This document shows, one piece after another, positions 1 through 64,000 of a DNA stretch of 64,000 nt. The first letter of the stretch is position 1, and each line of letters begins with the position of its first letter. The stretch is from IMG/VR virus record IMGVR_UViG_3300009183_000073; one strand, given 5' to 3'. The notes beneath the pieces are model-generated. The model worked only from the letters and a program-made list of their open reading frames with translations. It did no database searches and had not been told where the DNA came from. The translations under genes were made by a program, and so were the position numbers. This stretch comes from an uncultured virus (IMG/VR IMGVR_UViG_3300009183_000073) (lineage: Duplodnaviria; Heunggongvirae; Uroviricota; Caudoviricetes).

Positions 1-1176
1 ATTTATTGGTATAGTATTATAAACCAAATCCCAATTTGCACTGTTGGAGCTTACTGTGCTGTAAGTTGCATCCCAATTAGCACTGTTGATATTAACTGTG
101 TTGTAAGTTTCATTGTTAGTTCCAGATTGGTTGTAAACGGAATCCCAATTAGAACTTAGCAAATATACTGTATTAAAAACTGAATCCCAATTAGGACTAC
201 TTGATATTGTAGCATAAGCAGTATCCCAGTTAGCACTGTATGTACTAACTGTATTATATGTTGAATCCCAAGTTTGGGTTCTGACAACAGCATCACTTAT
301 ACAAGTCCAAATTGCAGAATTACTACTTACTGTATTATACAAAGAATCTAATCCACTTAAAATAGCTGAAATAGTTGGTGAATATAAATTTCCCGTTATA
401 TATACATCTTTTGATGCTCGAATATCTTCTTCTGCATAAAAGTCTACATAACTATATACAGAATCAGTTAATATCATGTATACTGGTACTGGATTTACTC
501 CAAAAAATGTTGCAATAATATTGGATTCTCCTGTATAATCATTAATTACTTGTAATGGTTGCGTGATTCCGTCTGCACTAGATATTAAAATAGTTCCAGT
601 GTTTATAGATTTTGAATATAAAGAAATATTATTATTAATTGAAGAAATAATTCCGCTTGTGAAGCTAATATCATTAATACTTGCATTACCACTTATTAAT
701 ACATCTCCTCCTATTGTAGCATTTCCTGCTATTATAGAACTTCCAGATACATTTAAACTTTCATATGTAACTTCCTTACCATAAAGGTTACCACCAACTG
801 ATAAATCGTTAGATATTGTAAATATTGGAGTTTTAGCATAAATTCCATTTCTAAAATCCATAGTCATGGTACGTTCTCCGTATCCAGTTAGGGCACCATC
901 ACTAATAATTGTTTCTGTAGAATCTCCAGAAATGAAATTTGTATATGTTGTCCCTCTTGCGTAGAAATCTTCGCAATACATATTTCCTGCTAAATCAGCA
1001 GAATAAAATTGTATAGTTCCGTTCGTACTTAAACTACCATTTATTACAAAATCTCCCTGAAATGGTTCTTCGTGTGAGGCAATAGGATCAATTGCGCTAT
1101 CTGGATAATCAGCACTCGGAAGCGTGTGATGATTTTTTCTATGTAACTTATCGTGGAATCGTGCATTTCCTGCCAT
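1..1176 (-). CDS. Putative virion/tail-fibre protein with S-A-N-W-D-x-x-Y repeats (runs off the left edge; not in the ORF track)
   Basis: ATG at 1176 gives MAGNARFHDKLHRKNHHTLPS...; near the left edge it reads repeated ~14-aa units (NSANWDATYSTVSSNSANWDLVYNT). TAAATA motif 6 nt before the ATG. Confidence 0.7.
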   Translation of the reverse strand, partial: MAGNARFHDKLHRKNHHTLPSADYPDSAIDPIASHEEPFQGDFVINGSLSTNGTIQFYSADLAGNMYCEDFYARGTTYTNFISGDSTETIISDGALTGYGERTMTMDFRNGIYAKTPIFTISNDLSVGGNLYGKEVTYESLNVSGSSIIAGNATIGGDVLISGNASINDISFTSGIISSINNNISLYSKSINTGTILISSADGITQPLQVINDYTGESNIIATFFGVNPVPVYMILTDSVYSYVDFYAEEDIRASKDVYITGNLYSPTISAILSGLDSLYNTVSSNSAIWTCISDAVVRTQTWDSTYNTVSTYSANWDTAYATISSSPNWDSVFNTVYLLSSNWDSVYNQSGTNNETYNTVNINSANWDATYSTVSSNSANWDLVYNTIPIN

Positions 1177-1182
1177 GTAAAT

Positions 1183-1202
1183 TATTTATTCTACCTTAAA
1201 TA
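1183..1202. promoter_or_regulatory. Back-to-back divergent late-promoter motifs (TAAATA on each strand)
   Basis: TATTTA at 1183-1188 (minus-strand TAAATA, 6 nt before ATG 1176) and TAAATA at 1197-1202 (6 nt before ATG 1209); core of the T4 gp55 late promoter TATAAATA. Confidence 0.7.
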
Positions 1203-1208
1203 ATTACG

Positions 1209-1904
1209 ATGGAAGATTCCTCTTGTAATTTTTGTATAAATGATAAATTTAACCCAAACTATGATATTACATGGTCATTTCAATATAGTATAACGGGTGC
1301 GAATTTTTCTTCGGGCGGATTTTCTACATTTTTATTTAATAATTCTGTATTATCTGGTGGTGGTAGATACTCTGGGTTGGGTTATGATAGATTTCAAACC
1401 GATAAAGGTGTGTATGGAGGTCAACTAGGCATATTATTTTATGGAGATAATACAATTCAAATTAAAAAAGGAACAAATTTCTTAACATTATCTTCACTTC
1501 AACTATTTGATTCTCTTTTTCCTTTAATAAAACCTGAAGAGATTTTTAAAACTATAAGATTTAATTTAACAAATCTGGGACAAATACTTAATATTGATCT
1601 TAAAAACGAAGAAACTAATACATATTACACAGTAGCTTCGATAGAAGTTAATTTAGATATTTCAGACAATGATTTATTTAGAATTGGATTTTCTTATGCA
1701 TCCCCTATCAATTCTGGGGACAAAAAAATACAATTTAAGATAAAAGACATACACATACAGGGAAATCAAAATACTCCTACTACAATTTATAGACCAAAAC
1801 CTTTCTCTATAGAAAGTTATTACTTATTACAATCCCCAGCAAGCGGAAAAATTGTAATAGGAAACCCTTCTCCTTTATCTTCTGGGTATCTATTACATAA
1901 ATAA
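1209..1904 (+). CDS. Hypothetical protein, possibly lectin/ConA-like beta-sandwich virion protein
   Basis: 231 aa, beta-rich; GGFSTFLF...GGRYSGLGY segment resembles legume-lectin-like strands; tail-fibre context. Confidence 0.4.
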   Translation: MEDSSCNFCINDKFNPNYDITWSFQYSITGANFSSGGFSTFLFNNSVLSGGGRYSGLGYDRFQTDKGVYGGQLGILFYGDNTIQIKKGTNFLTLSSLQLFDSLFPLIKPEEIFKTIRFNLTNLGQILNIDLKNEETNTYYTVASIEVNLDISDNDLFRIGFSYASPINSGDKKIQFKIKDIHIQGNQNTPTTIYRPKPFSIESYYLLQSPASGKIVIGNPSPLSSGYLLHK

Positions 1905-1908
1905 GTAT

Positions 1909-3477
1909 ATGGCAGATTTGTTTATTAATAAACTTGATGAATCAATAACAGTAAAATCTAGCGATTTTACTGCATTTGACGTAGCTGATAGTAATACTGG
2001 TAGATATTATACCAAAAAAGTATCTTTTAGTACTCTAAGTAACAGAGTAAGTACAGATGTTGTTAATAATTTACAAACAAAATTAAATTTATTACAAAAT
2101 AATATAAACAATGTTGCTGCTACTATAAGTACAAAATTAGATAAAAGAGGTTTAACTTTTAATATAAACGAAAAAGTTACGGGAATTTTAGTTCTTAATT
2201 CTGGACTTTCTGCTTTAGGTACATCTGATTTTGGAGGAGAAATAAATGTACATAATAATAAAATTACGACATTAGCAGATCCTACAAATAATTACGATGC
2301 AGCACATAAAAAATATGTAGATGATAAAGTTTCTACAATACCATCAGTAAATCCAGATGTTTTTATATTAAAAACTGGTGATGTAATGACTAGTGGATTT
2401 CTAAAACTAGCAAATGATCCAGTAGATCCGATGGAAGCAGCAACAAAAAGATATATTGATAATAAAGCTGCATCATTTTCAAATTATCTTCCAATAAATG
2501 GTGGAACAATGCTCGGAAGCATTAACCTCAATAATAATAAAATAACAAATGTAAAAGATATTGATGGTTCCTCCGCTGATGGAGATGCAGTAAATTACAA
2601 ATATGTAAGAGCAATCAATCCCGCCGCGAAGTTCTTTCCCTTATCTGGAGGATTGATGAATGTTGGTTACATTAATCTAAACGGAAATAGAATTTATAAT
2701 GTACCAGATGTATCCCCATCTACCACTGATACTGATGTAGTTAATAAAAAATATGTAGATTCTAGAATAGCTCCACCAGCTAATAGTCTACCTTTAGCTG
2801 GTGGAACGATGTCTGGAGTTATTAACGTAAACAACAACAAGATAACTAATGTTCCCGACGTTTCTCCCTCATCTTCTGATGGTGATGCAGTTAATAAAAA
2901 GTATGTAGATTCTAAGTCGTCAGCAACTCCTACTGGAGTCCTGTTATTAGCTGGTGGAACGATGTCTGGAGTTATTAACGTAAACAACAACAAGATAACT
3001 AATGTTCCCGACGTTTCACCTTCTTCTTCTGATGGTGACGCAGTTAATAAAAAGTATGTAGATTCTAAAGGAGCTTCTCCATCTACATATATTCCTTTGT
3101 CTGGAGGAGCCTTAACTGGACCTTTAGTTTTAAAAAGTTTTTCTGAAAAGATAGGATCTTCTTCATCTTCTGGATCTCCATCAATATTTAATTTTGATCT
3201 TAATACTGGAAATACATTTACAATAACTGTACCTACTACTATTGCAAGATTTACTACAAGTAATTCTCCTTCAGATTCTTTCAGTATTACTTTAGTGATT
3301 ACACAAAATAGTGCAGCTCCTTATAATGTAACTGCATGGACTATTGATGGAACTGTAATAAAATGGGCTGGTGGAATAGCACCACAATTAACCCAGACAG
3401 TAAATAAAATTGATATTTTTGCTCTTACTAAAATAGGAGCAAATTGGTTTGGTTTTGTTGGAGGTCAAAACTTTTAA
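1909..3477 (+). CDS. Tail fibre-like protein with repeated LPLxGGTMxG...DAVNKKYVD units
   Basis: About six repeats of a ~50-aa unit typical of phage fibres/trimeric adhesin stalks; C-terminal WAGGIAPQLT..KIDIF domain common in fibre tips; TAAATA 5 nt before ATG. Confidence 0.75.
   Translation: MADLFINKLDESITVKSSDFTAFDVADSNTGRYYTKKVSFSTLSNRVSTDVVNNLQTKLNLLQNNINNVAATISTKLDKRGLTFNINEKVTGILVLNSGLSALGTSDFGGEINVHNNKITTLADPTNNYDAAHKKYVDDKVSTIPSVNPDVFILKTGDVMTSGFLKLANDPVDPMEAATKRYIDNKAASFSNYLPINGGTMLGSINLNNNKITNVKDIDGSSADGDAVNYKYVRAINPAAKFFPLSGGLMNVGYINLNGNRIYNVPDVSPSTTDTDVVNKKYVDSRIAPPANSLPLAGGTMSGVINVNNNKITNVPDVSPSSSDGDAVNKKYVDSKSSATPTGVLLLAGGTMSGVINVNNNKITNVPDVSPSSSDGDAVNKKYVDSKGASPSTYIPLSGGALTGPLVLKSFSEKIGSSSSSGSPSIFNFDLNTGNTFTITVPTTIARFTTSNSPSDSFSITLVITQNSAAPYNVTAWTIDGTVIKWAGGIAPQLTQTVNKIDIFALTKIGANWFGFVGGQNF
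2794..3068 (+). repeat. Near-identical ~120-bp direct repeat with 153-bp period inside the fibre gene
   Basis: ttagctggtggaacgatgtctggagttattaacgtaaacaacaacaagataactaatgttcccgacgtttc... at 2794 and 2947, ending gattctaa at 2915 and 3068; only a few synonymous differences. Confidence 0.9.
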
Positions 3478-3480
3478 TTT

Positions 3481-6339
3481 ATGCCATTAGGAATTGCTTT
3501 AAATGCTATTAGATCCCTTAAGAGTTCCTTACAAGGATTCGTTTCTATTTTGGGAGGATATCTTGGATATTCTGATCTTCCTTTAAGAACGGGAGGATTA
3601 TTGATTTCATCAAATTATGATATAGATTCTAATAATAATATATACTTCTCGCCAGATGATGGAAAAATTTATAAAATATTTTCAGATACAAAAGAAATTA
3701 TACCATATTTTAATGTTGGTTCTGTTGTAAAAATAATAATAAAAAATGACGATTTATTTTTTTTGGGGAACAATGTATCCAGTTATAGTATAAAAAAAAT
3801 ATCAAACGGAATATTAAGTACTATAGGAACAATAGCGAGTAGTAGAACAATAGTTGTTAGTGATTTTGTGATAGATTCTACGGGAAATTTTTTCGTAACT
3901 TTTTATGAAAATAGTCTTGGAAATCTTGGACAAACAGACACACACTGTGTGTATAAAGTATATGGAGATAAAAGTAAATTACCAGAAATTTTTATAGGTG
4001 GTAATGTAGGTTTCAACGATTATAATCCTATTACATCTCCTATATATAGTGGAAGTGACTATACTAGATTTACTAACCCAACCAAAATTCAAATAGATTC
4101 ATCTGATAATTTATATGTATATGATAGTGGAAACGGATATATAAAAAAAATAACTCCAAATAAAATTTTAACAAGACATCTTCAATTAAGGGCAGAGTCT
4201 ATAATAGGATATACTATAGATTCTAATGATTATTTATATGTTATAAATCGTAATGCATCATATGAAAATTTTCTAACAATAGACACAAAAACTCCCGCTA
4301 GATCTAATACTCTATTTAATAGATCATACAATAAAACTAATTCTAGTAGTAATATAAATCCCATATATTCTGATAGTACGCCTTTAAAATCTCGTGGATT
4401 TGTTCAATCTTTTAATATTTTAAAAGACGGTAACGCATATTTTACCGAAGATATAGGAGTATCTACTTACCAAAAATGTTTAGTAAAATTTAATTTTAAT
4501 GATTATATTACTAATAATATATTTAATAGCGAAAAAATATTTTTTAATCCTGTAAATTCACCGTCAAATACTAAAAAATATGCAACTGGATTATCAACTG
4601 GATTAGTAAAAGGATTATGTTTTAATTCTAATAATGATTTATTTTTTTCAGACGAAAGTACGCATACGATAAGAAAAATTTCATCTGATAATTCTAAAGT
4701 TATTCCTATAGGTGGATTTGTTGGATTATCTGGATTAAATGATGGTATTATTGGAAAAAGAGGATTTATAGAATCTAATTCTTATAATACAATATTTTGG
4801 AATAATAATTCTTTATTAGTATCTAGTAGAGGTACATCCGCAGGTCTTACTCCTATAGGAATAAAAAGCATTTCATTTACAAACAATACTATTAATACAA
4901 TATATAAAACTATTCCTGCTCCCACATGTATAGTTAAAGATACCTCTGGAAATTTATTTATTTTAACTATTTCATCAGGTATATTTAAAGTAGATACTTT
5001 AGGAAATATAACCACATTTTCTAATGTGGTAGGACATAGAATGGTTATAGATAGTTCTAATAATTTATTTGTATATAATTACCTTGGAGGGACTATAGTA
5101 TTTGAAATATATAAAATATCTTCTGCTGGAGTGTCTACTACATTTAAAACTAGAACACAAATTACAAGTCTAATGATGCAGGGTGTACAAGGTATGTGTA
5201 TAGATTCTGTAAATAACATTTATATGTCTGATGGTAGTACAGTTTTAAAACTTACTTCTTCTGGTGTTGATAGCATTATTTATGGCCCTGTAGGGCTTGC
5301 TAATGGAAGAGGTATGTGTATAGATCCTTCTGATAATATATACGTATGTGATTATAATAGTAAATGTATAGTTAAAATACTGCCAAATAAAACTGGTAGT
5401 ATTTATGCTGGTAGTCCTGATTGGCAAAATCCTTCGGAATTAGCATACGATCCTAATGCTAATGAAATTTATATATTAGGTACTAATGAAATCAGAAAAG
5501 TAACTTTAAATACTAAAACGGTAACTAAACTTTATAGTGATCTAGGAAGATTACCTTACCAGATATATAATACAACTGACGGATTGCTTAATACTTCTGT
5601 ATATAATACTCCAAGAGGGCTTTGTATAGATTCTACTGGAAATACTTATGTATGTGATTATGGTAATAATAAAATAAGAAAGATAACTCCACAAGGAGTA
5701 ACATCTACTGTTGCATCTATTTCTTATCCAATTGCAATAACAATTGATTCATCAAGAAATTTATTTGTGACTAGATCAAATCGTACATATTCTGGAGTAA
5801 AAACTAATATATTTGCTGTTATATATAAAGTAGTTCCATCTACTGGAGTGGTTAGTGTTTTTGCTGGCATCGAAGGCGGTTATATATCTCCTGATAATCC
5901 ACCTATAGATGGTACTGGTATTGGCGCTAAATTTTCAGACCCTTCTTGTATATGTATAGATTATAATGATAATCTATATGTAGGAGATGAATACTCTATA
6001 AGAAAAATTACTCCCGCTGGAGTTGTTACTAGATTAGCGGGCGATATGATAAATCAAGGGGATGTTGATGGAATACCATCAAAGCTTGGTAATATCACTG
6101 GATTAGTTTATCACCCATCTGATAAACTATACTTTATAGATAAAACATACGGAAAAATTAAAGTTATAGACTTAAGTACAAATGCTGTAGCTACTTTAGC
6201 TGGTAGTATTAATTACACAACTACAGAAGGAAAAGGAAAAGTTGCTTATTTATCAGCTCCATTAGCAATAGCTCTTAATACACAAAACGAACTTATAATT
6301 ACTACTTCTGATTATAGATTTGTAAAATACTCAATTTAA
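3481..6339 (+). CDS. NHL-repeat beta-propeller protein (probable virion/receptor-binding)
   Basis: Repeated P-x-G-[LM]-C-I-D-x-x-[GD]N-x-Y-V-x-D-x-x-N-x-x-I-R-K-I motifs (e.g. PRGLCIDSTGNTYVCDYGNNKIRKITPQG). Confidence 0.8.
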   Translation: MPLGIALNAIRSLKSSLQGFVSILGGYLGYSDLPLRTGGLLISSNYDIDSNNNIYFSPDDGKIYKIFSDTKEIIPYFNVGSVVKIIIKNDDLFFLGNNVSSYSIKKISNGILSTIGTIASSRTIVVSDFVIDSTGNFFVTFYENSLGNLGQTDTHCVYKVYGDKSKLPEIFIGGNVGFNDYNPITSPIYSGSDYTRFTNPTKIQIDSSDNLYVYDSGNGYIKKITPNKILTRHLQLRAESIIGYTIDSNDYLYVINRNASYENFLTIDTKTPARSNTLFNRSYNKTNSSSNINPIYSDSTPLKSRGFVQSFNILKDGNAYFTEDIGVSTYQKCLVKFNFNDYITNNIFNSEKIFFNPVNSPSNTKKYATGLSTGLVKGLCFNSNNDLFFSDESTHTIRKISSDNSKVIPIGGFVGLSGLNDGIIGKRGFIESNSYNTIFWNNNSLLVSSRGTSAGLTPIGIKSISFTNNTINTIYKTIPAPTCIVKDTSGNLFILTISSGIFKVDTLGNITTFSNVVGHRMVIDSSNNLFVYNYLGGTIVFEIYKISSAGVSTTFKTRTQITSLMMQGVQGMCIDSVNNIYMSDGSTVLKLTSSGVDSIIYGPVGLANGRGMCIDPSDNIYVCDYNSKCIVKILPNKTGSIYAGSPDWQNPSELAYDPNANEIYILGTNEIRKVTLNTKTVTKLYSDLGRLPYQIYNTTDGLLNTSVYNTPRGLCIDSTGNTYVCDYGNNKIRKITPQGVTSTVASISYPIAITIDSSRNLFVTRSNRTYSGVKTNIFAVIYKVVPSTGVVSVFAGIEGGYISPDNPPIDGTGIGAKFSDPSCICIDYNDNLYVGDEYSIRKITPAGVVTRLAGDMINQGDVDGIPSKLGNITGLVYHPSDKLYFIDKTYGKIKVIDLSTNAVATLAGSINYTTTEGKGKVAYLSAPLAIALNTQNELIITTSDYRFVKYSI

Positions 6340-6573
6340 ATATTCTTCCACCTTAAAATCATGATTCATACTATGGAATCTTTGCTTAATATATTTCTGA
6401 AAAGCTAAAGGCTTTATCCACGAATCAGTCTTTTCTAAATCAACTTTAGATTTTTTTGCTTGAATATTAACGTGTTGTAATGCTTCCACCAAGCATAGCC
6501 ATCTAGAGTATGTATCTACTGACATTATATGTTCTTGGTTCGATTTAGTTGTAACTGATACGCTTTTTATCAT
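6331..6573 (-). CDS. Hypothetical protein
   Basis: 80-aa ORF in a tight overlapping minus-strand run. Confidence 0.55.
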   Translation of the reverse strand: MIKSVSVTTKSNQEHIMSVDTYSRWLCLVEALQHVNIQAKKSKVDLEKTDSWIKPLAFQKYIKQRFHSMNHDFKVEEYLN

Positions 6574-6968
6574 AAGAAATTTTTGCTTATAAAGCTAACC
6601 ATCAATGCACTCATTTCATTAGAAGAAATATTAATATTATTGATTAATAGATTATCTAATGCTAGAAAAATTATATCAATATTTTTTCTTATTAAGATAT
6701 TTTTACTATTATCTTCTCTAAATTTATTTGTATAAAAATCTCTTACAATTGATAAGAAAGATCTTAATACCTCATTACCAGAAGTACTGTTATATCTAGA
6801 TAAAGATGCTATATCATAAGGCTTTAACAAAGTTTTATCTTTTGTTATAACAAAAACTTTTAAATCATTTTTTAATGATTCTAAATCCATTTCATTTTTA
6901 AGAGGATCTGTTAAGCTAGATGAAACTAGTCTAGCATTTTTTAATTCTTCCGAAAGAAAGTCATCCAT
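6570..6968 (-). CDS. Hypothetical protein
   Basis: 132-aa ORF, ATGA-type overlap with the downstream gene. Confidence 0.6.
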   Translation of the reverse strand: MDDFLSEELKNARLVSSSLTDPLKNEMDLESLKNDLKVFVITKDKTLLKPYDIASLSRYNSTSGNEVLRSFLSIVRDFYTNKFREDNSKNILIRKNIDIIFLALDNLLINNINISSNEMSALMVSFISKNFL

Positions 6969-6969
6969 A

Positions 6970-7389
6970 CTATTTTAAATCTTGTATCTTATTATAAGCT
7001 TCTACGAAAGCGGCATCAGCCTTTTCTAAATCAATTGTTTCTGTTTGTAAAAACGCTCTGGCACTAATATCTACACTGAAATCCTTTTTACATTCTATAC
7101 AATTGAATGTATTTAGACCGTTCAATTCTAAAGGTAGAAGCATCTTTTTTTCCATATAACAAGGACAAGCTATCTCCATTCCTTGTTTAGAATATTCTTT
7201 TATTCTTTCGTTTTTAATTCGTTCAGCTAAAAGAAACAATATGGCTTTATATATATTATAAGCAATGAATTGAACAACAGAAAAAATGAAAAAATATTTC
7301 GCAAAAGAAATATAATCAGTACAAAATATTAGAGAAAATAGAGTACTTAATAATACTAGTTGCAGAATTGATCTTAATAAAACTTTCAT
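6970..7389 (-). CDS. Hypothetical membrane protein with a possible zinc ribbon
   Basis: Two N-terminal hydrophobic segments followed by CPC...CIEC. Confidence 0.6.
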   Translation of the reverse strand: MKVLLRSILQLVLLSTLFSLIFCTDYISFAKYFFIFSVVQFIAYNIYKAILFLLAERIKNERIKEYSKQGMEIACPCYMEKKMLLPLELNGLNTFNCIECKKDFSVDISARAFLQTETIDLEKADAAFVEAYNKIQDLK

Positions 7390-7417
7390 GATACATCATA
7401 GTGTATCATAACAAGAT

Positions 7418-7783
7418 TTACTTATCAACTGAAAATAAACTTAAAAAATCAGGAACCTGTAATAATTTACTATTTATATTATCAAGTACATTAACTGTTT
7501 TATCTAATGCTACCTTCTGGGATTCTTTAACTGATGGATTTTCTTTGCAAGACTCGAATCCTCCTCTAAGAATTACTAATTTTTCAAAAATATCAAATAA
7601 TTGCTGCTTATATCTGGCTATTTCGTGTGGAAGATTAAAATTTGTGTTCTGATCTCCAAAAGATTGTTTAAGTGGTATAGCCATTTGAACAAATGGATCG
7701 TCTTTTGCTCCTCCCCCGACCCCAGAAACATTTCTCTGAGCGTCCAACATCGTATTTTGTTCTCTTAAATTTTTTCTTTTCAC
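7418..7783 (-). CDS. Hypothetical late protein
   Basis: GTG start 6 nt after a TAAATA motif (7790-7795); N-terminus KRKNLRE-Q. Confidence 0.6.
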   Translation of the reverse strand: MKRKNLREQNTMLDAQRNVSGVGGGAKDDPFVQMAIPLKQSFGDQNTNFNLPHEIARYKQQLFDIFEKLVILRGGFESCKENPSVKESQKVALDKTVNVLDNINSKLLQVPDFLSLFSVDK

Positions 7784-7817
7784 TACAATTATTTACTCTA
7801 ATTAGATAAATAATCAC

Positions 7818-8237
7818 ATGAGTAATCTATTTAAGAAAGCATTCGTTCATGTTTTACGCGAGGCACCAGTAGAAGTTTCAGATGCTGCTGCAATGGAACA
7901 AACCTTGGACCAAGGAACTGATCCAAATGATTTTAATACAGACGCTAATGCCGCAGCCGATCATATGATGGCTACTACGAAGATACAAAATCAAATGGTA
8001 GGCTCCCTCCAGCAATGGATCGGAGAACTAGAAAGAATAGCAGATTTTTTAAATGGAACTGGAAACAATTCAGTTCAATCACAATTAAAAAATTGTGTTC
8101 CCGATACATTATTCGATAAGATTCGTGTAGCAGAAACCAAGAAGATTGCTCGTGTTTCTATGGAAATTACATCCTTAAACGAAATGTTAAAAGGATATTT
8201 AGCAAGCAGCTTTGACAGCAAATATAGGGGTGTGTAG
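7818..8237 (+). CDS. Hypothetical late protein, candidate internal head protein
   Basis: TAAATA at 7807-7812, 5 nt before ATG; N-terminus MSNLFKKAFVHVLRE-A. Confidence 0.65.
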   Translation: MSNLFKKAFVHVLREAPVEVSDAAAMEQTLDQGTDPNDFNTDANAAADHMMATTKIQNQMVGSLQQWIGELERIADFLNGTGNNSVQSQLKNCVPDTLFDKIRVAETKKIARVSMEITSLNEMLKGYLASSFDSKYRGV

Positions 8238-8312
8238 TTATATTTCGCGTCTTTCCTAATTTATTTATACTTTGCATCTTCTTTTTTAGAGATCGAAGTA
8301 TAAATAAATTAT

Positions 8313-9170
8313 ATGGACAATATAACTATAATTTATAATTCAAAACATCTAAATCTAAAAAATAAAGAACATATTATTATATCAAAATATAATAATGGAC
8401 ATGGAATTAAAACATTAGCAATTGAATTTTCGGTATCTCAAAATGCTATAAAAAATTTTTTACTTAAAAATGAAATTCCTATAAGGAATCCAAAAGAAGC
8501 TAGAAATACTAATATCTATAATGAAGGATATGGGAGAAATAAGGCAAAAATAAAAGATCAATCTATAATAAATTCTATTATAGAACAGTATAAAAACGGC
8601 GGAAGTTGTGTAGAAATGGGATCAAAATATAATGTAAGCCATAGAACTATTTTGAATATTCTTAGAAAGAATAACATAAAAATTAGATCTAATACTGAGG
8701 CACAAAATCATTCCTATACAAAACAAAGAGTTGTTGATGGTAATATCAAAAAATTCGGAGTCTCAAATGCTATGCAACATCCAGAGGTATTTGAAAGATC
8801 TAATTTAAATAGATATAAATATAAAACTTGCATTATAAATGAAGTTATATTTGATAGATTGCAAGGGTTTGAAGAACAAGGAATTAGATATTTATTAGAA
8901 AAATATACAAACATTACAATACATGACATCAAAGCTGGTAGATGCCAAGATCTACCCAGAATAAAATATCATTATGATGTAGACAGAATATATTTTCCTG
9001 ACATTTATATCCCAAAAATAAATCTTTTAGTAGAAATTAAATGCGAATATACATTTAAAGATAATATTAAAATGAATTTGGCTAAACAAAAATCTTCTCT
9101 CGAATCTGGATATAATCATCTTATTATAATTTTTTCAAACGATGGAAAAACACATTTGTATAACGTATAA
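8313..9170 (+). CDS. Free-standing PD-(D/E)XK-type homing endonuclease with N-terminal HTH repeats
   Basis: C-terminal YFPDIYIPKINLLVEIK motif; two HTH-like segments (IKTLAIEFSVSQNAI; MGSKYNVSHRTILNIL); converges on primase; full TATAAATA plus upstream hairpin. Confidence 0.7.
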   Translation: MDNITIIYNSKHLNLKNKEHIIISKYNNGHGIKTLAIEFSVSQNAIKNFLLKNEIPIRNPKEARNTNIYNEGYGRNKAKIKDQSIINSIIEQYKNGGSCVEMGSKYNVSHRTILNILRKNNIKIRSNTEAQNHSYTKQRVVDGNIKKFGVSNAMQHPEVFERSNLNRYKYKTCIINEVIFDRLQGFEEQGIRYLLEKYTNITIHDIKAGRCQDLPRIKYHYDVDRIYFPDIYIPKINLLVEIKCEYTFKDNIKMNLAKQKSSLESGYNHLIIIFSNDGKTHLYNV

Positions 9171-9172
9171 TA

Positions 9173-10156
9173 CTATTTCGTATACTTTTTAATAAAATCT
9201 GGTGATATATGGTCGTCTTTTACAGCGATCATAATATCATTGAAATCTTTAAACTTAAACATTTCAGTAGGCCAAAGAAAGACTTTCTCTTTTATTTTAA
9301 GCAGCTTTTTACTTTTGTTTAAAGCTGCTTTATCTTTCCATTGTGAATCTAATACCCAGATTCTTTTATGAAAAGGGAACTTATTAATTTGTTCCTGTTG
9401 CCTAACAGTAAAAAGTTGGTATGAATTCTCTTGAATACCTCCGATAGCTACTCCATTTTTTACGAAACAAGAATTAAAAGGTCCTTCGAAGATGAAAATA
9501 GTATCATAGTTATGATCTATTTTATCAATATTAAAAATAGTTTTATCACTATTTACTTTTGACAAATATCGAGGCTTAGTAAGCTCATCAACCTCTAAAA
9601 TAGTTCTGGATTGATAATGAACTATCTTACCATTTTCATCATAAAATGGTATAACTATTCTATTTTTATGAACCTTATCGTTCAAAGATATATAAAAACT
9701 ATTTGGCCTATTAATAGCAGATAATAACCTTCTTCTGTTTAAGAAAGATAAAGCCTTTTGTACTATTGTATTATTACTATAATACTTTAATTGGTTCTGA
9801 TCCGTAAGATTTATACAATCTTTAGGTAGAGTATCTGCTATATATTTTGGCTTATTATCTTCCTCTACAAAAGAAAAATCTGTAGAATATCCAGAAACTT
9901 CTTCCAAAATTTCTTGGATAGATATACTACAGATCTCAGATACCCACTTCATTGTGGATTTGCTATATCCACAATTATGACAAAATACTAAACTTTTTTC
10001 TGGTATAAAATAGAATCTCTTCTTCCTAAGCCAACTATTTCCTTCTCTGCACATTGGGCAAGACCCCTGATAAGTATTATTATACTTATTCTTAAATGGG
10101 CCTCCAACAAACTGGTAAAATTTATTTACCACATAGTCTTCTGGAAGGGATTTCAC
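9173..10156 (-). CDS. gp61: DNA primase (T4 gp61-like)
   Basis: Zinc finger CPMC...FCHNCG, RIVIPF, TOPRIM FIFEGPFNS, KDFND. Confidence 0.9.
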   Translation of the reverse strand: MKSLPEDYVVNKFYQFVGGPFKNKYNNTYQGSCPMCREGNSWLRKKRFYFIPEKSLVFCHNCGYSKSTMKWVSEICSISIQEILEEVSGYSTDFSFVEEDNKPKYIADTLPKDCINLTDQNQLKYYSNNTIVQKALSFLNRRRLLSAINRPNSFYISLNDKVHKNRIVIPFYDENGKIVHYQSRTILEVDELTKPRYLSKVNSDKTIFNIDKIDHNYDTIFIFEGPFNSCFVKNGVAIGGIQENSYQLFTVRQQEQINKFPFHKRIWVLDSQWKDKAALNKSKKLLKIKEKVFLWPTEMFKFKDFNDIMIAVKDDHISPDFIKKYTK

Positions 10157-10193
10157 TCCACTAAACTAGCAAACTACAAAGAAAAATCAAGAC

Positions 10194-10397
10194 TTATTTA
10201 CAGAGATGAGTGATGTCTTCCTTGGTCACAGCATCTAAAATCTTTACAATACCTCTACGAATAAAAGCTCCAGAAGACGGATCATTCCAGTGAGCTTCTA
10301 CATAAATTTTATCCCCATACTGACGCTCTTTAATCATGGGTGTAGAAGACTGTCCACTGATAGGTGATGTAATTTTAATTGGTCGAACGATATCCAT
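10194..10397 (-). CDS. Hypothetical late protein
   Basis: 67 aa; TAAATA 6 nt before ATG. Confidence 0.6.
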   Translation of the reverse strand: MDIVRPIKITSPISGQSSTPMIKERQYGDKIYVEAHWNDPSSGAFIRRGIVKILDAVTKEDITHLCK

Positions 10398-10410
10398 ATA
10401 ATTTATTTAT

Positions 10411-10656
10411 CTATTTTTTATTAAAATCAAATTGTTTTTCTAAAAGAGTTAAAACATCACTATCTATTGCTTCTACTTCTTCCAAGATTTTATGCTTAAT
10501 TCCTATATCAAATTTATCTTTCGGGACTGTTCTATTTTGATTTTTTGGTATTGATATAAAATTATAATTATCATCAAATTCCTCAATAAACACAAACATC
10601 TCACCTACATATGTGCCCGTACCAACAGCATAAATATAACCCTTCTTAGGTTTCAT
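10411..10656 (-). CDS. Hypothetical protein
   Basis: 81 aa; TAATG stop/start overlap with the upstream gene. Confidence 0.6.
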   Translation of the reverse strand: MKPKKGYIYAVGTGTYVGEMFVFIEEFDDNYNFISIPKNQNRTVPKDKFDIGIKHKILEEVEAIDSDVLTLLEKQFDFNKK

Positions 10657-10985
10657 TAAAATCCGTTAGGGTTATTTATTGTTGTAAACAGCCTAGCTAA
10701 TGCAGTGTATAAAGCATCAGCATCCAATTGCGACTTTGCATGAGTAATCGTAACTGGTTCATTTTTTATATTATATCCAATTAATATAAAAGATCTTAAG
10801 AACTCTTCCATAGTTGAAACCATTGCATCAATCTCCATATTAGATTGTTTTCTTATTTCAGACAAATTATCCATTAACGCTTCTTTCAACAATTTTTTAA
10901 TTTGAGCAGAAGTATAATCTTCGTTGCTTAAACTTTTCGTAACTTTCTTCTTTCTCGGTTTTGGTGATTCGTCGCTACAATCCAT
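10656..10985 (-). CDS. Hypothetical protein (likely start 10985, MDCSDES...)
   Basis: The ORF-track start at 11042 overlaps the upstream gene; ATG at 10985 directly follows the upstream stop. Confidence 0.6.
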   Translation of the reverse strand: MDCSDESPKPRKKKVTKSLSNEDYTSAQIKKLLKEALMDNLSEIRKQSNMEIDAMVSTMEEFLRSFILIGYNIKNEPVTITHAKSQLDADALYTALARLFTTINNPNGF

Positions 10986-10986
10986 A

Positions 10987-11334
10987 TTATCTTCCTTTAT
11001 AAAATTCACTATTTTCATTAATAGTTTGTATTTGCTTATCAACTAATAATTGAACTATAACTTCTATAGATTCGGTACTTATAGAAAAATGTTTTGGAAA
11101 CAAATTACCGCCATCATTAAATTCAAACATTATTTCATTATTAAAATTTTTATTGCTATAACAAGTGACAAAAATAGAAGCACCACTAGGATCTACTAAA
11201 ATGGTCCATCTCCTAGAATCGTGTAGTCCATAATTTTGGAATACACGAAGAACTCCGAATTTATTATCTCGCAAACGCTTGATAAAATACCCTGGAGTTC
11301 TTATTTTATTCTGTTGTCTTTTGTTTAAAACCAT
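10987..11334 (-). CDS. Hypothetical protein
   Basis: 115 aa, starts immediately after the clamp gene stop. Confidence 0.65.
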   Translation of the reverse strand: MVLNKRQQNKIRTPGYFIKRLRDNKFGVLRVFQNYGLHDSRRWTILVDPSGASIFVTCYSNKNFNNEIMFEFNDGGNLFPKHFSISTESIEVIVQLLVDKQIQTINENSEFYKGR

Positions 11335-11335
11335 A

Positions 11336-12070
11336 TCAAGAAATATGTGCAGTAGTAATGTATTTCAATTTATAGTTATCTTGTTCTATGCCAAATTCAA
11401 TAATTCCTTTAGAATTAATTTTTATTAAGGCTTCGCCGTTTTTTGAGAATGAAATACTTCTAAACAAATTTAGATCAAAACATAACGGAGTATCAAGCTC
11501 ATCTCCAACAAAACTATCAGAAATAACTAAACCAAAACTATCAACATTATTTTTCGTTTTATCTGTTAATTCTGCAAAGACATGATTTTCTTTCGTACTT
11601 ATATAAACTTTTTCTGTAGAAAGAAAAGTACTACTTTTAAGTAATTCTAAATAAGAATTATAAGAAAACTTAAATTGTGTATCAAATTCTAAAGAATTAA
11701 TCTTTTCTATAGTATAATTAGGTCCTCTAACGATATTATCATCGATCAAATGAAATTTAAAACGATTTACGTGAGAAGTAAATTCGATATTATTATGATT
11801 AATCTTTAATTCTACATTCTCTTCTTGCGGAATACATTCAAATGCTTTAATAAACTTTTTAATATCAGCAAAACTTAAACTCCTCTTTTCTCCATCATAA
11901 GAAACAGAATCGGTGTATGCAAAAAGTATAAAGTTTCCTTCTGCTGTTCTATTTAAATTATAAATACTCTCCTTATCTAGGGTAAGAGAACATAATTCAT
12001 TTACCTTAGAAATTGGGGTTAGAAAATTCTGAATAAAATTCTTCTTATTTCGAATCTTTAATGTCGTCAT
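11336..12070 (-). CDS. gp45: DNA polymerase sliding clamp (gp45-like)
   Basis: 244 aa; two-domain alpha/beta pattern, AELTDKTKNNVDSF and C-terminal GIIEF...KLKYI match clamp architecture; replication context. Confidence 0.7.
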   Translation of the reverse strand: MTTLKIRNKKNFIQNFLTPISKVNELCSLTLDKESIYNLNRTAEGNFILFAYTDSVSYDGEKRSLSFADIKKFIKAFECIPQEENVELKINHNNIEFTSHVNRFKFHLIDDNIVRGPNYTIEKINSLEFDTQFKFSYNSYLELLKSSTFLSTEKVYISTKENHVFAELTDKTKNNVDSFGLVISDSFVGDELDTPLCFDLNLFRSISFSKNGEALIKINSKGIIEFGIEQDNYKLKYITTAHIS

Positions 12071-12518
12071 GTTCTAACAACGATAGCACCTTCTGTATGG
12101 AAGAGTCAAGCCTTTTTAGGCGTTTCTCCAAGTCGTCCAATCTTTTATCAATACTAATAGCTGTGACACTATTATCAAAACAAAATTCTAATTGATTAGG
12201 ATCTTTTTCTGGTTCTACTATTGTTTGTGATACTGCTTGTACTATTGTTTGTGATACTATCGGATTTCCAATCACTGTATGTTGTAGGGGCCTTGCTTGT
12301 GGATTAAGGCCAGAAGCTTGTTTAACTTCTTGAAACACCCTTTCTGCTGTTCTATGAAACTCCTCCTTTTTAGGAGCTAGAAAAGGGTTTGCACTTACTA
12401 AATGACTATCATACCTAGATATTTCTTGGTATGTCTGTCCTAAAAATCCAGCGAGAGTCTGCTGAAGTTCAATAGGATCTATGTTTTGTTCGTATGTACC
12501 ATTCAAAGGATCTATCAT
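12045..12518 (-). CDS. Hypothetical protein with C-terminal coiled coil
   Basis: 157 aa; DPNQLEFCFD then RLDDLEKRLKRLD heptads. Confidence 0.6.
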   Translation of the reverse strand: MIDPLNGTYEQNIDPIELQQTLAGFLGQTYQEISRYDSHLVSANPFLAPKKEEFHRTAERVFQEVKQASGLNPQARPLQHTVIGNPIVSQTIVQAVSQTIVEPEKDPNQLEFCFDNSVTAISIDKRLDDLEKRLKRLDSSIQKVLSLLEHDDIKDSK

Positions 12519-12531
12519 ATTAATATATATG

Positions 12532-12568
12532 AAAAAGCCTCAAGTTTTCTATACTTGAGGCTTTTTTT
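12532..12568. terminator. Bidirectional intrinsic terminator downstream of gp32
   Basis: AAAAAGCCTCAAGT-tttctat-ACTTGAGGCTTTTTTT. Confidence 0.85.
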
Positions 12569-12585
12569 GTCGAATTTAAATAAGG

Positions 12586-13443
12586 TTAATTATCGAAACC
12601 TTTCAAAATGTTTTGAACTTCTTCATCAGAAATTTCATCTACTTGTTGAACGGAATTATTAGTAGATGCTGGAGCAGTATAAACACTCTCTTGTTTTACT
12701 GAAGCTTGTGTAGAAGCTTCAGACAAACCAGACAGATTGTTACAAACAAAGTGCTTATTCCACAGATCGATAATTTCTTCTTCACTCTTAAGTTGATTCA
12801 CAGAAGTTAAATCATGAATAGAATTATAAATCTCCTCTACCCTAGAGGTAGAAAGATTCAAATCATTAGGAGAAGTAAACCTGCTGCTATCGTAAGTAAT
12901 ATAATCTCCTTGCTTCTCAACCCTCAACTTTAGATTGACTCCAGTTGCACCAAGATCAAACACCCGTGCTCCGAACTCATCAGAATCATCCCCATTGATT
13001 GCAGAATCAATCATCTTATGAAGCTTCCGACCAAAGCGGAAGATCTTAGTAGAACCGTTGTTTTCTGGATTGACTGGATCATCAACAACATAAACATTAA
13101 CGAACCACTGCTCAGACCACTTGACTGCTTCAACCTTCTTCTTATCTTCTTCAGAACCACTCTTCTTGATCCTCCAAGTAGCAATACTAATTGGATCTGG
13201 CTTGCCAATAGTCTGGAGACTTAGTGTAGAAACATACTCTCCAGAGCAAAAGCTTTCCCAACCGTGCTGGTAGTAGTGGTAAAAGGTGTTTGCTGGATCT
13301 TTGATGTTTGGAAGCAAACGAAGAACGTATGTATTCCCAGCCTTGAAACGAAGAATTTCCTTATATAGAGGACTACCCGATGAACTCTTTTCTGACTTTG
13401 CCAGAGCTTCTTTAATTGACGCGAACATTGATGAATTATACAT
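12586..13443 (-). CDS. gp32: Single-stranded DNA-binding protein (gp32-like)
   Basis: LRLLP, VNVYVVDDPVNPENNG, KIFRFGRKL, YDSSRF and acidic C-terminal tail. Confidence 0.9.
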   Translation of the reverse strand: MYNSSMFASIKEALAKSEKSSSGSPLYKEILRFKAGNTYVLRLLPNIKDPANTFYHYYQHGWESFCSGEYVSTLSLQTIGKPDPISIATWRIKKSGSEEDKKKVEAVKWSEQWFVNVYVVDDPVNPENNGSTKIFRFGRKLHKMIDSAINGDDSDEFGARVFDLGATGVNLKLRVEKQGDYITYDSSRFTSPNDLNLSTSRVEEIYNSIHDLTSVNQLKSEEEIIDLWNKHFVCNNLSGLSEASTQASVKQESVYTAPASTNNSVQQVDEISDEEVQNILKGFDN

Positions 13444-13472
13444 AATTATTTTTAATTTGGATTTAGTTTGGG

Positions 13473-13814
13473 TTACCTTTCAGTAACGCTAGGAATCTTA
13501 GCAGAAGATTGGGCTCTGTCAAGGGCCTTTCTCGATTCTATGAAAATTTTGTACACCTTTATAGCTTTTTGACTAGTGTAGAATTTTAGATCGAAATTTT
13601 CTCCAGCAGCATACACAGAGTAAGGAGCCTTGAAAAAATCCGAAGGCGAAACATCTTTATTGTTTATAAAGAATAAAGCTAACTTTTTAATGGAAAGAGC
13701 AACCGTATCACTTATTTTCTGGAAGTGCTTTCTTCTTTTGTAAGGAAGATTTTTTGATTCTCTTGACTCTCTTAGATAGTCGTTGTAGAGGTTCTTTTCG
13801 AAATCCGTAAACAT
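13473..13814 (-). CDS. gp59: Probable helicase loader (gp59-like, N-terminal domain only)
   Basis: YKRRKHFQKISD..KKLALFFINN resembles the T4 gp59 segment as I recall it (YQKRRDKYFFQKLSEKYKLKELALIFISN); sits directly upstream of gp32 as in T4. Confidence 0.45.
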   Translation of the reverse strand: MFTDFEKNLYNDYLRESRESKNLPYKRRKHFQKISDTVALSIKKLALFFINNKDVSPSDFFKAPYSVYAAGENFDLKFYTSQKAIKVYKIFIESRKALDRAQSSAKIPSVTER

Positions 13815-14088
13815 CTTTTTTAATTTTTGTTCCTTGTGTAGAATTTAGATATTTTGATATATATTTGCTTTTTGAAATCGTAGAATCATAGTCTATGAAA
13901 AATTTAAATAGATCAAAATCATTATCTATTGTTAGCATGTACTTCAAAAGAGACTTATAGGCTTCGTTTTTAAGAACTAACAAGAAAATATTCGGAAGAT
14001 TAAATTTTTTTGCATTAATTATGCAAATCAAGCTGCAAAAACATAAAAAATTATGATTTGTTTCGTTTCTTTCTGCATTAAAATCCAT
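13708..14088 (-). CDS. Hypothetical protein
   Basis: 126 aa with basic C-terminus overlapping the next gene. Confidence 0.55.
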   Translation of the reverse strand: MDFNAERNETNHNFLCFCSLICIINAKKFNLPNIFLLVLKNEAYKSLLKYMLTIDNDFDLFKFFIDYDSTISKSKYISKYLNSTQGTKIKKDVYGFRKEPLQRLSKRVKRIKKSSLQKKKALPENK

Positions 14089-14122
14089 GTTAATATAGAT
14101 TTATATGCATATAAATAAAAAT

Positions 14123-14815
14123 CTACTCTTTGTATTCCTTTAAAAACGATTTGTTGCTTTTAGCCCATGCTTTATCGTGGATGGATAAAAGCCCAGGGGA
14201 ACTATGAATTACGTGGATTGGATACACACCTATCTTAAGTTTAGCTCTATTTGCATCAATTGAACTAGCCAAATCATAATGATGAAATTTATAATTTTCA
14301 TTAAATTTCCAATCCGTTTTCTTAACAGAATCGAGATGTAATGCCATAAACAACCCATCTATAATAGCAACTCTAGATGGTGTAGGCCCGAATGCCGTAG
14401 TCATAGTCTGGTTAGAATTTCCCGCTGGATGTGCTACTTCACCTCTCTGTTGGTTTATATCAGTCATTACATGCCATAATGCTGGATTTGTAAGACGTGG
14501 ATTCAATCCACCAGCAAGGCCAACAATATTGTAACCTAACTTATAAGCCATCTGTAGCTTTTCGTATAGCTTTAAATCATCAATATAAACATCATCGTGT
14601 ACACAAACGATGAATTCTGCTCCAGAGTCTTTATATTCTTGGAACTTTTTATTATAAACTGTAGGCATTCCCTCTGTATTCTCCCAGACGATATCTAATT
14701 TATAATTAGGAGTATTTAAACCATCTTTCCAAGAACGAAATAATGGTAGTGTATGAGCTTCTTCTTGAAGCTTTCTAGTACATGAAACAATAATAACTTT
14801 TGGAGTCATGTTCAT
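14123..14815 (-). CDS. GT-A fold glycosyltransferase-like protein
   Basis: VCVHDDV (DxD-like), IVGLAG, IIDGLFMA, FHHYD motifs of the small GT2-like family. Confidence 0.75.
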   Translation of the reverse strand: MNMTPKVIIVSCTRKLQEEAHTLPLFRSWKDGLNTPNYKLDIVWENTEGMPTVYNKKFQEYKDSGAEFIVCVHDDVYIDDLKLYEKLQMAYKLGYNIVGLAGGLNPRLTNPALWHVMTDINQQRGEVAHPAGNSNQTMTTAFGPTPSRVAIIDGLFMALHLDSVKKTDWKFNENYKFHHYDLASSIDANRAKLKIGVYPIHVIHSSPGLLSIHDKAWAKSNKSFLKEYKE

Positions 14816-14856
14816 TATTATAACAAAAATTTAAAAGAAATCAATAAATAATTAAC

Positions 14857-15603
14857 ATGAGTATACTAAAGAGACCAGGTTGGGCTAATCACGAAATTAT
14901 TAATGAAGGTCGTCTTCATAATGATAAACTTAAAGATAAGATTGGTAAAATGTTTGATCGTTTATCTTTAGGATATTCTCCAAACCATGTTATAGATAAA
15001 ATTGCTAATATCATTAGAATTGAAAAGGGAGATAAATTTGATTATACTAAAGTAACAAATGATGATATTATCAATATTGCAAACTCTGATTTTGTAACAA
15101 GAGGGAAATTTACACCTTCTTTAAGACCTTCTTTTGCTGCTGAATATCAGAATACAAATAATATTTCAGAAGTAGAAACTCCATCTGTAGAACCCGTATC
15201 TTTAGATTTTTCTGCTCCCGCATCTACTGAAACATCTTCCTTACCAATAGGAGGATTACCTTCAGAAGATTCAGAAGAATACGGTTCAGAAGAATACGGT
15301 TCAGAAGATTCGGAAGAATATGATAGTTCAGAAGATTCTGAAGACAAAGAAGAGAAAGCAGAAGATGCGGAAGAAGTAAAAACTTGTAAATGTCATAAAG
15401 ACGACGCAGTTTTTAATCCAGAAATAGCAAAGAAATCGTTTGATAAAACAGCAAATCCAAAACCTTTAAATCCAAAAACTTCTGGAACTCATAGAGAATC
15501 TGTTAGGCTTTCCACAAAAGCCGTAAATCAATTACTCAAAGAAGATTATATAAAACAAAGACAACACCTATCTCGTATCGAAGAAAGATACGGAAGAAGG
15601 TAA
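14857..15603 (+). CDS. Hypothetical late protein with acidic Ser/Glu/Asp repeats, candidate internal head protein
   Basis: TAAATA 6 nt before ATG; IINE-G; SEEYG/SED repeats (tcagaagaatacggt x2 at 15271-15300). Confidence 0.65.
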   Translation: MSILKRPGWANHEIINEGRLHNDKLKDKIGKMFDRLSLGYSPNHVIDKIANIIRIEKGDKFDYTKVTNDDIINIANSDFVTRGKFTPSLRPSFAAEYQNTNNISEVETPSVEPVSLDFSAPASTETSSLPIGGLPSEDSEEYGSEEYGSEDSEEYDSSEDSEDKEEKAEDAEEVKTCKCHKDDAVFNPEIAKKSFDKTANPKPLNPKTSGTHRESVRLSTKAVNQLLKEDYIKQRQHLSRIEERYGRR

Positions 15604-15632
15604 AAAAAGGCCCCCTTTCGGGGGCCTTTTTT
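15602..15632. terminator. Bidirectional intrinsic terminator
   Basis: AAAAAAAGGCCCCC-TTTC-GGGGGCCTTTTTT between convergent genes. Confidence 0.9.
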
Positions 15633-15633
15633 G

Positions 15634-15858
15634 CTATCCGTGTAGGAGTACGTTTCCTTTATAATTTTCTTGTAAGGTTAGACTTTTTGCTATTTCAAGA
15701 ATAGAATTTACAGACAGAGACTGCCAATTCATAATTCTTGTATCAGCATCGCCTACTTTAACTACTAAAATATTTCCTTCAGAATGTACTGTTACTGGCT
15801 TTTTTGATGTAGCCAACTCTGTAAAAATTGCATTAGAAATTTGATTTAGATTATTCAT
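15634..15858 (-). CDS. Hypothetical protein
   Basis: Short ORF overlapping the end of uvsX; likely start MNNLNQ at 15858. Confidence 0.55.
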   Translation of the reverse strand: MNNLNQISNAIFTELATSKKPVTVHSEGNILVVKVGDADTRIMNWQSLSVNSILEIAKSLTLQENYKGNVLLHG

Positions 15859-16972
15859 TAGTTTCACCTCCTTCTTCACTTACTTCTGCTTCCATCTGTT
15901 TAATTTCTGTTTCTTGTTCAGAAGAATAAGCCCAATTAACATCAACTTTTTTCTGCATCAGAGGAATAATACGATTTTCCCAGAAATCTGCATTATCTGC
16001 AAAAGTTTTGGCGTATCCCAGCTTTTCACCATCAATAGAATATGTAGCACCAGCTTGTTGAATCACGCCTAGTTCTACTGCTAAATCTAGAAGACCATGA
16101 TATTTATCAGCACCATTAGAGAAGGAAATAAACATTTCTCCTTCCAAGTATTGTTTAATAAAACGATTCTTAGCTGTCAAAGCTCGAATAATAATCCCAA
16201 CATAGTTTCTCTGTCCAGCAGCCAGTTCTTCCGAACTAGATTTGATCGCATCTGCTTTAACTGGCTTACGCATCAATTGTACTGATACAGAAGGTAGATA
16301 CACACACTTCTTACCCCCTGGCATATTCTTAACCAAAGTAGGATGTAAGTCTCCTGGGTTATCATACAAATGATTTGTTACAATAATAGGTGTTTTAGTT
16401 AAACCAGCCAATTGTGTACAAGTAGTCAACAAAGATCCAATCGCTCTAGCCCTAGTACCCATATCCATGCTCGTAGAATCCTTTTCCATACGAGTGGTCT
16501 CCATCGCACTTTGTAGATTTCCTAAAGAATCAATAGCAATAATAAACTTTCCTTCCAACCCCTTTTCCTTAACTACATTCAAAAATTTAAAAATATCATT
16601 GCGACATTTTTCAATATTAAATGTTGGTATATATTTTACCTTAGTTGTGTCTAAGCCCAATCTCTTCGCACCATCATTATCAATGGCATTTTCCGTATCG
16701 AAAATCACGGGAGTAAGTCCCGCTTTTTGTGCATTAGCTAAAACCTTTTGCACAATAGATGACTTATATGTCATGCTTTCTCCATAAAGCATTGTCATTC
16801 TTCCGCTGGGAATTCCACCACCTACAAATTTTCCGCTAATCAATGCATCTAGCATGTAGCTACCCGTGCTAAACCACTTATCAACCCTACTTAAACTTGA
16901 ATTATTTAAGAAAGTCGCATAAGGATTATTTTCATCCAAAACTTCGAGGGCTTTAATTAGATCTTTGTCCAT
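15851..16972 (-). CDS. uvsX: RecA-like recombinase
   Basis: STGSYMLDALISG, P-loop-like YGESMTYKS, FDTENA, IDSLG, MPGG, KNRF. Confidence 0.92.
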   Translation of the reverse strand: MDKDLIKALEVLDENNPYATFLNNSSLSRVDKWFSTGSYMLDALISGKFVGGGIPSGRMTMLYGESMTYKSSIVQKVLANAQKAGLTPVIFDTENAIDNDGAKRLGLDTTKVKYIPTFNIEKCRNDIFKFLNVVKEKGLEGKFIIAIDSLGNLQSAMETTRMEKDSTSMDMGTRARAIGSLLTTCTQLAGLTKTPIIVTNHLYDNPGDLHPTLVKNMPGGKKCVYLPSVSVQLMRKPVKADAIKSSSEELAAGQRNYVGIIIRALTAKNRFIKQYLEGEMFISFSNGADKYHGLLDLAVELGVIQQAGATYSIDGEKLGYAKTFADNADFWENRIIPLMQKKVDVNWAYSSEQETEIKQMEAEVSEEGGETNE

Positions 16973-17007
16973 GAACGTATCCTAGCATAATCAAAAAATA
17001 AATCAAT

Positions 17008-17041
17008 AAAAAACCCTCCTCGAGAAATCGAGGAGGGTTTT
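17008..17041. terminator. Intrinsic terminator
   Basis: AAAAAACCCTCCTCGA-GAAA-TCGAGGAGGGTTTT. Confidence 0.85.
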
Positions 17042-17064
17042 CATATGTCTTTCAATCACCAATA

Positions 17065-17409
17065 TTACTCATCAAACAACTTTACTACTGCTGGATCTTC
17101 GGTTGGAGCCTGAACGGCAGCAGTGCTAAATACTCGCACATATTGCTCAAGAAGACGACCATCAATTTCTACGTCTCCTAAAGTAATTGTGTTTGTATTA
17201 AATGTCCAAGTACTACCTCCAGTACGTTGGGATTCATCAATGAATTCAGAAAAGAATAAAGGAATCAACTGAACCTGTAGTTGACCGTTCTGCGCCTGTG
17301 CTACGTTAATCATAGCAGGGTTTTTAACGACTACAGTAGTATCATTCCTACTAATTTCTTCTGAAAGGATTGTTCTTCCAATGGAATCAATAAATGTAAT
17401 ATTTTTCAT
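17065..17409 (-). CDS. Hypothetical protein (Sm-like small protein typical of T4-like phages)
   Basis: 114 aa; VVKNPAMI..QVQLIP pattern. Confidence 0.55.
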   Translation of the reverse strand: MKNITFIDSIGRTILSEEISRNDTTVVVKNPAMINVAQAQNGQLQVQLIPLFFSEFIDESQRTGGSTWTFNTNTITLGDVEIDGRLLEQYVRVFSTAAVQAPTEDPAVVKLFDE

Positions 17410-17444
17410 ATATCGTTAATATATTAACATAGCTTAATTCTAAT

Positions 17445-18404
17445 TCAAGATAAAATATCATCTAAAGTAAAAATTAATTGATCGGTTGGTTTCCTCGGAA
17501 CCCAATTCATTACTTTATAAAAACGTCCGATACATTTATACATATCCTTTTCAAACATCTCTTCCATATCTGGATTAAAAATATTCTTAAATTCTTCGGG
17601 ATACCTATTCTTATACGCTATAGCAGATATTCCATACTTATTTGGTTGTTCTACATAAAATAATTTTATCTTATCTCCACTAATAATTTTTTCATACTTA
17701 TTAGATATACCAAACTCTTCTATCAATAAATTATAGAAGTATGCAGCTTTAACGTGAAACGGGGTTCCTTTGTATGTAGAAAACCCGTTTGATAGTTGTT
17801 CATATTTTTCAAGATTTCTAATTCCTGAAACTTGAGATATTTCATCTATACCCATATTTAAAAATACGTCATACGATTCCTTGAAAATCTTATTCGTAAT
17901 TGTTTCGGATTTTGTTGTAATCAAGTTTTGAATAATTTTTTTAATATAAGGCTTTACTGCTTTCGGCATTTTGGTTGTGACTACTTCTACTCCAGTGTAT
18001 TTCCAATCATCACATACAACGCCTTCCTTATCCAAAACATGTAATACATAGCGTTTCTTTTCTAGAAAAACTCCATAATCGCACATGGATTCTCTCTTAA
18101 ATTCAAATCTACTATCTATGGTATTTAAAGTCTGACGAGACCACAACTTTATATTCTCGTTTAAATATTTCTCTAATTTTTCCGCTACTTTATATGCTTC
18201 TTTAGTAATTTTCCCGTTGATTGAAAAATCTTTAACTAACTGAAATAAAGATAGATAGACACTATTATGGACTAATATATCATTCGCAAAAAAGGTATGT
18301 TCTGTATTTGAATCCATTTCTATATCATAAACATATTCGTCTTCAAAAAATCCTATTTCTTTTACTGAATCTATTTTAACTATTTGGTAATTCTGGTTTT
18401 CCAT
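17445..18404 (-). CDS. gp43: DNA polymerase B C-terminal half, preceded by a C-intein (IntC)
   Basis: Start MENQNY at 18404; 47-aa IntC ending YVYDIEM...FFANDILVHN, then S-VY and polB motifs FKRE, KKRY, YTGVEVV, GDKIK. Confidence 0.9.
   Translation of the reverse strand: MENQNYQIVKIDSVKEIGFFEDEYVYDIEMDSNTEHTFFANDILVHNSVYLSLFQLVKDFSINGKITKEAYKVAEKLEKYLNENIKLWSRQTLNTIDSRFEFKRESMCDYGVFLEKKRYVLHVLDKEGVVCDDWKYTGVEVVTTKMPKAVKPYIKKIIQNLITTKSETITNKIFKESYDVFLNMGIDEISQVSGIRNLEKYEQLSNGFSTYKGTPFHVKAAYFYNLLIEEFGISNKYEKIISGDKIKLFYVEQPNKYGISAIAYKNRYPEEFKNIFNPDMEEMFEKDMYKCIGRFYKVMNWVPRKPTDQLIFTLDDILS
18264..18404 (-). other. Split intein C-fragment (47 aa)
   Basis: Block F VYDIEM and block G ILVHN followed by +1 Ser (AGT at 18263-18261). 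Confidence 0.9.
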
Positions 18405-19381
18405 ATAAAAACAACAAACATTCATTTATAACCTTTTGAGGATTTTCTGTAAAATTCTTTTCCCACACTATTAGTAAATCATAACCTCTTGAAACTATCA
18501 ACTCATTTTTTTTATTATCTTCTTCCCAAATATCTTTAGAAGTTAAATCTTTTCTGAAAAAATTTGGTCTATCATTTTCGGTATACATTTTTGGATTTGC
18601 ATGATATACATTTCCATTAAATTCTATACATTTTTTTCTTTCTGTATCTACATAATCAAAAAATCTAGCTTTTTTATTTGTTTTATCATATATACAAAAT
18701 TCTCCAGTTTTTTTAATCCCGTAATATATTTTGCTGCTATGCATATCTTCTATTTGAAGGAATAAAATTTGAGACATTTCAGAAAAACTTTCTCTTTTGG
18801 CTACTTTATATAAATATTCTTTATATTTTTTTTTCTCCTTCTTCTATACCATATTTAATTTGAAAATTGCCCAAAGTTAATCGTTTCTTTTCATTTAATT
18901 CTTTATATTTTATATTACCTTCAATTTCTCCATATTTTTCTTTAAAATAATCCAAAGAACATCCAGCGTGTTTTTGTCGATTAACATAATTTTCCCAAAT
19001 TTGGGTTCCGATTTCCTTCCCATGTTTTTTTACTAAATTAATCTTAGTAACAGCTCTACTTTTATTAAAATTTTTATATTCTTTTTCAGACCATCCATGA
19101 GTTTTATTCTTATATTCAAATGAATTAGAATAAGCTTGTTTATTTTTATAAGATTCCCACCGAATCATTCCTTCTTCTGGTCCATATTTTTTAACCAAAT
19201 TTTCTAATGTAACTGCTGTCGTTTTTCTTACTTCATCTGTAATAGTTTTACTATTAGGATATAAAGTTTTATATTCTAAAAAAGTCGTATTATGAGTTTT
19301 TAAATGTGAAGTCGTTATTCGTTTTTTATTAATGTTACATATTTCACATGTAACATATTCTTCTAATTTATTATTTTCCAT
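18376..19381 (-). pseudogene. Vsr-like (very-short-patch) homing endonuclease between the intein halves, broken by one extra base in an A9 run
   Basis: ORFs 18821-19381 (C2H2 zinc finger, KKYG repeats) and 18376-18777 (IEFNGNVYHANP...GYDLLIVWE) join in frame (EGEKKYKEYLYKVAKRESFSEMSQILF) if one base is removed from T9 at 18826-18834. May be an assembly error rather than a true pseudogene. Confidence 0.7.
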
Positions 19382-19394
19382 ACATGATTATTTA

Positions 19395-19428
19395 TCTTAG
19401 CAGACACAGAATCTTGTGTCTGCTAAGA
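19395..19428. promoter_or_regulatory. 14-bp inverted repeat next to a TAAATA late promoter upstream of the endonuclease
   Basis: TCTTAGCAGACACA-gaatct-TGTGTCTGCTAAGA; the minus strand continues ...TAAATA-atcatgt-ATG(19381). Confidence 0.75.
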
Positions 19429-21519
19429 ATTTTTAATAATCATTTTATCGGTTTCTTTAATTTCTTTTGGTGATACTCTAATTAATTTTCCGTCTCTCAT
19501 AACCATACATCCATGATCTTCTGTCATGATTACGGATTTTCCTCCCACTTCAATAAGATATTTTTTCTTTGTTACCTTATGTCTAATTAGATTTTTTATT
19601 TTTCCGTATATGATTTTGTCAGTTTTAGAACAAAATGTAGAACTGTATAAATTTTCCTCCGTAACATCTATTATTTCATGTCCAAATTTAGAATTTAATT
19701 TTTGTATATTGTTATACTTTTCATACAATTCCCCAATTTTAATTTTTCCTATATTTGTATCTACTATTGTATCAAAAACTACGCTATCTGTATCTCCAGC
19801 AATAAGACCTTTATTTAATTCTACTGGATCGGTTATCCCAATTTCTTGAGTAACAAATCTTTTAAAAATTTCTCTAGCTTCTTTTGCTACTGCTTGTCCT
19901 GTTAAAGTAATAGATTCTGCAATATCCATATCTCCAATGGGACAAAATTTATTTGCAGTCGCGCCATATGTAGAGTTCAAAAAGATTTTGATCGCTTGTT
20001 GTTTCGTATCCAATTGATCAATTTTGTTTTTGATCTTTTTATCTTCTGAATTATTTTCGTCTGCTTTTAATTTCTTTAATTCTTTTCTAATTTTAACACG
20101 TTTTTTATAAAAAGAATCCATTAATTCGGGAAGAATTCCTTTCTTTTTCTGGCTGAATAAGACCTTGGATCTAGAAACAGAAATCTTTTCTTTGATTAAG
20201 AAATTATGGAATTCTTTTGTAGTCATATCAACTACAATCCCATCTACATTCCTAATAGAAACCCTGTTCTTATCTATTTCTTCAATCCTTCCTACTTTAG
20301 TTTCTGGAGAAGTATTTAAAGTAATCATCGTATTTGGATACAATGAATTGGCATCGAAGCTAACAATCGAAGTGTGATGCCCAACTAATGGAACAGATAC
20401 ATGACCACCTTCGAAATCTTTTAACTCATCTTCATTTACAACAGTAGTAAGCAGTCTTTGTTTCCTTTTTCTAGCTTCAATTGCAGCAGCCCCAGTCACG
20501 ACACTAACTGTTCCCAATCCAGATTCAATGGTAGTACAGCCAACATAAGATAACATCCTTAATAGCTCTATATACTTCAATCCCTCTTCTAGTTTAACAA
20601 GAATCTTAACGTCTTGAATGTTATAATCGACAAATGTCTGCCAATCGTTTATCATGAATTCATACAGACTTTGATTTCCATAATCAACTTTGGTTTCATC
20701 CAATTCTACCTGCGCTATATAATCTAATTTATAGCTTTCTCTATTAGAAGGGCAGAACTTTTTATAAATATCAAGATAATCTACACAAGAAATACCATCA
20801 ACCCTATGAACTATTTCCTTTTTACCAAACTTACCAGCAAACATTTTAGTATATCGTCTCTGATGAGGTGACAATCTGTCTGCATCTTCTTCTCCTAGAA
20901 CTTTTACAATGCGATTTATGATATAAGGAATATCATAACGGTCTGAATTCCATCCAGATAAAATATCAGGAGGATCTAATTGAAAATAATCAATAAAACT
21001 TAACAAAAGTTCTTGTTCTGATGTACAAAATTTATAATTTACATCTGGATCATTTGTAGAATATTGTTGTAATCCCCAAACGATATATTTTTTCCTTAAA
21101 GAATCGTATAATGTTATGACACAAATCTCCTCTTGCGGATCATGCGGAGAAGAAAATCCATTACTTCCAACCGCTTCAATGTCCACGAAATATATCTTTA
21201 ATGGAAATTTAACAAAGTCTTCTGTATCATTATGATTCCAATAAGTATCAATTAATACTTGTTGAACTGGACTATGGTTATCAAATATTCTAGTAAGCCC
21301 TCTTTCTTTGATAAATTTATATTTGTCAAAGTGATTTTTAAATTCTTTAATTTTTAATTTAGTATTAAAAATACTGGTCTCATGACCGTTATTATCTTCA
21401 TAATAAAAATAGGGATGGCACCGTAAAGAAGTAACGATGCGACCCCCATCTTCTGACCAAGTATATAATTCTACGGTCTCTGTCTTATAATTATAAACAG
21501 CGTTTCTATAGCCTACCAT
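19423..21519 (-). CDS. gp43: DNA polymerase B N-terminal half (3'-5' exonuclease plus palm), ending in an N-intein (IntN)
   Basis: ExoI FVDIE, ExoII GWNSDRYDIPY, ExoIII YNIQD, motif A SFDANSLYP, motif B KIFLNSTYG, motif C AGDTD then intein sequence to the stop. Confidence 0.93.
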   Translation of the reverse strand: MVGYRNAVYNYKTETVELYTWSEDGGRIVTSLRCHPYFYYEDNNGHETSIFNTKLKIKEFKNHFDKYKFIKERGLTRIFDNHSPVQQVLIDTYWNHNDTEDFVKFPLKIYFVDIEAVGSNGFSSPHDPQEEICVITLYDSLRKKYIVWGLQQYSTNDPDVNYKFCTSEQELLLSFIDYFQLDPPDILSGWNSDRYDIPYIINRIVKVLGEEDADRLSPHQRRYTKMFAGKFGKKEIVHRVDGISCVDYLDIYKKFCPSNRESYKLDYIAQVELDETKVDYGNQSLYEFMINDWQTFVDYNIQDVKILVKLEEGLKYIELLRMLSYVGCTTIESGLGTVSVVTGAAAIEARKRKQRLLTTVVNEDELKDFEGGHVSVPLVGHHTSIVSFDANSLYPNTMITLNTSPETKVGRIEEIDKNRVSIRNVDGIVVDMTTKEFHNFLIKEKISVSRSKVLFSQKKKGILPELMDSFYKKRVKIRKELKKLKADENNSEDKKIKNKIDQLDTKQQAIKIFLNSTYGATANKFCPIGDMDIAESITLTGQAVAKEAREIFKRFVTQEIGITDPVELNKGLIAGDTDSVVFDTIVDTNIGKIKIGELYEKYNNIQKLNSKFGHEIIDVTEENLYSSTFCSKTDKIIYGKIKNLIRHKVTKKKYLIEVGGKSVIMTEDHGCMVMRDGKLIRVSPKEIKETDKMIIKNS
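19426..19785 (-). other. Split intein N-fragment (120 aa, Ser1)
   Basis: Begins SVVFDTIV right after GDTD; block B TEDH (TxxH); ends KMIIKNS-stop. Confidence 0.9.
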
Positions 21520-21525
21520 CTTTTA

Positions 21526-21554
21526 ATGGTAGCATACGCCTCTATAAACGTCAA
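21526..21554 (-). promoter_or_regulatory. sigma70-type promoter directly upstream of gp43
   Basis: TTGACG-N17-TACCAT-N6-ATG on the minus strand. Confidence 0.65.
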
Positions 21555-22762
21555 GGATTGTACCTCTTCATGTTTACTCTTCTAGGATCTCCATACGGAG
21601 TAGTAAACAATTCTTGATAACAACCAAGATTTTTATCCAATTCCATAAACCTATCTTCTGCTACTTTCCTTCTCTTATATGAAGAATTCTTATAATGTCC
21701 AGTTCTACGAAGCTCTTCTTCGATCTTAAATAACATTTCTTCACCAGTCTTAAATTTAATTTCAGCATCTTCGTAAGTACACAAATCTTGACATGCTACT
21801 GGCAATCCATATGCACATGCTTCAATATATTTGAGATCACTCTTTGCTTTATTAAAAGCATTATCTTGTAAAGGAGCAACCATCATCTGAACACCTAGTT
21901 CATGAATCTTTGCTGGGTAATCATACAATCTCTGCCATTGATGAAATTCAATCTCTCCTCGTTCAATATATGGACGAAGTGCTAATGGGAATGCACCAAT
22001 AAATACCCATTGATATTTGTGTCTAGAATCAATTATCGCTTTGATGACATGCTCAAAATCATCTTTTTGGCCCACTCTGTTTTCAACATCAAAATGTGCG
22101 CCACTCCCAGCGTAAAGGAGACGAGGCTTCTTTTTATTTTTGTCATATAAAGCATTTATCCTATTTGGATCAAAATAATTACCAATCCAGAATTTAGCTG
22201 GGAAATTCGGAATAACACTTATCTCCTTCTTACCAGTTCTAGTTTGATATAATTCTCTCATGAAATTACACGTAACACTAACTTCATCACACATATTAAT
22301 GATTGAAGTTACATTATTTCTAATTTCATCCGAAGTAAATGCTGTCTTAAATTTATTGTAATCTGGAATATCTTCTCTGAAGACTACATCATCTACTTCA
22401 TAAATAATCTTAAATCCAATTTGCTTCTGCACATCCTTAAGGAATTTTACGAATTCTAATTGAGCAGAAGTTGCCTGACGCTGTAGTCTGATAGCCTTTA
22501 CATTAACATACCATCTCGGGTCCAAAACCATGACTGTGGTATCGGTGACCATCATATGTCCTTGGTAATTTAGAAGATGACTAACCCATCCCAAACGATA
22601 TAAACCACATCCACTAAGATCTGCTCCGAATTGAATTACTCTAGGAAGATTTACTTCTGAAGGCGCTTCGGGTGCTTTTTGAGGAGCAGATTGCTGTGGA
22701 TTAACTGGAACTGTAGGAACAAAACGGGCAAATGGTTTTGGAGGAGTAAATGTAGCTATCAT
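21551..22762 (-). CDS. GT-B fold glycosyltransferase-like protein
   Basis: GCGLYR, IIYEVDD, VIPN, YAGSGAH, APLQDNAFNKAKSDLKYIE signature of phage/bacterial GT4-like proteins. Confidence 0.8.
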   Translation of the reverse strand: MIATFTPPKPFARFVPTVPVNPQQSAPQKAPEAPSEVNLPRVIQFGADLSGCGLYRLGWVSHLLNYQGHMMVTDTTVMVLDPRWYVNVKAIRLQRQATSAQLEFVKFLKDVQKQIGFKIIYEVDDVVFREDIPDYNKFKTAFTSDEIRNNVTSIINMCDEVSVTCNFMRELYQTRTGKKEISVIPNFPAKFWIGNYFDPNRINALYDKNKKKPRLLYAGSGAHFDVENRVGQKDDFEHVIKAIIDSRHKYQWVFIGAFPLALRPYIERGEIEFHQWQRLYDYPAKIHELGVQMMVAPLQDNAFNKAKSDLKYIEACAYGLPVACQDLCTYEDAEIKFKTGEEMLFKIEEELRRTGHYKNSSYKRRKVAEDRFMELDKNLGCYQELFTTPYGDPRRVNMKRYNP

Positions 22763-22805
22763 TTATTATCATTTATAAATGATAGCTACAAAGTCAATAT
22801 TAATA

Positions 22806-23456
22806 CTATCCTCTTTTTTTATATTTTTCTGGTATATAATCCCCCCAATTCTGGGGGACAGAATCACTCATTCTTATCAAGTTTTCTTCTGGAATTAATT
22901 TAGCTTCAATTTCAGAATGACAATTAGGACATACAATAGTTAGATTAGAATGATTGTGTGGATCTTTTATTTTTCTTCCTTTTATATGATGTATTTCTAT
23001 GCTTGCTTTATCCCATCCACACAAACTACAGCTATTCAAACTCATGCTTATTAATAAGTCCTTAAAAAACATTCTATTTCTTAACTCGTATAAAGAATTT
23101 ATTTCATTAGAAATAATAGTTGCATGACGATTCTTTCCTTTATTATTAAATTTTGCAGTACATGACTGATTACAAAACATTTTAATATCTTCTAAGGGTT
23201 TATTTCTATTATGTTTTTCTGTTTTCTTTTCTACAAATTTTTCATAAGAAATATCAGTATAACAAAAATTACATTTTCTAGGATTTTTCAAATAATCTTC
23301 TTTTCTGTCATATGCTTGACGCTTAATTCTAAATGTAGAACCGCATCCTTGACTACAAAAACAATTACCTGTTTTATTTAAACCTCTTCTAACCCCTCTT
23401 TTAGAAGAAACTATTTGTTTTTCTGTTAGAGGTTTATTACAAAATGTACAATTCAT
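22806..23456 (-). CDS. HNH homing endonuclease with zinc-finger repeats
   Basis: CSLCG...IEIHHI...NLTIVCPNCH; N-terminal CxxC/FCSxxC fingers. Confidence 0.85.
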   Translation of the reverse strand: MNCTFCNKPLTEKQIVSSKRGVRRGLNKTGNCFCSQGCGSTFRIKRQAYDRKEDYLKNPRKCNFCYTDISYEKFVEKKTEKHNRNKPLEDIKMFCNQSCTAKFNNKGKNRHATIISNEINSLYELRNRMFFKDLLISMSLNSCSLCGWDKASIEIHHIKGRKIKDPHNHSNLTIVCPNCHSEIEAKLIPEENLIRMSDSVPQNWGDYIPEKYKKRG

Positions 23457-23458
23457 AC

Positions 23459-25267
23459 TTAATTAAAAGGATTGTAATCTAATTTTGTAGTGATGCCTTC
23501 TTTCTTCTCCAAGAAAATAACATCCCCAGTTGCTGCTTTAATGCTTTCTTTCCTGTGTGAAATAACCATCACACATTCATCATACTTTTCCACTCTTTCC
23601 TTAAGAAGATCTGTAACTAAAGTAATCCCCTTTTCATCTAAACAACTGTCAAATAGTTCATCATAGATACTGACATTATAAGTTACATCTCCCTGTAGTC
23701 TTCTCATGTCCATAAAAGTAAATAGACATGCAAAATCTATATTCTTTCTTTCTGCTCCAGAAAAGTTAAAATAAGAACATACTTTATTTTTTTCATTTAC
23801 TATCTCTTCTTCAAAATATTCGTTAAAATTACAAATGCAATTAGCATCTAACTTAGTTAGATAGTAACGAATTCTATCATTAAAAAGTAATAGTATCTTC
23901 TTAACTACATATGATTTTACACCGTCTTCAGATACAATAAATTTAACAGTATCCATCAAATTTAATTCGTATCTAATAGAATTAACTGATGCTTTAATTT
24001 CTTCTAATGTATCTATACTCTCACAAATCAACGGATCAAATTCTGTAGAAGTTGATTGTAGTTCTTTAATATCTCCTTCTAATTGAAGTAACCAAGAATC
24101 TAATTGTTTAATTCTATCCTTTGTAGATTTTTTCTTTTGTTCATTAAGAGCAATTTGATTCAACTTTTTAGTATACTTTTCATAAGCATTTTCTAATTTT
24201 GTTTTATTAATCTTTAGTGCTTCGATTTTTGAATCAAGTTCTTTTATAGAAGAATTTCCGCTATTAATAAGATCAACTAATTTACTTTTTTCGTTTGCTA
24301 TATATTCTTTATCGTGATTCTCTACAGAGCGAAGACACACTGGGCATGATGATCCAGAAACCCCTATCTTTGGTAGGATAGATTGATTATGATTTACATT
24401 AGCTCTGATTTTAGATCTTTCTTCATTCCAATTTTCGATCTGTCCTTCCAGCAAGACTTTCGCATCCTTTACCTTTTTCATGGATGCTTTTATTTCATCT
24501 AAATTAATGGATTCTTGCTTATTATAATCTTCTTCTAGTTTCGTTTTTTCTTCTAGATTATCTATTTTTCTCTTAGAATACACAGAAACTTTATTAGTCC
24601 TGTTCCTCAACACCGTTTCTTTTTGAGTATTTAAAGAAGATAGATTTCGATCAAAATCTTCCATCCTAGAAATCTCAATTTCGTAATCTTTCTTCCTTTT
24701 ATTATAATTTTCCCTGACTTCTGCTAACATCTTGCTGAAGATATCAAGATTAAAAATACCTTCAATAAATTTTCTTTTATCTATTTTATTTTTAGCCATG
24801 AAAGGAATTGTGTTATTTAAAGTCATAATAACACAATTCTCAAAAATACTCGGAGACGCATTAATAAGATTGTGTATAAGCTCCTCAGTATTTTTAATGC
24901 TGTCTCTGGTTATGTCGTCTCCATTCTTATAAAGGAACAGTTTTGATGGATTAATAGTTCTTACAATTATATATTCTTCCTTTTTGTTTTCATGTATAAC
25001 ATCAAAATCCAAAACAACTACACAATCACCTTTTGTGTAGGAATTCGGAATCAAATCTTTCTTCAATTCCCTAAGAGTAGTTCCGAATATAGAAAAGTAT
25101 AACGCCTCCATCATGGCAGACTTTCCTAATCCATTTTGTCTATCAGATTTATCTCTATTAACTCCAGTAATAATATTCAACCCCTTGCGAAAGACCAATT
25201 CGACTGGTTCATCTCCAAAGGATAGAAAGTTTTTAATAGATATTTTTTTAAAATTTACTCTTTTCAT
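23459..25267 (-). CDS. gp46: Recombination nuclease ATPase subunit (gp46/Rad50/SbcC-like)
   Basis: KNFLSFG, Walker A NGLGKS, zinc hook CPVC, signature FSGAE, Walker B YDELFD, ISH; start 25267 from ATGA overlap with gp47. Confidence 0.93.
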   Translation of the reverse strand: MKRVNFKKISIKNFLSFGDEPVELVFRKGLNIITGVNRDKSDRQNGLGKSAMMEALYFSIFGTTLRELKKDLIPNSYTKGDCVVVLDFDVIHENKKEEYIIVRTINPSKLFLYKNGDDITRDSIKNTEELIHNLINASPSIFENCVIMTLNNTIPFMAKNKIDKRKFIEGIFNLDIFSKMLAEVRENYNKRKKDYEIEISRMEDFDRNLSSLNTQKETVLRNRTNKVSVYSKRKIDNLEEKTKLEEDYNKQESINLDEIKASMKKVKDAKVLLEGQIENWNEERSKIRANVNHNQSILPKIGVSGSSCPVCLRSVENHDKEYIANEKSKLVDLINSGNSSIKELDSKIEALKINKTKLENAYEKYTKKLNQIALNEQKKKSTKDRIKQLDSWLLQLEGDIKELQSTSTEFDPLICESIDTLEEIKASVNSIRYELNLMDTVKFIVSEDGVKSYVVKKILLLFNDRIRYYLTKLDANCICNFNEYFEEEIVNEKNKVCSYFNFSGAERKNIDFACLFTFMDMRRLQGDVTYNVSIYDELFDSCLDEKGITLVTDLLKERVEKYDECVMVISHRKESIKAATGDVIFLEKKEGITTKLDYNPFN

Positions 25268-26310
25268 TTGTTTAAACAATTTTGATAAAGTTCGATGGTA
25301 TATTTTGTTAAATCTTTTTTATTATTTGCATCCATCAATTCTATAAAATCCATGATGGCTTGAGGTACATCAACCCCAGAAAAATCCTTCTTCTCTTCGG
25401 ATAAATCGTAATCAGATTTATCCGACTCGTAATCCACATTAAATTGTGTTGGTCTTAGAGATTTGAATTTGTTAATCAAAAACTCTAAATCATCTGGAGA
25501 TACTCTTCTATCTATTTTTAGCTTAATAAGATTATTCTCAAATAAATTTCTTACTTTATCCGTAATAGTTTTTTCGGATATAAGATATGATAGAGATATA
25601 TTATGATGTTTTGGAGATATTGTATTTTCAGTAAAAATCATTTCTCCAGTTTCTAGTTCCATTGTGTAATAACCTTTAGTGGAACCAGCATCATTAAAAT
25701 CCATTTGAAAGGGATTACCAACATAAACTATCTTTCCATTATCATAGTTCTTTTCGTCTTTGAGATGGAAGTGACCAGAAATCACTACTGGAGACTTCTG
25801 CAACATTTCTTCAGCTAAAAAACCATCATCACACAACGCAAAGGTATTCATTCTAAACAAACTGATTTCAAAATGACCAAAAGTAAAATCAGCAACGGGA
25901 ATTTCATTCAAATGCGTTCCCCAAGGGATGAAATTGATCTTTTTATTTTTATAGAGAACCTGAAAAGGTTTATCTACAACAGTTATATTCCTCCAGTTTT
26001 TATAAGGAGAAATAGAATTTACTTCCGAAGAATCTTTCAGAAAGCAATCATGATTTCCGACAATCATAATTACATTCAAATCTTCAAATAGTTCTAATAA
26101 CTTAGTTCCAAAATGTAAGGAATCTACTGATACTTCATCTCTTGTGTGGAAGTAATCCCCACAAAATATCACATCTTCAATTCCTTGTTTTTTGATATCT
26201 GCTACAAACCATTTAGCCCACTCCAAAGAGACATCATGCCAAAATTTAGAATTCTGATGTACTCCAATATGGATATCAGAAAATATCGCAACCCGTGACT
26301 TTTTAAACAT
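25264..26310 (-). CDS. gp47: Recombination nuclease subunit (gp47/Mre11/SbcD-like)
   Basis: SDIHIG, GDYFH, GNHD, GHFE, SGHFH metallophosphoesterase motifs. Confidence 0.93.
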   Translation of the reverse strand: MFKKSRVAIFSDIHIGVHQNSKFWHDVSLEWAKWFVADIKKQGIEDVIFCGDYFHTRDEVSVDSLHFGTKLLELFEDLNVIMIVGNHDCFLKDSSEVNSISPYKNWRNITVVDKPFQVLYKNKKINFIPWGTHLNEIPVADFTFGHFEISLFRMNTFALCDDGFLAEEMLQKSPVVISGHFHLKDEKNYDNGKIVYVGNPFQMDFNDAGSTKGYYTMELETGEMIFTENTISPKHHNISLSYLISEKTITDKVRNLFENNLIKLKIDRRVSPDDLEFLINKFKSLRPTQFNVDYESDKSDYDLSEEKKDFSGVDVPQAIMDFIELMDANNKKDLTKYTIELYQNCLNK

Positions 26311-26341
26311 CCCGACTAGAGTACATCAAAAAACTGAAATA

Positions 26342-26791
26342 TCAATCAAAAAGTGTTAAATCTTCAGTAGAATCCAAGATAGGTTTTACGTAAATATGTC
26401 CTTCGGAGGAAGATAAAATCTCTTCGTACTTTCTTTCACGATACTCTGTTAATGTATCGTGATGTTTCTTTTCTTTTTTAATTCTGTTAATAAAGGCATG
26501 GAATGCTATCGTTGTAAAATAACCGAATGGAGATGTATCTGTTGTAACATCAAACTTTTTTCTTTTTAAGGCACTGAACATTTTTATCAAAGCATCTCCT
26601 ATCATATCTTCCTTATACGAATAATTTATGAATTTAGGACTATACCCTAATCCTTCTGCAATTTTATTTAGACACTCTCCGAGATAATTAGTACAAAAAG
26701 CAGTATCATAATAAATTCCGATTTCTTTTTTAAATAACTGAGGATCTACATAAAATTGTTCTTTACTTGGTTTTTTTATTTCTTCTTCCAT
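26342..26791 (-). CDS. gp55: Late-transcription sigma factor
   Basis: KIAEGL..PKFINYSYKEDMIGDA...SPFGYFTTIAFHAFINRIKKEKK. Confidence 0.92.
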   Translation of the reverse strand: MEEEIKKPSKEQFYVDPQLFKKEIGIYYDTAFCTNYLGECLNKIAEGLGYSPKFINYSYKEDMIGDALIKMFSALKRKKFDVTTDTSPFGYFTTIAFHAFINRIKKEKKHHDTLTEYRERKYEEILSSSEGHIYVKPILDSTEDLTLFD

Positions 26792-26828
26792 GTACTTTAT
26801 ATAATATTACACAAAGTATATAAAGCAA

Positions 26829-28265
26829 TTACTTTTCTGTAATTAAATATTCATTAAATTCTATCTTTTCATTATTATAAATTTCTTTTCTTTTTAATGA
26901 ATGTTCTTTACCGTAATCCAATTTATCTGCTACATCTATAATAACTAATTTTTCTTTATTATCACTTAAACGTAAACCTCTACCTATAGATTGAACAGTT
27001 CTGATAAAGCTTTTGCCGCCCGCAGCAAAAATAATCATATGTAAATTCTTAATGTTTACTCCCGTGGAAAATATGGCACTTATAGCAATACAAATCACAT
27101 TATTGTTATCTTCCATTATTTTTTTAACTCGATCTCTCTCTTCTACTTCAACTTCTCCTCTTATAAAGAAAACTTGTTTATTAGAAAGGGTTTTTGATAG
27201 TAAATCAAATAGGTGCTGTCCGTGATCAATGTTATTAATCAATATTAATATATTGTTATTAAAATTTGAGCAGCTTTTTTCTATTACTTTATTTCTAAAT
27301 GGATTAAATGATAAAAATTGTAATTCGTTTCTATAATTTTCAGTAGTATCTCCAGTATTCTTCACCTTAATTGGTTTTGTCTTATATTCCAAACCGAAGA
27401 TTTTAATACTTACGTTTGTGAGAAATTTTCCTTCTCTTAGTTCATAGGATGATTTCTCTATGAGCACTGGTCCTATTTTTCCTATCACATTCCACTTATC
27501 AATATTATCGGCTGGAAGCGTTCCCGTAAAACCAAATTTATTGGGAGTTTTTATCTTCTCTAGAACTTTAGAGCATTTATTACCTTTGTTAAATTTATGA
27601 GCTTCGTCTACAATTAATAAATCAACAGATTTAATCCATAGATTCTCATCAAATTTATTTCTTATAATATCAATATTAGCTATAATAACATTAGCATCAA
27701 GATCTGGCTGTAATTTTCCAGTCCATCTTGTAACAGTAAAACTTACATTATACTCTATAAAATCATTGTAAGTTTGATTTACTAAACCTAAATCTGGTAC
27801 GATCACCAACACTTTAAAAGTTGGTAGATTCTTTGAATACAGATAAAAGTTATCTATTAATGTTGCTATGGTAAGCGTCTTACCAGCTCCAGTGCCTAAT
27901 AAAATTACACCCCTACCAGACTTGAGACATTTATTAACTGCATCTTCTTGATAATCTCTTAATTCTAAATTAAGTCTTTTAATTAAACTTTTTTCTAATT
28001 TAGGATTAAGTTCTTTTAAAGCTGATTCAGAGTACTGAATTTTATATGTGTAACCTTTAAAGTCAAGAAAATTTATAATTTCTTGGGTCAAACCTATATC
28101 AAAATAACCATTATGAGCAATACAGTATATTCTTTTTGTTACAAAAAACGATCTGCTAAATTTTGCTGCTTCATTTTCAGCAGAAAAGTACTCTCTAATC
28201 TCTTGGAAGAAGTCTCCAGAAAGAATAGCCTTTCCCTTTTTAGCATCAAAATCTATTAATATCAT
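26829..28265 (-). CDS. uvsW: DNA helicase UvsW
   Basis: LRDYQ, GTGAGKT, VDEAH, GFTGT, FSTGVNIKNLH, QSIGRGLR. Confidence 0.92.
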   Translation of the reverse strand: MILIDFDAKKGKAILSGDFFQEIREYFSAENEAAKFSRSFFVTKRIYCIAHNGYFDIGLTQEIINFLDFKGYTYKIQYSESALKELNPKLEKSLIKRLNLELRDYQEDAVNKCLKSGRGVILLGTGAGKTLTIATLIDNFYLYSKNLPTFKVLVIVPDLGLVNQTYNDFIEYNVSFTVTRWTGKLQPDLDANVIIANIDIIRNKFDENLWIKSVDLLIVDEAHKFNKGNKCSKVLEKIKTPNKFGFTGTLPADNIDKWNVIGKIGPVLIEKSSYELREGKFLTNVSIKIFGLEYKTKPIKVKNTGDTTENYRNELQFLSFNPFRNKVIEKSCSNFNNNILILINNIDHGQHLFDLLSKTLSNKQVFFIRGEVEVEERDRVKKIMEDNNNVICIAISAIFSTGVNIKNLHMIIFAAGGKSFIRTVQSIGRGLRLSDNKEKLVIIDVADKLDYGKEHSLKRKEIYNNEKIEFNEYLITEK

Positions 28266-28267
28266 TT

Positions 28268-28663
28268 TTACATTTGTTCCATAGAAGTCATCTGTACCAT
28301 ATTTTTTATATCGTAAGTCAAACTAGAATATATCTTCTCTACTTTTTCTAAGTATTCTATTATTGCTTCATTTTCCTTTATCTGATCGTTGAATTTTTTA
28401 ATTTCATCTGTGTTCTCTATGCCTTTTTCTAAACTAGATTTAGACAAAGCTATTGGAGATGCTGCTACAGATTTTTCAATTAAAGTTTTTGTTATAGAAT
28501 CTTTAGATTTCTTTAACGTATTTAATTCAATTTTATGATTTATGAGTCTGGAAGCCCAAAAATGCTTTCTAGCGGGAGCACGCATGGATGATTCTTTTAA
28601 ATTCATTTCATTTATATCTAACTCTTTGTTAATTTCAGAAATGTATTTCTTTAATATCTCCAT
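28268..28663 (-). CDS. uvsY: Recombination mediator UvsY-like
   Basis: 131-aa helical protein adjacent to uvsW; C-terminal IEYLEK...YDIKNMV. Confidence 0.7.
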   Translation of the reverse strand: MEILKKYISEINKELDINEMNLKESSMRAPARKHFWASRLINHKIELNTLKKSKDSITKTLIEKSVAASPIALSKSSLEKGIENTDEIKKFNDQIKENEAIIEYLEKVEKIYSSLTYDIKNMVQMTSMEQM

Positions 28664-28696
28664 ATCATAATTATATAATAGAAGTTAAATATTTCA

Positions 28697-28939
28697 ATGA
28701 ATAATTTTGATGAATTGGTAAATAAGTTGTTGGAATCTGCTGGTGGTGCGATGGTTGCGGGAGGATCTGGCAGTGCATTTGGAAGTCCAGCAACGGAAAT
28801 TGGAAGCACTGGTGGGTCTTTTGGAAATGTAGATAGTTATAATACTGGTTCTACTGTAGTAGGAAAACCTTTAGGCAAAAAGATTCAGAGAAGAAAAAAA
28901 CCAGAAACTATCACTATAAAATCCAAGAAAAAACAATAA
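28697..28939 (+). CDS. Small late protein, candidate internal head protein
   Basis: TAAATA 5 nt before ATG; MNNFDELVNKLLE-S, Gly/Ser-rich middle, basic tail. Confidence 0.65.
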   Translation: MNNFDELVNKLLESAGGAMVAGGSGSAFGSPATEIGSTGGSFGNVDSYNTGSTVVGKPLGKKIQRRKKPETITIKSKKKQ

Positions 28940-28997
28940 TTTATAATATAAAATAAAAAATTACTTAGAAAATAATACCATTATAATAAATAATAAC

Positions 28998-29870
28998 ATG
29001 GTATCAAAAGAGGAAAAAATAAATTACATAAAAGATAACATATACAAATATAAATCAATTTCTCATTTTTTACAAAAAAATAAAGGATTTCATCATTTTT
29101 ACTACAAACACAAAGAAGAAATTGGAGAATTTAGAAATCTATTCGGATTACGAAGAAGTTCTACACAACAATTAATTTGTAAAAAAATATTAGAATCGAT
29201 ATTAAATGATAGTTGTTTATATAATACTAGAAAAATTTTAGAAAATAAAATAGAATTAGATCTTTATTCTGAAAAATACAAAATAGCATTAGAATATAAT
29301 GGTTATTATTGGCATAATAAAACAGAAGAAAAAGATTTTAAAAAAATTAAATTATGTAAAAATAAAGATATACTTTTTATTTTAATAAAAGAAAATCATC
29401 TAAATGAACTAATTACAATTGATAAATCTATAATTGAAATTAAAAAACAATTTAAACTTTATTTAAAAAAAATAAATAAAATTACAAATTTAAATATTAC
29501 AAATCAACAGATAGATGAAATTATTATAGATGATACTGATTTGTTATATGAAACATATTCTCAAAAAGATATAAATTATATTTTGAATGAATGTTGTAGA
29601 TATTCTGAAATAAAAACAAAATATAATAAAATTTGGCAATTTCTTCTTAGAAATAAGAAATTACATTTATTAGATTCAATCAAAAAAAGAGATTACATTT
29701 ATATGAATAAAACAGATTTTATAAATTATGTTTTAAAAAAATTTAAAAATTATACTAACTTTATTAAACATAAGATATATCAATTAGCAAGAAAAAGAGA
29801 TTATATAACAACTATCAAACATTGTTTTGATAAAAACATTTCATATCACGAGGAACTCGATTTAATCTGA
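28998..29870 (+). CDS. Putative homing endonuclease (PD-(D/E)XK/Vsr-like, ELDxY...EYNGxxWH)
   Basis: YNTRKIL..IELDLYSEKYKIALEYNGYYWH; paralogue of 33377-34861. Confidence 0.75.
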   Translation: MVSKEEKINYIKDNIYKYKSISHFLQKNKGFHHFYYKHKEEIGEFRNLFGLRRSSTQQLICKKILESILNDSCLYNTRKILENKIELDLYSEKYKIALEYNGYYWHNKTEEKDFKKIKLCKNKDILFILIKENHLNELITIDKSIIEIKKQFKLYLKKINKITNLNITNQQIDEIIIDDTDLLYETYSQKDINYILNECCRYSEIKTKYNKIWQFLLRNKKLHLLDSIKKRDYIYMNKTDFINYVLKKFKNYTNFIKHKIYQLARKRDYITTIKHCFDKNISYHEELDLI

Positions 29871-30243
29871 TGTGAATTATTCCGTTGTAAGTATCATCTC
29901 TAAAAAGAACCTTATTCTCAATTTGATATTTTAATTCTTCATATTTCATTTGCCATTTGCATGTACAACATTGTAAAATAGTTCTTTTAAATAGTGATTT
30001 TCCGTATTTTTCAATATCAAAAAGTAAATCTTTGCTACTTCCATAATAAGATCTCCAATCAGATTCTTTAATTATTTTTCTTTTTTTTATTTTACCTTTT
30101 AGCGGTGGTTTAGTTAATTTACTAAAAAATTGCTTACAACCCCAATAAAATCTTTTTTCATCATCCTTTGCATTCAATCTTTCTATAACATATACAAAAC
30201 CTAAATAATTTTCTATTTTTTCTGGTATGTTTTCCCATTCCAT
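29815..30243 (-). CDS. GIY-YIG-like (Seg-type) nuclease domain protein
   Basis: GFVYVIE...YWGCK...ESDWRSYYGSS...FKRTIL...YN. Confidence 0.7.
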   Translation of the reverse strand: MEWENIPEKIENYLGFVYVIERLNAKDDEKRFYWGCKQFFSKLTKPPLKGKIKKRKIIKESDWRSYYGSSKDLLFDIEKYGKSLFKRTILQCCTCKWQMKYEELKYQIENKVLFRDDTYNGIIHIRLNRVPRDMKCFYQNNV

Positions 30244-30289
30244 TAAATTAGTTAAGCAAAAAATTTTATAAATCTATGAAAAATATAAT

Positions 30290-30317
30290 TTGACAACATA
30301 AAAAGGAATGTTATAAT
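30290..30317 (+). promoter_or_regulatory. Consensus sigma70 promoter 5 nt upstream of an ATG
   Basis: TTGACA (30290-30295)-N16-TATAAT (30312-30317)-AAATC-ATG (30323). Confidence 0.75.
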
Positions 30318-30322
30318 AAATC

Positions 30323-30817
30323 ATGGATTTAAGTATTTGTTTATTATATAATATAAATATTATAAATCTAAATCGTTTAATAGAAGAAAAGATTTGGATA
30401 GAAATAGATAATTTTTTATTTGATAATAACTTAAAAAATCTTCCAGAAAATTCAAAAGACAGAAAAAAAATATATAATCATTTTATTGCTTCGAATCTTT
30501 TAGAAGTTTTGAATCAAAATTATAATAATATTTTTATATATAATAAAAATTATAACACATCTTCTTTTGTTATAAGCAAAAATATAATAGACATTGTAAA
30601 AGTGTTTAAATTAAACCTTTTTGATGTTGATCTGGACATTAATAATACAGAATTGTTAATAGACAGAAATATAATATATCAATTTAAGTGTTTAGCAGAA
30701 AACAAAAAGAAAATCAACTTTAAAAAAATTCAAGATTTTTGTGATAAAAACTCTTTAGTATTTTTATCAGATAAAATTAAAAATAATCTTAAAACTAAAA
30801 TGCTATTGCATAAATAA
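30323..30817 (+). CDS. Hypothetical protein
   Basis: 164 aa, Asn/Ile/Lys-rich, behind a consensus sigma70 promoter. Confidence 0.55.
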   Translation: MDLSICLLYNINIINLNRLIEEKIWIEIDNFLFDNNLKNLPENSKDRKKIYNHFIASNLLEVLNQNYNNIFIYNKNYNTSSFVISKNIIDIVKVFKLNLFDVDLDINNTELLIDRNIIYQFKCLAENKKKINFKKIQDFCDKNSLVFLSDKIKNNLKTKMLLHK

Positions 30818-30821
30818 TGCT

Positions 30822-31181
30822 ATGAAGTTTAATAGATTTATAAAAAAAGCTTATGTTTTGTTAGAACAAGATCAAGCGCCTCAACCTCCGTCGGCTGGAG
30901 GTGATCCTTCTGCTGGTGGACAACCACCTTCTGCTGCTCAACCACAAGCAGCTAATCCAGATCCTAATCAGGTTCAAAATTCTGAAGAAGGTCTTTTGGA
31001 AGTGGCTAAGAAACTAATTTTATGTTTTAAACAGATATCAGAATCAAATGATATAAAGGAAAGGGATTCATTTATTCAGGATCTTATGAATGCTAGTAAA
31101 GGAGAAGCTAAGGTTGCATTACAAGCAATAGGACAAGTGTGTGATGAATATTCTCCTCAAGCAGTTCCACAACAATTTTAA
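30822..31181 (+). CDS. Late protein, candidate internal head protein
   Basis: TAAATA 5 nt before ATG; MKFNRFIKKAYVLLE-Q then Pro/Gln/Ala-rich linker. Confidence 0.65.
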   Translation: MKFNRFIKKAYVLLEQDQAPQPPSAGGDPSAGGQPPSAAQPQAANPDPNQVQNSEEGLLEVAKKLILCFKQISESNDIKERDSFIQDLMNASKGEAKVALQAIGQVCDEYSPQAVPQQF

Positions 31182-31199
31182 TTTAAACTAAATAATAAT

Positions 31200-31463
31200 A
31201 TGTCATCACAAAAAGCAAAATTCGAATCTAAAGAATCTTTCGATACTTTAGTAAATCAATTATTAGGAACTTATGTATTTGAAGCTAATCAATTTGATGA
31301 AGATGATGAAAATGATGTAACTGATCAAGAAGTTTCTAAAGAAGTAAATGAAATTAAAAAGCAAAAAGATAAGCAGAAAGCTTCTGTAAATCCCGCTGAA
31401 GTAAAAAAAATCATGCAGGGAGCTAAGAAAATCGGAGTTCCTATTGGTGGGCAACAACAATAA
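31200..31463 (+). CDS. Late protein, candidate internal head protein
   Basis: TAAATA 5 nt before ATG; SFDTLVNQLLGTYVFE-A. Confidence 0.6.
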   Translation: MSSQKAKFESKESFDTLVNQLLGTYVFEANQFDEDDENDVTDQEVSKEVNEIKKQKDKQKASVNPAEVKKIMQGAKKIGVPIGGQQQ

Positions 31464-31867
31464 TGAAATTTGACCAAATAGTCCAAGCTATATTGATAGA
31501 AAAAGCTATATTTTCTCCTAAAGAAGATATAGAAATTATTGGTATTGGAAAATTTGGTGCCAAAATAGATAGTGGAAATGATGCTTTCGGTGTACTTCAT
31601 GGAGATGACATCAAAGTAGAAGATGATGTAGTTTATTTTACTACATCTGATAATAAAAGATTTAATAGACCTTTAATCGATACAATTAAAATTAATGTAG
31701 GTGCTGGCGTAGAAGAAGACAGACCCATAGTACATTTTGACATAGTTTTAAAAGGAAACAAATATAAAAATCAGAAATTTTCTATAGGGAATCGTTCTGA
31801 TAATGAAGAGAAGGTTCTTATAGGATTAAAATTTCTAGAACCATTAAAAGCACTAATTCAGTGTTAA
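31463..31867 (+). CDS. Retropepsin-like aspartic protease ('ATP-dependent Zn protease'/RimK-associated family)
   Basis: AKIDSG catalytic motif, EDRPIV, FSIGNRS, VLIGxxFL; N-terminal MKFDQIVQAILIE leader. Confidence 0.75.
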   Translation: MKFDQIVQAILIEKAIFSPKEDIEIIGIGKFGAKIDSGNDAFGVLHGDDIKVEDDVVYFTTSDNKRFNRPLIDTIKINVGAGVEEDRPIVHFDIVLKGNKYKNQKFSIGNRSDNEEKVLIGLKFLEPLKALIQC

Positions 31868-31876
31868 ATAATGTTT

Positions 31877-32299
31877 ATGAAGAAATTTTCCAAATTTTTA
31901 GAAAATTCGTTTAAAAGTTCTAACTTACGAAGAGTAAGATTAAAAGTTGATCCAGCGTTTTGTGTAAACGGAGAAATTGCAAAATTTCAAGGTTATGAAG
32001 GCTTTATTTTGTCAGAAGATGGTATCAATGCTAAAATGTACATAGAAAATTCAGAAGGCGGTGTAATCACTACAATACCTTGTGGAATGATAGATATTGA
32101 AAGTGGATTAACTCCTTTAGAAAAACTTAAGATGAATGTTTTGATTTATCTTAAAGAAAATAAAGAAATGAGTTTTGATAGTCCATTAGTTCAAATGGTA
32201 ATGAATAGTTCTAATATAGAAATGCTAGAAGCATTTCTATTAAATAATGGATGTACAGAAAAGGATTTACTAGAGATTTATAGATCGGAATACTTATAA
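31877..32299 (+). CDS. Hypothetical late protein
   Basis: TAAATA 6 nt before the second ATG (31877); MKKFSKFLE-N; RVRLKVDP..YEGFIL. Confidence 0.6.
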   Translation: MKKFSKFLENSFKSSNLRRVRLKVDPAFCVNGEIAKFQGYEGFILSEDGINAKMYIENSEGGVITTIPCGMIDIESGLTPLEKLKMNVLIYLKENKEMSFDSPLVQMVMNSSNIEMLEAFLLNNGCTEKDLLEIYRSEYL

Positions 32300-33000
32300 T
32301 GAAATTCGACGAACAATACCAAAAACTTTTAAACCATTACATAAGTGAAGGTATTGGTGCTGCTATTAAGGATACCTTCAGAAGAAACTTTGTTGATCCA
32401 GCTATTCAGATGAATCCTTGGAGAAATGAAAGAGGTAATTGGGCTCAAGATAGTTTAGATAAAAAACAAACCCTTGCAGAGTTAAATCCTAAACAGCAAG
32501 GAAAAGCGCAAGCACAAGGATCAAATAATTCTAAGTATATTGAAAGTTATAAACAAACTCAACTAAAATCTACTATTACTTATAATAAAGAAATTTCCTT
32601 TATAGATAGAGGAACAGTTCTAGGTCAATTTAAGTTTAATTGTAATGACTTTATCACTAGAAAAATTAATATAAATAATATGTTATTAAGTAATGCTACT
32701 GTTGCTCCTAATCTATATCAACAAGCATTACAGTTTTTGGCTTCTTATGATTTAAGAAGGTTGAGAATTATCGATTCTCAAGTAGAAAAGGATATAGCTA
32801 ATGCAATTAGACCCGCTTTATTAAAAGATAAATTAGATCCAGCTAATGTAGCAAATAAAACTACAGAAATTATAAATGAACTTAAAAAATATATAGATTC
32901 TATATTTGTTCCAATTAATTTACAGACACAGCAATCTTCTATTTATGAAAAGGCTGCTTGGTATTTCATACTTGCTAAGTATCATCAATTAAAATCGTAA
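32299..33000 (+). CDS. Hypothetical protein, candidate internal head protein
   Basis: MKFDEQYQKLLNHYISE-G; TAATG coupling. Confidence 0.6.
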   Translation: MKFDEQYQKLLNHYISEGIGAAIKDTFRRNFVDPAIQMNPWRNERGNWAQDSLDKKQTLAELNPKQQGKAQAQGSNNSKYIESYKQTQLKSTITYNKEISFIDRGTVLGQFKFNCNDFITRKININNMLLSNATVAPNLYQQALQFLASYDLRRLRIIDSQVEKDIANAIRPALLKDKLDPANVANKTTEIINELKKYIDSIFVPINLQTQQSSIYEKAAWYFILAKYHQLKS

Positions 33001-33275
33001 TGGAGCAAGATTTATCTAGTATATATTCTAGCAATGTTCAGGGTAGAGGAACAGTTTCTACTCGTCTTTTTAGTTCTTCATCTGGATCTCCTATGTATGA
33101 AAGAGATCCAGCATTAAGAAATTTAGAACAATCAGTGTTTTCTAAAATAAATGAATTGACTAGAGAACATGAAGCTCCCAAGCCATCAGTTGTTAAAACC
33201 AATGACTTGAGAGCTGTATCTGTTGAAGAAGCTATGAGAGAATTGTTAGAATTAGAAAGGTCTAATGGCTTCTAG
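33000..33275 (+). CDS. Hypothetical protein
   Basis: 91 aa; TAATG coupling with the previous gene. Confidence 0.55.
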   Translation: MEQDLSSIYSSNVQGRGTVSTRLFSSSSGSPMYERDPALRNLEQSVFSKINELTREHEAPKPSVVKTNDLRAVSVEEAMRELLELERSNGF

Positions 33276-33376
33276 GTAAAGGAAGGTTTTATAACTTTAC
33301 TGATAAAAGTAAATAAGTAAGGATTTAATTTATATCTGATAGTAAAATAATGCTCCATTATACTAAATAATAGTAT

Positions 33377-34861
33377 ATGGGTTATACATGCGGTCGCAGA
33401 CATACAGAAGAATCTTTAAGAGATATTGCTAAACAATATAAAACCAGATCAGAATTTCAAATTTCTGATATAGGTGCTTATAGTAGTGCTAAAAGAAAAG
33501 GAAAAGAATTTTTAGATTCTATTTGTGAGCATATGATAAGTGGATCGTATTCGACACCACAATTGATATGTAAGCATATTATGGAAGAATTATTGGGAAT
33601 TGAATGTGAATATAATACAAGAAAAATAATCACTCCTTATGAATTAGACATTTATTTTTCACAATTTAAATTAGCAATAGAATATAATGGAAAAGGATGG
33701 CATTATAAAGAAGAAGTCGTGGATAGAGATAAAATAAAAGTAAAAATATGTAGTGATAAAAATATCACATTGGTAATAATTACTGAAAATAACAGAGATT
33801 ATGAATCCGACGTAAAAACACAATTAATTTCAAATTTAGATTTAATTAATAAAGTCACAAAAAATAATTTTTCAGAAAAAGATATAATTGATATAGATTG
33901 TAAAAATGTTTACGATTTTATATTAAAAAGAAAAGATCTAGATGAAATTAAAGACAAAATATCAAAATGTAGTTCTATTAAAGAATTTCAAAGAAAATAT
34001 ATTTCAGAATATACTTTTTTAAGAAAAAATAAAAAATTAGATTTATTAAACGAGATACGAACTGTAGATATATATTCAGACGAAGAACTTCTGAACAGAT
34101 GTAAAAAAATTTCAAATTATACTGATTTTATTAAAGACCATCATTCACTTTATCAGAGATGTATAAATAAAAATCTATTATTAGTTGCCACTGCGCATAT
34201 GAAAAAACACAAATGTTTGTATAGACAACACACAAATAAAGAACTGATGGATTTATCTAAAAATTATAACTTTAAATCACAAATGAAGATTTCTAATACA
34301 TCGTTGTTTAACGAATTAAAGCGAAGAGGAATTCTAGATAAGGTTCAGTATAATAAAGATTTCGTATATGTTCATAGTAAAACTGCCGAAAAAGAAGATA
34401 AATTAAAAAAATGCTTCGAGGAAGCTATAAAATATGATAATTATGAAGATTTTAAAAACGACAAAGAGCTTTTTAATCAATGTAAGAAATATAAAATAAT
34501 AAACAAAATTACAGAAAAATTTGAAAAAGAAGATATAACAAAAATTATACTAGATGAATCTAAAAAATATAAAAATTTTGAAGAATTTACAAATAGTATT
34601 TGGTACTTAAAAAGTAAAAAATACGTAGGTTTGATACAAAAAATAAAATCACAAAATAATTGGGATTTCTTTAAAAAAGGAAAAATGAATTATATAGAAA
34701 AATTTCCAAATATAATAGAACTGATAAACAAAGATGTAAATTTGGATACCATAGTTGAAATGACTAAAGTCAAAAAAACTACTATTTGGAGAATTAAAGT
34801 ACGAATGCACAAGGCAGGAATATTGAAAGTTGAATATAATTTGAGAAAAAAGGATAAATAA
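33377..34861 (+). CDS. Putative homing endonuclease with repeated helical DNA-binding units
   Basis: YNTRKIITPYELDIYFSQFKLAIEYNGKGWH; repeats of A-K-x-Y-x-x-x-x-[ED]-F; paralogue of 28998-29870. Confidence 0.75.
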   Translation: MGYTCGRRHTEESLRDIAKQYKTRSEFQISDIGAYSSAKRKGKEFLDSICEHMISGSYSTPQLICKHIMEELLGIECEYNTRKIITPYELDIYFSQFKLAIEYNGKGWHYKEEVVDRDKIKVKICSDKNITLVIITENNRDYESDVKTQLISNLDLINKVTKNNFSEKDIIDIDCKNVYDFILKRKDLDEIKDKISKCSSIKEFQRKYISEYTFLRKNKKLDLLNEIRTVDIYSDEELLNRCKKISNYTDFIKDHHSLYQRCINKNLLLVATAHMKKHKCLYRQHTNKELMDLSKNYNFKSQMKISNTSLFNELKRRGILDKVQYNKDFVYVHSKTAEKEDKLKKCFEEAIKYDNYEDFKNDKELFNQCKKYKIINKITEKFEKEDITKIILDESKKYKNFEEFTNSIWYLKSKKYVGLIQKIKSQNNWDFFKKGKMNYIEKFPNIIELINKDVNLDTIVEMTKVKKTTIWRIKVRMHKAGILKVEYNLRKKDK

Positions 34862-34868
34862 TTGTAGG

Positions 34869-35648
34869 ATGAGCAACAAAAAACGCTCTACTCAAAAGAG
34901 TAGTAAAAGCGAGGGGATTGAAGAAATTCAATCCGAAATTCAGCCCAAAAAAGACACAAGTCCTTATGTTTTTCAAAAGGAGAAAATAGACTTCTCTTTA
35001 AATATAAAAGAAATCCCTTGGACTGAAAAGCAAAAAGAAATAATAAATACTGTTATAGAAAAAAAAGCAAACATGACGTTAATTGACGGAATTTGGGGTT
35101 CGGGTAAGACGATCATGGCCGTTTATGCTTGTTTAAAACTTTTAAACATGAAAAAGATTTCAAATATTCTTTATGTAAGGAATATTGTACAAAGTGGTAC
35201 TGGAACACTGGGCTGGCTTGGAGGTGACCTCCAGACCCGTCTAAGCCCGTATATGGTCCCACTTAACCAGAAGCTGGAACAGCTTCTTCCAGCTAATCAA
35301 GTTAAGAAATTATTACAAGATAATACTGTAGAAGCACAACCAGTTGCTTTGCTTCGTGGTACATCATATGATGCGTATGGAATAATAATAGATGAAATGG
35401 GATGTATGTCCAAAGAAGACATCATGCTTACTTTATCTAGAGTAGGTAAATTTAGTTATGTTTTCGGAATTGGCGACTCTTGGCAAGTAGATATTAAAAA
35501 CTCAGGATTTCGTAATATTTTTGATACATTCAATGACGAAGAATCGAGAGAAAATAAAATTTACACTTTCGAACTGCAAGAAGAAATGGACGTTATGAGA
35601 AGTGATTTCTTGAAATATGTGATGAAAAAGGTAAGAGGTTCTAGATAA
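34869..35648 (+). CDS. phoH: PhoH-family ATPase
   Basis: GIWGSGKT, LGWLGGD, LLRGTSY, IIDE, GDSWQVD, VMRS. Confidence 0.85.
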   Translation: MSNKKRSTQKSSKSEGIEEIQSEIQPKKDTSPYVFQKEKIDFSLNIKEIPWTEKQKEIINTVIEKKANMTLIDGIWGSGKTIMAVYACLKLLNMKKISNILYVRNIVQSGTGTLGWLGGDLQTRLSPYMVPLNQKLEQLLPANQVKKLLQDNTVEAQPVALLRGTSYDAYGIIIDEMGCMSKEDIMLTLSRVGKFSYVFGIGDSWQVDIKNSGFRNIFDTFNDEESRENKIYTFELQEEMDVMRSDFLKYVMKKVRGSR

Positions 35649-35689
35649 TTTATCTTTTACAATCTTGTAAAATAGGGTAAGTAGATAAT

Positions 35690-36133
35690 ATGAATATTAA
35701 AGATGGAAATGAAGATTCCAATAGAATTGCAAAAATAATGATTATAAAAGGAAATAAAGTTTTATTATTATTTTCTAAAAGGTTGAAGAAATTTCATTTG
35801 CCAGGGGGTCATGTGCATAAAAACGAAAGTTATATACAAGGTCTTAAAAGAGAAGTGAAGGAAGAAACTGATTTAGATATTACTAATAATCATAGTATTT
35901 TTTACAAAAAGCCAAATGTTGTGTTATACAAGGGTTATGCTCACCCAGGGTATATAAAGTTGAGTGATGAGCACGACGGATACGTGTGGGCTAAAATAGA
36001 TAATGTAATAGAAAAATACAAAAATACTTTATGTAATTATACTTTTAGAGATTTATGGCACTTGCAAAGATATTGGAGAAGAAAATACACTAAAAAGCTG
36101 AGTGAAGATAAATCATCTGAAGATATATCTTGA
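35690..36133 (+). CDS. NUDIX hydrolase
   Basis: Nudix box LPGGHVHKNESYIQGLKREVKEETDL; LSDEH. Confidence 0.9.
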   Translation: MNIKDGNEDSNRIAKIMIIKGNKVLLLFSKRLKKFHLPGGHVHKNESYIQGLKREVKEETDLDITNNHSIFYKKPNVVLYKGYAHPGYIKLSDEHDGYVWAKIDNVIEKYKNTLCNYTFRDLWHLQRYWRRKYTKKLSEDKSSEDIS

Positions 36134-36165
36134 TATTTTTTTATAACTTGATAACATAAAAATAT

Positions 36166-36936
36166 ATGCGTATTTTAATCAGCGGAACCGCTAATACTGG
36201 CAAGACAACTTTAATTAAAGATTTTTTAAATAGTTGGCCGAACTACAGTACTCCAGTCTCATCTTATAGAGATTTAATTAAAGAAAAAAACTATCCACAT
36301 AGCAAGAAGTGCAACCAAGAAGGCCAATGGGCTATATTGAATTGTATGATTGACGAAATGCAGAAATACACGAAGGATGACAAAGTTATTTTTGATAGGG
36401 GTCCTTTGGATTGTTTAGTATACTCTCTATGGGCTTGTGAGATGAGTTCTTCTGATATTGAAGAGAACTTTATAAGTAAGATTATTCCAATCGTAAAGGA
36501 GTCCATGAAAAATTTGGATGTAATTTTTTATATTCCTATTTCTAAGTCTTCTCCGATTCCGATTAATAATGACGGATTTAGGGATGTAGATCCTAAGTAT
36601 ATTACAGAAATAGATAATATTTTCAAAGCTATATTTCATCTGTATCAACATAGTTTTACTGATAATCCTTTTCTTCCTTCCGATGATTGTCCAGCTATTA
36701 TCGAGATCTTTGGAAGTAGAGAAGAAAGAATTGCCTTAATGCAGCAGTACTTAAATGTGGATGGTGAAGTTATTGGAGAAGAAGGCGGGTCTATTCTAGA
36801 TCCCCATAATATTAGAGATTTAGAAAAATTGCTAGAAGATCAGTTAACAGCAGATCAAAAAGAAAAGCTCTTTAAGAGAGAAAAGGAATTAGCTGACGAG
36901 TTCCTAAAAAAAGAGAAAACTAAATCTAAACGCTGA
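36166..36936 (+). CDS. P-loop nucleotide kinase-like protein (dNMP/thymidylate kinase or AAA_28-like)
   Basis: ISGTANTGKTT, FDRGPLD. Confidence 0.75.
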   Translation: MRILISGTANTGKTTLIKDFLNSWPNYSTPVSSYRDLIKEKNYPHSKKCNQEGQWAILNCMIDEMQKYTKDDKVIFDRGPLDCLVYSLWACEMSSSDIEENFISKIIPIVKESMKNLDVIFYIPISKSSPIPINNDGFRDVDPKYITEIDNIFKAIFHLYQHSFTDNPFLPSDDCPAIIEIFGSREERIALMQQYLNVDGEVIGEEGGSILDPHNIRDLEKLLEDQLTADQKEKLFKREKELADEFLKKEKTKSKR

Positions 36937-37495
36937 TAATAGCAGTTATATTATAGATGGCTTCTTCTTCTGCATTAATTGAAGTCATGACAATAGAACT
37001 GGTTTCAGCTACAAAAGTATACCGTGAAAACGGAGCAGATATTTTAACTGCTCCGTTTGAAACTCCCATTACATAAGCGGGAAATCTAGCAGCATAGGAA
37101 TTTCCTGGAGTAATTATAACATCTTCTGCTTTTATTTCTGTGTTATTTGGAACAACCATTCCAGTTTCGTATGTCCCTCCCGCTGGGATCTTGATTGTAA
37201 CTTTACCTATATAAGTACTAGAAACACCATTTACATTAGAAGTTAGTAAATCTAAATTACTAGACAATGTATTAATTGTATTGGAATGAGTATTTACTAA
37301 TGCTGATAAAGTTATAACTGCATTAGAATTTTGTGTAACTGTAGTAGTTAATACTGTATTTGTTGTTGGTATAAGAAAATTTTGAAAATCTATGATGTGT
37401 GTACCCGTGGAAGTTTCCAGTAGAATATAATCTCCGTTGTTAATCTCTGTAACCTCGGGTAAATCTTTAATATTAATAAAAACTTCAGTAGCCAT
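36926..37495 (-). CDS. Putative virion structural protein
   Basis: INIKDLPEVTEI..GDYILLE N-terminus typical of fibre/baseplate attachment segments; TAAATA 6 nt before ATG. Confidence 0.55.
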   Translation of the reverse strand: MATEVFINIKDLPEVTEINNGDYILLETSTGTHIIDFQNFLIPTTNTVLTTTVTQNSNAVITLSALVNTHSNTINTLSSNLDLLTSNVNGVSSTYIGKVTIKIPAGGTYETGMVVPNNTEIKAEDVIITPGNSYAARFPAYVMGVSNGAVKISAPFSRYTFVAETSSIVMTSINAEEEAIYNITAIISV

Positions 37496-37542
37496 TTTAA
37501 TTATTTATTGATTTTGTCGTTTTATGTGATAAATTAAAATAA

Positions 37543-38325
37543 ATGAGTAAAAAAATAGGATTAGGTGTTGTTACATATAACAGACCAGAGTATTTCAAGA
37601 AGATTTTCAAGTCTATACCAATACATAAGTTAGACTCTATTGTAGTTGTTAACGACGGAACTCCGTATGGAGAATTAGAAGTTCCTTTAATTCAACACGA
37701 AACCAATAAAGGTGTTGGTGTAAGTAAAAATGATGCTTTACGTTTTCTTCTAGAGAAGGATTGTGATTATTTCTTTTTAATGGAAGATGATATAATCATT
37801 AAAGATCCAGATGTGTTTCAGAAATATATAGATGTTTCAGAGGAAACTGGAATCCAACATTTTAATTATAGTCAACATGGCTTGATGAACAAGTTACCGA
37901 ATACAGAAACTCCAGCTCCAAAAACTAGAATTGAGTATAAAAATGGAATTTCTATTGAATTATTTTCAAATTGTGTAGGAGCATTTTCGTTCTATACTAG
38001 AAAATGCATTGATGGTGTCGGTCTTTTGGATGAAGATTTTCATAATGCTTTAGAACATGTAGAACATACGTTTAATATTATTAAGAAAGATATGCATCCA
38101 CCTTTTTGGTGGTTTGCTGATATAGCTGATTCTAATAATTATCTTTCTGATATACCTTGGTCTCCGCAAACTAGTACTATTTCTTCGAAGCCAGATCATA
38201 TGGATTCCTTTAGAAAAGGACTTGAGATCTTTTCTAAAAAACATAAGGAAAATCTATTATCTATACCCGCACAACCATTGGATTCTGTTAAACAATCATT
38301 AAAAAATATTTACAGGAATAGATGA
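37543..38325 (+). CDS. Glycosyltransferase family 2
   Basis: GVVTYNRP, VVNDG, NKGVGVSKN, LMEDD, GLLDEDF. Confidence 0.88.
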   Translation: MSKKIGLGVVTYNRPEYFKKIFKSIPIHKLDSIVVVNDGTPYGELEVPLIQHETNKGVGVSKNDALRFLLEKDCDYFFLMEDDIIIKDPDVFQKYIDVSEETGIQHFNYSQHGLMNKLPNTETPAPKTRIEYKNGISIELFSNCVGAFSFYTRKCIDGVGLLDEDFHNALEHVEHTFNIIKKDMHPPFWWFADIADSNNYLSDIPWSPQTSTISSKPDHMDSFRKGLEIFSKKHKENLLSIPAQPLDSVKQSLKNIYRNR

Positions 38326-39053
38326 AAAATATAACTTTAGCTTCTTGTTCTTATAATACTCCTATAGTAACAATTACGATGCTTAAATCATTTTTTAAGC
38401 ATCACGACGAAACAGAAGTTTTGATTTGTGAAAATTCCTCTAATGAGGAAACTGTTAACCTTCTTAGAGAAGAAGGTGTAAATTTCATTAGAAATCAAAA
38501 TGGATTACACGCTCCTTCTGTTGATATTCTATTAAATGAATGTAAAACTGATTATATGTTGTTAGTTGATACTGATATTATATTTCTTAAAAATCATACA
38601 GATATTTTTAATCAAGTTAAACATCTTGATATTACACTTTTAGGCGAAATATGCGGTGATAGAGGAGGTAAAAAATTACATAACAGAGTTCATCCTTGGC
38701 ATTGTTTTATAAATGCAAAACATATTAAAGAAAATAATATAAAATTTTATGATTACAATCGTCAAATAAAAAGGGATGGAAGTCCAATTTATGATGTTGG
38801 TGCTAGCTTTTTTGAAGATATTAAAAAAGCAAAATTAAAAATCGGTGGTGTAAAATTAGAACATAATTATTTCAAACATTATGAAGGAATGTCTTGGAGA
38901 ACTCTTAAATATGGACAGAATGAAGGAAATATTGATGTTGATTCTAATGCAACTCATAATAATTATGAGTTGTACAAATACGGAAAAATGATAGAAGACA
39001 GATATCAATCAGAAATAGAAAATTTCAAACAAATAGAAATAAAATGTAAATAA
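38322..39053 (+). CDS. Glycosyltransferase (GT-A/GT2-like)
   Basis: CSYNTP, ICENS, LLVDTD, YDVG. Confidence 0.75.
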   Translation: MKNITLASCSYNTPIVTITMLKSFFKHHDETEVLICENSSNEETVNLLREEGVNFIRNQNGLHAPSVDILLNECKTDYMLLVDTDIIFLKNHTDIFNQVKHLDITLLGEICGDRGGKKLHNRVHPWHCFINAKHIKENNIKFYDYNRQIKRDGSPIYDVGASFFEDIKKAKLKIGGVKLEHNYFKHYEGMSWRTLKYGQNEGNIDVDSNATHNNYELYKYGKMIEDRYQSEIENFKQIEIKCK

Positions 39054-39055
39054 TT

Positions 39056-40291
39056 ATGAAAGATTACAAATTACTTATAAAGTTTCCAACACGGAGCAGA
39101 CCAGAAAAATTTTTTAATATTCTAGATGAGTATTATAAATTATTAAAAAAACCAAATTATGAATTTGTCGTATCATGCGATATTGATGATTTATCGATGA
39201 ATAACGATGTTGTAAAACAGAAGTTAGATACTTATCCAAATCTTAAATATTATTTTGATAATAATAAATCAAAAATACAAGCAGTAAATAATAATTTATC
39301 GGATAAAATTTTTGATATAGTCCTTTTGGCATCGGACGACATGCTTCCAATAGTAGAAGGATATGATGAAATTATAAGACAAAGGATGGAAGAAAATTTC
39401 CCAGATACTGACGGTGTTTTATGGTTTAATGACGGGTTCCAAGGACAAAATTTAAATACTTTATCTATATTAGGTAAGAAGTACTATGATAGATTTAATT
39501 ATCTTTATCACCCAGCATATAGATCATTGTATCCAGACACAGAATTTACTATAGTAAGTCAACAATTAAAAAAAGCAAAATATTTTGATGAAATTATTAT
39601 AAAACATATTCAGTATTCTATAGTCAAAGAAACACCAGATGAATTATATTTGAGGAATGATAGTTTGGAAAGTGTTGATAGAGCTGTATTTCTCGATAGA
39701 AAAAGTAGGAATTTTGATTTAAATTCTATAAAATTTTCTATAATGATTTGCTCTTTAAAGGCTAGAAAAAAATATCTAGAAAGACTATTAAATATTTTAA
39801 AACCCCAAAAGACGAACGAAGTCGAAGTATTATGTTTGATAGATGAAGGAGAGTTATCTATTGGAGCAAAGAGACAAAAATTATTAAATTCTTCTAAAGG
39901 AAAATATGTAGCATTTATTGATGATGATGATCTCATTTCTGATGATTATGTAAAGTTGATCCTAGAAGGAATAGATAAAAACCCAGATGTTATAGGTATT
40001 CATTTGATCATGAATACCGATGGGAAATTGTCTGGGAAGACGTATCACTCACTTAAGTATGATCATTGGTTTGATAAGAATGGTGATGATCCTTCGTGGA
40101 GATATTACTATAGAAATCCAAATCATCTAAATCCAATTAAAAGAGAGTTGGCTATGAAATCAAAGTATCCTAATATTAGTAATGGTGAAGATAGAGTCTT
40201 CTCTATGAACGTATTACCATTTTTGAAGACAGAACATTATATAGAAAGTCCTATATATTTTTACGAGGTAAGATCACATAAAGAAGTATGA
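39056..40291 (+). CDS. Two-domain glycosyltransferase (two GT-A modules)
   Basis: Domain 1 KFPTRSRP...LASDDM; domain 2 SIGAKRQ...YVAFIDDDD...GED. Confidence 0.8.
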   Translation: MKDYKLLIKFPTRSRPEKFFNILDEYYKLLKKPNYEFVVSCDIDDLSMNNDVVKQKLDTYPNLKYYFDNNKSKIQAVNNNLSDKIFDIVLLASDDMLPIVEGYDEIIRQRMEENFPDTDGVLWFNDGFQGQNLNTLSILGKKYYDRFNYLYHPAYRSLYPDTEFTIVSQQLKKAKYFDEIIIKHIQYSIVKETPDELYLRNDSLESVDRAVFLDRKSRNFDLNSIKFSIMICSLKARKKYLERLLNILKPQKTNEVEVLCLIDEGELSIGAKRQKLLNSSKGKYVAFIDDDDLISDDYVKLILEGIDKNPDVIGIHLIMNTDGKLSGKTYHSLKYDHWFDKNGDDPSWRYYYRNPNHLNPIKRELAMKSKYPNISNGEDRVFSMNVLPFLKTEHYIESPIYFYEVRSHKEV

Positions 40292-41187
40292 AAATAGAAA
40301 ATGTATCAGATAGTTATATAATTTCTAATTATGGTGGAGGAGTAAACACCAAAGAATATTATTATTATTGTGTTAATTTAATTAAAAATTTTTTATGTGA
40401 TACTGAATCAAAATATAATATTTTTTTAAGTACTCATGCTCATGATTTAAACAATTCAAATAAATCAATCAGTATTGACATACAGTTTGAACATACTTTA
40501 GTTAGAAATGGAGGAAGAGGTGTACACCATATAATACATGGAACATCAAAATATGATGATAACGAATGTTATCTAGTGAGAATTGATCGGTATGAATATT
40601 TAAAAAATCTGGATTTCATAATAGAATATAGTTTATCTAATTATTTTAATATACTAAATAGCGGATTTTTTGATGAATTCTGCAAGAAATTAATATGCAT
40701 ACATCCTATGATATATAATATTAATTTTGATAGAAAAACCAAAAAGGATGTAATAACTTTATATACATTAGAAAATCACGAAAGAAGAGCAAGAATTCAT
40801 AATCAAATACTTGACTTAAACATAAATTACAAAAATATAGATAATATATTTTCTGGAGAAGAAATAATAGAGTTATATAAAAACTCAAAAATTTTAGTAA
40901 ACATTCATCAGACCGAACATCATCACACATTTGAAGAACTTAGAACTTTGCCAGCATTATTAAATGGAGTTATAGTAATAAGTGAAAGATCTGGTTTAAC
41001 AGATTGTATTCCGTATGGAAAATATATAATATGGTGTGAGTATCATGAAATAAAAGATAAAGTGAAAGAAGTGTATGAAAATTATGATTATTATTATAAT
41101 AAGATATTTTCTGATGAATCTTTATTGCAGATTTTAAAAAATATGGAAATTCATAATAATAACATTCTAAAAAATTTTATAAAATGA
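40288..41187 (+). CDS. Glycosyltransferase-like (GT-B C-terminal, CgeB-like)
   Basis: SKILVNIH..FEELR..ALLNGVIVISE. Confidence 0.6.
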   Translation: MKIENVSDSYIISNYGGGVNTKEYYYYCVNLIKNFLCDTESKYNIFLSTHAHDLNNSNKSISIDIQFEHTLVRNGGRGVHHIIHGTSKYDDNECYLVRIDRYEYLKNLDFIIEYSLSNYFNILNSGFFDEFCKKLICIHPMIYNINFDRKTKKDVITLYTLENHERRARIHNQILDLNINYKNIDNIFSGEEIIELYKNSKILVNIHQTEHHHTFEELRTLPALLNGVIVISERSGLTDCIPYGKYIIWCEYHEIKDKVKEVYENYDYYYNKIFSDESLLQILKNMEIHNNNILKNFIK

Positions 41188-41933
41188 AAAATTATAATAT
41201 AGCGATCACAACATTCTCTAAAAGATTTGATTATTTAAAAAAATTGTTAGAACAAATAAGAACATATTCTAATAATAAGATTCATTTGATAATAAATGGA
41301 GAAAGGGATGGAAATTTTAATGAAACTTATAGAAAGGATATATTGAATATATGTTCAAATTATGATTTTATATATCCTGTTTTCTTTACTGAGATACGAG
41401 GTCTTACAAAGATGTGGAATACTTCATTGATATTTTCTAATGAAGATGATGTTTTGGTATTAAATGATGATATAGAAATACATTCAGTTGACATCTTTAA
41501 TAAAGCAACTGCAATAATAAACAATTCAAAATATAAGGGTTTATGTCGATTGAATGGAAGTTTTTCACATTTCGTAGCAAATAAAAATGTTATAGGATCT
41601 ATTGGATATTTTGATGAAAGATTGTTGGGGTTTGGGGAAGAAGACGGAGACATAATTTATAGATTAATGAAACATAGAATATCTTTAAATGATGCTCCAG
41701 TTTTTGGTTTAGCTAATATAGTTTGTGATGTAAAACATGAAGATGTTAAAGGACATTCTAATAGCAAGTATTCACAATTTAATAGAGATTTTATATACAC
41801 ACAAAAATACGGAAAAGATTATAGTTCTAAACTTCAAGGAATGTTCGACTATCCGATGAAAGAATTATTAGAAAATGTTAAACAATATCCTTACGAAGAA
41901 TTCTTTAAGGATAATAAGCACAAATTATTTTAA
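41184..41933 (+). CDS. Glycosyltransferase family 2-like
   Basis: RGLTKMWN, LVLNDD, IGYFDERLLGFGEEDGD. Confidence 0.8.
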   Translation: MKNYNIAITTFSKRFDYLKKLLEQIRTYSNNKIHLIINGERDGNFNETYRKDILNICSNYDFIYPVFFTEIRGLTKMWNTSLIFSNEDDVLVLNDDIEIHSVDIFNKATAIINNSKYKGLCRLNGSFSHFVANKNVIGSIGYFDERLLGFGEEDGDIIYRLMKHRISLNDAPVFGLANIVCDVKHEDVKGHSNSKYSQFNRDFIYTQKYGKDYSSKLQGMFDYPMKELLENVKQYPYEEFFKDNKHKLF

Positions 41934-41934
41934 T

Positions 41935-42642
41935 ATGAAACAATGTATAATACGTCAACCAGCAGGGATGGGTGATATTTTTGTCTGTCAAAAAATAGCT
42001 TTAAAGATTTCTGAGAAATATAAAATACCAGTAATATGGCCCGTGATAAAGGAATATTCTTATATAAAAGATTATATTAAAAACGACATCAAATTTATTG
42101 ATGAAAATGATTCGTTTGAATTTAAAGATTTGTATTTAAATTCAACTAGATTAGTGGATAACGAGAATGTTTTATTTATACCATTACACAACGATTCGTA
42201 TCATGCAACTATGGATTGTAAAATATTTGAAAAGAAATATAATAGACTTGGATTGAATTGTCATGATTGGTTAGATTATTTTAATTTTCAAAGAAATAAA
42301 GAAAGAGAAGATCATTTATTTTACGATATTTTAAAATTAAAAGATGGTGATAAGTATAATTTAGTGAATCGTATTTACGCATCTCTACCTAATTCAATTG
42401 TAGCTAACTTTGAGTATCCTAAAGATAAAAAAGTAATAGAAATAAAATTTTACGAAGGTATAAATGTTTTTGATTGGTGTAAGGTTTTTGAAAATGCTCA
42501 TGAAATATATACTACAGATACTTGTTATATCTTATTGGCAGAAAAATTAAAATGTAGTACTCTTAATATCTTTTCAAGAAGAACTGGAAATTGGAGTGAA
42601 ATAGATTATATATTAAATAAAAATTTCAACAAATTATATTAA
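41935..42642 (+). CDS. Glycosyltransferase-like (GT-B; heptosyl/fucosyltransferase-like)
   Basis: Likely ATG at 41935; IRQPAGMGDI; FDWCKVFENAHEIYTTDT. Confidence 0.5.
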   Translation: MKQCIIRQPAGMGDIFVCQKIALKISEKYKIPVIWPVIKEYSYIKDYIKNDIKFIDENDSFEFKDLYLNSTRLVDNENVLFIPLHNDSYHATMDCKIFEKKYNRLGLNCHDWLDYFNFQRNKEREDHLFYDILKLKDGDKYNLVNRIYASLPNSIVANFEYPKDKKVIEIKFYEGINVFDWCKVFENAHEIYTTDTCYILLAEKLKCSTLNIFSRRTGNWSEIDYILNKNFNKLY

Positions 42643-42644
42643 GT

Positions 42645-43142
42645 ATGAATACTATAAATTTTAATGGAAAACCCTATCCAGAATTTCAATCTAAAGGATT
42701 TGCATCACAATTCGCATTTCCCTTTGCTAAACATTTTTGTATAGGAACAGGTTATGATATTGGATGTAATAGAATTGAATGGTCATTTCCAAATTCTATA
42801 CCAATTGATCCAGTGTTAAACGAATACGATGCATATAATTTACCAGATAAAGAAGTCGATTATATTTTTTCTAGTCATTGTTTAGAACATCTACCTAATT
42901 GGGTAGATGCATTAGATTATTGGATTTCTAAACTAAAAAGTGGCGGCGTTTTATTTTTGTATCTTCCTCATTATGATCAAGAATATTGGAGACCTTGGAA
43001 TAATAGAAAACATGTTCATTGTTTTACTCCAAACATTATAAAAGATTATTTGGTTCAAAACAAACTTGTACATACAAACTCTATCTTTGTTAGTGAAAGA
43101 GACTTGAATCATTCGTTCATGGCTGTAGCAGAAAAAATATAA
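42645..43142 (+). CDS. Class I SAM-dependent methyltransferase
   Basis: GYDIGC, DYIFSSHCLEH, LKSGGVLFLYLP. Confidence 0.85.
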   Translation: MNTINFNGKPYPEFQSKGFASQFAFPFAKHFCIGTGYDIGCNRIEWSFPNSIPIDPVLNEYDAYNLPDKEVDYIFSSHCLEHLPNWVDALDYWISKLKSGGVLFLYLPHYDQEYWRPWNNRKHVHCFTPNIIKDYLVQNKLVHTNSIFVSERDLNHSFMAVAEKI

Positions 43143-43143
43143 T

Positions 43144-43773
43144 ATGTTTGATAATTATAAAAAATTAGAAAATGGTTTGATTAAACAAATAAATTTTTTT
43201 AATCAAAAAAGAGTTTATGATGTGGACTATATAAAAAATAGTTATGACAAATATAACGAACTTTCTAAGTATATGTCATATTTAAGATTGGGTTATTTAT
43301 TGGGATCTATAAAAGATAATATTAATACTATTTTAGATGTAGGATATGGAAACGGAGACTTTTTAAAAGTTGCGAAAACTAAAATTTCAAATTGTTACGG
43401 ATTTGAAGTAAATGACTATCCTATTCCTGAAGGATGTGTTCATACAAATGATATATATAACAATGAATTTGATGTAGTTTGTTTTTTTGATGTATTAGAG
43501 CATTTCGAAGACATTTATGAAATTAAAAATTTGAAAACAAAATATATCTACATATCAGTTCCAGAATGTCATTACTTTTCAGATGAATGGTTTTTAAATT
43601 GGAAACACAGAAGACCAGATGAACATTTATGGCATTTTAATTTAAAATCTTTAAAATCTTTTATGAATGAAATAGGATTTGATTACGTTTGTCATTCAAA
43701 CGTAGAAGATATTATAAGAAAACCTACGGATGAAAATTCTAATATATTAACAGCAATATTTAAAAAATGTTAA
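43144..43773 (+). CDS. Class I SAM-dependent methyltransferase
   Basis: ILDVGYGNGDF, FFDVLEH, ISVP, EHLWHF. Confidence 0.85.
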   Translation: MFDNYKKLENGLIKQINFFNQKRVYDVDYIKNSYDKYNELSKYMSYLRLGYLLGSIKDNINTILDVGYGNGDFLKVAKTKISNCYGFEVNDYPIPEGCVHTNDIYNNEFDVVCFFDVLEHFEDIYEIKNLKTKYIYISVPECHYFSDEWFLNWKHRRPDEHLWHFNLKSLKSFMNEIGFDYVCHSNVEDIIRKPTDENSNILTAIFKKC

Positions 43774-44486
43774 ACTTAAATAACTTTGAAAATAAAATAT
43801 ATTCTCAACATGGAGAAGATGGAATAACTATTAAATTAGTTGAAACTATATACGAAAATCCTTTTGAGAAACATTTTGTAGAGTTTGGTGTAGACAATGG
43901 TTTAGAATGCAATGCAAGAATTTTAAGAGAAAAATTTAATTGGAGTGGTTTGATGATGGATGGAGGATTTGAAAATACTCATTTAAATTTAAAGAGAGAA
44001 TTTGTAACTAAAGAAAATGTTTTAGATTTATTCAGAAAATATAATGTACCACATCATATAAATTTTTTATCAATTGATATAGATTATAATGATTTTTATT
44101 GTGCTAAAGAAATTTTAAAAGAACATATTTGTGATATTTTAGTATTTGAATATAATGGAACACATTTACCAACAGAAGATAAAATAATAATTTACAATAA
44201 ATTTTCTGGATGGGATGGATATAATTATTTCGGAGCTTCTTTACTCTCTTGGAAAAAATTAGCTAATTTATATGATTATTCTTTAGTTTGTTGTGATTCT
44301 TCTGGAACTAATTGTTATTTTGTTAATAATAAAATAATTAAAGAAAGAAATTTACAATTTTTAAATTTGGATGATATAAATAGTTTATACAGACCTCCCA
44401 TATATGGAGATGGTCCCAACGGGGGGCATAGAGATGATACATTTAAAAGAACTTATCTTAATTTCGAAACAGCAATATTAAGATAA
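43767..44486 (+). CDS. FkbM-like methyltransferase
   Basis: YSQHGEDGI, FVEFG, WSGLMMDG, LSIDIDYND, FGASL. Confidence 0.75.
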   Translation: MLNLNNFENKIYSQHGEDGITIKLVETIYENPFEKHFVEFGVDNGLECNARILREKFNWSGLMMDGGFENTHLNLKREFVTKENVLDLFRKYNVPHHINFLSIDIDYNDFYCAKEILKEHICDILVFEYNGTHLPTEDKIIIYNKFSGWDGYNYFGASLLSWKKLANLYDYSLVCCDSSGTNCYFVNNKIIKERNLQFLNLDDINSLYRPPIYGDGPNGGHRDDTFKRTYLNFETAILR

Positions 44487-44528
44487 ATTATTTATTGATT
44501 TTATTTGTATGTTTGATATACTTTATAT

Positions 44529-45524
44529 ATGAAGAAAGCATTAGTTTTAGGAGCTGGAGGATTTATTGGCAATCATTTAGTAAATAGATTAAAGTCTGAA
44601 GGATATTGGGTTAGAGCTGCTGATTTAAAATATCCAGAATTCTCTAATACTCTTGCAGATGAATTTTTGATATGTGATTTGAGAGATTATAATAAATGTT
44701 CTCTTTTAATGTTAGCACCTGGCCAACATTCCTTGGATGAAAAGGAAAACGCTTTTGATGAAGTATACCAATTAGCAGCGGATATGGGTGGTGCTGGCTA
44801 TATTTTTAGTGGTGAGAATGATGCGAATTTGATGCATAACTCGGCTCAAATCAATTTAAATATTGCTGAATTATCAAAGCTATTTAATGTAAAAAAAGTT
44901 TTCTATTCTAGTAGCGCCTGTATGTATCCAGCATATAACCAAGAAGATCCAAACAACCCTAAGTGTTCTGAGGATTCTGCTTATCCCGCAGCTCCAGACA
45001 GTGAATATGGTTGGGAAAAACTTTTTAGCGAAAGACTTTATTTGGCGTATGCTAAGAATTATGGCTTGAATGTTCGAATCGCAAGATTCCATAATATTTA
45101 TGGCCCTATGGGGACATGGGATGGTGGAAAAGAAAAAGCACCAGCAGCAATTTGTCGAAAGGTTCTCAAGGCGGAGAATAATTCTTCTATTGAAATATGG
45201 GGTGATGGAACACAGACCAGATCCTTTTTGTATATAGATGAATGTATTGAAGGAATTCTAAGATTGATGGAATCTGATTTTGTTGGTCCTGTAAATATAG
45301 GATCTGATGAAATGGTTACTATAAATGAATTGGTTGATATTGCAACTTCTGTGGAAGGTAAGACTTTAATCAAAAATCATATAGAAGGTCCTTTGGGTGT
45401 AAAAGGAAGAAACTCTGATAACAGTTTGATTAAACAAAAGTTGAATTGGGCACCATATTATCCTTTAAAAAATGGAATAGAAAAAACTTACAATTGGGTT
45501 AAACAACAAATAGAAAATATTTAA
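44529..45524 (+). CDS. NAD-dependent epimerase, GDP-mannose 3,5-epimerase-like
   Basis: GAGGFIG, QLAADMGGAGYI, YSSSACMYP, PDSEYGWEK, GGKEKAPAAICRK, WGDGTQTRSF. Confidence 0.88.
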   Translation: MKKALVLGAGGFIGNHLVNRLKSEGYWVRAADLKYPEFSNTLADEFLICDLRDYNKCSLLMLAPGQHSLDEKENAFDEVYQLAADMGGAGYIFSGENDANLMHNSAQINLNIAELSKLFNVKKVFYSSSACMYPAYNQEDPNNPKCSEDSAYPAAPDSEYGWEKLFSERLYLAYAKNYGLNVRIARFHNIYGPMGTWDGGKEKAPAAICRKVLKAENNSSIEIWGDGTQTRSFLYIDECIEGILRLMESDFVGPVNIGSDEMVTINELVDIATSVEGKTLIKNHIEGPLGVKGRNSDNSLIKQKLNWAPYYPLKNGIEKTYNWVKQQIENI

Positions 45525-45527
45525 ATT

Positions 45528-46185
45528 ATGAATATAAAAATAGGAATTTCTAGTCATAAAAAATTTGTTAATAAAACAACTCCTTTGTTAATTTCTACTT
45601 TGTTGAAAAGTGGTATAAAAAATGAAGATATTTATGTTTTTTGTGGAGGATTTGAAGAAAATAAAAATTTTATAAAAGACGGTATAAATTGTTATACCGT
45701 AACTCATAATTCTTATGAGTACACCTCTTATATAGAGATTCTAGAAAATAAATTGGATTATAATTGGTTTCTAATGCATGATACTTGTTATGTAGGGCCA
45801 GATTTTAAAAAAACTTCTTTACGAAAAAACTTTGCCTGATGCTGATAGAATGTGTATAAAGTCTTGGCCGCCAGCAGGTATGTCTATGGGATATATTAAG
45901 TATGAATATATGTACAGATATCGTACAATTGTTTTAGCATTAAAAAACATGTCAAAATATGAAACTGTTATTTACGAAGATTTAATAACTCGTAGAATGG
46001 AATATGATATACATGGTGTTGTTAAATACTGCCCAGTTTATGGAAACGAAAGATACGAATATCCTCCAAAATCAGGGTATTATGGAACTGATACTAAAAG
46101 AATTTTAGAATACTTTCCTCAATTAGATTTATATAAATTAAAGTCTAATTGGGGTCAATCTGGTCATCATACTAATACATTATGA
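45528..46185 (+). CDS. Glycosyltransferase-like protein split by one extra base in an A7 run
   Basis: HNSYEYT...WFLMHDT; deleting one A at 45807-45813 joins the two ORFs as DFKKLLYEKTLPDADRM. Confidence 0.55.
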
Positions 46186-46559
46186 CCGATACAATTTTTA
46201 ATTATGTAGATTCTGTTCTCTTTAACAAGAAGAAACTAAATACTCTTAATGAAGGAGAAACTCAATTCAGTTTGTATATGCTTAATCGTTGGTGCAGTAT
46301 GTATTCTCCCGACGTTGCACAAATTATTAATGAAACGACAAACCGATATAATAAATCGATTACGTTAAAGCAAGATCAGTACGAATTTTCATACAATATT
46401 TTACCAAAATGTAAAAAAAGGAAAATAGATTATTTAAAAAAGAATAAAACTGAAATAGAAAAGAAAGAAAATAATTTCAAAGTTATTTCCAAAAATTTAG
46501 AGATTTCTGAAAGAGAAGTGTTAAATTATATTGATTTTTTAGAAACATTGCATAATTAA
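46182..46559 (+). CDS. gp62: Clamp loader small subunit (gp62-like)
   Basis: IFNYVDSV..K, FSLYMLNRWCS, QYEF, KKRKIDYLKK, ISEREV. Confidence 0.75.
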   Translation: MTDTIFNYVDSVLFNKKKLNTLNEGETQFSLYMLNRWCSMYSPDVAQIINETTNRYNKSITLKQDQYEFSYNILPKCKKRKIDYLKKNKTEIEKKENNFKVISKNLEISEREVLNYIDFLETLHN

Positions 46560-46563
46560 TTAT

Positions 46564-46977
46564 ATGGCTATAGAAGTACCCTCACACATGGATAACGTAA
46601 AGCACAAGAAAGGCATGATTGATCTTGATGCTAATAGCGAAGGCTTTTTTGGTCTTGATGATTATAAGCTTTCTTTTGTTTTTGATGATATTGTTCTAGT
46701 AGAATTTGTAGATGAAGTAGAAGATTCTAAAGGATCTGCTGTTATGAGAAATGGTTTGTATGTCCCTACAAATGTTAATACTAAAGCATGGAGAAAGGCT
46801 AAAGTTGTTTTGGCTGGACCAAATGTAGTATTCTGTAAAAAGAATGATATTGTAATTTTTCCTAATGATAAGGGAGTTACTGTAGCAAATATGGAGATTG
46901 AAGGATATGGTACAGTAAAGAAGGGTATGTTCTTAAACGAACAAAGATTATTCGGAATTGCTAAGAAAAAGAGTTAA
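46564..46977 (+). CDS. GroES-like co-chaperonin
   Basis: DIVLVE...NGLYVP...AKVVLAGPNV..CKKNDIVIF...FLNEQRLFG pattern. Confidence 0.7.
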   Translation: MAIEVPSHMDNVKHKKGMIDLDANSEGFFGLDDYKLSFVFDDIVLVEFVDEVEDSKGSAVMRNGLYVPTNVNTKAWRKAKVVLAGPNVVFCKKNDIVIFPNDKGVTVANMEIEGYGTVKKGMFLNEQRLFGIAKKKS

Positions 46978-46985
46978 ATACTTAG

Positions 46986-47483
46986 GTGGACGAAACAGAA
47001 GATATCCAACCCAATCAGGAACAGAAAAAAGAGCCAAAAAGGCAAGAAATAAAGCCGTATAAATACGGTACGGAATTCAATAATAAAAGAGTTTCTATGG
47101 CTGAGTTGGACAGCCTTCTGAGAACTAATGTATGTATTATTTCCTTTGTGAGGAAGCATCCAGTATCTGGTAAAAATACTTACAGAAGAATGTTATGTAG
47201 TAATTGTTATGATTTTTTGAATTCGTATAATGGTAAAGTTAAATTAAGTTATCGTCCACCAACACAAGCACCACCTTATAATCCAGCAACATATAATCTT
47301 GTGGTTACATGGGATTTGTTGATGATTGATTATAGAATGGTTAATATGAATGGATGTTTTTTAAGTTATCAATATCCAGTAAATACAAAACAAGAAAGAA
47401 ACATGTTTTGGAGAGATTTGTTTAATAAGACCTTTTTATTGATGTCTCCGCCAGAAAAGTTAGGGTGGATGTCTACTTGGTAG
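46986..47483 (+). CDS. Hypothetical protein (WYL-like/SH3-fold family seen in T4-like phages)
   Basis: LRTNVCIISFVRK...RRMLCS...VVTWD...YRMVN; GTG start 5 nt after TAAATA. Confidence 0.55.
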   Translation: MDETEDIQPNQEQKKEPKRQEIKPYKYGTEFNNKRVSMAELDSLLRTNVCIISFVRKHPVSGKNTYRRMLCSNCYDFLNSYNGKVKLSYRPPTQAPPYNPATYNLVVTWDLLMIDYRMVNMNGCFLSYQYPVNTKQERNMFWRDLFNKTFLLMSPPEKLGWMSTW

Positions 47484-47517
47484 TTGATAAATATTCTTAT
47501 CCATTTAAATAAAATGA

Positions 47518-47877
47518 ATGGATGATACACTGGAACTATTCAATCATTTCTTACAAAGGAATGTAGTTTTTGCTTTGGATAATAAGATAATTAAGGAAGG
47601 CAATCTTTTTTTGTATAAACAAAATGATTATTATTTATTCTTTTATTTAAAGAATAATAATCAAGACCAAAAGAAGTTTGAAATTCCATATCCATTTTCT
47701 ATTAAAAGAGAAAAAAATTATATAATTTTGGATTATAGTTTGAGTGCTATATCAAAAGCAGATCCCGAATTATATTATAGATTGGTATCGTTAAATCAAA
47801 AATCTAGTTGTAGGTACTACAACAACAAAATTTTAGTTTTTGAAAAAAACACCCTTGATTTATCTCTCTTGTCGTAG
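47518..47877 (+). CDS. Hypothetical protein
   Basis: 119 aa; TAAATA 6 nt before ATG. Confidence 0.6.
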   Translation: MDDTLELFNHFLQRNVVFALDNKIIKEGNLFLYKQNDYYLFFYLKNNNQDQKKFEIPYPFSIKREKNYIILDYSLSAISKADPELYYRLVSLNQKSSCRYYNNKILVFEKNTLDLSLLS

Positions 47878-47889
47878 TATCTTCCGTGA

Positions 47890-49518
47890 ATGGCTCTACT
47901 AGATTATTTTCCGAAACAGTTCAAACCTCATTCTCAACAGGTTGAGTTGTTAAACAAAATTGATGCAGCCTTTAATGAAGGCTATAATTTTGTTATATGT
48001 TGTGCTCCCACTGGAAGTGGGAAGTCTTTTCTTTCGAAAACTCTGGCAAATATATCCAGTGAAGTGTCCGCCAGATTTAAAGATTTGATTGACTCCAACA
48101 ATGCTTTCAAACTGGACAACTACGGAGACTTCATAAAGAAGGAAGATTGTCTTAATGAAAAAGCTTTCGGCGTTTTTGCGTTGACCATCACAAAAAGTTT
48201 ACAAGATCAGTATACAAACTTATTTGATGATTCCAGAGCACTAAAAGGAAAGTCAAATTATCTATGTAATGTAGATCCTAAGTATGATGTTGACGTTGCT
48301 CTATGTGTTTTTACTAGCGGAATGAAAGAAAAGTGTATCTTAAATTCTACATGTAATTATTATAATTCTCGTAGAGAGATGCTCACCAATAAATTTGGTG
48401 TTTTGAATTATAGCATGTATCTTTCTCTTCCAGAACATGTGAGGAGGAGGGAGTATATTATTTGTGATGAAGCTTCTGAGATTGAAGATGAATTGGTAAA
48501 AAGATTCAGCAGATTCCTACCATATAAATTATTGAAAAGGTTGGGGTATACTCCCAAGGATATTCCAACAGAGAATTATCAAAGATTTAAAATTTGGTTG
48601 GATAATTTAGTTTTAAAAATTGGTGATGAAGTAGATGATCTTAAAAAGGCTTTATCTAAAAAAAGAGGGAAAGCTGAGATGGATTCTGATATCCAAAGAT
48701 TTAAGCTATTTAATAATATGCTTAGGCAAATGCGTGGAACTTTAGATACATGGAAGGAATGTGAATATGTAGTCGAGAATAATATCGAAGGAGTTTCTTT
48801 AAAACCTCTTCGTGTTAATAATTTGGCAAAGCATATCTTCGATTTTGGTGATAAAAATCTTCTGATGTCTGCCACTATTATTGATCCAGACAATTTTGCC
48901 AAAACTTTAGGAATCAAAAAGTTCAAATATATTGAAGTAGACTCTACATTTGATCCGAAGAATTCTCCAATCTATGTAGCAACAACAAATAAATTAAATT
49001 ACAAAAATCTAAAGGAGAATCTTCCTAAGATCAAAAATGTAATTGAGAAGATTTGTTCCACTCACATAAATCAAAAGGGTATTATTCATACCCACACAAA
49101 TGAAATCACTCAATATCTGAGAGATCATCTGGGTGATGATCCTAGATTTTTGTTCCGTTTGGATGGTGCTGACAACGAAAAGATCTTGAGATCTCATATT
49201 GAATCTACAGAACCTACCATCTTAGTTAGTCCTTCGATGTCATATGGGGTAGACTTAAAGGAAGACCTTGCCAGATTTCAAGTCGTCGTTAAGGCTGCTT
49301 ATATGCCTCTACACGATGAACGCATTAAGCGTCTCTTCAAGGAAGATAACGACTGGTATTCTAACAAGATGCTGAATAATCTTATTCAAGCTTGTGGTAG
49401 AGGAGTCCGATCAAAGGAAGATAAGTGTATTACATACATATTAGACGGAGCTATATCGGATGCTGTAATTAGAAATGCTAAAAAACTACCCAAGTATTTC
49501 CTTTCTCGTTTTGTTTGA
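47890..49518 (+). CDS. DinG/Rad3-family helicase
   Basis: APTGSGKS, LQDQY, Cys cluster (LKGKSNYLC..C..C..C), DEA, LMSAT, GVDL, QACGRGVRS. Confidence 0.88.
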   Translation: MALLDYFPKQFKPHSQQVELLNKIDAAFNEGYNFVICCAPTGSGKSFLSKTLANISSEVSARFKDLIDSNNAFKLDNYGDFIKKEDCLNEKAFGVFALTITKSLQDQYTNLFDDSRALKGKSNYLCNVDPKYDVDVALCVFTSGMKEKCILNSTCNYYNSRREMLTNKFGVLNYSMYLSLPEHVRRREYIICDEASEIEDELVKRFSRFLPYKLLKRLGYTPKDIPTENYQRFKIWLDNLVLKIGDEVDDLKKALSKKRGKAEMDSDIQRFKLFNNMLRQMRGTLDTWKECEYVVENNIEGVSLKPLRVNNLAKHIFDFGDKNLLMSATIIDPDNFAKTLGIKKFKYIEVDSTFDPKNSPIYVATTNKLNYKNLKENLPKIKNVIEKICSTHINQKGIIHTHTNEITQYLRDHLGDDPRFLFRLDGADNEKILRSHIESTEPTILVSPSMSYGVDLKEDLARFQVVVKAAYMPLHDERIKRLFKEDNDWYSNKMLNNLIQACGRGVRSKEDKCITYILDGAISDAVIRNAKKLPKYFLSRFV

Positions 49519-49530
49519 TAAATAATATAA

Positions 49531-49950
49531 ATGTTTACCTTTAAAGAATTTTTCTTAGAATCAAAAATAGGAATTAATATAAATGATTCTGTTCAAGATT
49601 TTACTGGTCAAATTTTAAGAGGTGAAAAAACTATAGAAACTAGGGACGCTTTCTCTAAAAAGCCAGAGAAAGCGTCTCTTCATGCTTATGTAGGAAGAGA
49701 AATTGGTATTATAAGAACTGGAAAAGGTAAGGCTTTTTTAGTTGGGAAAGCTGTTATAGGAAAACCTATAGTTTATCATAATAGAGAAGAATTTGATAAA
49801 GATTATTCAAAACATTTAGTTTCGTCAGACAGCAAATTTTATATAAAACCAGAAAGAAACAAAATAGGATACCCTCTTATAAATGTAGTTCCATTAAAAC
49901 CTACTCAAGTAACTACAAAAGGAATAGTGAGTAGAAGTGTTGATTACTAA
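49531..49950 (+). CDS. ASCH-domain protein with capsid-targeting-like leader
   Basis: ILRGEKTIETR (ASCH GxKxxExR); N-terminus MFTFKEFFLE-S; TAAATA 6 nt before ATG. Confidence 0.75.
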   Translation: MFTFKEFFLESKIGININDSVQDFTGQILRGEKTIETRDAFSKKPEKASLHAYVGREIGIIRTGKGKAFLVGKAVIGKPIVYHNREEFDKDYSKHLVSSDSKFYIKPERNKIGYPLINVVPLKPTQVTTKGIVSRSVDY

Positions 49951-49959
49951 ATAATATTA

Positions 49960-51108
49960 ATGTTTGATAAAGCCTTTCATTTTGAAGTTCATGATCTACT
50001 GACGCAATTCATAGCTGCGATGGATGATGTTGTTATAGGCAGATACAATAAAAACAGAGAAAAGAAAGAGGAACTCAAAGTAAGATATGTTCATGCTCCA
50101 AAAGAAAGAGTTTTATTTGATATAATAAATAAAGCTCAGAATATTACGGTTCCAGTAATATCAGTTTCTATAACTTCATTACAAAGAGATGTAGGAAGAG
50201 TTTTCAATAAAATTGATGGGCTGTATGCTCCAGTAGGAAGAAACGAAAAAGGTACTAATACGGCTAGAATACCGATGCCCGTACCAGTTAATTTGTCGTT
50301 AGCTTTATCAATAATAACAAATTATCAAAGTGATATGGATCAAATTATTTCTAATTTCGTTCCGTATTCGAATCCTTATATAATTATATGTTGGAAAATT
50401 CCAGAGGAATTTGGCGTAGAATCTTTACAAGAAATTAGATCAGAAGTTTTATGGGATGGTAATATTTCTATGGATTATCCCATAGAAATGGAAGCTGGAA
50501 CTAAACCGAGATTTACTGCTACTACTAATTTTACTATTAAAGGATGGCTATTCCCAGCATCTGGAGATGATTATTATAAAAATATATATTTTGTTAAATC
50601 TAATTTCCGTACAACCAGCAAATTGAAATTAGATTATGATTCTCTTGCGAGTCTTTCTACAGAAGCTGCGGAATATGATTCTATCAATGGAGTATTAAAG
50701 GAAACTGAATTTGCTCCAATATCTGGATCTCCGTATATAACAAATTTATATATGCATACATCATCTGGGCCGATGGATGTAAATGGGAATAAAGCTATTA
50801 TAGGAAATAGCAGTCCTATAATAATATTAGGAAAGAATTTTAATTATACTACTCATGTATTATTAAGTAGTAATTTATCTACATTATATACTAATCATAG
50901 CACTTTTAATTTCAAATATTATCCAACTATAAATGGATTTGATTTGCCGACTACAAATTACAAAGTAATGAGTAAGAATGCTATTTATATAAATCTACCT
51001 TTTCTCAGCGGTGATAAAGTAAATGTAAATTTTGTAGTTGTTAATGATATAGGCTGGAAAGATACAAACTCTATAAATACAAATTTGATATATATTTCTG
51101 GAGTTTAA
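49960..51108 (+). CDS. gp15: Tail completion/sheath stabiliser (gp15-like) with C-terminal extension
   Basis: VRYVHAPKER, PVISV, PVPVNL, DMDQIISNFVPYSNP, FTIKGWLF. Confidence 0.8.
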   Translation: MFDKAFHFEVHDLLTQFIAAMDDVVIGRYNKNREKKEELKVRYVHAPKERVLFDIINKAQNITVPVISVSITSLQRDVGRVFNKIDGLYAPVGRNEKGTNTARIPMPVPVNLSLALSIITNYQSDMDQIISNFVPYSNPYIIICWKIPEEFGVESLQEIRSEVLWDGNISMDYPIEMEAGTKPRFTATTNFTIKGWLFPASGDDYYKNIYFVKSNFRTTSKLKLDYDSLASLSTEAAEYDSINGVLKETEFAPISGSPYITNLYMHTSSGPMDVNGNKAIIGNSSPIIILGKNFNYTTHVLLSSNLSTLYTNHSTFNFKYYPTINGFDLPTTNYKVMSKNAIYINLPFLSGDKVNVNFVVVNDIGWKDTNSINTNLIYISGV

Positions 51109-51123
51109 TCAATAAATAAAAAC

Positions 51124-52935
51124 ATGGCAGCTAATTTTGATAATGGTAACTCTTCTACGTTTGGTAGAGAATTGATGAATTATATTTCATCTAAACTACC
51201 TTATACTGGTTTTGATGTTGCAAAGTTAACAGATACTTTAAATCCGAAGTACAAATATTTCGAAGAGACTGGATTAAGAAGAGCGGAGTCTCTTTCTAAG
51301 CATTCCATATCTCAAAATTTTGATTACAACAATTCTTCGATAGGAAGCATTACATCTGACAAGAATTTTAGTCAAGTAATGTATGCTAATATCCAAAAGG
51401 ATAAAGCGGCAAGAGTTAGAGATTACCGAGTAATGGCAGCTTTTTCTGAAGTCGCTAACGCTTTAGATGAGATATGTGATGAATGTATTAATATTGATTC
51501 TTCTACAAATAATTGTTTAAATTTAAAATTTAAAAATATACAATTATCCACATATCAAACAGAAACAATTCAAAAAGAGTTTTCTAAATATGTAAGTCAT
51601 TTTGATTTCGAACATAAGGGTTGGTCTTACTTCAGACAGCTCTTAGTAGAAGGTGAAATTTTTTGGGAACATATCATTCATAAAGATTATGTGGATGAGG
51701 GTATTTTAGGAGTTGTTCAAGTTCCTTCGGAATTGATAGATCCAGTTTTCTCTAATGTACAGAACGTAATGGTGAAAGGTTTCCTATACAGGAAACCAAA
51801 ATTCGATCCTAACAATCCATTAAAACAGATCGGAGTAGATTTTGTTCCTATGGATAAAAATCAAATTACTTATGTAAATTCTGATGTTTGGAACGAGAGT
51901 AAAACAATGAGGTTGCCGTTTTTAGAAAATTGTCGCAGAGCTTATAGACAATTATCTATGGTAGAAGATTCTATTGTAATTTATCGACTTGCTCGTGCTC
52001 CAGAGCGTTTGGTGTTTAATGTCGATGTTGGTAATATGCCAGCCCCAAAAGCTGAAGCTTATTTAAGGAAATTAGTTACACAGTATTGGTCAACAAAAAC
52101 ATATGATCCAAACCAAGGTGGTATTGTACAAAAGTTTAATCCTCAATCTATTCTAGATAACTTTTGGTTTGCAAAGCGTGCTGGTTCTGAAGGAACTAAT
52201 GTTACACAATTAGCTGGTGCTGCAAATTTAGGAGAACTAGAAGATTTGATGTATTTCGTTAAGAAATTATATCAATCTTTAAAAGTTCCAACGACTCGTT
52301 TAGATCCACAAGATGCGTTTCGGGATGGTGCTGACATGCTTAGAGAAGAATTGAAGTTTGCTAGATTTATCATCAGAACTCAACAATTGTTTTCAAGTGG
52401 AATTAAAATGGGTTTCGTAACACACCTTCAAATGAAGGGTCTATGGAAAGAACTTGAATTAAAAGATGAATGTCTTCAAATAGAATTTAATGTTCCAACA
52501 AATTTCTATGAACTTAGAGAAAGTCAAAAATTAGAGTTGAAGGTTGCTAACTTCGGAAATCTTGCCTCAAACGAATCAATATCTCCAACTTTTGCACAAA
52601 AGAGATATTTGAATTGGTCTGATATAGATATCAAAGCTAATAGAGAATTTCTTAGAAAGGACAAGGAATTGAAATGGGAATTGATGCAGATAGAACAGAT
52701 GGGTCCTAATTGGAAGGAAATGGTTGCTCAACAAGCTGCTGGTGGAGCACCTCCAGAAGCTGGTGGAGGAGGTGGGGGTGGTGGAGGTATGCCTCCAGCC
52801 TTTACGGGGGGTCCAGCGGGACCAGAGCCTGGAGGGCCAGAAGAAGCTGGTGGAGCACCCCCAGAAGCGGGAGGCGCACCTACAGGACCCCCAGCGGGTG
52901 GATCACCGCTTCCAGCGGGAGCACCTCCAGCATAG
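51124..52935 (+). CDS. gp20: Portal protein
   Basis: YRVMA..EVANALDEI, EDSIVIYRLARAPERLVFNVDVGNMP..KAEAYL, REELKFARFI; Gly/Pro-rich C-terminal tail. Confidence 0.95.
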   Translation: MAANFDNGNSSTFGRELMNYISSKLPYTGFDVAKLTDTLNPKYKYFEETGLRRAESLSKHSISQNFDYNNSSIGSITSDKNFSQVMYANIQKDKAARVRDYRVMAAFSEVANALDEICDECINIDSSTNNCLNLKFKNIQLSTYQTETIQKEFSKYVSHFDFEHKGWSYFRQLLVEGEIFWEHIIHKDYVDEGILGVVQVPSELIDPVFSNVQNVMVKGFLYRKPKFDPNNPLKQIGVDFVPMDKNQITYVNSDVWNESKTMRLPFLENCRRAYRQLSMVEDSIVIYRLARAPERLVFNVDVGNMPAPKAEAYLRKLVTQYWSTKTYDPNQGGIVQKFNPQSILDNFWFAKRAGSEGTNVTQLAGAANLGELEDLMYFVKKLYQSLKVPTTRLDPQDAFRDGADMLREELKFARFIIRTQQLFSSGIKMGFVTHLQMKGLWKELELKDECLQIEFNVPTNFYELRESQKLELKVANFGNLASNESISPTFAQKRYLNWSDIDIKANREFLRKDKELKWELMQIEQMGPNWKEMVAQQAAGGAPPEAGGGGGGGGGMPPAFTGGPAGPEPGGPEEAGGAPPEAGGAPTGPPAGGSPLPAGAPPA

Positions 52936-52954
52936 ATAAAGACTAAATAATTAC

Positions 52955-54130
52955 ATGTCACAATGTGTAATTACACCAGTTAGTGCGTTCCAAAGCACAA
53001 ATTTAAATAGTAAAATAGATTGTTTTGGTAGATTAGCAGATCGTATAGTTCGATCTTTGGGAGCACCGTTGATTTCTATTGAAACACATCAAGATCAATT
53101 ATTCGAAAATATAGCTATAGCGTGTGAAATGTTTTCGAAGTATGCTGGGTATACTAGGGAATATCTAATATTGGATTCTGCTTTATATGAAAAAGGTAGA
53201 GGTATTAGATTAGATTATTTGTATACTCTTGCAAATTCTACTATCACACCTCAAAAGGCGATAAGGCATAATACCACTTCTACAGACACGGCACCATACA
53301 TGGTAAATCCAGATACCTTTTTTATATCTGTATCTTCCTTAAATAAAACATTCTTTACAGTAAACGCCGAACTATCTGGACTGTACACAGAAGGTTTGGA
53401 GAGGAATGTTATTTTAAATTACAGTACGTATAATAAATTAGTGACAGCTTTCGCTGCTGATCCTGTTTTAAATCTTATACCAATCTCTTCGTTCTTTATA
53501 TCTTCTTATAACGAACAAATAAGCATGAATGGAGAGGTAGATAGATCGCAAAATACAATCATATATAACAATATGTTTGACTACGATGCAATGGAATATC
53601 GCAAAGTCATAGCGGTTACAAATTTCGAAGAAGGTGCTACTACTGGTGTAAATACACTATTTACTATAGAACAAACTCTTGCACAGCAAACATACTTCAG
53701 TTATGCGATGGGTAATCATGGATTTGATCTTATTAGTTGGTATACAGTTAAAAATTGGTTAGAAACTAGAGAGAAGGTTTTAGCAACAAAAAGATCTTTT
53801 GAATTTAATGAAAGAACTCAGTATCTGAGAATATATCCCGAACCCACAGATTCGGTTAGATTTTATGGTGTGCTTGATTGTTACATAGAAAAACCAATTA
53901 GAGATCTAATAAAAGAAACTTGGGTATATCAATATGCATTAGCATTAACAAAAATTTCAGTTGGATATGTAAGAGGTAAATTTTCAAACGTGAATTTATT
54001 CGGTGGACAAGTATTTCTAGATAGTATTAAAGCTGATGGAATACAAGAAAGAGATAAACTCGAAGAACATTTATACACAAATGCTGCTGGACTTGGAGAT
54101 AGTTCTCCTTGCGAATTTTTAATAGGTTAA
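52955..54130 (+). CDS. gp13: Neck protein (gp13-like)
   Basis: RSLGAPLISIE..QL; C-terminal WVYQYALALTK..GYVRGKFSNVNLFGG...FLIG. Confidence 0.8.
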   Translation: MSQCVITPVSAFQSTNLNSKIDCFGRLADRIVRSLGAPLISIETHQDQLFENIAIACEMFSKYAGYTREYLILDSALYEKGRGIRLDYLYTLANSTITPQKAIRHNTTSTDTAPYMVNPDTFFISVSSLNKTFFTVNAELSGLYTEGLERNVILNYSTYNKLVTAFAADPVLNLIPISSFFISSYNEQISMNGEVDRSQNTIIYNNMFDYDAMEYRKVIAVTNFEEGATTGVNTLFTIEQTLAQQTYFSYAMGNHGFDLISWYTVKNWLETREKVLATKRSFEFNERTQYLRIYPEPTDSVRFYGVLDCYIEKPIRDLIKETWVYQYALALTKISVGYVRGKFSNVNLFGGQVFLDSIKADGIQERDKLEEHLYTNAAGLGDSSPCEFLIG

Positions 54131-54132
54131 TT

Positions 54133-54684
54133 ATGAAATACTTACAATATATGTTATGTTTGGTATTGTTAATTTCGGGCTGCACAACCACAGCCGTACA
54201 GCACACTATTTACCAACAGAAAATAGAACAAAAACGAGAAAAACTTACAGATGATGCCAAAGATTTTTTGGTGAAAGCAACACAGATGTTACAGGTAAAT
54301 TCTGGAACTATTGACATTAATAGAGTCAAATCGTTATTAGAAAAATCTCAATCTTTATTAGGAGTAGATTCTGATGATGGAAAAGAGTTAAAAGAATTAA
54401 ATGGGAAAGAATTAGATAAAGCAATTAATAAAATTATAGAAGAATCTGAAGAAGAAAAGGAAGCTATCGCTGATTTAAGAAAAAAAGATGAAGATACGAT
54501 AGCTAAAATGATAACCGATGATATTAAAGCACAAACTATAAAAGAATACGAAAGAGGCAAGACTTTTAAATTATATGCCATATGTGCCACTATACTTTCT
54601 ATATTAGGAGCTTTATTTTATTTCTTTCCTACTAAATTTTTAAGTATTGGAAGCAGTATAATATCTTTCTTCTTTAAAAAATAA
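54133..54684 (+). CDS. Lipoprotein with C-terminal transmembrane segment; candidate unimolecular spanin
   Basis: Likely ATG at 54133; MKYLQYMLCLVLLISG-C lipobox, helical middle, hydrophobic LYAICATILSILGALFYFF near the C-terminus. Confidence 0.55.
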   Translation: MKYLQYMLCLVLLISGCTTTAVQHTIYQQKIEQKREKLTDDAKDFLVKATQMLQVNSGTIDINRVKSLLEKSQSLLGVDSDDGKELKELNGKELDKAINKIIEESEEEKEAIADLRKKDEDTIAKMITDDIKAQTIKEYERGKTFKLYAICATILSILGALFYFFPTKFLSIGSSIISFFFKK

Positions 54685-54685
54685 T

Positions 54686-55138
54686 ATGCCACCAATTTTC
54701 AAAAAAGATGAAAGATATAAGCAAGGGATTTTCAAACCTATAAATCCTCAAAAATTTATAGGAAAAGTTGCTATTTTTAGATCTTCCTTTGAAAGGAAAT
54801 TTTTTTTATGGGCTGATAAAAATCCTAATGTTATTGAATGGGGATCGGAGAATATTATTGTTCCCTATAAAAGTCCTATAGACGAAAAGTATCATAGATA
54901 TTACGTGGATACTTATGTTGTAATAAAAGAAGGTAATAATATTAAGAGGTATTTGATAGAGATTAAACCTTTTGCTCAAACACAACCACCTAAACCTTCG
55001 AATAGAAAAAAGCAATCTACTATGCTTTACGAAAATGTACAGTGGGTTATTAATCAAGCAAAATGGGATGCCGCAAAAAAGTTCGCAGCATCCCGTAATG
55101 CAGAGTTTTTAATATTGACCGAAAAGGAATTATTTTAA
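54686..55138 (+). CDS. gp4: Head completion nuclease (gp4-like)
   Basis: QGIFKPINPQKF, FRSSFE, WGSE, HRYYVD, IEIKP, NQAKW. Confidence 0.9.
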   Translation: MPPIFKKDERYKQGIFKPINPQKFIGKVAIFRSSFERKFFLWADKNPNVIEWGSENIIVPYKSPIDEKYHRYYVDTYVVIKEGNNIKRYLIEIKPFAQTQPPKPSNRKKQSTMLYENVQWVINQAKWDAAKKFAASRNAEFLILTEKELF

Positions 55139-56148
55139 AATGATATTACTTTAATAAATTGATATGATTCTTTATTAACTTTAGGAGCTGGTTTTTTCTT
55201 AGGAGCTGGTTTCTTTTTAGATTCTGGTTTAACTTCTGGTTTCTTTTTAGGAGCTGATTTCTTTTTAATAATAGGAGATTTAGTTTTAGTAATTTTCTTA
55301 GGTTGTTGTTGTGTTCTTAGTCTTTCTTGATGTGCATCCCTGTCGGGGTCGGCCAATGTTTCCCCAGCAAGATTTTCTGGTGTTTCTCTTTCTGGTACAT
55401 GTGTATCAGAATCCATTTCATCTGGATTGAATCGTTCTTCTCCAGTGAATAACAAATGACTTATTTTCTTAATACGATCCCAATTCGGGCCTTGTAGTTC
55501 TCTAGTGTTTGTTACAAACACATGTTCGAAATCATCTCTTTGAGATTTACCACCAAATGTAACTTGTTGTAATACTTTTCTTTCTCCTCCTTGGAAAGTT
55601 CTGTTTACAAATTTTGTAATAAAGGAACGTACTGCATTTAATTCTGAATCATCATTTGGATTACCACCATAATTTTCTTGGTAGATAGAACCTAGTTTAT
55701 TAAACAAAACAATCATAAGTTTCCTCTCCTTTTCGGTTTCCACTAAATTTCTAGCCGCTTTGATAGCAGAAATTAAATCTGGTAGCCTGAAATTTGGAAC
55801 TACGAATGGACCAATGTCTGGATGTTCTGGAAATGGATTATATGCACTCTTTTGATTTATATTATCAGTTCTTAGATATTCCATTAAAGCAGATCTTGCT
55901 TCATCTCTTCCACCAAAATCATCAGCTACTAAATCTAGTATATTAATTAGATTTCCTTTACTGACATCAGATTCGATATTTCTATTAAATCTTGTATCTT
56001 TATGTCTTTGTTCTTCTTCTGGAGAAGTTACAGATACTCCTCTTTTATGAGCACCAGCAGCAGCTTTTAATCCATATTGACTCCGAGGCATATCTGCTTC
56101 TGCTAATATATTTAAATATTTTTCAAAAATTAAATTTTCGTCATTCAT
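55135..56148 (-). CDS. Hypothetical late protein with Lys/Pro-rich C-terminus, candidate internal head protein
   Basis: TAAATA 6 nt before ATG; LIFEKYLNILAE-A; KKPAPKKKPAPK tail. Confidence 0.65.
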   Translation of the reverse strand: MNDENLIFEKYLNILAEADMPRSQYGLKAAAGAHKRGVSVTSPEEEQRHKDTRFNRNIESDVSKGNLINILDLVADDFGGRDEARSALMEYLRTDNINQKSAYNPFPEHPDIGPFVVPNFRLPDLISAIKAARNLVETEKERKLMIVLFNKLGSIYQENYGGNPNDDSELNAVRSFITKFVNRTFQGGERKVLQQVTFGGKSQRDDFEHVFVTNTRELQGPNWDRIKKISHLLFTGEERFNPDEMDSDTHVPERETPENLAGETLADPDRDAHQERLRTQQQPKKITKTKSPIIKKKSAPKKKPEVKPESKKKPAPKKKPAPKVNKESYQFIKVISF

Positions 56149-56223
56149 TAACGAATATTTATCTTTTATTAATATTTTAAGATAAATATCTTAAAATATA
56201 AATAACTTAACCTAAATAATTTT

Positions 56224-56889
56224 ATGTCATTAAGATTGATCGTTGAAAAACCAGCTCCAGAAGAAGAATTCGAATATATTGTCGAAGAGAAGGATCGCAA
56301 CAGTCCTTCGTCTCTTTTTATTAAGGGGCCTTATATGATGGCTGAAAATTATAATAGAAACAATCGTCTATATCGTTTGGAAGAAATGGTTAACGAGGTA
56401 AGTCGTTATAAAACAGAAATGATCAAAACTAATCGTGCTTTAGGGACATTAAATCACGAAAGCAGTGCAGAAGTTAATTTGGATAGAGTATGTCATATAG
56501 TAACTGATCTTTATCAAGAAGGTAATGTTTTTCATGGTAAGAGTAAAGTGCTAACTACTCCTAGTGGACATATTGTAAGAGCACTTATTAACGATGGCGT
56601 AAAAGTTGGTATGAGTTCCAGAGCTTTAGGGCAACTTGTAGAAGCTTCTGGTGGTAAAAATATTGTTAAAGATTTTCGTTTAATATCAATTGATTGCGTT
56701 GCTGATCCTAGTTTTCCTAAAGCTTTCGTAAATGGTATCCTAGAATCTAAACAATGGGTATTAGGAGAGTCTGGTCAATTCGAAGAAGTATATGCTGATT
56801 TTGAAAATAGCATATCAAAACTACCAAAGGTTCAAGTAGAACAATATTTGAAAGAATGTATATTAAACTTCTTAAATAAAATTAAGTAA
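56224..56889 (+). CDS. gp21: Prohead protease
   Basis: NRNNRLY, ALGTLNH, GMSSRALG, DCVADPS. Confidence 0.93.
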   Translation: MSLRLIVEKPAPEEEFEYIVEEKDRNSPSSLFIKGPYMMAENYNRNNRLYRLEEMVNEVSRYKTEMIKTNRALGTLNHESSAEVNLDRVCHIVTDLYQEGNVFHGKSKVLTTPSGHIVRALINDGVKVGMSSRALGQLVEASGGKNIVKDFRLISIDCVADPSFPKAFVNGILESKQWVLGESGQFEEVYADFENSISKLPKVQVEQYLKECILNFLNKIK

Positions 56890-56905
56890 CACACTAAATA
56901 AAACT

Positions 56906-57193
56906 ATGGATCTTATAAAAGAAAACGCAATAAAGTTTATTGATGCCATGCTAGTAGATAACTATAGCAAAGCACACAAATTTTTAGAAGTCATTGTTAA
57001 TGAAAAGGTAAAAGAAAAAATCGCAAAAGCGATAAAGGATGAACACCCCTTCAAAAAGAAAAAGAAAAGTGATAAGAAAAAGAAGGATGATAAAAAGAAG
57101 GATTCTAAAAAGGATTCTAAAAAGGATTCTAAAAAAGGAAAATTTCCTTTCTTCTTAAAAAAAGGAAAGAAATTGGAAGAGAAAAGTAAATAA
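56906..57193 (+). CDS. Small prohead core-like protein with Lys/Asp-rich repeat tail
   Basis: Between gp21 and gp22; KKDS repeats (aaggattctaaa x3). Confidence 0.55.
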   Translation: MDLIKENAIKFIDAMLVDNYSKAHKFLEVIVNEKVKEKIAKAIKDEHPFKKKKKSDKKKKDDKKKDSKKDSKKDSKKGKFPFFLKKGKKLEEKSK

Positions 57194-57220
57194 TTTAACA
57201 CAGAAAGACTAACTATTATT

Positions 57221-58108
57221 ATGGCAACAGAAATTTCTAAGCTTTTAAAGGAAGCTACTCAAGGTATATTAACTGATGAAACTTTAACACAAATTCAAGA
57301 AGCATTTGATAGTGCTGTTGACGAAAGAGTTAAAATTCATGTCGAGAAAGCTTTAATCGAACAAGATTCTGAATATACCCAAAAGGCAGAACAGTTATTA
57401 GAAGCTATTGATAAGGATCATTGTAAAAAGTTAGAACGTGTTGTTGAAGCTTTAGATGCCAACAATGCAAATAAATTACAAATGGTTGTTGGTAGATATA
57501 GAAAAGTTATCAAGGAACAAGCTAATCAATTCAAGGATGAATTAATTGATAAAGTATCTGATTATATTTCTATCTTCATCGAATCCAAGATCCCACAAAA
57601 ATCAATTAACGAAGCTGTTAAGAATCACAAGGCTAGAATCATACTAAACAATTTGAGAGAAAATCTTGCAATTGATTCCGCTTTGATGAGCGAATCATTA
57701 AAGGGTGCTCTTATAGATGGTAAGAATCAAATTGATGAAGCTCGTAAGCAAGCAAGTAAAGCTAGCACAGAATTAGTCGAACTTCGCGAATCTTTAGACA
57801 AGTCCAAAGCTAAGTTAGTTTTAGAACAGAAGACTGCACATTTAAATGCAAAGAAGAAGGAATACGCACTTCGTGTATTTGAAGGCAAGTCCCCAAAATT
57901 CATAATCGAAAATATCGATTACACTCTTTCGCTTTTTGATAAGAAGGAAGAAGAACGTCTTAGCACTTTAAAGGAAGAAGCTTTTGAATCTCGCAAAGTA
58001 AAAGCTGATAGAGTTGTCTTGGAAGAAGATACGCAAGATTCTTCACAAGATACTCAAGAAAATTTCGGTCACGTTCAAAATTATATGAACGAGTTAGGTA
58101 AATACTAA
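57221..58108 (+). CDS. gp22: Prohead core scaffold protein
   Basis: Coiled-coil, acidic; directly upstream of the capsid gene; many [LI]-x-E sites; C-terminal VQNYM. Confidence 0.8.
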   Translation: MATEISKLLKEATQGILTDETLTQIQEAFDSAVDERVKIHVEKALIEQDSEYTQKAEQLLEAIDKDHCKKLERVVEALDANNANKLQMVVGRYRKVIKEQANQFKDELIDKVSDYISIFIESKIPQKSINEAVKNHKARIILNNLRENLAIDSALMSESLKGALIDGKNQIDEARKQASKASTELVELRESLDKSKAKLVLEQKTAHLNAKKKEYALRVFEGKSPKFIIENIDYTLSLFDKKEEERLSTLKEEAFESRKVKADRVVLEEDTQDSSQDTQENFGHVQNYMNELGKY

Positions 58109-58215
58109 TATGTTTACCTACAAAAATTTGGTAGAAGTATAAACATACTTGAGTTCCTGCACGTTACAGTAACATGCTTGAGGTCGAAAAACAAAAAGAA
58201 AGAAACAAAACACAT

Positions 58216-59742
58216 ATGAAACAAATCAAACCCGCACAATCGTATATCGATCAAGATCGCGCAAGACTTCTTTTAGAAAAGTGGGCACCAGTGCTCGACT
58301 ATACTTCTAAGAATGTTGCAGCTATCGAAGATGACAACACTCGTTTAAACACTGCAATGCTTTTGGAAAACCAAGAAGCCTATTGCTTACGTGAAGCTAA
58401 TGTTGCTGGAGGAAACTCAGGAGCCTTTGGCTACGGTGGTTCTTCCATTGGTAATGGTGACTCCGCAAACGGTTTCCCAGCTAACAGAGACTCTTACGCA
58501 CAAGGTGATGCTCGTCTTCCTAAGATCTTGATTCCCATGATCCGCCGTACCTTCCCTGAATTGATCACCAACGAAATCGTTGGGGTTCAACCAATGAGTG
58601 GTCCTGTTGGTCTCGCATTTGCACTTCGTTACAAGTATAGCAATCAAACTCTTGGTGGTAATTACCAAGACACTAGTGTTGGATCATCATCCCCACTTAG
58701 TGGACAATGGTTGCCTGCCCCAGGTGGAGTTAATGCTCACACCAATCCTCAGGTAAACTATACTGGTCAGAAGACTCCAGAAGGTGACAATGAATTAGGA
58801 TTCCAACATCTCGATTCTAGTTACACTGGTGTTCGCAATAACGCACTATCAGGAAATGCTGATTGGGCCTTCGCAAATCAAGATCGTGGCGTAGCCGAAC
58901 TTCTCAAGAATTTCGAAATCAACGCTAACATCCCAACTGTCGAAGTCTCCTTCGAAAAGACCGCTGTTGAAGCTGGTACTCGTAGACTAGGTGCTAAATG
59001 GTCCGTTGAGCTAGAACAAGACTTAAAGAACATGAACGGTATCGACATCGATGCTGAGATCACAAATGCTATGGCATATGAGATCCAAGCTGAAATCGAC
59101 CGTGAAATGATTATCCGCATGATCCAAACCTCCTTAAATGGTGGTTTCGGAAAGGGATATTCTGTATGGTCTCCAATGTCTGCTGACGGTCGTTGGTTGG
59201 TTGAACGTAATCGTGACTTCTACCAGAGAGTTATTATCGAAGCAAACCGCATTGCTATCCGCAATCGTCGTGGACCCGCAAACTTCATCGTAGCAACACC
59301 TCGCGTGTGCGCTATTTTTGAAATGCTCCCCGAATTCCAGTGGGTAACCGTACAGGGCAATGTAACTACCCAGCAAACTGGCGTAGCTAAGGTTGGTTCA
59401 CTCGGTGGCAGATTCCAGATCTATCGTGATACCCGCACCGAAGTACAGAACAGTAATGTTTATGGTGACTTAGGTTATACAGGCCAGACCCCAGGTGTAG
59501 AGTACGCTCTACTTGGTTATAAAGGCTCAGAGTTTTATGACTCTGGTATTATCTATTGCCCATATATTCCTGTCATGATTCAGAGAACTATCGGGCCGAA
59601 TGACTTCGCTCCCCGCGTTGGTCTCTTGACAAGATATGGAGTGGTAGATAATATTTTTGGAGCTGCATTGTATTACCATACAATCATTCTCAAGAATCTT
59701 GGTCAGGCATTTACTCCTGGGAACCAGGCCGTATATTTTTAA
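58216..59742 (+). CDS. gp23: Major capsid protein
   Basis: LLEKWAPVL, LLENQ, GVQPMSGPVGLAFALR, RRLGAKWSVELEQDLK, EIQAEIDRE, YCPYIP, TRYG; likely start 58216. Confidence 0.97.
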   Translation: MKQIKPAQSYIDQDRARLLLEKWAPVLDYTSKNVAAIEDDNTRLNTAMLLENQEAYCLREANVAGGNSGAFGYGGSSIGNGDSANGFPANRDSYAQGDARLPKILIPMIRRTFPELITNEIVGVQPMSGPVGLAFALRYKYSNQTLGGNYQDTSVGSSSPLSGQWLPAPGGVNAHTNPQVNYTGQKTPEGDNELGFQHLDSSYTGVRNNALSGNADWAFANQDRGVAELLKNFEINANIPTVEVSFEKTAVEAGTRRLGAKWSVELEQDLKNMNGIDIDAEITNAMAYEIQAEIDREMIIRMIQTSLNGGFGKGYSVWSPMSADGRWLVERNRDFYQRVIIEANRIAIRNRRGPANFIVATPRVCAIFEMLPEFQWVTVQGNVTTQQTGVAKVGSLGGRFQIYRDTRTEVQNSNVYGDLGYTGQTPGVEYALLGYKGSEFYDSGIIYCPYIPVMIQRTIGPNDFAPRVGLLTRYGVVDNIFGAALYYHTIILKNLGQAFTPGNQAVYF

Positions 59743-59771
59743 ATTTAAGTATTTAAAAATAAAGCACTTAT

Positions 59772-59804
59772 AAAGAACCACAGAGAAATCTGTGGTTCTT
59801 TTTT
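59772..59804 (+). terminator. Intrinsic terminator after the capsid gene
   Basis: AAAGAACCACAGA-GAAA-TCTGTGGTTCTTTTTT. Confidence 0.88.
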
Positions 59805-59825
59805 GTTTCATACTAAATACTATGT

Positions 59826-60203
59826 ATGAAATCATTTAATAAATTAACAGACAATCTTCTATTAGAAGCAAAAGAAGATGTAAACGAACTTCACAAGTTT
59901 ATAGAAAAAAGAAAAACTGGTGCTGATAAAATTCGTAAAAGTTCCGAAGCAAAAGGTGGTCCCGCTATATTAACAGCAATACATTTTGCAGCTAAAGAAG
60001 TCCCATACAAACAAGCCTTACAATTATCTACAAAAGATTCTTGCAATAAGACTTTAAAGAAAAAAGGAGATGAACTAGCTTCTAAATTAAAATCTTGGCA
60101 TACTATGTCCCAAAAAGAATTTCAACATGTGATGGGACAATTAGAAGCTTATGGAGAAGTATATATAAAATCAGTTAAACCTGATTCTATTAAATTGGAT
60201 TAA
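59826..60203 (+). CDS. Late protein, candidate internal head protein
   Basis: TAAATA 6 nt before ATG; MKSFNKLTDNLLLE-A. Confidence 0.65.
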   Translation: MKSFNKLTDNLLLEAKEDVNELHKFIEKRKTGADKIRKSSEAKGGPAILTAIHFAAKEVPYKQALQLSTKDSCNKTLKKKGDELASKLKSWHTMSQKEFQHVMGQLEAYGEVYIKSVKPDSIKLD

Positions 60204-60925
60204 TTACGAATCGTATTTAATTTTTCTACTTTATATCCTTTAGATGATTTAATAATATTATTAGAACATCTATTTAGATTGGAAGCTTCTAATTTATTTT
60301 GTTTTGCGTATTCAGTTAAATTATCCACTATTATTTTATTTCCATGTGGATCAACTATTAAAAAATGTCCATTATATTTTGTTTTCTTGTTTTCTATTTT
60401 TAAGTCATATTTATTTTTTACCCAGATATATTTTTTTGGTTTATTTATAATAGAACTTATATTATTTGGTTTACAATTTAATGTTTTAGCTATATCTTTT
60501 ACTTTAACATTTTTATTATATAAATTAAACATTAAAATTACTTCATCATCCGTAAATTTGCGTTGAGATTCGAAATGATTTATTAAATAAGATTCATCAA
60601 ATTTTAACCCTAATGTAGAAGCTGCTGTTTTACATATATTGTATTTCGGAACTAATGTATCTAAAAAATATTGTTCCTTTTCAATACATTTATCTTTTGA
60701 ACATATTTCTAAAATTGAAAATATAAAATCTATATTTTTGTATTTATTATAACTATGTTGAAGAAATTTACATGGATTTTTATTTATATGTAGTAATCTT
60801 CTATGATTTAAAAATCTTTTATTAAAACTAATAGAAGCACTTCCTATATAAAATTCATTATTAACAGGATTTTCTATTTTATAAATTCCTGTTTGTTTTA
60901 AATTTTCTTCTAATGTTATTAACAT
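60200..60925 (-). CDS. GIY-YIG homing endonuclease
   Basis: TGIYKIEN..FYIGSA..FNKRF..H, LEIC..EQYFLD..PKYN; likely ATG at 60925 just after the upstream stop. Confidence 0.88.
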   Translation of the reverse strand: MLITLEENLKQTGIYKIENPVNNEFYIGSASISFNKRFLNHRRLLHINKNPCKFLQHSYNKYKNIDFIFSILEICSKDKCIEKEQYFLDTLVPKYNICKTAASTLGLKFDESYLINHFESQRKFTDDEVILMFNLYNKNVKVKDIAKTLNCKPNNISSIINKPKKYIWVKNKYDLKIENKKTKYNGHFLIVDPHGNKIIVDNLTEYAKQNKLEASNLNRCSNNIIKSSKGYKVEKLNTIRN

Positions 60926-60926
60926 A

Positions 60927-61205
60927 TTATTTCCAATCTTTGCAAGCCATTGCTTGTGGCGAACCTGCTTTAGCATGTGAACAATTATGTCTTTTTTTAA
61001 AGCTCTTCTTTCTTTTTGTATTACCAGATTTTCCAGTTACTCTAACACCAGCTTGACCCCAGTGTATGCGTTTAATACTGCCATCTGATTGGCGAGCACA
61101 CTTAGTCCACTTCTTTCCTTTCCTTGTTGAAGAAGCTTTCTTTGTTACTTTAGTACACTTCTCTTCCATCAACATTACATAATTAATTAACTCATCAAAG
61201 TTCAT
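60927..61205 (-). CDS. Small basic late protein
   Basis: TAAATA 5 nt before ATG; MNFDELINYVMLMEE-K; KRIHWGQ..RKKSFKKRHNC...ACKDW. Confidence 0.7.
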   Translation of the reverse strand: MNFDELINYVMLMEEKCTKVTKKASSTRKGKKWTKCARQSDGSIKRIHWGQAGVRVTGKSGNTKRKKSFKKRHNCSHAKAGSPQAMACKDWK

Positions 61206-61257
61206 AATATTATTTATCCACTATAGAAAAAATATAATAATATAGATAAATAATAAC

Positions 61258-61644
61258 ATGGCTACTTTTTCAAATCATGTTTTTGATGCTTCCACTCAAA
61301 CACCTCCACCACTTAACGTAAGTTTATCTGGTTCTAGCAATAGTGTTATATTACGTTCGTTAGGAACCCTTAGTGGTAAGACCGTTGCTGGTTTATTATA
61401 TAATGAAATTAGCACTGCCACAACTGCAACTACTAGTGTATCTGTTGCTGTAGGGACTGTATTTTCAGTACATCCAAAGTATGATGGTTCTACTTTTGCA
61501 TTATATTTTACTGATAAATCAACTTGTTTATTCACTGTCAATACTGCATATGGAACGGATGTAGTTCAATATTTAGCTGCTAGTGTTATTGGTTATGAAA
61601 ATAGAGGTCCTAGTGAAGTGAGAAGATTTGCTATAGAAGGTTAA
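61258..61644 (+). CDS. Hypothetical late (virion) protein
   Basis: TAAATA at 61247-61252; own terminator downstream. Confidence 0.6.
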   Translation: MATFSNHVFDASTQTPPPLNVSLSGSSNSVILRSLGTLSGKTVAGLLYNEISTATTATTSVSVAVGTVFSVHPKYDGSTFALYFTDKSTCLFTVNTAYGTDVVQYLAASVIGYENRGPSEVRRFAIEG

Positions 61645-61658
61645 GTTATTTTTTGTTT

Positions 61659-61689
61659 AAAAAACCCCGTCTAAATGACGGGGTTTTTT
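61659..61689. terminator. Intrinsic terminator
   Basis: AAAAAACCCCGTC-TAAAT-GACGGGGTTTTTT. Confidence 0.85.
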
Positions 61690-61712
61690 GTTATATACTA
61701 TTAAATATTTTT

Positions 61713-62294
61713 ATGGGGCTAATATTTGAAAGATCTAAAACTGGTTTTTTAAATCCAGTTAATAGTACAGTAGATAAATTAATTTCTGCATCAAATGGAT
61801 TGATGTGTTTAAAGAGTACAATATTCGGTGGCATACCGAATCTTTCTGGTATAATGATGGGATTAGCTGGAATGATTGCTGGTATGATATCAGCAATTGT
61901 AGCATCAGTTACAGATGTTATAACTAAAAGAGTAGGTCAGATTGTGAATTCTATTTTATCTCCAATAAGACAGATAGAACAAATTATTACAGATATTACA
62001 AAAGTATTAATATCTACTCAAAATATTTTAGATAAAGCATTAAACATGAATTCTTATTTTCAAGACAAACAGAATTGTGCTAATTCAGCAGCGCAATTAA
62101 TGAATTGTTTAGCGCAATCCGCTATAAATAAAATATCTTCGAAAGTTGCTATGGATGTAGATAAATTTGTAGGACCAATAGCAAATTCAGTTTCTAAAGA
62201 AGCATTCAAAGTTAATGGAAGTATTTCTAATTACGTTAATAGACAAACTGGATTTATTGCAAAAGCACAATTACAGACTAAATTATTAACATAA
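61713..62294 (+). CDS. Hypothetical helical protein (baseplate/tail region)
   Basis: ATG at 61713, 5 nt after TAAATA; the ORF-track TTG start lies in the terminator region. Confidence 0.6.
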   Translation: MGLIFERSKTGFLNPVNSTVDKLISASNGLMCLKSTIFGGIPNLSGIMMGLAGMIAGMISAIVASVTDVITKRVGQIVNSILSPIRQIEQIITDITKVLISTQNILDKALNMNSYFQDKQNCANSAAQLMNCLAQSAINKISSKVAMDVDKFVGPIANSVSKEAFKVNGSISNYVNRQTGFIAKAQLQTKLLT

Positions 62295-62295
62295 T

Positions 62296-63543
62296 ATGGG
62301 AAATCCTTTAGACGAAAAGCATTACGGATTCTTTAAAGGAATTGTTGTTCAGAACAATGATCCAGAAAGAAGGGGAAGAGTTAAATTAGCAATACCAGAA
62401 TTTATTGTAGAACATGTGAGAGATGCTGGATTAGATCCAGATGTATACGCATGTAGATTTATTGGAGGAGAGAACATTACAAGTATATTCAATGCAGAAA
62501 CTTTAAAGAAATTCTGTGATAATTTAAGATGGGCTGAACAAGCAGCACCACTTATAGGAGGTGGTACTTCTGGAGTATTTGATGCAAAAAATAAAATAGC
62601 TACTGTAGGAGAAGGTCATAGAGGAATTTTGAGAGAACCAGTAGCAGAAGAAAGTGTAACACCTTCTGGTGAATCTGTATCACCGAAAGCTGCCATGTCA
62701 GTTCACGGAACTGCTGGAGGATTCGATCAGGGTGTGCGAACGGGAATGTGTGATGTATATAATCAATCATATGCACCAACGGCAATTAACAATGCTACTA
62801 AAGGAGTGTTTTCAGTTCCTCGTGTAGGTTCTCAAGTATGGGTATTTTTTGATGGAGGTAGTTTATTACACCCAGTATACATGGCATATGTATATGATCA
62901 AAACGATTGGAATAGTGTAATGAATCCACAAGGAGCCAATCCCAGTCTTCATTATCCCGCTGGTAGCGAGAACATGCAAGATGAGGAACCATTCTTTTTT
63001 ACTGGACAAACAGTTATCAATACTAAAGCGGGTTCATTAGAATTTATAGAAACAGATGACTTTGAAAAAATAAAACTATCACATTATAGTGGTTCGTTTT
63101 ATGAAATAGGAAATGGAACAACAGTAGAAGTAAATGTTTCTAATAAAGCAACTGTAACAAATATAAACGAACACCATACAATAAAGGGAGATAGTTCATT
63201 TGTTTGTCATGGAGATAGACATGAAGTTTATAGAGGACACTTTCATATAACTTATGGAGATCCAGATAACAAAACTTTATATGATGATTGGGTAGAAACT
63301 GCGTCTCCAGCATTTGCACATGCAGCACAATTCGAACAAAAAGAAAGAGTCATAAAAGATCCAACTAAAGATGGTGCTGCCAAAAGTAATGCAAATACAA
63401 CTAACAAACATCCAAACAGATTAACTTTTAATACTGGGAATTGGGCTGGAACTTTGAAAGGCATGAATCCATCTTCACATGAAAAGAGAATACAACACGA
63501 ATATATGGGATCACAAGGCGGATTTAAGGTTGAACCTGTTTAA
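62296..63543 (+). CDS. gp5: Baseplate hub/spike protein N-terminal part (gp5/VgrG-like OB fold)
   Basis: GIVVQNNDPERRGRVK, WAEQA, GVFSVPRVGSQVWVFFDGG..HPVY, HYSGSFYEI, beta-helix-like repeats. Confidence 0.75.
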   Translation: MGNPLDEKHYGFFKGIVVQNNDPERRGRVKLAIPEFIVEHVRDAGLDPDVYACRFIGGENITSIFNAETLKKFCDNLRWAEQAAPLIGGGTSGVFDAKNKIATVGEGHRGILREPVAEESVTPSGESVSPKAAMSVHGTAGGFDQGVRTGMCDVYNQSYAPTAINNATKGVFSVPRVGSQVWVFFDGGSLLHPVYMAYVYDQNDWNSVMNPQGANPSLHYPAGSENMQDEEPFFFTGQTVINTKAGSLEFIETDDFEKIKLSHYSGSFYEIGNGTTVEVNVSNKATVTNINEHHTIKGDSSFVCHGDRHEVYRGHFHITYGDPDNKTLYDDWVETASPAFAHAAQFEQKERVIKDPTKDGAAKSNANTTNKHPNRLTFNTGNWAGTLKGMNPSSHEKRIQHEYMGSQGGFKVEPV

Positions 63544-63562
63544 GTGATGTGTAAATACTGTC

Positions 63563-64000
63563 ATGGCTGATATAAAGAATACTCAAGAATTTGAAAAGGG
63601 TAATCAGGAAGAAGTTTTATTAAAAGTATCAGAGAATTTATTACCAATCGAACAGCAAATCAAGGCTGGTGGTGATCAGCATATCACATACGAAAAAAAT
63701 AAGTATGAACATATCGGTTCTGTTACAAATCAATTCCCCCCTATTCGTGTAGATGTACAAGGCAAGTTCAGACCTAAGTCTGTAGATATATCTGGTAAGG
63801 GATCTTTTGTTAATTATCAGCCAGTATCATATACTGAAGAAGTAGAAAATACTAGATTCCCTTGTGGAACATATTCTGTAATGGTAGGAAACAGATATGA
63901 TTTAAGTGTAGGTAATGGAGGTATAGGATTTTCTACTGGTGGTGGAATGCGAATAGCTGCGGGTGGTAGAGCAAACATAACTTCAACCAAGGAAGTTAAT
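63563..64000 (+). CDS. Probable spike/baseplate protein (runs off the right edge; not in the ORF track)
   Basis: TAAATA 63552-63557, 5 nt before ATG; open to the window end: MADIKNTQEFEKGNQEEV...YSVMVGNRYDLSVGNGGIGFSTGGG. Confidence 0.65.
   Translation, partial: MADIKNTQEFEKGNQEEVLLKVSENLLPIEQQIKAGGDQHITYEKNKYEHIGSVTNQFPPIRVDVQGKFRPKSVDISGKGSFVNYQPVSYTEEVENTRFPCGTYSVMVGNRYDLSVGNGGIGFSTGGGMRIAAGGRANITSTKEVN

Follow-up and report, generated by a model that had tools for sequence, protein, structure and literature searches.

How can a working DNA polymerase be made from a gene that is broken at its catalytic motif? In the window analyzed here (the whole 64,000-nucleotide stretch from an uncultured virus, IMG/VR IMGVR_UViG_3300009183_000073), polB is split right behind the motif C aspartates (GDTD|S), and a Ser1/Ser+1 split intein lies at the break. 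The phage is T4-like; the closest matches to its capsid were from cyanophages, at just 30 to 35%. The reading we prefer, at a probability of about 0.88, is that the 1,522-nt insert in motif C of this T4-like polB, made up of IntN, a hairpin, an endonuclease gene, and IntC, forms one composite selfish element. Its layout, exact borders, intact splicing residues, and Vsr fold are evident in the sequence; trans-splicing, late release of the endonuclease, and homing would be its activities. The cassette at this site is largely known and has already been found in other phages. Comparison with its relatives points to spread as a single unit and to a split that is reversible.

The polymerase is encoded by two ORFs (Table 1). 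The first (21519-19423, 698 aa) ends with IntN, whose Ser comes first after AGDTD. The second runs from the ATG at 18404 to 17445 and opens with IntC, which ends in HN ahead of SVYLS. The in-frame upstream ATG at 18425 would yield a 54-aa IntC, but we prefer 18404 because it occupies the position homologous to the one where IntC begins in relatives. The N-extein contains the exonuclease domain, motif A (SFDANSLYP), motif B (KIFLNSTYG), and motif C through AGDTD; the C-extein supplies the remaining palm, KKRY, YTGVEVV, and the thumb. Compared with the unbroken polymerase of a relative (L034), the two exteins are each 73% identical, to residues 1-575 and 576-848, and both align without gaps across the junction, so that removal of the insert restores an unbroken PolB at a conserved site. 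In the close relatives L033 to L036, the site is empty and reads AGDTD-SVYLS. Moreover, in contigs of X1 and X3/X4, two further sets of runs, position 19786 is joined, with two other letters, to 18261, so that exactly the 1,522-nt insert is missing (the tables for X3 and X4 were identical, and the two were counted as one).

Table 1. Positions in the window of the two polymerase pieces and of the elements between them
Feature	Coordinates	Strand	Basis
PolB N-extein, 578 aa	19786..21519	-	Pfam DNA_pol_B and exo, PHROG 262, motif positions
IntN, 120 aa plus stop	19423..19785	-	Pfam, TIGR01445/TIGR01443 models, structure match to 9HTH
RNA hairpin, 14-bp stem, 6-nt loop, spanning the IntN stop	19395..19428	-	Folding vs shuffles
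ATAAATA, T4 late-promoter-like motif shortly upstream of the endonuclease ATG	19389..19395	-	Sequence; function inferred
Vsr-like (putatively EDxHD-type) endonuclease gene, 334 aa if intact	18376..19381	-	Structure-model alignment, homologue conservation
A9 run shifting the endonuclease frame (A8 in L001)	18826..18834	-	Comparison with L001
IntC, 47 aa	18264..18404	-	Intein models, structure match to 9HTH
PolB C-extein, 272 aa plus stop, from Ser+1 (SVYLS)	17445..18263	-	PHROG 262 and 1918

Both intein halves were recognized by profile models. Matches to TIGR01445 and TIGR01443 exceed the model cut-offs, and Pfam Intein_splicing matches the halves at E values of 2e-7 and 3e-4, which, for these fragments, stay under the family cut-off. 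The top solved-structure match of each half is 9HTH, the Aes123 PolB1 intein (2e-14 for IntN and 4e-6 for IntC). IntN has Ser1, an NX motif (R68-H69), an N3 motif (T88-E-D-H91), Cys52 and Cys93, and a net charge of +6. IntC contains a VYDIE block, ends with H46-N47, has no Cys, and carries a net charge of -9. The nucleophiles at positions 1 and +1, TxxH in N3, and the terminal HN are the motifs of a Class 1 intein (Hint domain), while separate ORFs, a break between N4 and C2, and opposite charges are those of a naturally split one. The window intein retains every splicing residue scored across 58 cassettes, in which Ser1 and TxxH are each kept in 57, the NX His in 55, and HN in all. The IntN stop codon (19425-19423) is also found in a second assembly, L001.

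Cysteine-independent inteins are defined by a Ser or Thr residue at both 1 and +1, together with an NX His after Arg or Lys (PMC10189870), a description that fits S1, S+1, and R68-H69. The first-pass annotation, which had located the ORFs and intein halves correctly and named a split Ser1/Ser+1 intein, offered it as a cysteine-independent candidate. That proposal stands for these residues and for the two Cys counted in IntN, but Cys52 and Cys93 place the intein outside the strict cysteine-less class; 5 of 58 relatives are Cys free.

According to its structure model, the product of the middle gene has the Vsr/I-Bth0305I fold, and several of its acidic and His residues are conserved; this agrees with its earlier description as a Vsr-like endonuclease. 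Prediction from the single sequence was useless (pLDDT 38), whereas an 8-row alignment gave a pLDDT of 76. The modelled domain (residues 197 to 329) aligned to Vsr (1cw0; Z 10.4, rmsd 3.0, 114 aligned) and to I-Bth0305I (3r3p; Z 9.5, rmsd 2.9, 95 aligned). A sequence search of the PDB returned no significant match, and Foldseek alone found none for the model at E 0.001. Among 58 homologues, D242 and H260 are invariant and E253 is present in 57; positions 227 (E in 35, P in 15) and 283 (D in 26, E in 24) vary. The nuclease domain is C-terminal, preceded by a Cys/His motif at the N terminus and helical KYG repeats. Of the 80 best endonuclease loci, 55 lie directly behind a polB-IntN, and the one family accompanies inteins at three neighboring motif C sites.

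The gene of approximately 1 kb reported earlier is indeed present but is not intact in the window copy, where a ninth A at 18834-18826 breaks it into two ORFs (186 and 133 aa). If this frameshift were genuine, the window would hold a decaying copy whose intein still splices, and the cassette may not home, its own endonuclease frame being broken. We doubt this reading. The A9 run is there in the window, and the endonucleases of L002, L013, L029, Lak-A1, and F379 are likewise broken or eroded. However, L001 is identical at 8,435 of 8,436 bases and differs by that base alone, encoding a single 334-aa endonuclease; the 334-aa form is found on three contigs and the broken pieces on one. Homopolymer runs are, moreover, a typical location of assembly errors. 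The contigs of the other runs have no entry at the A9 position.

The arrangement of the locus is that of the fractured genes described by Dassa 2009 (PMC2677866), with Host-N/IntN, a spacer, a free-standing Vsr-like gene, an overlap, and IntC/host-C on one strand. The spacer between IntN and the endonuclease gene is 41 nt, and the last 29 nt of that gene overlap the start of IntC, compared to 27 to 51 nt and 6 to 69 nt in that paper, which also describes a hairpin and a late-promoter motif upstream of the endonuclease. In the window, the hairpin (-30.2 kcal/mol, z -8.6) was not equaled in stability by any of 200 shuffles, and its outer stem is able to pair to just short of the endonuclease ATG; a strong hairpin is present in just 7 of 17 loci. 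ATAAATA, here preceded by G and not the complete TATAAATA, occurs in the 60 nt ahead of 17 of the 81 ORFs in the window, including the portal gene, and its late-promoter role is putative. The first-pass annotation had overlooked these control elements, as it had the frameshift and the evolutionary series described below. The Dassa genes differ in their hosts, among which the results and discussion of that paper name no PolB, and in their inteins, which start with Cys.

The two polymerase pieces are most likely joined by the split serine-type intein. In the mechanism we propose, two precursors would be translated separately and pair through their opposite charges (+6/-9, resembling +8/-11 in Aes123). 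Oxyester chemistry involving Ser1, the NX and N3 His, Asn47, and Ser+1 would then yield one 850-aa polymerase. The predicted dependence of the polymerase on trans-splicing, put forward earlier, is supported by the intein-model matches, the 9HTH match, the empty alleles, and the insert-free contigs. The intein halves might instead merely dock two polymerase chains noncovalently, as happens with some fractured phage enzymes that do not splice (Aeh1 nrdA and Aeromonas phage 25 gp43, cited in PMC2677866). This is very unlikely, given that all splicing residues are intact in the window and across the 58 cassettes and that homologues at the same site do splice; furthermore, with the break one residue past the catalytic Asp, an unspliced intein would presumably occupy the active site. 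Still less probable is restoration on the RNA level, by intron removal or by ribosomes bypassing the insert. Three relatives do have group I introns at other places in polB, and bypass is listed as a formal alternative in the same source, but the stretch to be skipped is about 1 kb long, both ends of the insert encode intein parts whose catalytic residues are conserved, and no Rfam family matched in the window. A scan of the window for tRNA genes likewise found none.

Under the composite-element reading, the hairpin would hold the endonuclease untranslated in early transcripts and the late promoter would release it. The enzyme would cleave empty polB alleles near the DTD-S codons, and the entire insert would therefore be copied by homing. 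Patchy presence fits homing, if only indirectly: the window polymerase groups with 15 empty alleles in a clade of 16 rows, and L067 and L078 carry the cassette while the near-identical L077, L079, L081, and L082 are empty. Repeated loss or plain recombination could also produce such a pattern. Co-conversion tracts sought in the L067-L082 group were unreadable because the group is mosaic throughout. The inteins nearest to the window's are those of L003 and L112 (63 to 64% identity), but the endonucleases of these two (35 to 37%) group apart from its own.

The cassette is a new copy within the Aes123 PolB1/CP21/LCGC14 family. Aes123 PolB1 (Aeromonas phage Aes123, JN377899, PDB 9HTH, PMC11923092) shares the site DTD|SVYL, Ser1/Ser+1, a 120-aa IntN, and the NX His. 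It trans-splices in vitro at about 30% according to that paper. A homologous Vsr-like gene, annotated as a VSR endonuclease in the record, lies between its polymerase halves and overlaps the IntC start, as in the window. The resemblance first noted is thus real, at 36% identity for the intein and 29% for the endonuclease. Unlike the window, Aes123 has no Cys in IntN, a 39-aa IntC, a polB split once more, and no hairpin signal. Three further PolB Ser inteins were characterized in 2025 (PMC12707363). CP21 PolB1 and LCGC14 PolB2, with the window's DTD|S site and intein class, are 39% and 37% identical to its intein and splice in vitro at about 40% and 95%. The window's endonuclease family is also carried by CP21 and by L153, which on inspection by eye is the supplement's LCGC14 sequence. 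GOM, compared just by eye, is not identical to the window intein, which falls in a TEDHGC clade that excludes CP21, LCGC14, and GOM.

Other known systems share some features. I-Bth0305I (EDxHD homing endonuclease), with the C-terminal Vsr-fold nuclease domain in common, cleaves only the uninterrupted allele, adjoining the insertion site, according to PMC3239194. It differs in residing in a group I intron rather than a split intein, and NUMOD motifs were not recognized in the KYG-repeat part of the window enzyme. The MIJ3/PA5oct split PolB intein and the SCTP-2 mini-intein (PMC6892783) are related motif C Ser1 inteins. PA5oct lies at the window's site with another endonuclease (560 aa) and reversed charges, and SCTP-2 is contiguous and two residues upstream. 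PolB16 OarG (PMC10189870, PDB 8CPN) has Ser1/Ser+1 after GDTD, the NX His, and a Cys two residues past the N3 His, as does the window, but is atypically split (IntN of 15 aa).

Relatives at the window's site, with 41 distinct cassettes collected, are empty, split with the endonuclease, split with it eroded or lost, or contiguous. As far as the literature searched goes, this series goes beyond printed work; titles and abstracts outside subscription papers yielded none on a reversible split-intein homing cycle, and the model in the results and discussion of Dassa 2009 has no return step to an endonuclease-free contiguous intein. Seven contiguous inteins are dispersed among split ones in the tree, which suggests a homing cycle with repeated re-fusion. 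We lean toward a scheme in which IntN, endonuclease, and IntC home jointly into empty polB, deletions then erode the endonuclease, the halves repeatedly re-fuse to contiguous mini-inteins, and the cassette has also shifted by two codons within the motif while keeping its endonuclease. Under this scheme, gene fission in motif C of phage polB would not run one way only, with split inteins as its intermediate.

The opposite order, in which contiguous inteins are ancestral, the endonuclease targets mini-intein DNA, and splits arose many times and were never undone, is step II of Dassa repeated and follows the direction published in PMC2677866. A tree uniting L004, L007, L009, and L119 without the contiguous L008 is not rejected (p-AU 0.128), and support is weak on many branches of the 162-column tree. 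The contiguous intein of L020 is also distant from those of L002 and L003 despite close polymerases, so contiguous inteins also move or recombine. Nevertheless, we consider this order unlikely. It requires 12 to 18 independent splits against 6 or 7 re-fusions (300 bootstrap trees), endonuclease clades mirror intein clades where resolved, and a single endonuclease family serves three neighboring sites. Endonuclease distances also track the polymerase (partial rho 0.61) over the intein (0.20), the short intein being noisier. The contiguous L008 and L126 were too divergent from split relatives for DNA alignment to show a junction scar, and a search of genome contigs for intein relatives found none.

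With these states at one site, two questions become testable: is the target of the endonuclease the intein or the empty host gene, and can splitting be reversed? If re-fusion is true, the homing cycle of a split intein would be complete and reversible, and dozens of natural Ser intein pairs, split and fused, would be at hand for tests. For protein engineering, the window adds a Ser1/Ser+1 split intein predicted to splice, perhaps orthogonal to the characterized ones because it is just 36 to 39% identical to them. Such inteins are termed rare in papers from 2023 to 2026, yet we collected 57 distinct Ser1 cassettes.

The window carries genes for gp32, UvsX, gp46/47, UvsW, the portal and the capsid, identifying it as a T4-like phage fragment. 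Its family B DNA polymerase gene (polB) is divided between two ORFs, and the first-pass annotation had proposed that a split intein causes the break. The ORFs, their AGDTD and SVYLS borders and the profile search, in which IntN and IntC both matched intein models, bear this out. When each half was searched separately, the top solved-structure match was 9HTH, the Aes123 PolB1 intein (PMC11923092), which supports the suggested kinship. A relative, L034, has an undivided polymerase, to whose residues 1-575 and 576-848 the two exteins align at 73% identity. The split polB is real, and the earlier reading stands.

Coordinates of features in the window and in related loci (L-numbers)
Feature	Coordinates	Strand	Description
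PolB N-extein + IntN ORF	21519-19423	-	578 aa family B polymerase to AGDTD, then 120 aa intein from Ser
IntC + PolB C-extein ORF	18404-17445	-	47 aa intein to HN, then 272 aa polymerase from SVYLS
A run in endonuclease gene	18834-18826		nine A
Free-standing nuclease-like genes	22806-23456, 60200-60976, 28998-29870, 33377-34861, 8313-9170
Glycosyltransferase/nucleotide-sugar genes	21551-22762, 14123-14815, 37543-45524
Group I introns in polB	L002:3628-3848, L020:3130-3348, L029:3097-3329		at motif B
Second large polB insertion	L067:2850-3990		exonuclease domain; also in L077-L082
Apparently frameshifted C-terminal polymerase gene	L011:5405-6377		32 residues past IntC

The window intein contains Ser1, R68-H69, T88-E-D-H91, H46-N47 and Ser+1, and the computed charges are +6 for IntN and -9 for IntC. 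An NX motif of the R68-H69 type is reported to mark cysteine-independent inteins (PMC10189870). The proposed membership in this class holds by motif (Ser1, R68-H69, Ser+1), but the intein is not cysteine-free, as Cys52 and Cys93 are present. At the same site, trans-splicing has been reported at about 30% for the Aes123 intein (PMC11923092), about 40% for that of CP21 (PMC12707363) and, without reductant, 95% for LCGC14 (PMC12707363). Given that the splicing residues are kept and that same-site homologues trans-splice, the best reading from residues, charges and homologues is that the window halves would do so as well.

As anticipated, a Vsr-like endonuclease gene lies between the halves, but in the window it is frameshifted into two ORFs because of the nine-A run. 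Another assembly, L001, shares 8435 of 8436 bases with the window; its run is eight A long, and the endonuclease there is a single 334-aa ORF. This form occurs on three contigs and the broken pieces on one; relatives often have broken endonucleases. We consider an assembly error likelier than gene decay. In a structure model built from an 8-row alignment (pLDDT 76), the C-terminal domain aligned with Vsr over 114 residues (Z 10.4, rmsd 3.0) and with I-Bth0305I over 95 residues (Z 9.5, rmsd 2.9); a Foldseek search of the model returned both at E 0.3-0.5 only. D242 and H260 were unchanged in 58/58 homologues, and the N-terminal part has helical KYG repeats and also carries a Cys/His motif.

A hairpin spans the IntN stop (z -8.6; 0/200 shuffles as stable) and is followed 3' by ATAAATA. 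This motif lies upstream of 17 of the 81 window ORFs, compared to about 2 expected by chance from its 59 occurrences. A 41-nt spacer separates IntN from the endonuclease gene, whose last 29 nt are shared with the beginning of the IntC ORF. All four elements are like those described for fractured genes (PMC2677866). Hairpins with z <= -3.8 were found in 7 of 17 loci tested, so the element is not universal. In the related locus L123, the spacer before 3434 has a tandem duplication of the hairpin 3' arm together with the TATAAATA motif.

Searches with the intein and with the endonuclease each matched 47 phage records, in mostly overlapping genera. The Aes123 record has a VSR endonuclease annotated between split polymerase genes, a layout shared by CP21, PTm1 and VPALA. 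Among the best 80 of 388 endonuclease loci, polB-IntN immediately precedes the endonuclease in 55, and all five cassette parts were seen in 50. Motif C has three insertion sites at which split inteins occur with one and the same endonuclease family: after dropping duplicates and incomplete rows, 58 cassettes comprised 41 at DTD/S, 16 at GD/T, two residues upstream, and, at a third position, a single intein with Cys1. Identity to the window intein is 36% for Aes123, 39% for CP21, 37% for L153 and 63-64% for L003/L112. The window element is a new representative of an already known cassette.

Several related loci deserve mention. The 16 YGD/T split inteins (L140, L155, L156, L161-L166 and others) share the endonuclease family and form one intein-tree clade. 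L144, split at IY/C, has the same endonuclease family, Cys1 and no NX His. The L153 intein (around match 2501-3433), by eye the published LCGC14 PolB2, also flanks this endonuclease family. PA5oct (L131) has a same-site split intein with a different endonuclease and reversed charges (IntN -14, IntC +4). Distant endonuclease homologues precede IntC pieces in other genes (L195, L200-L204, L208, L209, L211, L212, L216); these pieces end SHN/S or SHN/T, in hosts that by eye are helicase and terminase-like.

We compared alleles with and without the cassette. Among 79 loci from the N-extein search (same phage excluded), 74 were empty at the site, two had the cassette and three were unclear; the empty site of L033-L036 reads AGDTD-SVYLS. 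In contigs from three of four runs (X3 and X4 among them probably being one data set), 19786 is followed by two different letters and then 18261, which means that exactly the 1,522-nt insert is missing from these contigs. The window polymerase is the sole intein carrier in a 16-row clade (FastTree support 100). L067 and L078 have the cassette; L077, L079, L081 and L082 are empty, though identical to L067 over 180 nt upstream of the site. The L126 intein clusters with that of L067, its polymerase elsewhere. Across 45 rows, endonuclease distance tracks polymerase distance (partial rho 0.61) more closely than that of the intein (0.20, the short intein being noisier), which fits a target within polB. 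I-Bth0305I is reported to cleave the uninterrupted allele next to its own insertion site (PMC3239194). We propose that the whole insert would home as a unit into empty polB; loss and recombination could contribute to its patchy distribution.

Intein and extein queries yielded 31 same-site inteins after duplicates, near-copies and the truncated L010 were dropped: 18 split with this endonuclease, three with an eroded one, three without, and seven contiguous. Endonuclease loss is visible in DNA, as 720 nt of L003 are absent from L002, and in Aes516 IntN is fused to what in Aes123 are the final codons of the endonuclease gene. With PA5oct and SCTP-2 as outgroup, a single clade of the seven contiguous inteins was rejected (p-AU 5e-5), as were separate groups of split and contiguous forms with CC_R7 excluded (p-AU 2e-9).

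The contiguous CC_R7 shares 94% DNA identity with split CP21 and F379, and 299/300 bootstrap trees nest CC_R7 and L008 each among split forms. Without any re-fusion, 12-18 splits are required, vs 6-7 re-fusions otherwise. Against re-fusion, a tree with L008 outside its split clade was not rejected (p 0.128), the contiguous L020 intein does not derive from the inteins of its polymerase neighbours, one third of branches are weak and the event count varies with the root. We give a reversible homing cycle for the split intein, re-fusion included, a probability of roughly 0.6. The model of Dassa (PMC2677866) has no re-fusion step, and a search at the level of titles and abstracts of non-subscription papers found none for split inteins.

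Other interruptions of polB were observed. The three genes with group I introns have an apparent further break just upstream of the intron, in the fingers region, and the L067 exonuclease-domain insertion resembles a contiguous intein with an endonuclease domain. In the window, the additional nuclease-like genes comprise HNH, GIY-YIG, two PHROG 3339 homing-endonuclease matches and DUF7487. Glycosyltransferase/nucleotide-sugar genes are numerous, with one immediately upstream of polB.
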